DNA from: Camelus ferus
Taxonomy: Eukaryota
Length of the DNA: 64,000 nucleotides
Direction: 5' to 3'
Assembly (NCBI RefSeq): GCF_009834535.1
Contig: NC_045727.1
Span: forward strand, 13,516,001 to 13,580,000
Of the stretch, positions 1 through 64,000 are shown one piece after another. The translations under genes were made by a program, and so were the position numbers. Numbering within the stretch: position 1 is the first letter of the stretch; every line of letters begins with the position of its first letter. Under the pieces are notes generated by a model. The model did no database searches. It saw nothing but the letters and a program-made list of their open reading frames with translations, and was not told the DNA's origin.

Positions 1-99
1 GTTGGGAAAACTGAGGCACAGGGAAGGGTAAAAGACTCCTGCAGGGCCTCAGGGTCAGCTATGTTCCCTTGGGGAAAGACTCCTCTTCCCACTCTCTGT

Positions 100-520
100 T
101 GGTCGGATTGGCCCCTTCTCTGGTACTAAGAGCAGGCACATGACCCAAGCCTGGCCAATCAGGAAAGGGAAACTTGTTCAGGGGTGGGCACCCAATCCAG
201 GATGGACCAATGACAGCTTTCCTTGGGATTTTTGCCGTGACTATTAAGCTTCTTATGGGGTTTGCTAAACTGGTAGGAGGGAAGCTGGGAGCTGCTGGGA
301 GCCACCTCTGCTCCCATAAAAGGAAAGTGAGTGAATCAAACATGGGGTGAGGTGGGGAGAAGGGCAGCAGGATGGGGAGACCCAGACCCCTAATGACATC
401 ATTTGGGAACCTAGATCCAGACATGCCTAAAAGTAGCATAACTCTAAACTTTTCAGTTTCAAGAAACAATTCTTATTTTATTTAACCCAGTTTCAGCTGG
501 GCTTCTGTTGCCAAAACTTC
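100..520 (+). mobile_element. Old MaLR LTR fragment (MLT1-like)
   Basis: Recognised motifs catgacccaagcctggccaatcag, gacatcatttggga.cctagatccag and 3' end cccagtttcagctgggcttctgttgcc; boundaries approximate. Confidence 0.55.
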
Positions 521-827
521 CCCAAATCCACCCCCTCCAGGGTGCACCTGTTCCTTCCTGCCTCTGGTTGTTTTCTAAAACTGGGTTTTCCTTCTGGGAA
601 TGTACTTGTCCTGTACCTCATACTCTCAAGGCACCCCCACCTTTATTGCCAGAGCACCTGCCAGTTCATATATCAAGGGCATAGGCTGTCCTTTCTCCCT
701 CAGGAGCCCCAGGTGCCAGCCCTGCCCCTGCTGCTATTGTTTTGTGAAAAGTGGGTACAGCCCACACCTCTCAAAGCTTATCTCCACCTGTAGGGTGGAT
801 GATCCCGAGGCTGGGAGGGGCACCTAC

Positions 828-1060
828 CTGTCAATGGGGTGGATGATAATGGGGATGACCAGTAGCCCCAGTGCGGTGGTGGTCCACTTGCGGACAGCCA
901 GAGGCCAGCGGGTGGCAGTGCCCAGGACGTAGAGAGAGGCAGCACACACACGGTTGATAGTGAAGCCTGGGATGGCCACAGAGGCCAGAGCCTGCCACAC
1001 GAAGGTGTCCACCACGGCCACGGTCACCCTGGTGCTGCGGCCTGCCTCAGGGCTCGGCAT
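828..1060 (-). CDS. MTFP1: MTFP1 coding exon 3 (233 nt)
   Basis: cag|ATGCCGAGC ... GACAG|gtagg. Confidence 0.95.
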
Positions 1061-2354
1061 CTGGTAAGCACAAGAGACACTTCATCCAGAAGGGGCAGAG
1101 GTGGGAAAGCTTGTGGACAAGAGGCATGAGGCTGGACCAGGGGGAGGGAAGTGAAGGGGGTGGGGACAGAGCCACACTAGTGTTGGGTTCTGGACTTGAC
1201 CAAAGCAGGGCTGAGGGTGGACTCGTTCACAACCAGGACTGGGATAGAAACTATGCCACATGCAGGGCAGGGGGACAGGGTGCACCTTCTACATATGGGA
1301 CTGGGGTATTGGACTGTCCCGCAGGGACTTAACCACAGGCAAGGCTGTGGACTGACCACAGTGGGAGTGAACTGGGGTGGGGGTTGAAGGGCAGGTTAGC
1401 ACTCACATCTCTTGCCTTCTTGCCCTTGTCGATGGCATCGGCCAGCACATAGGAGCTGGACACACCATAGCTCAGCCACACAACAGCTGCTGGTACCAGG
1501 GAGCGGAAGGCCTCCCCTACTTCATTGGCGTAGCCTGGTGGGGAGGGGATGTTTAATTCCCAAGCCCGTGGGTTGTTCCACGAGGGGACACTGGAGGAGC
1601 TGGTTCTTAGCCTGCCAAGCAGTAACTGGGTGACCTTAGACAAGTGATTTTACCCCTCTAAGCCTTTCTCCTGGCCTATAAAATGGCACCCTTGACTGCC
1701 CACCCCGACTCTCCCTGTGTAGGAGAGTTGAGTACCGCCACCTTTCTCATCACTCACTTGCCTTCACAGACTGGGTTCTGGGAGCATCTGAGCTGATGGG
1801 AGAACAGGCAGTGAGAGAGACTCACTAAAGACAGCCCCACTCACCATATGCCTGGCCTCTCTGCGCCTTATCTCATTCTGCCCTCACAACGATCACTCAG
1901 TGAGAGAGACCCTGTGCTTATCCCTTTTTGCTAAGTTGGAAACTGAGGCTCAGACAGAAACAGGGAGAAGCCAAGATGGGAGTCCAGATACCCTGACTCC
2001 ACAACCACTGCCCGGGCATCCAGAGAGGGCAGTCAGCTCACCCTGTTCCTCCCAGCTGGGTTGCAGCTCCCACCTGGGAGATAGACCAGCAGACCCGGAG
2101 GGCAGGGCTGGGTAGAACAGAGCTGTGTGACCTTGAGCAAGTCCAGAGACCTCTCTGAGCCCAGTCTCTGCCCTGGCTGAATGAGAACTAAGATCCTCCC
2201 ACCTTCTCCAGGTTACTGAGCGGCGTTTGGCAACCCCTCCTTCCCGCCACGTGGTGTGGGGTCGCGGTGCCCCTCGCCCGCGCTCACCCAGGTACCGCAC
2301 CCACGTGTCCCGGAAAAGGTCGCGCTCGGCCCCCCGCGGGGGCATCTCGGACAT
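828..2354 (-). CDS. MTFP1: Mitochondrial fission process protein 1 (MTP18), spliced, 3'-partial; exons 2288-2354, 1407-1534, 828-1060; final exon outside window
   Basis: Spliced translation MSEMPPRGAERDLFRDTWVRYLGYANEVGEAFRSLVPAAVVWLSYGVSSSYVLADAIDKGKKARDMPSPEAGRSTRVTVAVVDTFVWQALASVAIPGFTINRVCAASLYVLGTATRWPLAVRKWTTTALGLLVIPIIIHPIDR matches MTFP1; exon sizes 67/128/233 nt, GT-AG junctions in frame; expected neighbour of SEC14L2. Confidence 0.97.
1407..1534 (-). CDS. MTFP1: MTFP1 coding exon 2 (128 nt, phase-1 acceptor)
   Basis: cag|GCTACGCC ... AGAGAT|gtgagt. Confidence 0.95.
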
Positions 2355-2510
2355 GGCGCTTCCGCTTCGGCCTCAGCCACTGCAGCGGGTCCTACAGCCT
2401 CGGCTTCCACCAGCCTTGCGGTCCGTGGCGGCGGGACCGGCCGAAGGTCCGGGACTGAAGGACAGGTCGTGCTGTCCCCGCCAGCAGGGAGCGTCTGCAA
2501 ATTCCCCCGC
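2230..2510 (-). promoter_or_regulatory. MTFP1 CpG island / promoter and first exon
   Basis: CpG-dense segment around the ATG; ETS-like CGGAAG immediately upstream of the start codon. Confidence 0.8.
2288..2354 (-). CDS. MTFP1: MTFP1 coding exon 1 (67 nt)
   Basis: gcgccATG start; CTGG|gtgagc donor. Confidence 0.95.
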
Positions 2511-2604
2511 GCACTGGCACCCCTTTCCCAGGCTTGCGTTTTGCAGATTAATTTTCTTCATGTCTTCTCTGGAATTGAGTGATCCTCTTCCAGCACTGAC
2601 TGTA

Positions 2605-2800
2605 GCGCTGGAGCCAAAGAGACAGAGGTTCAAATACGGGATGCTGCATTTCATAGCTGTGTGACCTCAGGCAAGTCCGTACTTTTCTGAGCCTCTCTTT
2701 ATTCATTTGTTACATGGGGAACAGGGCAGGTTCATTCCTGGGATGGTTTCGCGGATTGATTATACAGTCATCATTTGTTGAGTTTACACTACTGACCAGA
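2605..2800 (+). mobile_element. MIR SINE fragment
   Basis: gaggttcaaat ... agctgtgtgacctcaggcaagt ... tctgagcctc core. Confidence 0.6.
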
Positions 2801-2869
2801 CTGTTAGCCAAGGACTCTAGACGGATCTCTTCTTTAAACCCTCCCACCAGCCTGGGACATCCCCCCACC

Positions 2870-2990
2870 CTGCCCCATTTTATAGATGAGGAATAGAGAC
2901 AGGAAAAATACGTCACTTTCCCAAGTCATACAACTGCTGAGTAGGGAAGCTGGCATTTGATTCCAGGTAGTGCTGCTCCAATTCCCATGC
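2870..2990 (-). mobile_element. MIR SINE fragment
   Basis: ccccattttatagatgagga ... cccaagtcatacaact ... atttga core. Confidence 0.6.
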
Positions 2991-3679
2991 TCTTAAGGTG
3001 AGCTCAGTATATGAGGCTAGGGAAGCAAATGGTGAGCATCCTGGTGAGGTGAATGCTTGGATGCCCCTTCCCGGCAGGTGCCATTGCTCATCTGTCTAGC
3101 ACGGGGGTTTAACTGGACCGAGCCTCTTGAAAAAAGAACTTTGAGTGAATGAATAAATGAATGAGGCTGGGGTACAAAACTTGAGGAAAATGAGCAGAAC
3201 AGAATGAAGAGACTTGGGGTTGATTACTAAAGAGGAAACTCTTCCTCTACTGGACCTCAGTTTACCCACTATAGCTCTGTGAATCCTTTGGGGGTATTAG
3301 CGAGCAAAGGCACGGCCTTTAATGACAGGCAGTCCTAGGTCCAAATCCCAGTTGTGTCGCTTATTAACTGTCGGCCACGTCTGTGAAAAAATTAGAGTAT
3401 CTAATATTTACTTAGCGTATACTTGTATGCTAACTGCTCTGCATGATATTTCTTTGAATCTTTGCAATTACCCAAGGCGGTAAGCACAGGGCTGTTGCGT
3501 GGTACCCAGTACGCGCTCACTAAAGAAATTTATTATCATCAAATAAAGATCATAGGCTCCCTACTGAGGGCCCTTGTTTGCAGCCCTGGGAATCTCTATC
3601 TTTGTAAGAGCCTGTAGTACAGCCAATTCATCGGTAATCTTCCAGGAAGTTGGGCTAGGGGGCCTAGGCGATCCCTAGC

Positions 3680-4030
3680 CCCGGAAACATTGGCAGTGCC
3701 TGCGCGTAATTAGGAGACGGTCCCTAACGCCACGTGATCGCTGCTTCTCTGCCACCCTCTAACTCCAGGCCCACCGCAGGCGCTGCGCGCGCTCGCTAGA
3801 CCCGCGTTTATTAGCGCGCTTTGAGAAGCCCGAGTGGGGCGGGGCTTCCGCCCTAACCGTGAAGGCTGACAGGAACACGCTTTGCCCTTAGCAAAGATGG
3901 CGGAAGACAGTCGACAAGTTACGCCAATCAGGAAGCATGCTGGCGCCGTGAGAAAGCGCACGCGAGTAGCAGGTGGTTTCTGCTCATGCGCCCCGCTTAT
4001 TGGCGGGTAGGCGCTGGGCTCCTGAGGCGA
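3680..4030. promoter_or_regulatory. CpG-rich promoter-like element between SEC14L2 3' end and MTFP1
   Basis: E-box CACGTG 3731-3736, GC box GGGGCGGGGC 3836-3845, YY1 AAGATGGCGG 3894-3903, CCAAT 3924-3928 and ATTGG 3999-4003, NRF1-like GCTCATGCGC 3982-3991. Confidence 0.65.
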
Positions 4031-4106
4031 AAGTTTGGCCGAGTGGAGGACAAGCACGAGCAAGGCGGAAAGCATTGACTTCCACTCCCTGCGCGCTGAT
4101 CGTTGC

Positions 4107-4112
4107 TTTATT
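4107..4112 (-). terminator. SEC14L2: Likely SEC14L2 poly(A) signal (AATAAA)
   Basis: TTTATT on + about 1.4 kb past the inferred stop; flank resembles the human SEC14L2 3'UTR as recalled. Confidence 0.6.
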
Positions 4113-5517
4113 CACTGGTTAATTTTCCTAACAGACCATTGTAAACCGAAGTTAGGATGTCCTCCTGAGGAGTCTGGGAGAGCCCGTGCGGCCTCGTGCC
4201 CTCCTGTCAACGCCAGCCTTGCCCCTGCCCCCGCTCCTTCAGCTTCGCCAGCTCATCTCCCCAGGCTGCGCCAGGGCCTGGTGTTCGTTTGCAGGATGTG
4301 AAATTGGGTTAAGAGCTGATTGCGCACAGGGTCCGTGCCCTCCAGCCCCTGGTCGCTGAGCGCCTCCCCATGGCCATCCCTGCTTGTCACCGTGGACGGA
4401 AGGGCTGGGGGCCTGCGACGCTCTTTGTGGCTGCTCCCAGCCCCTGGTTCTGCCCGTTGCTTGCCTGGTCTTTGGCTTCCTGCCGGGCAGCCTCCCCAGC
4501 AGACACCAGGAACCCACTGCACCCATCATACGCCTCCCAGAGACGGGACTGCTAAGGCCTTGCTCAGGTCAGTCAGGAAGCGGGCTGTTGGCACCGTGGG
4601 AGACTCAGCCTGGGAAACGCCCTCACTGAGATCTACTGTCTTGATCCCCCTTGTCATTTTTGTGTAGGGTGCTGAAGTGGAGAGTTACTTGGTGAGAGGC
4701 AGGCAGTACTGAAAACAGGAGTGGAAGCCTCAGAACTCAGACCCACCCCCAGCCTCCTTGGCCCTTCACAGACCTGGGATCCCAGGAGGTAACTTCCTCG
4801 TGCTTTGTTTGCATTGGAGGACAGTGGCTGGGTACCAAAGTTCACTGCCCCAGGAAGCTCTGAGTCACGGACAATCACTAGTAATTAAAGAGGCAGCCAG
4901 AGAGACCCAGGAGTTGCTGAATTCCTCAAGGTGAGGGAGAGGTCTGCCTGTCTGCCTCTGAAAGGGAAGATCTATGCCAACTTGGGCCACCTCCCGAGAC
5001 CTGGGTAAAGCCAAAAAACCCCAGCCCTGGTAGTAGAAAGTCCAGAAGAGCCTCTGACCCCCACCATCATTAGCAACTGGCCATCTTTCTACTCCTCATT
5101 ATGATCCAGACTTACACGTTTACTAGGGAGCAAGTTCCTCCCCTGCAGCTGGTTTTCCTGAGGTGTTAGGTCTCAGTCTCTCCCCTTTTCCTAATTTCTT
5201 TCCTGCTGCCACCCCATGGTACCCCCTTTCCTGTCTCAACTGTCACTGGATAGGTGAAGTTGGCACAGCTTACAAGATAGACTCTGCCATGATGCCCAGC
5301 CCCTCAGGAATCCTTAGTAATTTGAGAGGTAAGGAGACCCACTCCAGCTACTCTCCCTCTTCCTAATTCTGAAATGAAGGCTCCCCAGATCCAGCCCCGA
5401 GGTCTTTCTTCTAGCCCAGTTTCTCTGGGCGTCAGAGTGCTGGGAAGATGACTGCTACAAGGGGTAGAAACTGACAGGGAGACACCGAGGGAGCCAGGCC
5501 TGCTGTGGGAGAAGGCA

Positions 5518-5665
5518 NNNNNNNNNNNNNNNNNNNNNNNNNNNNNNNNNNNNNNNNNNNNNNNNNNNNNNNNNNNNNNNNNNNNNNNNNNNNNNNNNNN
5601 NNNNNNNNNNNNNNNNNNNNNNNNNNNNNNNNNNNNNNNNNNNNNNNNNNNNNNNNNNNNNNNNN
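5518..5665. other. SEC14L2: Assembly gap (148 N) that should contain the ~131-nt coding part of SEC14L2 exon 12
   Basis: Left flank (- strand tgccttctcccacagcaggcctgg...) resembles the start of the human 3'UTR as recalled; no exon-12 sequence found elsewhere. Confidence 0.8.
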
Positions 5666-8600
5666 AACCCAGATATTCAGGCAGTTCTGACAAAGAACTT
5701 AGAGACAGCGATTTCTGTTGACTGTGCAAGGCAGTGTAGTAGGTAATGAGGATGAAGGTGGCATAAGCAAAGGTCCTTCACCTTCTGACACCTCGTCTAG
5801 CTGGGTTATAAGATGTTCATGGAGAGAAAAAAATATAAGAACATGCCAAGTGCCAGATGAGAGACGGAGAAAGTCATAGCTGTAACAGCTCAGAAGGAGG
5901 AGGCCCTATAGACAGAAATCATGTGAAGAGCTTTTTAAAGGAGTCAGAGCTTGAACCCAGTCTTGAAGGCGGCTGAGTGTTGAATGAGTAACAGCAATAA
6001 TTGTCGTAATAATAATAGTAATGGTAATAATGGCTATTTATGTGTTTCAGCACTGGGCTGGCAATCTATATATGTCACTCACAAGAACTCTTGAGTTCAG
6101 CATTGGTCCTATTTTATATAAAAAGGAAGTCACTGTGTCACACAGTGAGGAAGGATGGAACTGGGATTTCCCTCTGGTCTGCACTGCTGCCTGACTTGGG
6201 CCCTGGAAAGCCCAGCTCTGTTCAGTTTCTGACAAAAGGTAAAATAGGCAAACATTCTGAATCAGGAATTTATCCCACAGAAGGAGAAATGGACAAAGAT
6301 GCTCAATGCAATAATAACAGATGCAGGAAAACTCCAATGTTCAAAGGAGAGTTGCTTTAAAAGTTTTCATTGCAATCCATATGATGAAATAGTATTCTGT
6401 ATCAAAAGAAAGAGGTTAGCTTTATAAGAAGTGCCAGGGCAACTGACAACAATACAGCCTTAGGCCAAAAAAGCAAGTTGCAGAACAATTTGTAAATAGT
6501 TTCTAATTTTTTTAATATATGTAAAAAAAAAATTGGCCTTTTCTACCTACACTGACAAGTTTTACAATTTCAGAATTCCTTCAAATATACACTGAATGAC
6601 AGATATAATTCCTATGAATGTAAATGTGTGTGTACATGTCCTGTATTTTATGGAAACATGTAATGCTTCTAAAGGGACGGCAAATATTTGGTAGGGTAAC
6701 AGACAAGACCTGTTAGTGGTTTCCTCTGGGGAGAGAAAATGGGCATGCAGTTGGTAGAGAAGGCTTCCAAGCCTTGGCCAAGGAACAGACTGCTTTCAAA
6801 CTAACCCTTGTGTTTTTGAGAAGTTGTTCCATGTCAGTCAGACCCCCCTTCAAGAGAACAGAGTGTGAAAATGAAAACAGTAGGCCTGCCCCTTCCCTAT
6901 CCTGGTCTTTTCTCACTTTTCCCAGCCCAAGACCAAAAGCCAAAAACACTGTGTATTTAATCCTAAGACGTAATCCTTCTCCTTTTCTGCCCCTGGATAA
7001 AATGCATAGTTTAGACTGAGAGTAGACACACCACCCACCCTGTCTTCATGGTGTAAAGTGAGGAATAGTCATTGATTTTCTCTCTGTGCCAAGGTCTTTC
7101 AGGGCCAATGGTGCCTCTGGAAAGAGGGAAGCTTCCTGTCTGCCCTGGATGACGGAGCGTTAGCAACCAGTCAGTCCTGCTAGAGGAGAAGTCTGAGCTC
7201 CTTGGGCCAAGCAGCAGGACTGCGATGGCTCTGCCTAGCGGGACAGTCTGTCCTCAGAAACAAGGAAGGGGCTGTTCTGAGGCCCATGCCCGAGGGAAGT
7301 GGCGTTCGTAAACTGTGGGGGTTCGTTCTGACACTAATCATGTACTCAGAGACTCGGGGAGCCCCCAGAGATCCTCCAGGGCTCCTTCACTTTTGTTGGG
7401 GAACTGATCCTCTTGAGAATCTGATGAAAGCATACAATTTCAGATCCCATGGAGCCCACCTTAGACCTTCTGGGGCAGTGGTTCCCGGGGGCAAAGCTAC
7501 CATTCTGAAGAGACAGGTGCTGGTGTAACTCTGCCTTCTCATTTATGTCTTGAGAAAATACATATATATATTCTAAATTAGCTTCCTTTTATTTCTCATT
7601 TATATTCCAAGTAGGAGAGTATACTGACTTCTTAGTTATGTATGTAGGTGGGTTTTAATACCTGTGAATTTCATTTCAGAATAGTAGAGACATGAGACAC
7701 TATTTACTATAAAAGGGAGGTGTTTGGTCTTTAAGATTTAGTTATCACTGCTCTGGAGAGTCACAAACCCCAGATTAACATCTCCTGCTCTAGCTCACTC
7801 CCCTCGTTTTAAGGAAAAAGAGAGCAAAATCTAATTATGTGGAGATACTTGTTCACTCGTAGAGTTACTGGCAAAGCTAGACTCAGAAACCAGGTCTCCC
7901 AGGGCCCAGCTGGGCTGTTCAACCTTCACACAGCGCTTCAGCTCCGCTAGACCACACTGTGTGCTCTTGGCAGACAAATTCTTGGCAGACAAAGTCCAGA
8001 TCTCTTTTTCTGAATCTTTTTCTTTCCTAGCAGGGTATTCTACACTTAGGATCTCAGGAAATATTAGTTGGGAGAAGAAAAAGTGAAATCACTTCAAACT
8101 TTGGTTCTCCTCCTCAGTAACTGGGTGTGGTTGGGCCAGGACCAGAGCGGCCCTGGAGGGTTAAGGCAATCTTGCCACTGGAGACTGGTGCAGAGTTTTA
8201 ATGTCTCCACTGGGTGATTATGTTCCACTTTACAGGGGGGCGCCTCATTCAAGGGCATCACCGCCCCCACCCCCCACAAGTGAGCTTGTAACCTAACTCT
8301 GGGTGCTTACTGGGCTCAGGTCTAACCTGAGTCATGGCCCAGAGGACTGCCGATCCCACCTCTGTCTTTACACCTGGGGAGGGGACATGGATGCTGGGGT
8401 CTGCCTATGCTCTTCCCAAGAATGGACAATAAGCAGCTCCCAGGCGAGGCCCCACAGGCAGTTACACATTCCATTTGGGAATGTATCCAAGAGGAACTAA
8501 AATTTGGTATTTGCAAACATAAGTCTGATTATGCTAAAAGGTTCACGGTCCTACATGGTACTACAGAGAGGTAGCAGGCAGTGCTGGAAAATGGGTTGGA

Positions 8601-11600
8601 CTTGGCTACTGATCTTGGGTAAATTACTTCCCTGGTCTGGGACCCCGCTCTGTCCTCTGTCCCATCAGGGGTGGACGTGATCAACTCTAATGTAGGCTAT
8701 GGCCAGGAGCTCCTGCACCAGGACCCTAGGATTCTCTCGTGTCTTGTCTCTCGGTGTCCGTGGATGCTCCATTGGGGGAGCAATAACATCCCTTCTCTAT
8801 AACTCAGCTTCCCCGCCCATTAACACAGAGAAAGTGGAGCTTCTGTGGATGACAGTGTCTGGGCTGGTGCTAAGCTTTGCTCTCGATGAAGCCACAGTAC
8901 ACGCCTTCTCCCTCAGGACCTGGCAGCTCGCTAACGAGAATACTTCTCCTCCCTGGGGAGCCAGACCACAGAGCATCTGTGAGGAGGGGGCGGTAGAGAC
9001 TGAAGGTTGCCTGTGATGTGGGGGAGATCGCAGGATCTGAGGCTGGGGTGATGGTGTGGACAAGTACAGAGGCTGAGACATTTGTGGGGCTGGTTCAGAC
9101 CTCCTGGTGGTGCTGCCGTAGAAATGCGGCATGGGGCTTCTCGCATCTCTAGCCCTTCTCCTCCAGGTCTTGCCCTAACAATGACCATGCTGGCCACAGC
9201 GTGCTGAGTGCTGTCTGGCAGGCATTACGCTAAGTGCTGCACAGACCTTATCACGTTTCACCATCAGGTGTCCCTGTGAGGTAGAGAATTTGATCCCCAT
9301 TGTAGCAATCAGGAAACTGAAGCTCAGGGAGGCTAAGTCACTTGCCTAAGGACTAGTCAGTGGTCAAGTCCATCTCAGATCAGTGATCTTCCATGCCCGG
9401 CCCCTTGGCTTGGACAGAAAGGAAACCAGAGATTTGATGAGGGTTTCATGTGTGCGTATATGGTTTTTCTGCTTATAATGTAGTACATAATCTTTGTAAA
9501 ATTAACTGTATTTGCAGAGCCAGTAGAAAAAAACAAAAGCCCTCTATAAGCCTAATACCCTAGAGAGAACCACCATTAGTGTCAGCATAGAGTCCCCAGA
9601 ATTCTTTTCCCTTTCTTATAACCAAAGTATACTATATAAGCTATGTCTCATGCTTTATTTTTTTTATAACATGTCAGTTTATTCTCTTTAATGGGTATAT
9701 TGTATATTGTATTCCATTGTATGGATGGGCCATGATTTATTTAACAAGACCTTCTTAAGGCCATTTAGCTTATTGCCAGCTTCCCAAGCTGCTGGGAACA
9801 TCCTTGTACCTGTATCTTTGAGTCTTTTTATAAATATTTCTGTAGGATAAATTTCCAGAGATAGAATTGCTGAGTCAAAGGGACTTTTAATCGATACTGC
9901 AAAGCAGAGCAAGGTTAAACAGCTTTCCGAATGCCGACTTGCCATTCGTTATTCCTCACGGGTAAACTTCCTGTTCCTGTTCTGTGCCCCTTTTTTGGAT
10001 CAACCTGGAGATGAGTGAAGCTCAGCAGAGTCAAGGCTGGGCTTGTTAGCACTCTGCCCGCCTGTGATCCCGGTGCCTGCCCAGCCAGTTCTGCCTCTCT
10101 GCCATCTGGGGAAGGGGCATCCTCAAGAAATGTCTGATGACAGTCACAGAGCCAGCCGGAGCTGGACCAGAGAGCAGACATTCTGAACCCCTGTGACCAC
10201 CCAGCCCTGTGACTCACCTATGCCGGGGGAGTATCGCTCAGCATCCTGCCCTGCTCTTGACCAGCTCGGCCACCTTGAGCTGGTCATCTCACCTGTTCGG
10301 GCTGAGGTGTCCTCATCTATGTAAGGAGAGGGTGGGGCTGATGGAGCTCCAGCCACTTCTAGTTCTAAGAGTCTGAGAGCCTAAATCCATGGACAAAGAG
10401 GGACCTCTCAGGCAGACCGCTAGGGCAGGGGCTTCAAGCCAAGACAGAGGTACTTACAGATGCCAGGATCGCTGCAGGTGAGGGTCCCATCCTCAGGGAC
10501 CAGGTGGGCATTGTACCTCTGGTTGGCCAGCACCTCCGTCATCTCCCCTGCCCGCTGCCGCTCCCCCATCTTGGTCTTCAGGAAAATCCCGAAACCGATG
10601 TCCGAACCATCCGACATGAACTGCCACCTGCAGGGCACACCCACCCATTTAGACCTGATTCTGTCTGCGTGTGCCCTCTCTGGGGTCCTGCCAAGAGGGC
10701 TTCCCCTACCCCAGCCCATCCACCAGCACCTATGGCTAGAAGGATCAGGTCCTCTGGAAGGGTCCAGAACCCTACCTGAGGACGCAGCCGGGGAAGAGGA
10801 TCTCATACTCCACTTGGTGGGAGGAGCCCCGGGAAATCTGCACACTGTGCTCATACTGCTGCTTCACCTGGTCTCGCACGTAATACTTCTTGGGGATGTC
10901 GCCCCCGTAGTTGATCTGGAAGCAGAGCATGGAGTGAGCCGGATGTGCACTTGAGCCAGGCGTCCCTGGTCACCTCCAGCCCCTGGCAGCCCATACCTTG
11001 GATTTACACTTGGGGTTTCCATCAGGGTCAGTCATGGTGCCCCCATACTCCACGGGGAGCTGGTCAGGGCTGACATATTTCAGTAAAACCTCCTTCCAGT
11101 TCGCTGGCAGGAGAGGGAAGGAGGGAGAAGAAAGAATCACCACAGGCAGAATTTCATCACCGCCCTGGAGGGCTGCACAAAACAGGCAGGAAAAAACCCC
11201 ATCCACCCCTGCACACACAACACAGCCATTGGGAGCACATGGTGTACACAAACTCTGCAAGGGGGCTGGAGAGGAGCCGCCACCCAGGGCTGCCCTGCTC
11301 TGGACCAGGAAGCCGGAGACCTGGGGGCCTGTCCCCACGGCCTCTGGCCAGCTGATCAAGCTGAGGCAAATCACTTCATTCTGAGACTAGTGCCTCCTGC
11401 CCTGCAAGGTTACGGTGGGAGTGAAGTCAACTAAGTATGTAAAGAGGGTGTTGTAAACTGTAAAGTGCCCTACCTGTATGAGAGTGTATTCTCACTCCCA
11501 GGAAGGTGATACAAACACCTGAAGTGCAAGCAGAGGGGACAAAGAGAGGGAAGGACATTCCACGCAGAGGGAACAGCACATGCATGCGGCAAGCAAGAGG

Positions 11601-14600
11601 ACCTGAACCAACATGATCTGCCTGAGTTAGACTGAATGTGACGGCACGACCATGTGTCTCGTCCCCCACTGTCACCCACTGTGCCCAGTCATGATTTAAT
11701 GAACTCATCACTGTAGAGTGGCCCCTTAAACAGGGTCCCTTGGCTTTACCCCAGCCACAATTTCACTTCTGCTTTTGTTTGGCCACCAGTGATTTGGCTC
11801 GTTTTTAAATAACCAAGCCCTTTCCTGGCTAGGAGGGTTTGACTCAAGGGCAACCAATGCTGACATCCACTTCTCTGCCATTCCAGATTCCTAAACAAGT
11901 ATCAGCCACGGACAGTATTTCGATACTGGAAACCTCTCCATGCTGACTACAGAGACCAGATATGGGCAGCAGCTCCAAGTCCCGGAGTACCATGCGCCTC
12001 CTCTGTGGCAGGTGCTGCCTGGAAACCCACAGGGACGGTCCAGGGTCTCCCAGCCCTCAGATTTCTGGGGACCTGCGACCAGGCAACTGCAGGGACATCG
12101 TGCCTCTTGTCTCAGGGGGCTTGCATCTGTGCTAAGCTCCAGTGACCAGCCCAGGGTGAATTTCTTCCTTCCTCTGTTGAAGATCCTGTACCTTCCCAGC
12201 CTGAGGCGGGTTTGGTTGAAAGGGTTTCAGGTGTGGGTGGGGGAACAGACTGAACCTCCTCCGCAGCTTGGCTGCCAGGAAACCGAACACGCTCATGCTC
12301 GTGGTGGGTGGCAGCCGCAGAAAAGCCAAAACTCATCAGAGCCTTTTGCTTAGATTTTGTGTGTCATCCCCCAGCTCAGCTGGAGGGTTGGAACAAGGCC
12401 AGGAGGACCCCTCCCATCTTACAGAGAGAGGACTGAGGCAACAAGGGGCAGAACTTGCTCCAGAGCCACGAGAGGTGCCCAGAACCCCGGGCTCTCCAGA
12501 CTGCCTTGCGCCACCCGCAGGGCTCAGCACATATCTGGAAAACCGCTACTTTCAGTGCAGTGCCTAAAGGTGAACACTGAGAAACCAGAATTTCCTGCCT
12601 CCGAGTTCAACTCCACGGGTGGCGCTAAGCCGTCCCGGAGCTGGTCGCAATCTGCCTTTCTAGGCTTTTCTCCCACCGCTCCATGTCGTGCTCCAGCAAA
12701 CCTCGAATGCTGTCTGTCCCTGGCTGGCTTGAGTCCCGTGTGTCGTCTTCATTGGCTCTCCCTTGTCCCCTGATGTTCTCCTGGCTTCCCTGACTAGCCA
12801 ATCCCTGTCCACCTGCTTCCCCGCCAACCTCGCCAGTCACTTCCCCTTCTCCCTGGGGGGTTCCTTTTTCTCTGACTGCCCTCGAGCCTGGATAGCCCCC
12901 AGGTCCAGCCTCTGTCCTGTGGGTCTTATCTTCTCCCAAGGGTTTAGTTGCTGCCTCTCTCTGGTAACTCCCAAATCTCCAGACTGGAGTTCGCTCCTAA
13001 GCTTCAGGCCCAGATCTCCCCAGCTCACAGTATCTGCACATCCCACGGACTCCTCAAACCCAACTTCAGGCTTATCCTTCGTTCCCCAGTCGAACTAACT
13101 GCATCAGTGTGACGGCAATAGTCACCCATGCCAGATACAGGGAGCCATTCAAGATTTCTCTTCCTCCCTTCCCACATCCAGTCAACTTAGCTCTGCTCCT
13201 CCACTTCCTACAGAAGTCTGAAATCCATCTCTCCCATCCCTACCGCCCCCGCCCTGGCTCAGGCTGGCAACACCTGGTGTGTGGACTGTGGCCAAGGTGT
13301 GCAAACTGGTACCTGTCCTTCACAGTCTCACCAGTACTCCCCGGCTCAGAGCTCTTCTCTGGTTCCCAGGGGCCTGCAGAGTCACATCCCAGCGTCCCAG
13401 CACGGTGCCCTGGACTCTCTGCAACCTGGCTCCTGGCGCCCGGCTCCTTCTCCATGCCATCTCTTTCCTCGCCCTGCCATGCATGCCAGCTGCCCATGCC
13501 GCAGGGTGTAAGGTCTTTGCTCGAGGCTCTTCCTTCTGCCCAGTAGCTTCTTGCCTGGCTTCTCTTGCTGCCCTGCTCATTCCAGATCTCTCAGCACCGG
13601 GAGGCCTCGCCCCCTCCCCAGGTCAGGCCGGGTGAGTTCCCTGGCTCAATGTTCCCACGCGCTTTCCGAGTCCTCTCTTTGACACTGGACATCTCACGCT
13701 GATACACATCTGTTTGTGTCTCCCTCCCCGAGAGGCCACGAGCTCTGCAAGGGGCCCCGTCTTAACCATTGCTGCCTCGGCACCTGGTCCAGGGCCTGGC
13801 AGACAGCAGGTGCCCATCAAGTGAAGCCACGCGTCCTTGCCCCCATCTGAAAGTGACCCCTGCTCCTGTGACCTCCACGGCACCTGCTCTGTGCTGCGTC
13901 CGTGCCTTTTCTAGTTTGAGTCCTAGCTTTTTCTCTAAAGGTCTCTCTCCCATTTCACTGCAAGCTTCTGGAGGGCAAGGACTGGTGTTTCATTCATCTT
14001 TGAATTTCTTCCAGAGGGTCTGAGAGAAAGAGTTCTTAGGAAAACAGGCAGGAAGTCTCCTGCTCAGCCCCAGCCTGCTCCTGGGTCCCACCGCTACCAA
14101 ACCAGCAAAGGGAGCCTCCACCCAGGCCGCTGTGGCCGCATCTCTATGGCCATCCCCAGCTGGGCCCCAGGAGTCTGGGCTACTCACCCCCCAGGACCAT
14201 GATCTTCTTACGAGTGTCCTCACTCAGGAAGGGTTTGATGAGGTTATAGGCCACAGGAAACAGCTTGGGGGCTGGAACAGAGACCAGGCAACGTGAGGCC
14301 GGGCCCAATGCCCTCTGTCCCCAACAGCGTCCTCCACAGCCCCCCGTGTCAGGCCACACGCTCCCTTTCCCATCTACACAGTGGGGATGGTCCTCCTACC
14401 TCACCAAGTTGGGTGTCTTGAAGGAGGTAACAAATAATGAAACTTTGTGAATATAAATCGGTCTGCGTACGTCATGGGTTGGTCTTCAGAACGTGTCCTC
14501 ACACCCGCCGCTCTGCCTGTGGCTCACTCTATTTCACTCTCCTGACTGTCCCAGTAGTACTTTTGGCCCCTCTTTCCCATTTGGCTTCATCACAGGTTGT

Positions 14601-17600
14601 TCCCAACTTACCTTTAACAATAAAAAGACGCTTCAGTGTTTCGGGATAATTTTCCTCAAACATGCAGAGGAACTGTGGAAACAAAATCACTAAGTCCAGC
14701 GGGCTCAGATCTCTCGGCTTCCTCTGACTTCCCCCACCGCCTGGGCCTCCTGGCAGAGGGGCCCACCCCATCTCTTCCCTCCCATCCCACGCCCATGCTG
14801 GCCCTCACCTCTCCATAGGCCTCCACAGCCGGCTTCCAGAGATGCTTGAGGCCAAGCCCCTCACAGTCGTAAATCAGGGTGATGGTCTCTATCTTCTTCC
14901 CTGTCTGCAGGGGACAGAGGAACAGAAAGTCACACCAGGCTGCTCCCCCCGACCACTGCAGAAGCCCACCACGGTTCAGGGAAAATGCTGATTATACCTC
15001 GCACCCCTGTTGCAACTAGATCTGTGCAGGCCCGGCTCTAGGATTTTCCAAATCAAGATAATTACCCCAGGCCGGAATTGTGGCCTAGACAAATCACGCG
15101 TCCTGTCTAGATCTCCGTGTTCTCATCCAGTAAACAACTGGGTGGACCGAGATTACATCTGAGGTTCCTTCTGTTCTGCAGTTTGACTTGGCAGCCTCCC
15201 TCTTCCTCTGCACCCCTGCAGGGCTCGGGCCGTGGGGCCTCGTGGGGCCCTCACCTCGTAGGCACAGATGCTCTCTGTCCAACCTGAGCCCTTAGGGTGC
15301 ACCCCTGTCTAATGCTTCTCTGCATCCCGAGCCCTGTGGGGCCTCCGCGCACAGTCAACGTGGACGACTGTTGAAACGTCCCCAAGCGTATCACATCGTT
15401 TCACTGGATCTTTACAACTGCTGAAGAGGAGGGAAGGAGACAGGACCGTGGTGGCTCCGGCTTGCTCTTCAGTCTGTTTTCAGTAAGAGAATCAGTGTCC
15501 TCATCTTTGTTTGAATACAGGGTTAGAGGGGCACAGACTGCGAGCTCATCGACACCAGTCCAGCACCCAAGTACTTGTCCAAGGAGAGGGTGGTCAGGGG
15601 CAGAGATTCCACTGGTGCCCAGATACATAAGGAAATAACAATAATGTAGTATGTTTCTTATGAAGCTAAATTTTATTCAATTTAAAGGACTGCCCTTTAT
15701 TCTGAGTTTATGCCATCCCTGTAGTTTGGGGGGTTAATTATGGCAATAATAGCTGGTAAGTTTTTTCTAAGTCCTCACTTGAGAAAATTAAAATTTGGCC
15801 ACATACGTCAGTCCCTAAAACTGAAATTTCATTGGCCTGGGGCTTAGATCCCTGTGTGACATCCCCGCTCCTGCTTGAATGCCTCCACTGTGCTTCACTT
15901 CTTTTCGACTGTGCAGGTCCACCCACCTTTTCCGTCTGGCGGGCACACTCCCGCAGAAGCAGCTCGCAGTCCCGCATCTTGGTCCTGAGTAAGTCCTGTT
16001 TGGAGGCTGAGAGGAGCAGACCCTTGGCATCCAGAGGTCCAATGATGTCATACCAGATCGGGCAGCCGTCCAGGTCGTAGCCACACATACCCCCGGACAG
16101 ATACTGTTGGACCACCTGGGCCAAGACAGACAGGAGGCACCTGGTCAGCAGGCCCAGGATGGCCACGCCTTTCCCACGTCCAGGGCCTTCCTCGGGGTCC
16201 ATCCTCCCCTGGGTGCCTGTGGATACCCACTCTGGGAACTGTGAGGGCTCACTCAACATTATCAGACCTTTCCTCTGAGGGTCCCAGTCCCACAGTCCCA
16301 GGACCCAGACTGTGGGTCTAACAGACCTAACGTAGGGATGGGTGGGATAGTCGGTCCTCACCTCTGGAGGCTGCCAGCTCTCGATGTTGTCAATGTCCTT
16401 TTGCTTTCGGAACTCCACATGCTACAGACACACAATCAGGGCTTTAGACAAGCAGGGCCAGGGTGGTGGGGGTGATCCTTAATAGGCATCGAGCAGTGAG
16501 CAACAGCACGAACGGACCGCCAGACCACAGGTAAGTCACGAGAAGGCAGCTGGCGGGAGCAGAAAAGAAGGAGCTGCCTGTTCTCCAGGCCTCAGCAGAG
16601 CAGATTATAGTTCTTGGCTGGCCCAGAACTATGAAAGCTCTGTGTTTCCAGGGAAGGGAATGCCCTTTGTCCCAGAGGATAAGGCAGTAGGGGTCAGGTA
16701 ATACTCAGATTTTTTGTCACATAAGCCACAGGCTGTGATCAGGGTGGGAGGGGTGGATAAGTCCAAGCGCGGGATGATTCTCGGGGGCAGGGATGAGGCA
16801 GCAGTGGGTTCGGATCTCACCTTCCGAAGCATGGCCTCGGACTTCTGCAGGTCAAAGCTTCTTGCTGTAACAGGGAAAGATGGTCAGGGTTAGGCCAGCA
16901 GCCTGAGTGCCAGGGACGGGGAGACGTCCCTGTTCCCGTGCTGGGGCCCCAGCTGACTCTCAGATCACCCCGCATGCAGAAGCTAATGTGAGGGCATTCA
17001 CTGAGGGCTTCTGGAAAACCACAACCCCGGGGCTTGCAGGGAGAGCAGGTTCAGGGCAGGTCAAGGCAGCACCGCAAGTTCAGGGTCAAAAAAGTTTGAC
17101 CCAAGTGGATGCAGTCGGGTGAGGGGTCTTATCACCTCTCAGGGAAAGCAAACCCTGGATCCCCTCATCACAGAGCCTTCTCTTTACACAGTTAACCGCC
17201 TGCACAGTCTAACTTCCAGTCCTGCGAACTTGACCTGCAGTTCAAAGATGAACACAGTTGCCCCATAATCTGGGGCAGAGCTGGCAGAACATCCCAGCAG
17301 GATGGAGGGAGGGGTGATGAGACTTGAGTCAAACTTGCCAGGTCCTCCTCCAGGACTCACACGTAACCCCCGGGAACACAGAGGGCCTTCCGCCTCCTCC
17401 GGTTCCTGGAAGGTTCCAGAACTAGAATTCACCTGGGCTAGCTCAATTTTATGCACAAACCACAACACACTGTCCGGCTCAGGCCCAAACACAAAGATTT
17501 CCCTGTCCCTCAACGCCACCTGCTCCCAGACAATCTGAGTTGCCATTTGCACTCAGCCCTCGTACTGAGCCGAGACCCTCTCAGGAGACACGCAGAGAGG

Positions 17601-20600
17601 AGGCGGGCTTCCTCAGCCACGTGACCACCTTGCCACTCTAAGTCCCCGCTATTACACAGCCCACCACAGACATCATCAGCCATCCTTCACAGCTCGGTTT
17701 CAAGTCCACGCAGACAACTTCCCTTTGGATGTTTTCCAGTTTGCCATCACCTCTCGAGTGTGTGGTCCAGAGCACAGGTGTTGTCTACCCTTCAGTTAAA
17801 TGCAGGAACTTTTTTGGCAATGGGCCAGACCCTTAACTCGGGTGACACAGTCAACTGAAACCCCCAAATCCTTTCCACCTGTGCTGCTGCGTGGGCTCTC
17901 TCCCAGATGCCATGAGGTGGTTTTCTGGATCTACCCCTGTCAGATTCCACCTTGTTACAGTCAGCTGCATTTCATCCCTTAAAGACTTTCTGAGAACCAG
18001 AAAGTTTTTTTTTTTTTGCCATCAGACCTATAAACTGTTCATCCTCTGTGGATCAGACACCCAGATCTGCTGACAGCTCTGGAACCTGGGCCAGACAGGC
18101 TGCCCTCTGGACTGTCACCGGTCCCTTAATCACTGCTCTCCGGGAGTGGCCAAGCACATTCCCTGACTCTGCTATCATGAAAAGCAGCCCACTCTCCTGT
18201 GTCCAAAGGGTGAATCGAGATTTGACCAATGCCACGCCCATTGTGGGTGCTAGACACACGTTTCCAGAAATGAGCAGCCTTCCGTCCTGGGGAGTACCTT
18301 CTGACAGCCACACTTCATGTGCCATGGTGGCAGCAGGGGACAGCTTTCAGAGGAATATAATCTGGTTATGCATCTCAGCCTTCCCATTTTCTCCCTGTTT
18401 GACCTTGGACAAGATACTGCACATCTCTGGTCGGATCATCTAATGAGCTAGAAACACTTGGAAGATGCAGGGCACCATGCTATGATGATGCAGGAGCCCA
18501 GCTGGACCTGAAAGCGGGAATCCTCCACAGGAGGGTCATCCCCAACTGTGAGGAGTCATCTTCCTAGGGAACAGGTGTGGTGGTGAACTGTGATCCCCCT
18601 TATCTCAGGGAAGCTCTCCAGTTAACCCTTATCTGCTGGAGTCCAACATCCAGGGTTCTCCAGGGCCCTCTCCGAGTTACCACTGCCCCTGGCAGCACCA
18701 GCCTGATGCCTCCCCAGGCCTGCTGAGTCAGACTTCTCCAGGGCTCCTGCCACCCTGGTCAGGGGCAGCTCGAAGCATGACTTAGGGCACTGCCAGAGAA
18801 GCCGGCCTGAGAGCAGCTGTCCTGGGTTCTTATTTGATCGCTTTCTTGTCCTGGAAAAGGAGACTCAGTCCTGCTCTGCCCCGCTCACAGGGTTTCCAGC
18901 ACCTCCTTGTTTTATTCTTCCATCTGACCCTCCCTGCTGAGGTGCCAAGACTCAAGCACGGTCAGGGGGAGGCAGCAGAGATTTGTGGGACTGCTCTCAG
19001 GCCTGGGGACCACAGAAGACTGAGCCCATGTTGGGGAAGGAGGAAGGGAGGAACCCAGAGCTCACTCACACCTACGTTAGAGGAAGACATTGGGCATGTG
19101 CCTTGTAAATGTTTTCTTTAGAAAGAAAAGGTTTCTTAAAAAAAAAAAAAAAAAAGGGAAAAAACCAAGCAAAGCAAGGCAACAAAAACCCTAATTGAAA
19201 TTCACAGTAGAGCAGTGACCAGGCCTGAGCTCCTGCCCAGGGAAATGTGAGGCACAAATAGATACCTCCTCTGCTTGCAAGAGGCAGGGCTTGGCTTTGG
19301 GGGACAGTGGGGGCTTTCTGGAGAGGACTGCTGGCCAGGGAAGCAGGGGCCCTACGTTTCTGCCTGATTCTGCTTCGCATTAGCTGTGTGCCCTCAGGGT
19401 AAGTGCCCTCCCCTGTCTGAGCCTCAGTTTTCTCATCTGGCAAATGAGGATGACCACACTCTTCTACATGCCTGCAAAGAGAGGGGTTATCCCAGGACTG
19501 GGGAGTTGGTGGTGCCTGATAAACCAACTGCCAGGGCCCCGGGCTGGCCTTCTCTTAGATAAGAGAGAGCTGCAATGTTATTCAGTTCAGCAGCTCTCTG
19601 AAACCACACTTGCCCCCCAACAGTAGCCGGGGAGTTTGCCTGATCATCTTGCGGCTGGCCCTTTAATGCAGCGCAGTCTTCCCACTCTCCCCACCCACCC
19701 ACTTCTAGCCAAAATATCCTCCAGCTCTGGACAGACTCCACAGCCGCCCCCTCGCTGCCCCTCCACCCTCTCTGAGTGGGCAGAAGTGTGTGTGGGGGTC
19801 ACAGCTTTTTGGGAGGAAAAGGGCAAGTGGCACCTCCAGAGGCACACAGGGCCCCACGTGGCTCTCCTAGCAGCATCTGCCCTGGGGCACCTGCTGGCAG
19901 CTGCTCAAGACCCTGACAGCACTACTCAGTTCCTGGACAGAAAGGGAAAATACATCACTTCACCTGTCCCAAGACTCCGAGGATATGTATGTGTGTGTCT
20001 GAGTCTGTAAACAGTCAGCCACGATTTGTACTTTAGCATTTGGGACTATGATTCTATATCATGATTTAACCTCTGCTAATCTAACACAGAGGAGGAATCT
20101 TCTCTATTATTTCTATGTCTGGCAATAAAGTTTCTAGAAAGAAAAAAAAAGTATGTCACAAGAACAGGAGAGGGTGGCACGTGACTTGAATCCCAGGAGA
20201 GAAGAGAGAAAAGAGGAAAGATTTCAGGAGTTGGGGCATGGGGTTGAGTTTGACCCTGATGCCAGTACAGACATGAATACTTCATCACCATGGGCACAGC
20301 TCTGTCATGTCCCATCTTAGCCATAGACAGGGCACCCTGTTTCATCCTGCTCTCCCAGAGAGGAGCCTAAGACAGATGTTCACTCCTGGCCCAGGTACCA
20401 GAGGCAGGCCAGGGCAGAGCTGGAATAGAACTTTGGGCTCTGAAGCCAGATGGTGGCTTGAGAGGAGTTTCGCTACCTAGGTCGGGCCGAACCCCCGGCT
20501 CCCCGTGTTCTCCATACACTCTGCGCCTTCTTCAAGCAGCCTAAACTGCTGGCAGCAGGCGGCCTGCCCTCTCAACAGGCCACAGAGGGGCCCTGCCTCT

Positions 20601-23237
20601 CCCAGGGCAGAAGACTCTTGCTTCTAGGCTTGGCTCTGCCTCCAACTTCCCACAAACCTGGAGCCTTTCTCGGCTTTTCCTCAAGCCATGCCCCACGTCC
20701 ATTAGCAGAGTGGATTTATCGAATGGATGGAAAGGGCACTGGCTGGGAGTCAGCTGAGCAGGGCTCTAGTCCTTCTCTGCCGGCAGTGCAACACTGTGTG
20801 ACTTGGGGCAAGTTACTTTACCTCTCTGAGCCTCAGTATTGTTGTCTATCCTACAGGAGGGTTGAGATTGTATAACAGCCAAGAACCCTTTTGGTTCTAC
20901 AGGTTGAATACTCCAGGTTCTGAGACTGCCAGCGGAAGGGTTTCCAGAGGGCACCATTCTGTTACCCAGAACAAGTCCCTGTCCCAGAACAAGCCTCCCG
21001 CAGCCCCTCTTCCCTCACCTCGGAGCCAGCGCAGAAGAAAATAGTCATCTGGATTCGGCAGGGTGGGCAGCACATCCTGGACATTCTCCCGAAACTGTAG
21101 GGAGAGGCAGTGGGGTGAGTGGCAGGTCCCACCCTGACCACCCTCTGCCCGGGACTCTCGTAGGAGCCTTTGCCAGACCCCTGCTCAACACGGGTCAACT
21201 CTGCCAACACTGGCTGAGCCCCTGGGCTGCACAGGACCCTCTGTCTGTCGTGCTGCGGGGTGCTGGGTAGCAGGAGGAAGTGGGAAGGAAGTAAGACACT
21301 GCCCCTGCCTGGCTGTGTGCACTAACACACTCCGGAGTGATGGGTGGACAGATAGTCTGGTATGTGCTACAGTAAAAGCTTCAGGTTTTTAGTCAGCTTA
21401 CCAAGCATTCCTCGTGTGCCCAGCCCTGAACTTGGCACTTCTTCACTCCTCACTCAGAGTCTCTAGGGGTATGACTGCCCCCATTTTACAGGTGAAGGAA
21501 TCAGAGCTCAGAGAGGCTAAGTAACATGCCCAAAGTCAAACAGCTAGTAAGCAGCAGAGCTGGGATGCAAACCTGGGTCTGTCCCAGGCCACAGCATGCA
21601 CTTCCCACGTGGTATTCTGCCCCTTTAGTAATGGAATGGTGGGCACTGTGCCCGGGGACCAGAGGGAAGGAAGAGTTTGATTCTGACTGGGGCCAGGAAG
21701 AGGGTGGTCTCATATGACTTCATATAAAAAATGGCATTTGACTGGGTTTGAAGGGCTTTAAAGGCAGCAGGGAAAGGGAGGAGGCAGTCCAAGTGGAGGG
21801 AACTGCTCCAGCCAGAAGCCCTGAAGGGGGAAGGTGCAAGGAGTGCCAAACAAGAGGTGGACAGTGACCCCAAGGATGGCCACTCCCACCTCCAACTGCT
21901 GGCTACCCAGTAGGTGAGCACACCCCGAGGTGTCCTCCTCAAGCCTCCTGCTCCCAGCCACTCACCTTTTCCTAGTCACTGACCCTGCGGGGCAGCCTCA
22001 GACAGGACCAATGGGAACCCGCCACCTCTGCCCCTTGCCTAGGTCAGCCAGGGACTCAAATCATCCAATCCCCCAAACAGCTCCCAGACCCCCAGGGAAA
22101 CTGGCATGAAGCCACCCCTCACCAAGGACCCTAGCCAGCCCCCGGTTTCTAGTTTAATCACCACCTAATCCCTTCTCTGCCTGACTTCCCCTGCAGGTCA
22201 GCAGTAAAATCTGAAACCTCCCTATCCAGCCTCCCTGGGATGGGGAGGCCCAGCCTGGGGCAAAGCCTTCACAGGGCTGGTGCCTCGGTCCCACTGCATA
22301 GCAGGAGACATCTGCCCCCACCCCTTCCCAGCTGTGGAGCCTCCAAACCTTGAGACTGGACTCAGTTGGCTCCAGCTCAGAGAACAGCAACCTCTCCTCT
22401 CCCCAAGGGCAGCAGAGGAGATCCAGGTGGCAGGGAGAGGGTTGGGCTCTGGAACTATTGCCCCCTCCTCTGCCCAGGCGACAAGGCAAAGCCAGGCTTA
22501 CCTCCTTGCCTTCTGGAGAGCAGCATCAGCCCAAGTCCCCATGCAGGGAGGGGCCTGGGTTGCAGGACAGGGGAAGACTGGTCTCAGCTCAAACTAACCC
22601 CAACCCAGCGAGTCACCCGCAGGATCTCAGGCTTCGCACTTGAAGGTACCCCTTCAACATCATCTGGCCCAGTCTCCTCAATTCATCTCCTCAAGGAGCA
22701 AACGGAGAAGGACCGGTTTTACCCAAGGTCGCAGGGAGACCTGGTGCCAGAGCAGGAGCCGTCCAAGTCTCCCAAGGAGCCCTCTGGGCCCTCCCCATCG
22801 CGCCCCTGCAAGAGGAAAACCTCCCGGAAATGGGAGGAAACCTGGGGCCCTGCCCCTGCCCCTGCCCCCAGGGACCGGCTGCGAGTCCGGGTGATGAACG
22901 TCGCCTTTGTGCCCTCAGCTGCCTCCGTGGGCTTCCAAGCAACCCCTTCTTCCCAGGTGGCAGCGCCAAGGGCTCGCTCGGGACTGGGGCCGGGGCGGTC
23001 AAACTTCCCCGGGGCCCCCTCGGCGGCGGAGGGAGGGAGGGAGGGAGGGGGCGGCGGCGGGCAGCCCGGTGCCGCCGGGTGCTGCTGCCTCCGCCGCCCC
23101 CCACCCAGCCCCTTCCCCGCTCGCTGCCGCGGGAGGACGAGGGCCACCGCCCGGGGCGGGGCCGGGCCGGCGTGAGGGCTCACCTTGGCCAGTGCCTCCT
23201 TCTGCTTAGGGCTCAGGTCGCCGACTCTGCCGCTCAT
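5518..23237 (-). CDS. SEC14L2: SEC14-like protein 2 (supernatant protein factor / TAP1; CRAL-TRIO + GOLD), spliced; exons 23184-23237, 21019-21094, 16821-16864, 16362-16421, 15927-16115, 14809-14904, 14612-14672, 14188-14271, 10997-11103, 10776-10915, 10458-10627; exon 12 CDS inferred inside N gap
   Basis: Eleven exons (54,76,44,60,189,96,61,84,107,140,170 = 1081 nt) join in frame to [43 protein letters not shown]...[13 protein letters not shown]...TCSDPGI; [13 protein letters not shown] favours L2 over L3/L4; position between RNF215 and MTFP1. Confidence 0.96.
9430..9910 (-). mobile_element. Old L1M 3' fragment in SEC14L2 intron 11
   Basis: L1 3'UTR-type text (gtatattccattgtatggatgggccatgattt...; ctgtaggataaatttcc.gag.tagaattgctgagtcaaaggg). 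Confidence 0.6.
10458..10627 (-). CDS. SEC14L2: SEC14L2 exon 11 (170 nt, phase-1 donor)
   Basis: [56 protein letters not shown]; ATCT|gtaagt. Confidence 0.95.
10776..10915 (-). CDS. SEC14L2: SEC14L2 exon 10 (140 nt)
   Basis: [46 protein letters not shown]. Confidence 0.95.
10997..11103 (-). CDS. SEC14L2: SEC14L2 exon 9 (107 nt)
   Basis: [35 protein letters not shown]. Confidence 0.95.
14188..14271 (-). CDS. SEC14L2: SEC14L2 exon 8 (84 nt)
   Basis: [27 protein letters not shown]. Confidence 0.95.
14612..14672 (-). CDS. SEC14L2: SEC14L2 exon 7 (61 nt)
   Basis: [20 protein letters not shown]. Confidence 0.95.
14809..14904 (-). CDS. SEC14L2: SEC14L2 exon 6 (96 nt)
   Basis: [32 protein letters not shown]. 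Confidence 0.93.
15927..16115 (-). CDS. SEC14L2: SEC14L2 exon 5 (189 nt)
   Basis: [63 protein letters not shown]. Confidence 0.95.
16362..16421 (-). CDS. SEC14L2: SEC14L2 exon 4 (60 nt)
   Basis: [20 protein letters not shown]. Confidence 0.95.
16821..16864 (-). CDS. SEC14L2: SEC14L2 exon 3 (44 nt)
   Basis: [14 protein letters not shown]. Confidence 0.95.
17048..17102. promoter_or_regulatory. Nuclear-receptor half-site cluster (DR4 + DR0 + IR8)
   Basis: GGTTCA gggc AGGTCA (17048-17063); AGTTCA GGGTCA (17077-17088); GGGTCA n8 TGACCC (17083-17102); motif only. Confidence 0.45.
21019..21094 (-). CDS. SEC14L2: SEC14L2 exon 2 (76 nt)
   Basis: [25 protein letters not shown]. Confidence 0.95.
21450..21600 (-). 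mobile_element. MIR SINE fragment
   Basis: cccccattttacaggtgaaggaatcagagctcagagaggctaagtaacatgcccaaagtc...gggatgcaaacct. Confidence 0.65.
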
Positions 23238-23500
23238 CGTGGCTCAGGCTCGGGCGCGGCGGTTGCGGCAGCAGATGGAGCACGGACTCCTTCTCCGCCG
23301 CCGGAGTAAAGTCCCAGCCTTTTGCCGGGGCCGCGGTGGCGGCCAAGCCCCGCCTCTTAAAGGAGCCCAAGGGGCGGGAGTAGGGAGAGATGCGCTGGGC
23401 GCAGCAACCTCTGACGCGGGCCCCCTCCGCCCTCTTGAGGAGGACACCTGGGCGGGAGGCGAGCAGGAGTGCCACCCGGGCCGGCCGAGGCCAGTGTCCA
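22860..23500 (-). promoter_or_regulatory. SEC14L2: SEC14L2 CpG island, promoter and first exon
   Basis: CpG-dense; GC box near 23348-23354; AT-rich TTTAAGA element near 23355-23361 upstream of the 5'UTR. Confidence 0.85.
23184..23237 (-). CDS. SEC14L2: SEC14L2 exon 1 CDS (54 nt)
   Basis: ccacgATG Kozak; [18 protein letters not shown]; AAG|gtgagc. Confidence 0.96.
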
Positions 23501-23910
23501 TCAGAAAAACAGGAAGTATGGGTTCCAGTCCCAAATTTACCCTTAGCTCACAGTGTGACCTTGGAGGAGACAGACACCTGAGCTCTCCAGATCTTGGTTT
23601 CCCTATCGAGATGCTATCTAATGAGTTCTAAGATTAGGTTCCTACGGTGCAGGACCTCTCCCCCCAACACGGGAGGGAGCGTGCCTGGCTGCCTCTGTAG
23701 AGGGCCAGGTTCCCTGAGTCTAGACATCGCCCTGCCTCCAGCACAGTCGTATTGGCCTTTTCTCTCTGGGCCCTTGCCCTCCTCCTGTCCTGCCAGTTTT
23801 TGGACCACTGCTTCCAACCCAGCTTGGGGACCTTTCGGTGTTAACAGCCTTTCCCCTCTACCTGTGGGTCAGGCAGGCGGGCTGAGGGGCTCACGAGGCA
23901 TAGACCCCAT

Positions 23911-23923
23911 CGCCCCCTAGCGG
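23911..23923 (-). promoter_or_regulatory. CTCF-like motif (CCGCTAGGGGGCG)
   Basis: Close match to the CCASYAGRKGGCG core on the - strand. Confidence 0.5.
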
Positions 23924-24029
23924 GGGGGGGGGGGGGCTGTCCTCTACTTTTGACCTTCTCAGCACTCCAGGAGAGGCTTCCAAGGTGCTCGCACCCGTGG
24001 CTGGCATGGAGGGGGTGCTTCCTCCCAGG

Positions 24030-24230
24030 GAATCAGAAGACCTGAGTTTGAATCCTACATCTTCCACTCCTTTTTATGAGACTTCACTCAGCAAGTGTCA
24101 CCTCTCTGAATCCAATCTTCTTCATTCACTAAATGGAGGTGAGTGATCTGGATTTCAAGTCAGCGTGAGAGGATAAAGCAAGCTCATATACAGAATTCAC
24201 TCAGTGCAGTGCCTCACACAGCATCCACAT
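24030..24230 (+). mobile_element. MIR SINE fragment
   Basis: gacctgagtttgaatcctacat...ctcagcaagtgtcacctctctgaa...aaatggag. Confidence 0.55.
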
Positions 24231-27200
24231 CTGTGACCACCCGCAAGTCCACCATGCACAGCCTCCTTTTGCTGCCTGCCTGGCCTGGCCTCTGGGTGGG
24301 GATGGAAGAAGCCACAGTGAAAACGATGGCCCCATGAAAGCTGGCCTATCAGCTTATCTGCTTCCCCTGCTCACACCCAGGGGCCGGAGCTGTGGGTTCC
24401 CGTGTGGCTGCAAATCTGACTCGTGGGACAAGTGCCATCTGACTGTCCTGCCATGCCCCAGTCACAGCCCCTTCCCCATACAATGAAGCCATTTCCTACT
24501 TTCCCAGCTCACCAGCCGTCCCCCTCTGCCGGGGTTCCCCCTCCCCCACTCTAATCCTACCTCCATGGCAGCAGCTGGTCACATGCCTTGGGCCATACTC
24601 TCCTTCTTCTGTGTTCCAGGCCCTAGGCGCTGTTCTGGGGACCCAGATGCCATCTTGACCTCCCAAAGGTAAGGCACAGGCACTATCAACTAGAATACAA
24701 GGGCAAGATACATGTCCCAAAGAGAGCCAGCAAGTGCCTGGGAGCTTAAAGGGGGAGAGTTTGCTTTGGGTGGGAAAAATCCTAGAAGACTGCATGGAAG
24801 GAGTGGCACTGGAGCTGGGCCCTAAAAATCTAGGGTGGGAAGGAGACAGAAAAGAGATTCACTTATTGCATGCAGGCACAATTGCACGAGCAAAGTTTTA
24901 GTGGTTGGTAGGAAGCATGGCTACAACCAAAGAGGAGGGGAGAGAGGGAGGAGGCCGGGAGGACCAGCAGGACCTCACCATGGCTCTGCTTAGTAGCATC
25001 TACCCAGCCAGACCAGGAGGTTCTTGGGCATGGGGCCCTGTTGGACTCACCCTTGAATCCCCACAAACCCCCTCCCCCCAGCACAGCATCTTGCACACAG
25101 GGGCTGCTCAATAAATCTATGTTGAATGAATGAATGAATGCAAGAAACACTCCAGTAAGCACAGAGCTGGGTGCCGGCGGCACTCGGGAAAGAGGCTTAA
25201 ACATAGATCATTCAGGGGTCAGGCAGCTCCTCTCACTTAACAGCCATGGAAACTGAGGCCCAAAGAGGTCATGACCTGCCCAAGGTCATCAGTGGCGTGA
25301 CAGATGTGGAGAGCTTTGCCCCATGGCTTCCCTTTGCTGCCTGAAATTCATGCAGAATAAGGCCCAGGAGACTCTGAGCATCGCACCTCCCAGAGCACCA
25401 TCCCTGCCACCTCCGCACTCAGCCTCCAGGAGAGTAGAAGGCAGGCCGTCCCCAGGCTCTCCAGGTTAGAAGGCGGAGGCAGCTGCAGCAGATGGTTGGG
25501 AGGATTGGCGTGCCCTCCACTGGGCATGTCTGCCAGGGCACAGAGTGAGGGTCTTGGGTCCAGCCTGGTGACTGAGAGGCCCCCACCCCTGCGAAAGAGT
25601 TTTCAGGAGGTCTTAGCAGCCCTGCCCTTGTTAATGACCATGGGCTTTGGCTGCCTTCCTTACTGCGTGCATGGCTGAGATCTTCCTTTAAGACCCTTCC
25701 AGGGGTAAGATGCTCTTTTCAGTGATGGGCTTACTCCAAGGAAAATAGAGGAACAGACCCTTAGGTTGGTTTAGCATTTTACAGTCTACAAGGCACTTTC
25801 AGATCGAGCTTGTCATTTAAGCATGTGGTGACCTGCTAAGGTAGGCAGGCCAGATGACTTATTGAGGAATCTGAGGGAGAGAGGCAGTCACGTGAGACTG
25901 CGTTTAGAGTTGTGACTTGAACCCAAGTGTCCAGCTTCCCAGCCAACTGCTCCCAGGGGCTCATGGGCTGGGATGTGGACTAGCCAGGGAGCTGCCTGCA
26001 GAGGCTGTCCAGGAAAGCACCATGAGAACATTCACCCAGGAGGGAGCTTTGATTTCAGTCGGAGAAGCTCCACGCTGTCCCTCAGATGTACCTCAGCCCT
26101 CTGGCCTCTTCAGAGTTGCTCCCCTCTCCTGTTCCCTCTTCCTGCCAGATCCTCCGGGCCTTCAAAGCCTGAGCAAATGCTGGTTTCCAGGAATCTCTCC
26201 CTGATCCACCCAACCCAATGTGACCTCTGCCAACCATTAGCCCTTTGCTCCTGGCTTTGACCCAAGGATTTAGGAGGCATGTGTGTCACAGTTTTAGTCT
26301 TGGGAGGTTGTGCCCCGGGGTTGAGATTCCTCTCAGAGGCTTCTCTGAGGCAGCAGGAGCACTGGATGGGGAGTCCAGAGCCTGGGCTTTGGACCACGTT
26401 CTTGAGGGAATGGGCTGTGGTGACTATTTCACAGTGAGCATTGCGGGGGGCCTGGCCGGGGCATCTGCCCTTGACCTCTGGGCCTTGAATGACTCTCCTC
26501 TAAAACAAGGATATTGACCTGGTGGTCAGAGGTCCCTGGGTGCTCTGCCCTCTGAGTCTGTGTTGCCAAAGGGGAAAGGGTGGTGCGGAGGTGGCATGGT
26601 GATATGAGAGTTGGAGAGAACAGTCCTTTAAATCCTTCAGCAAATATTTGTGGAACACTCTACTTCTATGGGACCAAGAGAGCTGGAACTCTCTGGAAAG
26701 CCCTTGTGCTTGTGGGCCGCCATGCAGAAAGGCCCTGCCTCTGAGCCTCCTCCCAGCCCTGCCACGTGCTGCCTTGAGTCTGTTTCCAACAACGTTGGGG
26801 AGGAATAAAGAAATCTGCCCCCTTCCCTGGGACTATGCCGTCCGGACGGTGGATGTGGCAGAATGAAGGAGCAGTGGTGATGGACTGGCTCCTGTACCTG
26901 CCGCCCTACCCAGGTGGCCCAGGCTTCGGTCCTGAGCAGGGCTGAGTATTTGTGCAGTGGGCATGGGGCCAGGCCCAGGGACACCTCAGAGAATGAGGCC
27001 TGCCAGTCCTGCCCTCAAGGAGTGCCCGGTCTACCGGGCGACCGCCAAGGCAATAGGTCATTCTGGTACCAGGCATTATGGTGCAGACGGGAGCATCCTC
27101 ATCCAGTCAAGGGATGGGGGCATCCTAGGTTCCCCAGAGACCTGATGGCTGAGCAGGAGTCGGCCAGGCTGGAGGGAGCAGGAGGCCTGGAGACCACTCA

Positions 27201-29644
27201 TTCATTTATTCATACGTTCATTCATTCATTCAGCACATGTTTAACTGAGCACTGTGCTATTAATCATGGAGTAAATTAGTGCCCTCGAGTAACTTACAGT
27301 ACTGGGGGTGGGGCATGTCCAGACTGAGGTCAGGCTGCGGAGAAGTCAGAGTGGGTAAAGGGGGCGAAATAGCCAGGGCTTGGGAGTACGTGGATGTTGG
27401 TAGGCTGGGTGTCAGGAAGGACCACTGAGCAGTGAAGAGAAGCTATTCTGGGATGCTGGAGCTGGGGGTGGGTGGTCTTTCTCCTTTGGGGGCCTGGTCA
27501 TCCTTGGTGTTGAACGAGACTGACACGTCCGTGAGGGTGAATTCAGGCTGTGGACGAGAGTGTCTTTGTAGGTTGGAGGGCCACACATGGATCTCCCCTG
27601 GGGGGGGGTATATATGGGGGAGGCGTGCAGGACGAGGAGCCCTCTTTGTAGACCCCTCTGGTTCCAGCTGCAGCCCTGCCCTGCTGCCCAGAATACAGGA
27701 TGGCAACCGTCTATTTCCTTACTGCTTGTCTCCCCCACCCTGCTTTCCCCACGGACCCTCCCCTCCGAACATGAGGAGGCCAGGGGTCTTCAGGGACTTC
27801 AGTCCAGGAGGTGGCAGCCGGAGTTCCCCATGATGTCTGCAGCAGCTCCTGGACCCCCTGCTCTTGCCTCTCCCCCTGCACTGATGCTGTGAAAGCAGAG
27901 GAAGCAGTCCTGGACCAGGAGCTAAACTCCAGCTCCTCTGGTGGCAAAGTCACCTGCCTTTTCTGGGTGTCACTGGAGAGAAAAATAATCCTTGCTTCTC
28001 TCCCAGGGCTGCTGTGAGAATTCCAAGCAGAATAATGGCTGGGAAAGTAGTGGGTGCACAAACAGGAGGGATTATTAATACTATCATGTGTTATTTCTGA
28101 AGGAAACTAAGCCTGTCTGTCTCCTCCCACGGAGCCCACTTCCTCCTCACTTCCGCAGTCCATCCTGGCTTTACGAAGACACAAATCCGCTCCCCGCCCC
28201 ACTCCCCACACCTGAACTCTGCTAATTAAGTCCCTTACCTTCCCGGGTATCATTGTCTAATCCCTAAGCCCTTTCTCACCAGTCTTCAGTTGTCTCTGGG
28301 AGTCAAATCCCTTTAGAATGAGGTGGCCCAGTTAGCTGTGAACCAAGAGGCTGGGGGCAGGGAGCAGGCACTTCAGGGCTCTCGGATGAGAGGGGAGGGG
28401 AGGGCAGGCGGGGTGCCGGAGACCCTGCCCCAGCTCTGGCACCTGCTGGCATGAGTCTGGAGATTTCCCTTGGGAGGAGTGGGTTCTCCTCACATTGGGT
28501 CGTTTCTACCCACACCTCCTGCATCCGAGACAGAATCCAGATTCTACAGTCAGATCTGTTCATTCCATGTTAGTGCCTGTAGGAAGCAGAACGAATGGCC
28601 CAAGGTAAGCCCACTGACTCTGCGTCTTCATGCCCAGTGCCTCGAACCCTGAAGGTGGTCGACATCTGTTTGTGGGCATGACCCCACATTCACTCTGCCC
28701 TCTGAGGGCTGGATCTCGACCACCCTGACCCCCTTCACTCTGCAGCACCCCCCTCCTCACACCACAGTTTCACTGCTGCTCTGCACCTACCCTGTGCGAT
28801 CTTAGGTGAGCCATCACCCCTCACTGGGCATCTGGGTGAGTGGAGGGAGGTGGCAACGAAAACAGGGAACCAAGAGACAGTCTAAGATTTTTCTGAGACA
28901 ATTTGCTATGTGATAAGGCAAAGAGATCTCGGGGACCTCTGAGTTCTGAAAATGCAGCCCTCCAGCCTAGCCCTCTCTCGTTGCAACTGGGCTTGAAGCC
29001 CCCATAGTTGGTGCGTTCCTGTGAGCAAGGCATTGCCTTCCTGGAGACCAACACTGGGCTCCCATGTAACCCCATTCCCTGGGGACTAGTCTGCCACCTG
29101 GTGGCAGCTTGATCACATTACCCTGTTCCATCATGGAGGGGCTGAGGTTCACGCTTCCTGGAGCAGACCCGTGTTCTTTATATGGATTTGCCCTCCCTGC
29201 CCTTCATCCTTTGGCCAGCACCCCATTCCTGGACTCGCGAAATGCATGCCCATTTTAGGCACAGCCTGGAATCACATCGAAGAATTCAACTCACGACAGA
29301 GGAAGAGCAGCCCTGGACTCGTGCCCATGGACTTCAATAGCCTCACCACACGCCCCACTCCTGGTACTAAGTCTAAAATGTTTCCTTGCCCCGACCCCAT
29401 CAGCTCTTGGGGAAAGGTACCCATGCCTCACACTTTCTTCCTCTGTCCCTTTGCAACTTTGAGGGGGTGAGGAAAGATGGGGACACACGGGCCTCCTCCA
29501 CACAGTCCACAGCCCAGCCCAGGGCCAGGAAACTTTTTATTCCAAGACATAAGTCACTGGGGATTGCAGCATGTCTGATGAAAAGACCTCCAAATTGTTT
29601 GGTCCAGCTCCCAGCTGGGTACACAGGTTAAAAAAAGGGAAGTG

Positions 29645-29745
29645 CAGCACCACCATTAAAAAGAAATAAATGAACAAATAAACCTAATTACCTCCCCCCC
29701 AACAAAAGATATATACTTTTTAAAAAAAGATTGAAAAAAAAAGGG
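29645..29745 (+). mobile_element. 5'-truncated camelid-type SINE (tail only)
   Basis: aaataaacctaattacctcccc at 29676-29697 without the tRNA head. Confidence 0.65.
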
Positions 29746-29748
29746 CAA

Positions 29749-29901
29749 GGGGAGGATATAGCTCAAGTGGTAGAACATATGCTTAGTGTGCATGAGGTCC
29801 TGGGTTCAATCCCCAGTATTCCCTCTAAACATATGCAAATAAATAAACCTAATTACCTCCCCCTGCCAAAAATAAAAAAAATTCTTTAAATTAAAAAAAA
29901 A
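29749..29901 (+). mobile_element. tRNA-derived SINE (camelid vic-1-like), full length
   Basis: A box TAGCTCAAGTGG 29759-29770, B box GGTTCAATCCC 29803-29813, AT-rich body, aaataaacctaattacctcccc, poly(A) tail. Confidence 0.85.
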
Positions 29902-31039
29902 GAAGGAAAGTGGCTTGCCTGGAGGCACCCGGTGAGAACGTGATGGCTCTGTCCCTACCAGCTCCCTACCCTACCCCAGAAGTGAAGCAAGCTGGGGTTT
30001 GGGGGTTTGGCTACTCTGGAGGGGCCCACAGGACTGAGCATCCTGTCTGTCCATCCTTGGGCGCAGAGAGGCCTGAGGCTCAGTGCCAGGCTCAGTGACC
30101 CGCCTCCTCTCCCAATTGGGATCCCTTTCTTCCCCATGGGGTCCTCCAGTCCCCTGTCTTTAGATGTTCTGCTCCCAAGCAGGGCCTCTCCAGGATTTCA
30201 CCTCCCTGCAGTCAGTCTCTAGTCATTTGCTGCGTGTTCCTGGGCTTCCACGCCTACCAGCAGCAGTGCTGACCTTCGCCACTCCTCTACCGGCACCAAC
30301 CCCACCCCATCCCACCTCACCCCACCCCTCCCAGCAGCAGAAGGGCCCTGACTGGGCTGGTCTGGCCTGCTACACCCTCCCATGCGGAGGCTATATCCTC
30401 AAGCTTTTGTCTCTTCCAGGATCGCCAGAGTCACCCCGTGGGAGGACAGACCACAGGGTAACTCTGGTTAGTTTACAGCAGCCGTCAGGCCCTCACTCAT
30501 GGAAGGCTAGGATGTGGATATTCGTAAGGATGCAGAGATGCATTCTAGGTGGGGGTCAGTTGTGAGCAAGGAGCTGCATCTGGTAAGTGTGTGTGTGTGA
30601 AGGGCAGGGAGGACCCCCTGCCTGGTGGGTGGGGTGGGGGTAAGGAGCAAGTAGTGGGAACAGGGATAGGAAGTCGGTGGAGCCAATGGCCTGGTTGAAA
30701 ACAGGGTCTGTTCTTGCAACCTTGTCATTGGGTCTAACTGACAGGCTGGGACATCACAGAATCAGAGAAGCAAGGTAATCCGTGGACACTGAGGGGCCTC
30801 CACAGTATGTTTTGCAACGTAGGAAGAGTGATTTCCTACATTCAAAAGAATGTTAGTAACCTACGCAAAGAATAAAGAAACGAGCACTCAGGTGACTTAA
30901 AAAGCAGAACACCAATACTACTGGGCCCCAGGGGGCCCCTCCCAGTTTCATCCCACTCTGGTGAGCTGATTTAATTCTCACTCAACTTAATTTGAGTTTT
31001 GGTACCGGTGAATACGTTCCTTTAAATTATAGTCAGTCT

Positions 31040-31462
31040 TGCCTTTTGTTTTTTCACTGAGGTGAAATTCACACAACATAAAATTAACCATGTTCAAGTA
31101 AAAAATTCAGTGGTATTGAGCACATTCACAGTGTTAGGCAATCATCACCTCTATCTAGTTCCAAAATGTTTCTGTCACCCCAGAAGGAAACCCCATGCTC
31201 AGTAAGCAGTCACTTGTCATTTTCCCTTCCCTGAGCTACCACTCTGCTCCCTGTCTCTATGGATTTATCTTTTCTGGGCACATCATACAATGATATGTGG
31301 CCTTTTTGTCTGGCTTCTTTTGCCTCGAATAATGTTTTCAAGGTTCATCCACATTGTCGTGGATGTCAGCCTCTCATTCCTATTTACAACTAAATAATAT
31401 TCCATCATAGGGACACATCAAAATTTGTTTATCCGTTCAGCCATTTATGGACATTTCAATTG
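31040..31462 (-). mobile_element. Old L1M 3' segment (continues after the LTR)
   Basis: ttcactgaggtgaaattcacacaacataaaattaaccat...ggacattt L1 3'UTR text; resumes at 32007 gttgtttc. Confidence 0.7.
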
Positions 31463-32006
31463 TGAAACCGTGGGGTCATGACTCAAACCCACTTCACCTG
31501 CCTTCACTCATCAAGGTCATTTTAGGACTTGAATGTTCTCCACACAGCACATGGCCTAAACAATAAAATGTTTGCCAGAGCTACTTTCCAGAAACTTAGA
31601 GTCAGCTGTGTCTAGTTGGAGCTGAGCTGGTTGAGACTGGGTAGGACCACTGACCCTCCAAGGAACATGCTGGAGCATGCAGTTCCGTGACCTTTGGATA
31701 TCAAAGGGCTGAAAAGTCCACCCTCAGATCACGCGATGAACATGCAGAGGCCTGCAGCTTAGTTGCGCCTGTGCAGAACGAAGATTACCTACCTTTTCCC
31801 GATCACCCCACCCACGCCTCACCGCTCGGCTGCTTTATTCCTCATCCCATGAATACGAGCCCCTTCAGAGAGGCGGATTTGAGACTTGTTCCCCTATCTT
31901 CTCACTTGGCCACCTTGCAGATTAAACCCTCTCTTTGCTGCGAACCTTGGCGTCTCAGTGTTTCTGCTTGCTGCGCAACGGGCAAAAGGAACCTGGTTCG
32001 GTAATA
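31463..32006 (+). mobile_element. Solo ERV LTR (544 bp; ERV1-like)
   Basis: TG...TA termini (CA decayed), 4-bp TSD ATTG/GTTG, internal ATTAAA 31921-31926, splits an L1 sequence. Confidence 0.75.
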
Positions 32007-32125
32007 GTTGTTTCTGTTGTAAGTGATGCTGCTATGAACACTGGTGTACAAGCATCTGTCCGAGTCCCTGCTTTCAGTTCTTTTGGATATACACAGAAGT
32101 GGATCATATGGTGATTATATGTTTA

Positions 32126-32212
32126 ATTTTTTTTAATGGAAGTACTGGGGATTGAACCCAGGACCTTGTGCATGCTAAGCACACACTCTACCACTGAGCT
32201 AGATCGTCCCCC
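32126..32212 (-). mobile_element. Short tRNA-derived SINE (camelid type)
   Basis: Reverse complement of head: gtactggggattgaacccaggaccttgtgcatgctaagcacacactctaccactgagct; poly(T) tail. Confidence 0.8.
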
Positions 32213-32287
32213 CAGACCATCAACCCTATTCCATGTGCATGTCTCTCTCTATGCTAGTACCATGCTGTTTTTGATGACTGTACCTTT

Positions 32288-32946
32288 TTTTCCCTCTTTT
32301 TTTATTGACATATAGTCAGTTTACAATATTGTGTCAATGTCTGGTGTACAGCTCAATGCTTCAGTCATACATGAACATACATATATCTGTTTTCATACTC
32401 TTTTTCACCATAAGCTACTACAAGATATCAAATATAGTTCCCTGTGCTATACAGAATATACTTGTTTATCTATTTTATATATACCAGTCAGTATCTGCAA
32501 ATCTCAAACTCCCAATTTATCCCTTCCCATCCCCTTCCCCTCTGGTAACCGTAAGTTTGTTTTCTATATCTGTGAGTCTGTTTCTGTTTTATATATAAGT
32601 TCATTTGTCTTTTTTTTTTCCAGATTCCACATATGGGTGATATCATATGGTATTTCTCTTTCTCCTTCTGGCTTACTTCACTAAGAATGACATTCTCCAG
32701 GGCTATCCATGTTGCTNNNNNNNNNNNNNNNNNNNNNNNNNNNNNNNNNNNNNNNNNNNNNNNNNNNNNNNNNNNNNNNNNNNNNNNNNNNNNNNNNNNN
32801 NNNNNNNNNNNNNNNNNNNNNNNNNNNNNNNNNNNNNNNNNNNNNNNNNNNNNNNNNNNNNNNNNNNNNNNNNNNNNCTTTTTGAATTAAGGTTCCCTCT
32901 GGATACATGCCAGGGGTGGGATTTCTGGGTCATATGGTAACTCTAT
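32288..32946 (-). mobile_element. 5'-truncated younger L1 (artiodactyl-type 3' end) with 161-N gap at 32717-32877
   Basis: Poly(T) then attgacatatagtcagtttacaatattgtgtca...; 13-bp TSD TGACTGT(A/G)CCTTT at 32275-32287 and 32947-32959. Confidence 0.85.
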
Positions 32947-34280
32947 TGACTGTGCCTTTCTAGTGTGTTTTAAAATCAGGAAGTGTGAGTCTTCAATTTT
33001 TGTTCTTTTTTCAATACAGGCTATTCAGGGTCCTTTGCAAGCCCACGTTTATTTTAGGATAGGTTTTCCCATTTCTTCAAAAAAGGTCATTAGAATTTTA
33101 AGAGGGATTGCATTGAAGCTATAGATTGCTTTGGGTAGTATTGCCATCTTGACAATATTAAATCTTCGGTCCATTAATACTGATGCCTTTCCACTTCTTT
33201 AGGTCTTCTTTAATTTATTTCAGCAATGTTTTGTAGTTTCCAGTGCACAAATCTTTCAGCTCCTTGTTTGAACTTATTCCCAGGTATTTTACTCTTTTGA
33301 ATACGATTGTAAATAGAATTGTTATCTTAATTTCCTATGAGGATAATTCACTGCTGGTGTTTAGATACACAGCTGATTTTTGTATGTTGACTTAAGTTTT
33401 GATGTTTTTGAACTTAAATAGCAAGTATTATTTGGAAACTTGCTTTTTGTGCTAAGCATTCTGTTAGAACTATCCACGATGATACACATAACTAATCCAT
33501 TTATTTTTCTCTGTTGCATTGTACGCTACGAATGAAAATACCACAATTTCTCTCTTTAATGATGGTGAGTTGGGCTGTTTTCAGTCTTCTGTTCAGATGG
33601 GGATAGTCTGTGCATGCCCAGAAAATGGTTCTCAGCCAGGCTACACAGTAGAGTCAGCTGGCATGCTTGCTTTTTATCACTTCCAGCAACAAAGGTCCCA
33701 ACCTCCAGAGATAAGAGTAGAGATTGGGCATCAGTATTTTTTAGAAGATCCTGAAATGATTCTAATGTTCAGTCTGTGCTGAGAACCATTATTCTAGAGA
33801 ATACTGTACACGCAGAAGTAGAATTCCTGAGAGTGTGTCCCTTTAGGTTTTTTTTTTCCCACATATAATTATTGCCAGCACGGCTGTACTGTACCAGTAC
33901 AATCAGGCTGTACGCCCATCAGCAGGGTATGGATTCCATTGCTCCACATCCCTATCAACACTTGGCATTGTCAGACTCCAGATTTTTGCCAGTTGATCTC
34001 ACATATGACCTTCATTTGTATTTCCCTAATAAATGATTAGGTTGCATACCTTTTCATATTTAGTGCCCATTCTTGTTTCCCCCTTTTGTCAAACACCTAT
34101 TTGTGTCTTGTGCCCGTATCACGTGTTTGTATATTCTGCATGTGAATCATTTGGTTGCAAATACCTTCCCCCATTTTTTGCCTTGCCCTGCCATGTTATT
34201 GCAATGTTTGTATTCGCAGAGTGTTTCATTTTATTGCAGATGAATTTTTTTCAATCTTTTTCTTTATAATCTGCTTTTAC
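32947..34280 (-). mobile_element. Old L1M segments with an embedded MER5A-like piece (~33690-33800)
   Basis: gggattgcattgaagctatagattgctttgggtagtattgccatcttgacaatattaa... L1 text. Confidence 0.65.
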
Positions 34281-34289
34281 GTAGTAAGA

Positions 34290-34640
34290 AACTGCTCGCT
34301 GGGGGTGGAGGGAGGGGGGATTGGATGAAGGCAGCCAAAAGGTAAAACAGCCTTCCAATTATAAGATAAATAAGTACTAGGGATGTAATGTACAACACGA
34401 TAAGCATAATCAATACTGCTGTATGCTATATATGAAAGTTGTTGAGAGTAAATCCTGCGAGTTATCATCAAGCATTTTTTTCTATCTCTTTAGTTTTGTC
34501 TCTATATGAGATGAGGGATGTTCACTAAACTTACGATAATCATTTCATCACACATGTAAGTCAAATCATGATGGTGTAGCCCTTAAACATATACCGTGCT
34601 GTGTGTCAATTACATCTCCACAAAACTGGGAGAAGAAAAA
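34290..34640 (+). mobile_element. L1MA-type 3' end in opposite orientation
   Basis: ggtaaaacagccttccaattataagataaataagtactagggatgtaatgtacaaca...gagggatgttcactaaactta... Confidence 0.7.
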
Positions 34641-35364
34641 AATCTCTCCTGATTTTGAATCATGATATTCCCTTATTTTTTGTCCTAAAAATGTTTAGAG
34701 TATTACTTTTCATATTTGTCTTTAATCCACATGGGACTGATTTGTGTGTGTGTGGTGTGCAGTAGGCGTCCAAGAATTTCATTTCTTTTCCTTATAGTTA
34801 ATCCGTTCTCTTAGCACAAGTTATCAAAAAGCCCATCATACCAACTCCTCCCCTCCTGTCAAAGGCAGCACTTCCTCTGATGGAGCCGTGCTCATGTGTG
34901 CGGGTCAGTTTCCAGCTTCTCCGTTTGATGCTCCGTTTGTCTGACTTGTGGGTCTGATATCATATTGTCTTCGTGTTATTCCTCAGGAGCATCCTGACGA
35001 TTCAACATCGGTGGTTATACAGGTGTTCCCTGTAAAATTCTTTCAGTTTTTCTGCACGGCTGAAAATTTTCATAATATAATATTGGGGAAAAGAGTGTCA
35101 TGGCTCCTCTGGCCTTTGCCCTTTTGTCACGATACAGTTTTTAAAAAGCCCAGTTTTCAGACTAAGCCAGCTCCCAGCAGCGGCAACTCTGGGAGAAAAG
35201 GACAAGTTTTAGGACAGTCCGTGGAACTTTCGCATTCCGGTGGGCATCGGCGATGACTTGCTACTGGTGAGGCAGTGCTGGTCGTATTCGTGCCCATTTC
35301 ACAGCCCAGGAAAGTGATTTGCCTGAACACCCAGCCTCTGGGCCCCACTGAGGAGCTGTGCTAG

Positions 35365-40574
<5,210 letters not shown>

Positions 40575-41352
40575 CTGCCGGGGCTGGGTCTCTGCCCGTG
40601 GGAAAGGGACCCCATGCCTGCACCCTGGCCCTCAACCTGGGTGCCTTGAACAGGACAGCAGAGGGGAAGGACAGAAAGCCCTGCGGGCGGGCGGGAGGAG
40701 GAACAGAGGCTGCCTCCGCTAAGGGACGTGGCACCCCACCACATCCTCACTGGGAAGGAGGGGCCATGGCGCCCAGGCTGCGGATGCAGGGCCTGGACCC
40801 GGCAGGAAGAGAGGCTGCTTTGGGGCCCTTCTTTGCCATCCTGGGGTGTCTGTGTGGTCCTCTTCAGACAGCTCCCAGGCCCCCGGGCAGGGGTCTAGGG
40901 AAGAGGCTGTGGGCAGTGCAGCTGTTCCCAGGGCTCTGGGAGCTCCCTGGTCTGTCAGGGTGTCCTTGGGAGCTGAGGCTGCAGGGGCCAGGTTTCGTGC
41001 TTATTTATTGGGGGGTGGGCTGGGGGAGGAGCCTCCTGGCCTTGGGGGTGCCCTAGCCTGACCATCTTTCGGAACACATCTTGGTCAAGGCTATGATACT
41101 AACCCTAGAGGCCCTCCCACTGCCTGCTGCCCTCGGTCCTTGGGCACTGGGAGCCGGAGGTCCCACAGCCTGTCCAGCCGGGCTCCCTTCCTGGGCCCGC
41201 CTGGGCCCAGAGGCCTTAGAAACCATCTAGTCCTGGGCTTCTCAGAGGGGCTACAGGTTGCTGACCAGGATACTTGAAGCCACAGGATAAATGTGGTACA
41301 TCTTCCAGGGGCATCCTTTTTTAGGTATAGGCTAGGGAAAGTTTAATAGTAA

Positions 41353-41358
41353 AATAAA
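41353..41358 (+). terminator. RNF215: Likely RNF215 poly(A) signal
   Basis: AATAAA ~780 nt after the stop, followed by U/GU-rich sequence. Confidence 0.6.
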
Positions 41359-41436
41359 CATGGATATATTTTAACATAAGATGTAAAATTTGTGTGGATG
41401 CTTTAAGAGAAACAAGTCACCTTGGGGTCTACTGCC

Positions 41437-42010
41437 TGTGTGAGGTAGATTCTGTAATCCCTGAGTCCCCCAGCCTTGTGTAGTCCTGGAACTGGGACTC
41501 GGGTGGGTTTTACTCCAGTGACTAGGTTATGTTATAGGGCACAGCTGACCTTAATATGGGGAAAGTATCCAAGTGGGCCTGACCTAACCACATGAGCCCA
41601 TCAAAAACCGAGTTTGCTCCAGCTGGTGAAAGAAGAGGAAGTCAGAAATTTTAAGCATGGAGGGGATTCAGTTCATGAGAAATTCTCTGTTGCTGACTTG
41701 AAGATGGAGGGGGCCACGTGGCAAGGGAGGCAGACAGCCTCTAAGAGCCAAGAGTGGCCCTGGCTGACAGTGGCCAGCAAGGAAATGACCTTAGTTCTGC
41801 AGCTGCAAAAACCGGAATTCTGCCAACAGTCAGGATGAGCCTGGCTTCTTCCCCAGTCCCCTGTGAGAGGAATGCAACCTGGCAGATGCTCTGACTTCCG
41901 CCTTCTAAGGCTCTGAGCAGAGAACCCAGCCACACGGCCTGGACTTCTGACCTACAGACCTGTGAGCTATGAAATGGATGCAGAGAGGAGCTGGGCTGTG
42001 ACGAGTCCTC
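41437..42010 (+). mobile_element. MaLR LTR (MLT1-like)
   Basis: gactaggttatgtta, gaagatggagggggccacgtggcaagg, gaattctgccaaca, ggacttctgacctacaga.ctgtgag hallmarks. Confidence 0.75.
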
Positions 42011-43028
42011 CCCCTGCACTTGGGCCCAGGTCCCCTGCCTTGGAGCCCACCTGAGGGCTGGTGCTCATCCAAGAGGGGCCCGGTCCAGACATCCCAGACC
42101 CCCTCAGAAAGCCCCCGGGCTGCACAGGAGCAGTAGTTGGGCCGTGCCCATCAGCTGCACACACAGCCCCTCTTGACCTTTCTCTGTAAACTGAGGCGCT
42201 CTACTTGCTGGCTTCCTGACCAGGGAAAACCGTCACAGAAAGCCAAGAGCACCCCCTACCCCGACCCCCACCAGTCCTCTGTAACGTCTTAGTACCTATC
42301 CTTCACAGATGAAGTGGTCAGGGCTCCCTCAGCCTCCCTGGAGGCTTCAGGAGGAAGACTGGGCCACCACGGGCCTGGTGGCTGGTAGCATCAGTACACC
42401 GGCCACAAGGTACAGATCTGCGAAGGCCTGTCCCACTCTGGTGGGGTGAAGCCTTGCCTTGCCTCCCAGGGATCCGGCCTCCTAGATTTAGAGAAACCCT
42501 TTGTGACTCACCTTCTGGAAGGTGAGGTGTTCCTCAGTGAAAGGAAGGCTTGACTTTCTTGGGTCCTTAACGTCCCCATCCCCAGGTTCACAGCTGGGTG
42601 GCCCCTGCCTGCCTGCCTACCTCCTTGAGCTTGAGCAAGAACCCCAGCCTCTGACTCCATCCTTGCCTCAGATGTCCTCACCAGGCCTACCCTGGTGGCT
42701 GCTTTCCTTAACCTGCGTCCCTCTCACCCTGACCCTGCTCTTCGGTGGTGGGGATCACTGGGTCCGTGTTACCCCTTGGCCTTTGCTATGGGGATCAAAA
42801 GACTGACTTTCATGTGGCCCAGGTGCTAGAAGCTTCTTTCTGCCCTCGGTGTGCCCTCTTCTCCCACTGCCCCATCAGGAGGGAGGCAGGAAGCTCCCAT
42901 TTACTGAGGGTACACAGTGTGCCAGGCCTCTGTTGGCTGATGACCCCCAGACTCAAGACGGGGAGGGGACTCTGCCCGCCTCAGCCAGTGATGTGAGGCC
43001 AAGGTCGCTGTGGGCAGATGGCCCAGGC

Positions 43029-43034
43029 TTTATT
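43029..43034 (-). terminator. CCDC157: Proximal CCDC157 poly(A) signal
   Basis: AATAAA on - about 50 nt after the stop. Confidence 0.55.
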
Positions 43035-43085
43035 ACATCAGGTGGGTTGCCAGCCACTTGCCCTCCACCCCCACCCCACTGCAGG

Positions 43086-51865
<8,780 letters not shown>

Positions 51866-53578
51866 TTACCCAGAGCCACGTGGCTGCTGCTGGAGGAAGC
51901 TTCTGAAAACACCGATCTGCCCAGTTGCTCCTAGGCTGAAATCCAACCTAGACCCCAGGGAGAAGTCTGTTCAGGACCTGGTTGTGGGTGACCCACCCTC
52001 CCCTGGTCACCCATTGCCAATCCCATCAGTTCCCAAGGCCCTCCAAGGACCTGTGTGCGGCAGGCCCCTGCTAAATGCTGGATGGATACATCTGTGAATG
52101 AGGAGGTACCTGCTATCCATCCCTCCCTGAGCAAACCATTGGACAGGAAACTGGCAGGAAAAGAGAGCTGGCGCTACAACATGATGGGAGTGCTGGACCA
52201 CCCCAGGCCACTGTCGTCTCCCGCCTGGACCATGGCAGCAGCTTCCATTGGGGCCATGGGCCTGCCCACTCCAATCTGATCCATTTTTGCTGTAGAGATC
52301 TGGGCCACACCTGTCTCTCCGCATCACAGAAGGGGCCTGGGAAACCTCCAGTCCTTCAACCTATTTCCACCTCCCACCTCCCTCATCTCAGAAAATGGGA
52401 CTCCCCGCGGAGTGCACCTGAGCACTTCCTCGACTCCCCTTCCCATATCCAAGCACCCTGTGCTGCCAATTCTACATCCAGAATGTACTGAGAACCCACC
52501 ACCTCCGTCCATCAACACCACACATCTCCCCAGACCTGCCACAGCCCCCGGGGGTCATCCTCCCCCTCTGCCCAGCACCACCTCATCCATTTTGTATGAG
52601 GCAGCCAGGTGATGATTTAAAGAGGCAACTCACTGCCCCGCTGAGAGCCCTTGAGTGGCTTTCTCCAGCACAAAGACTGGACACTTCCCTGGCTCTGGCC
52701 CTGTAAGGCCCCCCCCCACCTCATGTGTCTCACTGCCCAGAATGCACCTTCTCCCCACACTCTGTCTAGATAAGACGCCCCCTTCAGGACCCCGGGCCAG
52801 TGAGGTCCCCTGTTACACATCCTCAGAGCATCCTGGTCTCCCTCCCAGCACACACCACGCTGGCAATGAATCACTGTTTGAGTAGTTATTTGCAGCTGGG
52901 AATCTGTCTCCCTGTGAGCACACAGACCGTTTTTGGAGTTCAATGTGGTATGACCCGGCCACCTGGGCCCAGGCACCTGAGGGCCAGCCTGTGCTCACAG
53001 GTGCAGGGAAGTTCAGAGACACCCAGGGGTGGTTCCTGAGGGTGAGCCAGCCTCTCCGGCCTCCCAGAGGACTGGGCCCTGGCCTCACCTCTGCACAGGT
53101 GCCTGCCGGTGGAGGTGGATGTCTGAGTGGGCCCAGCTCTCAGACTTGCCTGTGGGCTCTGGGGCTCAGGGTTAGAGGCTCATCCAGGTACCTGGCTTCC
53201 TGTGTCCAGCTCTTCAGTCCCTGGGAATGGGTGAAGGGACAGTGAGTGAGCAGGCATTCAGGGAGGGCTTCCTAGGAGGTGAAGGGCAGGGAGCAGGCTG
53301 TCCCGGAAGTGGTGGGGGCTGTTTCAGGCTGGAGGATGGGGTGAAGGCAAGGGCAGGTGGGGTTTCCTGCCTTGAGCCTGAGCCCAGAGGGGGTGCTTCA
53401 GCAGTGCTGGCTCTGACTACAGGACCTCCTGTGTGCCCCTTCCCGAATCCGCCTCCTTTATACACATGAAGAAATGGAGGCTCTGGAAAGTTAGGGGGCT
53501 AAGCTGGTGTCACTCAGGGAGCTGTGATTCTTGAGTCCAACATCTCAGCTCTGTCTTCAGACCATGCTACTTCTAGAG

Positions 53579-53892
53579 CAGCAATATCCACACGAAATAT
53601 AATACAGGCCACAAATGGGATGTAAAGTTTTCAACTTGCCACATTTAATGAAGCGAAAACAAACAAGTAAATTAATTTTGATAATATATATTATTTAATC
53701 TAATATACCGAAAATGTAATCACTTCCATATGAAACCAATATAAAATTATTAAGATTTTTTTTTTATAGTCTTCTTTAAAGTCTCAAAATCCAGTGTCTA
53801 TTTGACACTTACAGCTCATCTCTGTTTGGACCAGCCACCATTTTCAAAGACAGCACCACATGGGCTGGTGGCTACTGTATTGGACAGTGCAG
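53579..53892 (+). mobile_element. MER33-like hAT-Charlie DNA transposon
   Basis: gaaatataatacaggccaca...aaatccagtgtctatttgacacttacagc...ggtggctactgtattggacagtgcag; preceded by tctaga. Confidence 0.75.
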
Positions 53893-54113
53893 GTGTAGAG
53901 GGTCAGATTCTGTGTTCATAAAGCAAATGGTGACTGAGCCCTACTACAGGCTGGGTACCATATCAAGAATAGGGACAGAAAAGGGCACACGGAACCCTGT
54001 CCACCGGGAGCCACCATCTATGTCTGAGGATCTCTGCAAGGAGCAAATCTTGAGTGTGTCAGCTCTGCTGTTCTACCCACAGGAGGGGCGATGAGGATCT
54101 GCCCCACAACACT

Positions 54114-54142
54114 CACACACACACACACGCGCGCGCGCGTGC
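54114..54142. repeat. (CA)7(CG)6 compound microsatellite
   Basis: Direct reading. Confidence 0.95.
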
Positions 54143-54739
54143 TCCCATATCCCATGTACATGTATTGCCCCAGTGATGGCCTCTCATGTTGCCACCCATG
54201 ACATATTACCCCAAGGAATGAAGCAGAAACAATTAGAAAAAACTGACTGAGACATTCTGGGTTTCCTTCCTGGAATGGGAGGAAGGAAATAAAGCAAGCA
54301 AGAAATCCCACTCTGGGAGGAGGGTTTTCCGGTGGCAAAGCACGTGGAACTCAGGAGCTAGCTTATGAAGACAAAGGAACACTGACCTGTTCACCCTCCA
54401 AGAACCACAGCTGCCATCTGGGGCCACCCGAGATACCAGCTCCTGTCATATTCTGATAAGCAGCAGCAAATACCAAAGCATCAAGAATATCCAGGCAGAA
54501 AACCCAACATTGAAAAATATCTGAGGTTACTCTATGTCGTTTCTTCTCAACAGTGGGGATTTGCAGATATAAGCATGGCTTGAGAATCACGTAGGTATGT
54601 GTCAAGTGAAGGAGCATTTGACATGGGCTTTCTTCGTAATTCCTGCGTCTCGAGTGGAACCCTTAGCCTGAAGCTGTTTCAGCCCTGCACTGTTCCTGAG
54701 ATCACACAAGTGATGGCACTAATTTATTTTCATTTTTTT

Positions 54740-54819
54740 CTCATTTAAAAAAATTGAAGAATAGTTGATTTACAATGCTGTATTAGTTTCTGGGGTACAG
54801 CATAGTGATTCATATATAA

Positions 54820-54862
<43 letters not shown>

Positions 54863-54995
54863 CGCACACACACATACATATACATATACACACATTATTT
54901 TTCATTACAGGTTACTACAAGCCATTGAATATAGTTCCCTGTGCTACACAGTAGGACCCTGTTGTTTGTCTATTCTGTACATAGTTTGTATCTGA
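54740..54995 (-). mobile_element. L1 3' end with (TA)n/(CA)n microsatellite
   Basis: aattgaagaatagttgatttacaatgctgtattagtttctggggtacagcatagtgattc...atagttccctgtgctacacagtaggacc. Confidence 0.8.
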
Positions 54996-56117
54996 TGATG
55001 TTGCTAATTAAGCCATCACTACTCTGAGGGAGGAGTAGCAGCTAACTCTGCCTTTCTTAGGTCCCTCAAGCCCAAGGTGGACTTTTGACTCGCAGAGAAG
55101 TGAAGGAGCCTTTCCTCCGCTTCCATTCAACATTCAAGCCTCTTCCCTCGCTTAAGCCCTAGGTCCCTATCCCTCAGATAAAGGTTATGCCTACCTCCTG
55201 GCCAGTGTACCCATGAAAACACTTTGGAAACTCTAAAACCATCTATATGGCAGTGTCAGTCTCTGACTCAGAACTGCTAATTGCTTAGATCCCTGGTGAC
55301 AATGAAGGACTCCCAGGAAGACAGAGGAGTAAGGAACTGCACTAGTAGAGGAGTAAGAATGGCCTGGCTTTGGATTCCCACACCACCATGTGAACTGAGG
55401 ATGTGAAACTCACTGTCCTTATCTGTAAATAAGTTGCTATAAGAAATAAAAGATGTAATGCATGTAGTATTTGGCACGGGGTCTGGATCATGATACATCT
55501 TCAATAAATCCTAGGTATCATTATAATTCAACATTAATAATAACAATGACATAAACAAGCTATGGTGTGTTTGTGAGGAAGAGAGCAGGGCAGGAGACTG
55601 GGAAGGGCCTCTTTTACCATCACTCCCCAAGGGTTCAGAGCCAGCCCGCGTTCTGGAGTTGGGAGGGAGGGGAAAGAGGGGGAAGGAACCAGAGGATCTC
55701 AGGAAAGGAAGCGAAAAGGGCGGGAATCGAGGTGTGCAGGGGGAGGGGAGGGTGGGAAGCGAGGTAAGTGGTCCGCAGGGTCCAACCCGCGGGCGTGAGG
55801 GGTGGAGCCTAAAGAAGCCTTGATTTGAGCGGGTTCTTTGGGTTTGAGGGCGGGACTATGGAAGGCAGGAATGGAACCTAGAAAGGCAGGCAAACGGAGA
55901 AAGGGACCAACGGGAATCAGGGACTGAGATTTGGAAGGGGGTGTTGAGGCGCGCCTGAAGCAAAAGAGGGGGCTGGGGAAATAGAGAGACGGGGCTTTGG
56001 CCAAAGTGAGAGGCCAATGGGAGGGCGCGGGAGCCCTGAAAGGCGGGGGTCGGAGGGAGAGAGGAATTGTTTGGTGAAAGATCGGGGTCCAGGGCGTGCA
56101 AGGGCGGCGGGCGGGAC

Positions 56118-56146
56118 GTAGATGTAGATGTAGATGTAGATGTAGA
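56118..56146. repeat. (GTAGAT)4.8 hexamer repeat
   Basis: Direct reading. Confidence 0.9.
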
Positions 56147-56495
56147 ACGTCTCACCAGTCTCCGGCGTGGCAGCCTCAGCCCCCGTGTATGGTCGGCTCA
56201 TGGAGCTGCCCCCGGCGAGCCTGCCGCTCCTGGGATACCCAGCAAACCTTAGCCGGGCTCCCGGGCCGCTGCCATGGCAACGGCGTCTCGCGCCATTGGC
56301 TCCCGCGAGGGAGGGGCAGGAATTAACGTCACGGAGAAGGGGTGGTCCCGGAAGTGCGTCAGCCTCGCCCCGTCGGCGACTCGCTCGGCCGCCGCCATCT
56401 TGCGGGCTTGTCGTACCGTCCGTGAGGGGACAGCACTTTGACGCCGCACTGCTCACTTACATCGAGGCGGACTGGCAGCCCTGAGCGTCGCAGTC

Positions 56496-56558
56496 ATGCC
56501 GGCCGGACCCGTGCAGGCGGTGCCTCCGCCACCGCCCGCGGCCACCGAGCCCAAACAG
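56496..56558 (+). CDS. SF3A1: SF3A1 exon 1 CDS (63 nt)
   Basis: MPAGPVQAVPPPPPAATEPKQ; CAG|gtaccg. Confidence 0.96.
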
Positions 56559-59500
56559 GTACCGTGACCTCCGCCCCTCGACCGGCAGCTCGAGTCTAGG
56601 CCTGGGCCCTCCCCTCCGGCGCGGGCGTTCCTCACTTGGGCAGGAAGAAGCGGCGTCTTGGGAGGCTTGGAGGGACTCCAACTCCCAGGAGGCAGCGCGC
56701 TTCCCGCCGGCCTTCTGGTAGCGAAACCGCTTGCTAGAACAGTGGTTCTCAAAGTGTGGTTCGCGGACCAGTAGAGCAGCAGCATCACCCGGGAGCTTAT
56801 TAGAAATGCTGAGTTTCCACCCTAGTCTTTCTGAATCACAGTCTGCATTTCACTAAGATCCCAAGGCGATTCATTAAAGTTTGAGAAGCACTGATCAGGT
56901 GCATCCACCGGTTTTCTGTGGTAGTCGGGCCTACCGGCCCTCCAGCCTTTACCCAGGAATCCCTAATTTCCCGGCCTGCACGGTTCATCTTTGAACGTTA
57001 ATTGTCAGCATCTGCTTTCTGCCCAGACACCATGCCAGGCTACGATGTTACTGGAATAAATGAAGCACAACTCCTGCTTTAGGGAACTCACAGACTAGTG
57101 GGGAGACAGAAGTGAATACTCAATAAATGTTTATTATCTCAAACACAGTAAATGATACAGTTCCAGCCAGCCCTTAGAAAGATCTCAGCTAAAACGTGCA
57201 TGAGTAATTATTGTGTGTTATGCCCTGTAGTAGGAGTGTCAAGTACAAAGGAGACAGAAATTTTAATCAACATTGCTTTAATGGGGTAGAGGGGAGTTTA
57301 AGGTAGGTGAAGCCCCAGAAGTGAGAGGGAAATGGCGTTTAGAAGGATGAATTCATTCAGCAAACACTTATTGAGCATATACTGTATGCTGACCACTGCA
57401 AGTACCTATGTATCATTGGTGTTTTCCCAGTCACTTGAGAAAACAAAGAACCGAATTTTGGGGACCCCTAACACTATAGGGTAGGAGGTGAAACAGGAGC
57501 CAGGAGAGAAACTTGAATGAAATGGTGAAAAAGGAAGGACGGGTAAGAATAGGACCTGGGAGTTGAGAGTTTTGTGAAGGGGTGGTCACTGGTCACATGG
57601 CCAGATAATCACTGGAGTTGGCTATAGGCTGTGGTTGTTGGCTTTTGTCAAGAGCACTTGAAATGGATGGGGACCAAACGGGACCTAATGCCGGGTGAGG
57701 AAGTGGAACAGCAAGACTGAGAGAGCTCAGGGTGTTTAGCTACCAGAGGAAGGAGAGAAGGCAGTAGCAGAAAGAAACATGAGAGCAGGGGAGAAGCTTT
57801 GTTTTTCTGAAATGAAATACTTGACCCTTTGTTTACTGAAAGAAGCTGGTGAGGAAAGAATATTGGAACTGAAGGGACAATTAATGTTGAGTATTCAGTG
57901 TAGTGTCACAAAACATTTGAACATTGGTACTATGGTATGGTTACAGAGGGAAAGGACATTCACAGCAGGAGTGGCCAGCAAGGAGTTTTCCATTTCTTTA
58001 TTTAGCAAACAGTTGTTAAATATCCCATATCAGGTACATCCTTGGGTGGGGGGAAACACACATGGCCTTCTGGATTCTGGAACATGGTTTCTCAGAATAT
58101 GGTCAGATTTCTCCTTGTATCTGAATCACCTGAGCACTTAGTAAAAATGCAGATTCCCAGTGTCATTGAGAACTGAGACCGTCTAGCTGGGAGGAGCCAG
58201 GGCAGCTACTCTTCACTGGTTCTTTGGGAGAGTCCCATGCAAGCACAGAGTAGTTAAGAGAACCATGCTTCTGGAGCAGAGGTTCCGAACTCAAGGAGAG
58301 TCTATGGGAGAGAGTCTGTATTCTCAATAATACACTAGAGGAGTTTAACGATGGGGATCCAGCGCCAAAACAGGCACTTCATGACCTTCTTTTTCCTGTT
58401 TTCTCAGCCCACAGAAGAAGAAGCATCTTCAAAGGAGGATTCTACCCCTTCTAAACCAGTGGTGGGGATTATTTACCCTCCTCCAGAGGTCAGGAATATC
58501 GTTGACAAGACTGCCAGCTTTGTGGCCAGGTAACATAGCTACTCCTACTTGTGTGGGTGGATTTTGTCCAAAGAGCTCCTGAATCCGTACAAGAGTATTA
58601 CCTGGGATTTTAGAGTGGCATTGTCATGTTAGGCCTGTTAACTTATCTAAAACCACAATGTGGTCTGAGGCAGACAGTGGGCAGAACTGGCGTCTGTGAC
58701 ATAGAATGGCAGTGGCAGAGTACAAGTCCCACTCAGCTCCAGAGTCACCAGCAACCTGTGCTTCCACAACGGGCCTGAGTCAGTGCCTGGTAAGCTGCTT
58801 TGTCATGGGTAATGCATGTCTGTGTCTGAGCTGCTGGCCTGAAGAAGACAAAAAAGGGAGTTGATCATTCTCATTGTACAAGGACAGCATTCCTTTGACC
58901 CATCTGCAAAATGAAATAACGTGCCACCTCAGTTTTTGTGAGGCAGGAGTGAGGTAATGGGACTGAATGAAATACAGGTACATCATGTAGGTATTAGTTC
59001 AGATGACATAAAAATCAGTTTGATTTCCTCTTGTCCCTCCCCATCATACTTATACACACTTTTTCTAATGGACTCGTCTTGATGACCACTTGACTCCAAA
59101 GGTCAACACATCCCCTAGTTTAGGACATTTCAAGTATTCCTTTGGCAGCCAGCCGGCCACAACCAGCCTACAGATCTTTTGTTTGTTCTCAGCAAGTGTA
59201 TTTTTTTTTTAACTTTTGAATTAGTTGCCACTGTTTAGAGATGAGATTGCACAGTAAATCTGGATTTCTGACTTCTCTTAACATACTGGACAGCTTCTTG
59301 CACAGAAGCAGTAGCTGGCCCTGAGCAGACTACTGCCCTCAGTCAGGACTCATGCTCTCCAGGGGGCCTCACCTTTAGCCTAAGGCAGCATCCCCATCAC
59401 AATACAACTTTTAATGGGTCCTTCCCTTCCCAACCTCCCTATGAAGTGAAGCATAGAAAGAGGTTACTCTGAGTGATGTCTTTCACTGTATCAGGTTCCA

Positions 59501-62500
59501 TGCAGACTGATCTTGTCACATTTCAAAGGCTTTGATTAACTTGGGTATTGGGATAAATGGCTCTGTGCTTCATTGAACATTATCAGGCCATGTCTGATTG
59601 GCTTGTATTGTTTGTTTTATGAGGGAGAGGTAATTAGGTTTCTTCATTGATTTCCGCTTGGAGGAGGTACTGGGTATTGAACCTAGGACCTCTTGGGTGC
59701 TGAGCATGCGCTCTACCACTTGAGATATACCCTTCCCCCAGGCCATGTCAGATTTAGGGCAGCAGGTGTTGTGTTTATGATAAGTTTATTTTCTCATAGC
59801 AGCACTCATTCTTCTCTTCCCCTGATATTTTGAAAACAGAAAATAGGGAAAGGATGTTAGAATAAGAATCACCACAATCTCACGACCAGTTTCTACCAGC
59901 TGTTTTCACTCTTTCCTGTTTCCTTCTGGCTCTTGGCATCCTTTTTCGGGTCCTTGTAATACTAGCAGAGATACTTTCACATCCTGCTTTTTCCTTTTGT
60001 ACTGTGTTGTAAGCATTTTCCTGTGTTGCTCCATGGTCTGTTGCTGCGTGGTCCTCTCTGGAGCGGATGCAGCATGTTGAGGTGACAGGCCTTCCTTGAC
60101 TTGGCCGACTCCTCTGTATTTCCCTTTGAGAGTGTTTCTAACATTTCAGTTTGGCAAATGAAGCTGTGGGGAAGTCTGAGCATTTTCTTTCCCTTGTCGA
60201 TTGTTTCCTTAGGAGAAAATTCTATGTGCCACATTACTGGCTAAAAGAGCATTTTTAAAGATTTCCTAAACATTTTGCCAAGTTACTTTCCCATTATTTT
60301 GTGCTAGCCACAGAAATAAAAGTCTGTCCAACTTTCCTTAATACTAAATCTATATATTATATCCATATCCCTAGGTTTATTTTTGATGATTGCCTTTTAG
60401 GCATTTCTAAATCTGTGGCCTTGCTTTTGTTTACATTGCAATGAAGGGACAGAGCAGCATGTCACTCTGGGTTAAAGCAAGCATACAGGACCCTCTGCTT
60501 TACTTTTGTTGGGTTCCCAGGTATCAGGTGGTGGAGCATACAGTAAATACGCAGTGTGGTTTTCCAAAAGTTTTTTTTTTTTTTTTCAGTAGGTTTAGTC
60601 TTCCTATCCCTGCATTTTCCTGCCAAGAAACTGAAGTGGAAATTACCCTTAAAAAGTCCCACCAGCTGGGTTGAGTCAGAATCATGTCTTTTTCTGATGA
60701 AATGTATTCCATGTGTTAGAGAATATAAGTCTAAAATTCATATTAAGCTAACTTAAAGCAACGGAGTAGCTTGGAATGAACATGCCTGCCTTCTTGTCGT
60801 TTTGTCTTTCAGATTATTCCCAGATGTGGTGAGGTTATGGCATAGGAGGCGGTGGTAGAGGAGACAACCAGAGCCCCCTTTTCTAGCAGCCCTTTGTGTG
60901 GTGGCCTAGTTGCAGTATTTAAGTGTGTGTTCACCCTCCTCCTCGTGTGTGGTTTGCGTTATTTAAGGAGGGGGAAGAATGCTTCTTCCTCAAGCATGAG
61001 GTTCCAGTTAGACTAAAATGCTGTCACATTGAACCTCATGGTGTTTATCACACTGCAGAGCGTGACCAGGACTTGCAGAGGAGCTGTGGTGGCTAAACTG
61101 GGGCACAGCATTACCTGCACCTCTCCTATCTCCTGCCCTCTCTTCAACTGACGGGGCCACAGTATGAAAATCTGAAAAGAGTGGAATGACTTGGCTGTTG
61201 CCAGCCTCTGGAGCCATCCCTTGGTGTATCTGGGGCACCTCTGAGTGCAGGGCTCTGGTGGGAGGAGTGATGGAAGCCCCACGGACATCTGATACCCAGA
61301 TCGTCTCTCGTGTTTACAGGACAGCCCCTTCTAGCCTTCATAGGAGTAATGGCCCCTTGGTTTGCAGGCCACTGTATGATTCAAAAAGACTTTGACATCT
61401 TCTTAACTAATTTGATCTCAGTTATTCAAAGTCTAGAGAGAATGTGGTGTTAGCTTGATTTTACACATGGGAAAGCAAGTTTAAGAGAAGTTTTATAGCT
61501 TGGTAAGTTGGTACTGAACCCAAAACTAGAACGAGTCCGAATCGTGTGTCTTTAAGGTTAGTGCACTTCCTGACAGATACAGGTGTTGTGTACATGTGAC
61601 ACCTTGAAATATTACTGTTGGGACTCTAAAAATCCGGATTCCCTACACATGATGAGAGGGACATTTTTCATTATTTTGAGGGTTTAAAGACATGCAAATT
61701 GGGGACATTGGCTGTATGTGGGAAATTGTCCCAGATACAGAGAGAGATGGGAGACTTCCTTGCTGATGTTACTGCTTCCCTGAATGTGCCTTACACAGCA
61801 GCATGAGTCTGGGTCCTTGGGGAGCAGTGTTTCCTGTATGAGCCTCACCCAGTAGTAAATGAGGTGATTTTAGCTAGTACATAGACAAGGCATTAAATCA
61901 CTTTGTCTACATTTTCTTTTTTTTTTTTTTTTCTTTTCAATCCTTCTTGTTGCCCAAGGGACTGTTTCAGTTTGGTGCTAGGATATCTTTTAACATGTCT
62001 CCAGCACTCAGTCATCCTGCTTTTTAACTAAGAACTGGCTTCAGTATCAGCAAACTTCAAGCTAAACTTTTAACAATATTACTTTGTTTTCACTGTATTG
62101 AATTGTATGACTGTTTTGTTAGTACAGCCATACTGATTTTTACTTGAAGTAGTAATATATGCCTTCCTTCTTAAGTACATTTTGTCGGGGGTGGTAATTA
62201 GGTTTACTTATTTATTTATTTTTATACGAGGTACTGGGGATTAAACCCAGGACCCTGTGTATGCTAAGCATATGCTTTACTGCTTGAGCTATACCCTCCC
62301 CACTTAAGTACTTTTTTTTTAAGTAAATAAATTTCATTGAAAGGAAAAAGCAGTAGTCCAGATTGTCTTGAAAATAGCAAGACTGGCAGAGTAGCTGCAG
62401 GAGTGACGGAGGAGGCCTGGATAGACTGCAGGAGGCAGGTGGCACTGGCCACTGACGCCAGGAGTCTCGAGGTGGACCTCTGCTGTGTTGAGGGATAGGC

Positions 62501-64000
62501 TGGTTTGAGTGATGGGTGGTGGCAAGAATGGGGATTGGGTGGGCTGTGTTCTGGTCTAAGCAGTTGCAAGGGTTGTAGTGTTAATGCTTCTCTTTTTTCT
62601 CCTTTCTAGGAACGGACCTGAATTTGAAGCTAGGATACGACAGAATGAAATCAACAACCCCAAGTTCAACTTCCTGAACCCCAACGACCCTTACCATGCC
62701 TACTACCGCCACAAGGTCAGCGAGTTCAAGGAGGGGAAGGCTCAGGAGCCCTCGGCCGCCATCCCTAAGGTCATGCAGCAGCAGCAGCAAGCCACCCAGC
62801 AGCAGCTGCCCCAGAAGGTTGGAGCCAGCCCCTCCCCTCACTTCCCCAGGACTGAGAGTGGCCAGGACAGGGAGGGGGGAGATAATGAACTCTGCTGTCT
62901 AAGCCTCACAGCCACCTATGGAGAGACATGAGGTGTTTATCCCCACCTTACAGAGGGAGACACTGAAGCTCAGACAGCAAAGTATTGCTGACACTTGGCA
63001 TTTGCTGAATGCTGCTTGTCAAGCTCTATGCTCAGTGCTTTGGGAGCCTTGTCTCATTGGTGCCTCATAGGAGCTGCGTGAGGAGGCCAGCAAAATGACC
63101 ATGTTACAGATGAGGAATCTAAGGCTCGGGAAGTGTGATTACCCACAGAGTCAGGACCCTGAAGTCCATGCTCTCAGCCTCTACTCTTTACCTTGACCGT
63201 GGTATGAGGGCAGTGCCACAGTGTGGCATGTGGACCTGTTCTTGTGCCATCTCTCCCGTCTCACCTTCCCAGGCCCCTCTGTCTGGCCTGCCCTAATACC
63301 TCCTTAGCACTAGGGACGATTAAGGCTGTCCATGAGGACAGGAAGGGCCCACACATTTTGCCTCCTGTGTAAACTTGGACTGGTCCCTTCTCTGCTTCAC
63401 TCCTGGACCATGGTGGCAAAGGCTACCCTTGGTTTTATAGTGGGATATAAAGGTTGAAGTAGGTTCTGAGACCATGTGTTACAATTTACTACTCTTGGGG
63501 CCTCAGGCGACCTCAGTTTTCTCATCTATAAAAATAATTCACAGTAGTTGTTCTGTCCACCTTGTGGTTCGTTTGGAGGCCAGATGAGGTAACAGATGGG
63601 GAAGTCTCCTTTCTGGTGGGGTCCTCTGCACACGTGTAGGGCTTACTACATCCTCCGTCTCCCTTGGGTGGGGTTTAATAAGCTGTGTTCCTATTGAATC
63701 TTTTGCCGCCTGGTTTTGATCCTCAGGTTTCAGGGCAGCAGCAGAGATACAGAGGGGCATGGATCTCACTCAAAAAGCCAGTCAGGGAGTTGAGGCCTCA
63801 GTTGGCCAAGAAATTGGTGCTCTTGTGAATTAGGAGTCTCTCACACCATGTGCCGGCAGCATGCGCGTGATTAACAGAAGCATAGAGGTCCGTGCCATCC
63901 TGCTGGGGGTGTATTCTCGCCCCTCCTCTGGAACCAGTCCACTTTGTGTCTCTTGCCTCACATTCCCTTTGCATCTTAGGTCCAAGCCCAGGTGATCCAA
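56496..64000 (+). CDS. SF3A1: Splicing factor 3a subunit 1 (SF3a120), 3'-partial; exons 56496-56558, 58408-58529, 62610-62817, 63980-64000 (runs off window)
   Basis: MPAGPVQAVPPPPPAATEPKQPTEEEASSKEDSTPSKPVVGIIYPPPEVRNIVDKTASFVARNGPEFEARIRQNEINNPKFNFLNPNDPYHAYYRHKVSEFKEG... (first SURP/SWAP domain) ...LPQKVQAQVIQ; exons 63/122/208 nt. Confidence 0.98.
56740..56893 (+). mobile_element. MER5A-like hAT MITE
   Basis: Terminal inverted repeats CAGTGGTTCTCAAA / TTTGAGAAGCACTG; internal gcagcagcatcacccgggagcttattagaaatgc. Confidence 0.85.
57020..57400 (-). mobile_element. L2 fragments
   Basis: ttcattcagcaaacacttattgagcatatactgtatgc; ctcctgctttagggaactcacagactagtggggagacag. Confidence 0.55.
58408..58529 (+). 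CDS. SF3A1: SF3A1 exon 2 (122 nt)
   Basis: PTEEEASSKEDS...KTASFVA. Confidence 0.96.
59600..59738 (-). mobile_element. tRNA-derived SINE (camelid type) with 16-bp TSD
   Basis: Reverse head/body; TSD CAGGCCATGTC(T/A)GATT at 59584-59599 and 59739-59754. Confidence 0.88.
62179..62302 (-). mobile_element. tRNA-derived SINE (camelid type) with 9-bp TSD
   Basis: ggtaattaggttt...gaggtactggggattaaacccagg...cttgagctataccctcccc; TSD CTTAAGTAC at 62170-62178 and 62303-62311. Confidence 0.88.
62610..62817 (+). CDS. SF3A1: SF3A1 exon 3 (208 nt)
   Basis: NGPEFEARIRQNEINNPKFNFLNPNDPYHAYY...QQQLPQK. Confidence 0.96.
62930..63190 (-). mobile_element. MIR SINE fragments
   Basis: atccccaccttacagagggagacactgaagctcag; gttacagatgaggaatctaaggctc. 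Confidence 0.6.
63980..64000 (+). CDS. SF3A1: SF3A1 exon 4, first 21 nt
   Basis: cttag|GTC CAA GCC CAG GTG ATC CAA = VQAQVIQ. Confidence 0.9.

What the first reader, a model, noticed from the sequence alone, without database searches (positions are those of the whole stretch)
1407..10627. In-frame SEC14L2-MTFP1 chimera is possible: lipid-transfer domain fused to a mitochondrial fission protein
Seen: both genes are on the - strand, with MTFP1's ATG ~1.75 kb beyond SEC14L2's poly(A) signal. SEC14L2 exons 1-11 total 1081 nt (phase 1) and MTFP1 exon 2 has a phase-1 acceptor, so the splice ATC T|GC TAC reads ...SDPGI-C-YANEVGEAF... without a frameshift. Donors of exons 2, 7 and 8 are also phase 1. 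Known: SEC14L2 carries a CRAL-TRIO pocket (tocopherol, phosphoinositide, squalene-related ligands) and MTFP1 is an inner-membrane protein. I recall a human SEC14L2-MTFP1 read-through annotation but cannot verify it here. Inference: a ~504-aa chimera (if MTFP1 is 166 aa) could tether a lipid carrier to mitochondria. With the canonical exon 12, the read-through end and the 8870-8976 exon, the exon-11 donor would choose among four C-termini.
Basis: partly seen in the sequence, partly recalled or inferred. Interest (0 to 1): 0.7.

Follow-up and report, generated by a model that had tools for sequence, protein, structure and literature searches.

The report
Possible SEC14L2-MTFP1 read-through, unproven
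Two ordinary neighbouring genes (a lipid-binding protein gene and a mitochondrial membrane protein gene) could in principle be spliced together in frame, but the frame match is what chance gives, no RNA or protein evidence for the fusion was found in mammals, and the fusion would lack part of both proteins.

Summary
SEC14L2 exons 1-11 sum to 1081 nt and end in phase 1. MTFP1 exon 2 (1534-1407) has a phase-1 acceptor, so a 10458->1534 splice reads ...DPGI-C-YANEVGEAF without a stop. The match is at chance level. Four of 11 SEC14L2 donors are phase 1 and six are phase 0, which fits the phase-0 acceptor of MTFP1 exon 3.

Canonical exon 12 is not readable anywhere in the window. Its expected place is the N gap at 5518-5665. 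MTFP1 exon 4 lies outside the window.

Three protein-database searches found no mammalian SEC14L2-MTFP1 fusion protein, and the literature holds none. Three bird gene models do join SEC14L2 exons to MTFP1 exons: quail exon 2->exon 2 in frame, a frameshifted kestrel model, and a blue tit model from exon 11 whose junction abuts an N run.

The predicted chimera would lose the last 43 residues of the GOLD domain and the first 23 residues of MTFP1.

Verdict: ordinary tandem genes. A rare read-through RNA is plausible (about 30%), a functional fusion unlikely (about 3%).

The parts
10776..23237 (-). SEC14L2 coding exons 1-10: 23237-23184, 21094-21019, 16864-16821, 16421-16362, 16115-15927, 14904-14809, 14672-14612, 14271-14188, 11103-10997, 10915-10776. 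The donors of exons 2, 7 and 8 are phase 1.
   Evidence: Assembled by hand with AG/GT borders into one open frame of 911 nt. Exons 5 and 6 give weak CRAL_TRIO Pfam matches.
10458..10627 (-). SEC14L2 exon 11 (170 nt), ending in phase 1. Its donor GTAAGT lies at 10457-10452. This is the proposed 5' partner of the chimera.
   Evidence: Its translation aligns over all 56 residues, with three substitutions, to residues 305-360 of human SEC14L2 chains 1O6U/1OLM (E 5e-32). It scores better than SEC14L3 or SEC14L4.
10420..10457 (-). Read-in end: if the exon 11 donor is not used, 12 further codons follow and then TAG at 10422-10420.
   Evidence: Translation.
8870..8976 (-). Candidate alternative last coding exon. 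The acceptor is ...CCCCCTCCTCACAG|AT. It gives 35 in-frame codons and then TAG at 8872-8870.
   Evidence: Sequence and translation. Its use in RNA was not tested.
5518..5665 (.). Assembly gap or masked stretch of 148 N. This is the expected place of the canonical exon 12 acceptor and its coding part of about 131 nt.
   Evidence: No exon 12 motif is found anywhere in the window, and the gap sits directly upstream of the presumed 3'UTR.
4090..5517 (-). Presumed SEC14L2 3'UTR, ending at the AATAAA signal (4112-4107), which is followed by a T/GT-rich stretch.
   Evidence: Sequence. RNA runs hold 0.48-0.63 of the words of 800-5517. The assignment to SEC14L2 rests on the hidden exon 12.
3600..4200 (.). 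CpG island (observed/expected 0.83-1.10) with two CCAAT boxes, a GC box, a CACGTG box and a GCCATCTT motif. It lies directly downstream of the SEC14L2 poly(A) signal and 1.3-1.8 kb upstream of the MTFP1 ATG.
   Evidence: and reading. RNA runs hold 0.25-0.51 of the words of 2560-4090. Strand and function are unknown.
2288..2354 (-). MTFP1 exon 1 coding part (ATG at 2354, 67 nt, phase-1 donor CTGG|GTGAGC), inside a second CpG island at 2600-2200. The chimera would skip it.
1407..1534 (-). MTFP1 exon 2 (128 nt), with a phase-1 acceptor. This is the proposed 3' partner of the chimera.
   Evidence: Pfam MTP18 PF10558, E 5e-07, 30.3 bits against a cut-off of 25, profile positions 25-63 of 171.
828..1060 (-). 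MTFP1 exon 3 (233 nt, phase-0 acceptor). Exon 4 lies beyond the window's start.

Best explanation
This is the ordinary tandem pair SEC14L2 -> MTFP1, two separate transcription units.

- SEC14L2 ends at a canonical AATAAA signal. MTFP1 starts about 1.75 kb further on at its own CpG-island promoter, and a second promoter-like CpG island lies between them.
- The frame match between the exon 11 donor and the MTFP1 exon 2 acceptor is real. It is a by-product of conserved intron phases, not a designed feature.
- If polymerase reads through the poly(A) site, the exon 11 donor could occasionally pair with the exon 2 acceptor and give a rare read-through (cis-spliced) RNA, as happens for many neighbouring genes.
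- I put about 30% on that junction being detectable in deep RNA data of this animal.
- I put about 3% on it making a working protein.
- The product would keep the CRAL-TRIO pocket. It would carry a GOLD domain cut at residue 360 of 403 and an MTFP1 part without its first 23 residues.

Shown: the anatomy, the phases and the domain cuts. Inferred: rarity and lack of function.
For: Anatomy and phases:
- The phase match is at chance level: 4 of 11 donors are phase 1 and 6 of 11 are phase 0.
- A canonical AATAAA signal and two CpG islands lie between the genes.

No trace of the fusion in mammals:
- No paper names the fusion. It is absent from the held supplements of two chimera catalogues.
- None of the best 150 MTP18 representatives is longer than 374 aa.
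- Searches with length windows of 186-593, 215-684 and 159-506 aa found mammalian MTFP1 variants (P0200, P0170, P0215) but no mammalian protein with both domains.
- Among 264 fetched proteins that carry the YANEVGE motif, none has the DPGIC junction.

Domain cuts:
- Exon 11 ends at residue 360 of the 403-residue solved chain.
- The Pfam GOLD_2 match on a full-length bird orthologue spans residues 329-381.
- A low-confidence model places strands at 359-366 and 375-384, mostly encoded by exon 12.
- MTFP1 exon 2 starts at MTP18 profile position 25.
Against: - Splicing from SEC14L2 donors into MTFP1 exons is annotated in three birds. Quail A0A8C2YDD9 joins exon 2 to exon 2 in frame. Kestrel A0A8C4UF06 joins a donor inside exon 12 to exon 2. 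Blue tit XP_023793663.1 starts from the same exon 11 donor. The pair is therefore prone to being joined.
- RNA libraries from two studies hold 25-51% of the words of the intergenic stretch, which is compatible with read-through.
- The exon 11 donor (GTAAGT) and the exon 2 acceptor are both strong.
- The chimeric mRNA would escape nonsense-mediated decay.
- No read-level test could be run, so rarity in this animal is assumed, not measured.
Confidence: 0.75

Rival explanations
1. A genuine, regulated conjoined gene. A SEC14L2-MTFP1 mRNA (exon 11 to exon 2) is made on purpose and gives a protein of about 504 aa. That protein would anchor a CRAL-TRIO lipid-binding domain to the mitochondrial inner membrane through the MTFP1 part.
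For: - The junction is in frame and follows the 2-2 rule.
- The CRAL-TRIO part (exons 3-8) would be intact.
- The tandem arrangement is also present in a bird (locus L001).
- Bird models link the two genes.
- The stop codon would lie in the last exon, so no nonsense-mediated decay is expected.
Against: - The frame match is at chance level.
- No mammalian fusion protein appears in a collection of 5.8 billion clusters, and no literature exists.
- The GOLD domain is cut before its last strands, and the conserved MTFP1 N-terminus is lost.
- The three bird models use three different junctions, and none is a clean domain fusion.
- A canonical poly(A) signal and a promoter-like island separate the genes.
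Confidence: 0.03
2. The fused reading is encouraged by missing sequence. Because the last SEC14L2 coding exon is hidden in an N stretch, a reader or a gene predictor is pushed to the next usable acceptor downstream, which belongs to MTFP1. The chimera would then be an annotation artefact and no such RNA exists.
For: - In the blue tit locus the RefSeq model XP_023793663.1 jumps from exon 11 (ends at L001:5414) over an N run (5416-10806). It lands on an acceptor about 20 nt after the run, 43 nt upstream of MTFP1 exon 3.
- In this window exon 12 is likewise unreadable, with a gap where it should be.
Against:
- The quail and kestrel models are not explained this way.
- Read-through chimeras are common in general: 4 of 20 random neighbour pairs were positive (PMC4450057).
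- I cannot tell whether the N run in L001 is a true assembly gap or masking.
Confidence: 0.2
3. The RNA signal in the 'intergenic' stretch comes from an independent transcript, not from SEC14L2 read-through. That transcript would start at the CpG island at 3600-4200. It could be an upstream alternative first exon of MTFP1 or a divergent non-coding RNA.
For: - The CpG observed/expected ratio is up to 1.10, with CCAAT, GC-box, E-box and YY1-like motifs.
- RNA runs hold only part (25-51%) of the words of 2560-4090, as an exon-intron pattern would give.
- Database MTFP1 variants with other N-termini joined at the exon 2 acceptor exist.
Against: No strand, start or splice information could be obtained. 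The partial word share could equally be nascent RNA or DNA carry-over.
Confidence: 0.25

Closest known systems
Read-through / cis-SAGe chimeric RNAs between adjacent genes (e.g. SLC45A3-ELK4, CTNNBIP1-CLSTN1; rules in Qin et al. 2015, PMC4450057)
   Same: Same-strand neighbours well within 30 kb. [quoted passage not shown]
   Different: Those chimeras were shown by junction reads, RT-PCR and sequencing. Here no RNA evidence exists for the junction.
Quail Ensembl/UniProt model A0A8C2YDD9 (P0224, 289 aa, named MTFP1)
   Same: A SEC14L2 phase-1 donor is joined in frame to the MTFP1 exon 2 acceptor (...LKWLR-G-YANEVGE).
   Different: It carries only SEC14L2 exons 1-2, so no lipid-binding domain. 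It comes from a bird and is a single automatic model whose supporting RNA I could not inspect.
Kestrel Ensembl/UniProt model A0A8C4UF06 (P0227, 391 aa, CRAL_TRIO + MTP18)
   Same: SEC14L2 exons are joined to MTFP1 exons 2-4 at the same exon 2 acceptor.
   Different: The donor lies inside exon 12. Exon 9 is skipped and the GOLD part is read out of frame, so the open frame looks contrived rather than a domain fusion.
Blue tit RefSeq model XP_023793663.1 (P0311, 420 aa, 'SEC14-like protein 2')
   Same: It uses the same exon 11 donor (...TPGI-C...) and continues into MTFP1.
   Different: It lands 43 nt upstream of MTFP1 exon 3, not on exon 2. The junction abuts a 5.4-kb N run in the locus as served, so it is probably caused by missing sequence.

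Membership tests
Read-through (cis-SAGe / conjoined-gene) chimera | Parental genes are adjacent on the same strand | tested here: met
   Both genes are on the minus strand with SEC14L2 upstream of MTFP1.
Read-through (cis-SAGe / conjoined-gene) chimera | Intergenic distance under about 30 kb | tested here: met
   1753 nt from the AATAAA signal (4107) to the MTFP1 ATG (2354). The rule comes from PMC4450057.
Read-through (cis-SAGe / conjoined-gene) chimera | Junction at annotated exon borders, typically second-to-last exon to second exon | tested here: inconclusive
   The sites exist and are canonical. Their joint use was not observed.
Read-through (cis-SAGe / conjoined-gene) chimera | Chimeric RNA shown by junction-spanning reads or cDNA | not testable with these tools
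Read-through (cis-SAGe / conjoined-gene) chimera | Transcription continues past the 5' gene's poly(A) site | tested here: inconclusive
   RNA runs hold 0.25-0.51 of the words of 2560-4090. Strand, continuity and DNA carry-over are unresolved.
SEC14L2 (CRAL-TRIO plus GOLD lipid-binding protein) | Sequence match to solved SEC14L2, better than to its paralogues | tested here: met
   Exon 11 scores 111 bits against SEC14L2 (1O6U), 99 against SEC14L3 and 87 against SEC14L4.
SEC14L2 (CRAL-TRIO plus GOLD lipid-binding protein) | Complete C-terminal GOLD domain (to residue 403) | tested here: not met
   This applies to the chimera. It ends the SEC14L2 part at residue 360, while the Pfam GOLD_2 match spans 329-381 in an orthologue. 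For the normal gene, exon 12 is hidden by the gap, so it is untestable.
MTFP1 / MTP18 (PF10558) | Pfam MTP18 match above the curated cut-off | tested here: met
   Exon 2 scores 30.3 bits and exon 3 scores 37.7 bits against a cut-off of 25.
MTFP1 / MTP18 (PF10558) | Full domain including the N-terminal conserved segment (profile positions 1-24) | tested here: not met
   This applies to the chimera. Exon 2 starts at profile position 25 and exon 1 is skipped.

The most novel reading that the evidence does not exclude
SEC14L2 and MTFP1 form an old conjoined gene kept since before birds and mammals split. Read-through splicing onto the MTFP1 exon 2 acceptor would be regulated. The exon 11 to exon 2 isoform would place an intact CRAL-TRIO lipid pocket on an inner-membrane MTFP1 scaffold, linking tocopherol, squalene or phosphoinositide handling to mitochondrial membrane dynamics.
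Probability: 0.03. Interest if true: 0.6.

Novelty: new member of a known kind. Interest (0 to 1): 0.17.

Why it matters
If the chimera were real and translated, it would be a rare natural case of a cytosolic lipid-transfer domain tethered to a mitochondrial inner-membrane protein. It could be tested with one RT-PCR.

As the evidence stands, the value is mostly practical:
- The exon map and intron phases of both genes are now fixed for this window.
- The last SEC14L2 coding exon is shown to be hidden by the gap.
- The bird models show that this gene pair is prone to being merged by annotation pipelines, at least once next to missing sequence. That is a warning for anyone annotating this locus.

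Tried and rejected
1. Read laying. I sent window:800-6799 with three RNA runs and one DNA run.
   - The Rfam scan started at 1000.
   - Later protein searches used database proteins, restricted to regions that end before the equivalent of that stretch (P0053:188-280, P0227:247-326, P0224:103-185).
2. Literature. 'SEC14L2-MTFP1' gave 0 papers. The 10 papers that name both genes showed no link in the listing, and the one opened has them only in gene lists. Read-through terms combined with MTFP1 gave nothing.
3. A lead from my own memory. I recalled AC004997.1 / RP1-130H16.18 as the read-through gene. The papers place it at GATSL3-TBC1D10A, not here, so I rejected it.
4. Supplements of chimera catalogues. 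There were no hits in PMC2953495 or PMC11128028. None are held for PMC13721984 or PMC12721320.
5. Representative search with MTFP1 exon 3. No hit among the best 150 was long enough to be the chimera. This is a weak negative, because a fusion could sit inside a SEC14L2 cluster.
6. AlphaFold model of a bird SEC14L2 from 12 bird and caecilian sequences. Quality was poor (mean pLDDT 47.9), so I used it only as a weak pointer to strands in exon 12.
7. Earlier findings of the scan. Nothing relevant.
Full report
**What is there**

On the minus strand the window carries SEC14L2 followed by MTFP1. I rebuilt the SEC14L2 coding exons by hand from open frames and AG/GT borders:

| Exon | Coordinates |
|---|---|
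| 1 | 23237-23184 |
| 2 | 21094-21019 |
| 3 | 16864-16821 |
| 4 | 16421-16362 |
| 5 | 16115-15927 |
| 6 | 14904-14809 |
| 7 | 14672-14612 |
| 8 | 14271-14188 |
| 9 | 11103-10997 |
| 10 | 10915-10776 |
| 11 | 10627-10458 |

- The exons sum to 1081 nt and translate to 360 residues plus one base.
- Exon 11 aligns over all 56 residues, with three substitutions, to residues 305-360 of the 403-residue human SEC14L2 chains 1O6U/1OLM. It scores better than SEC14L3 or SEC14L4.
- Exons 5 and 6 give weak CRAL_TRIO matches.
- MTFP1 exon 1 runs from the ATG at 2354 to 2288, exon 2 is 1534-1407 and exon 3 is 1060-828.
- MTFP1 exons 2 and 3 pass the Pfam MTP18 cut-off.
- MTFP1 exon 4 is not in the window.

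**Check of the observation**

- The AATAAA signal at 4112-4107 lies 1753 nt from the MTFP1 ATG.
- The sum 1081 ends in phase 1, and the donors of exons 2, 7 and 8 are also phase 1.
- The exon 11 donor is ATCT|GTAAGT, and the exon 2 acceptor is phase 1 behind a good pyrimidine tract.
- The joined reading ...SDPGI-C-YANEVGEAFR stays open through exon 3.
- The 8976 acceptor opens 35 in-frame codons ending at TAG 8872-8870.
- Reading into intron 11 stops after 12 codons.

Two things do not hold up:
- Canonical exon 12 (residues 361-403) cannot be read anywhere in the window. Its coding part of about 131 nt would fit the 148-N stretch at 5518-5665, just upstream of the presumed 3'UTR.
- The 504-aa length rests on an exon outside the window.

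**The gap**

The scan's program asked for continuity across the gap to be tested first. My only read-laying run covered it (window:800-6799, three RNA runs and one DNA run).
- The chimera's frame does not depend on the gap, because both splice sites lie outside it and the gap would be spliced out.
- The competing exon 12 acceptor, and the assignment of the 3'UTR and poly(A) signal to SEC14L2, do depend on it.

**Is it more than chance?**

No.
- One junction has a one-in-three chance of being in frame.
- Four of 11 SEC14L2 donors are phase 1, with 3.7 expected.
- Six are phase 0, which matches the phase-0 acceptor of MTFP1 exon 3.
- So 10 of 11 donors are in frame with one MTFP1 acceptor or the other.
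- In frame, the quail model joins the SEC14L2 exon 2 donor to the MTFP1 exon 2 acceptor. The phases are therefore shared with birds and need no selection for a fusion.

**Evidence for or against a real chimera**

Literature:
- No paper holds 'SEC14L2-MTFP1'.
- The 10 papers that name both genes showed no link in the listing, and the one opened has them only in gene lists.
- My own recollection of a clone-based read-through name proved to be a different pair, GATSL3-TBC1D10A.
- The held supplements of two chimera catalogues lack both genes.
- General rules do fit. Qin et al. (PMC4450057) found that such chimeras join same-strand neighbours under 30 kb apart. They favour second-to-last exon to second exon, and 4 of 20 random pairs gave a product.

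RNA:
- RNA runs from two studies hold 0.48-0.63 of the sampled words of 800-5517 and 0.25-0.51 of the intergenic 2560-4090.
- So part of the spacer is present in RNA libraries.
- Strand, continuity and DNA carry-over are unknown.

Proteins:
- A full-library search with MTFP1 exon 3 gave no representative longer than 374 aa among the best 150.
- I then ran three word-index searches using long database proteins as queries, so that the length windows (186-593, 215-684 and 159-506 aa) would admit fusions.
- They recovered mammalian MTFP1 variants but no mammalian protein with both parts.
- Among 264 fetched proteins that carry the YANEVGE motif, none has the DPGIC junction.

**Bird models**

The searches did recover three bird models that join the two genes:

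| Species | Model | Structure |
|---|---|---|
| Quail | A0A8C2YDD9, 289 aa | SEC14L2 exons 1-2 joined in frame to MTFP1 exons 2-4 (...LKWLR-G-YANEVGE) |
| Kestrel | A0A8C4UF06, 391 aa | Skips exon 9, reads the GOLD exons out of frame, leaves from a donor inside exon 12 onto MTFP1 exon 2 |
| Blue tit | XP_023793663.1, 420 aa | Leaves from the exon 11 donor (...TPGI-C...), adds 14 residues translated from the end of MTFP1 intron 2, continues with exons 3-4 |

- In the blue tit locus (L001) exon 11 ends at 5414, an N run covers 5416-10806, and the model resumes about 20 nt after it. That model is best read as a product of missing sequence.
- The locus also shows that the tandem arrangement exists in birds.
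- Three different junctions, none of them a clean domain fusion, argue for read-through noise or pipeline merging rather than a conserved isoform.
- They do show that the MTFP1 exon 2 acceptor can be reached from SEC14L2 donors.

**What the protein would be**

- The chimera keeps CRAL-TRIO (exons 3-8) but stops the SEC14L2 part at residue 360 of 403.
- On a full-length bird orthologue the Pfam GOLD_2 match spans 329-381.
- A low-confidence model (mean pLDDT 47.9, about 62-67 in this region) puts strands at 359-366 and 375-384. By that weak model, most of the last two GOLD strands would be missing.
- On the MTFP1 side, profile positions 1-24 are lost.
- MTFP1 is a small inner-membrane protein (review PMC6056715).
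- Whether a 361-residue folded N-terminal passenger would allow its import is unknown. I consider it unlikely (inference).
- Fusions from the exon 7 or exon 8 donors would cut the CRAL-TRIO domain itself.

**Between the genes**

- A canonical AATAAA signal with a T/GT-rich downstream stretch is followed at once by a CpG island at 4200-3600 (observed/expected up to 1.10). The island carries CCAAT, GC-box, CACGTG and YY1-like motifs.
- A second island lies at MTFP1 exon 1.
- This looks like separate, insulated transcription units.
- The first island may be an alternative start for MTFP1 or a divergent transcript, which would also explain the partial RNA signal.

**Verdict**

- These are ordinary tandem genes.
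- The in-frame possibility is correct but at chance level.
- A rare read-through RNA is plausible (about 30%).
- A functional lipid-carrier tether is unlikely (about 3%).
- If found, it would be a new member of a well-known kind.

Noticed in passing
window 3600-4200: A promoter-like CpG island sits directly after the SEC14L2 poly(A) signal. It has two CCAAT boxes, a GC box, CACGTG and GCCATCTT. On the plus strand the YY1-like motif reads AAGATGGCGG, followed by a short open frame and a GTGAGA donor, so it could drive a plus-strand (antisense) transcript or an upstream MTFP1 start. RNA runs hold 25-51% of the words of 2560-4090.
   Followed up: partly
window 5518-5665: The 148-N stretch coincides with the place where the last coding exon of SEC14L2 (about 131 nt) should lie. 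Any automatic annotation of this assembly is therefore likely to miss or misjoin the C-terminus.
   Followed up: partly
L001:5414-10830 (blue tit, GCA_002901205.1 PDCF01000028.1): RefSeq 'SEC14-like protein 2' XP_023793663.1 is a SEC14L2-MTFP1 fusion model. Its junction spans a 5.4-kb N run, so it is probably an artefact of missing sequence.
   Followed up: yes
database proteins P0053, P0151 (Caenorhabditis bovis, C. angaria); P0223, P0298, P0299 (diatoms): MTP18 occurs fused to other domains in gene models. Two Caenorhabditis species have an N-terminal PAP2 lipid-phosphatase domain (339 and 328 aa). Diatoms have a mitochondrial carrier domain (about 500-520 aa). Recurrence in related species suggests some of these may be real fusions rather than merged models.
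   Followed up: no
window 29752-29824 (+), 32145-32201 (-), 62227-62298 (-): Three tRNA-model matches at or above the Rfam gathering score (44, 42 and 29 bits). One is partial (model positions 8-63). They may be tRNA-derived repeats rather than genes.
   Followed up: no
window 32717-32877: A second N stretch (161 nt) lies in a very AT-rich part of the window (GC 0.35 at 32001-34000).
   Followed up: no
database proteins P0022, P0021, P0261, P0266, P0427 (birds, some from RNA assemblies): Several bird MTFP1 variants have an N-terminus translated from the end of intron 1 (...PTIPSG-YANEVGE). This suggests that retention of intron 1, or an alternative start upstream of exon 2, is common.
   Followed up: no
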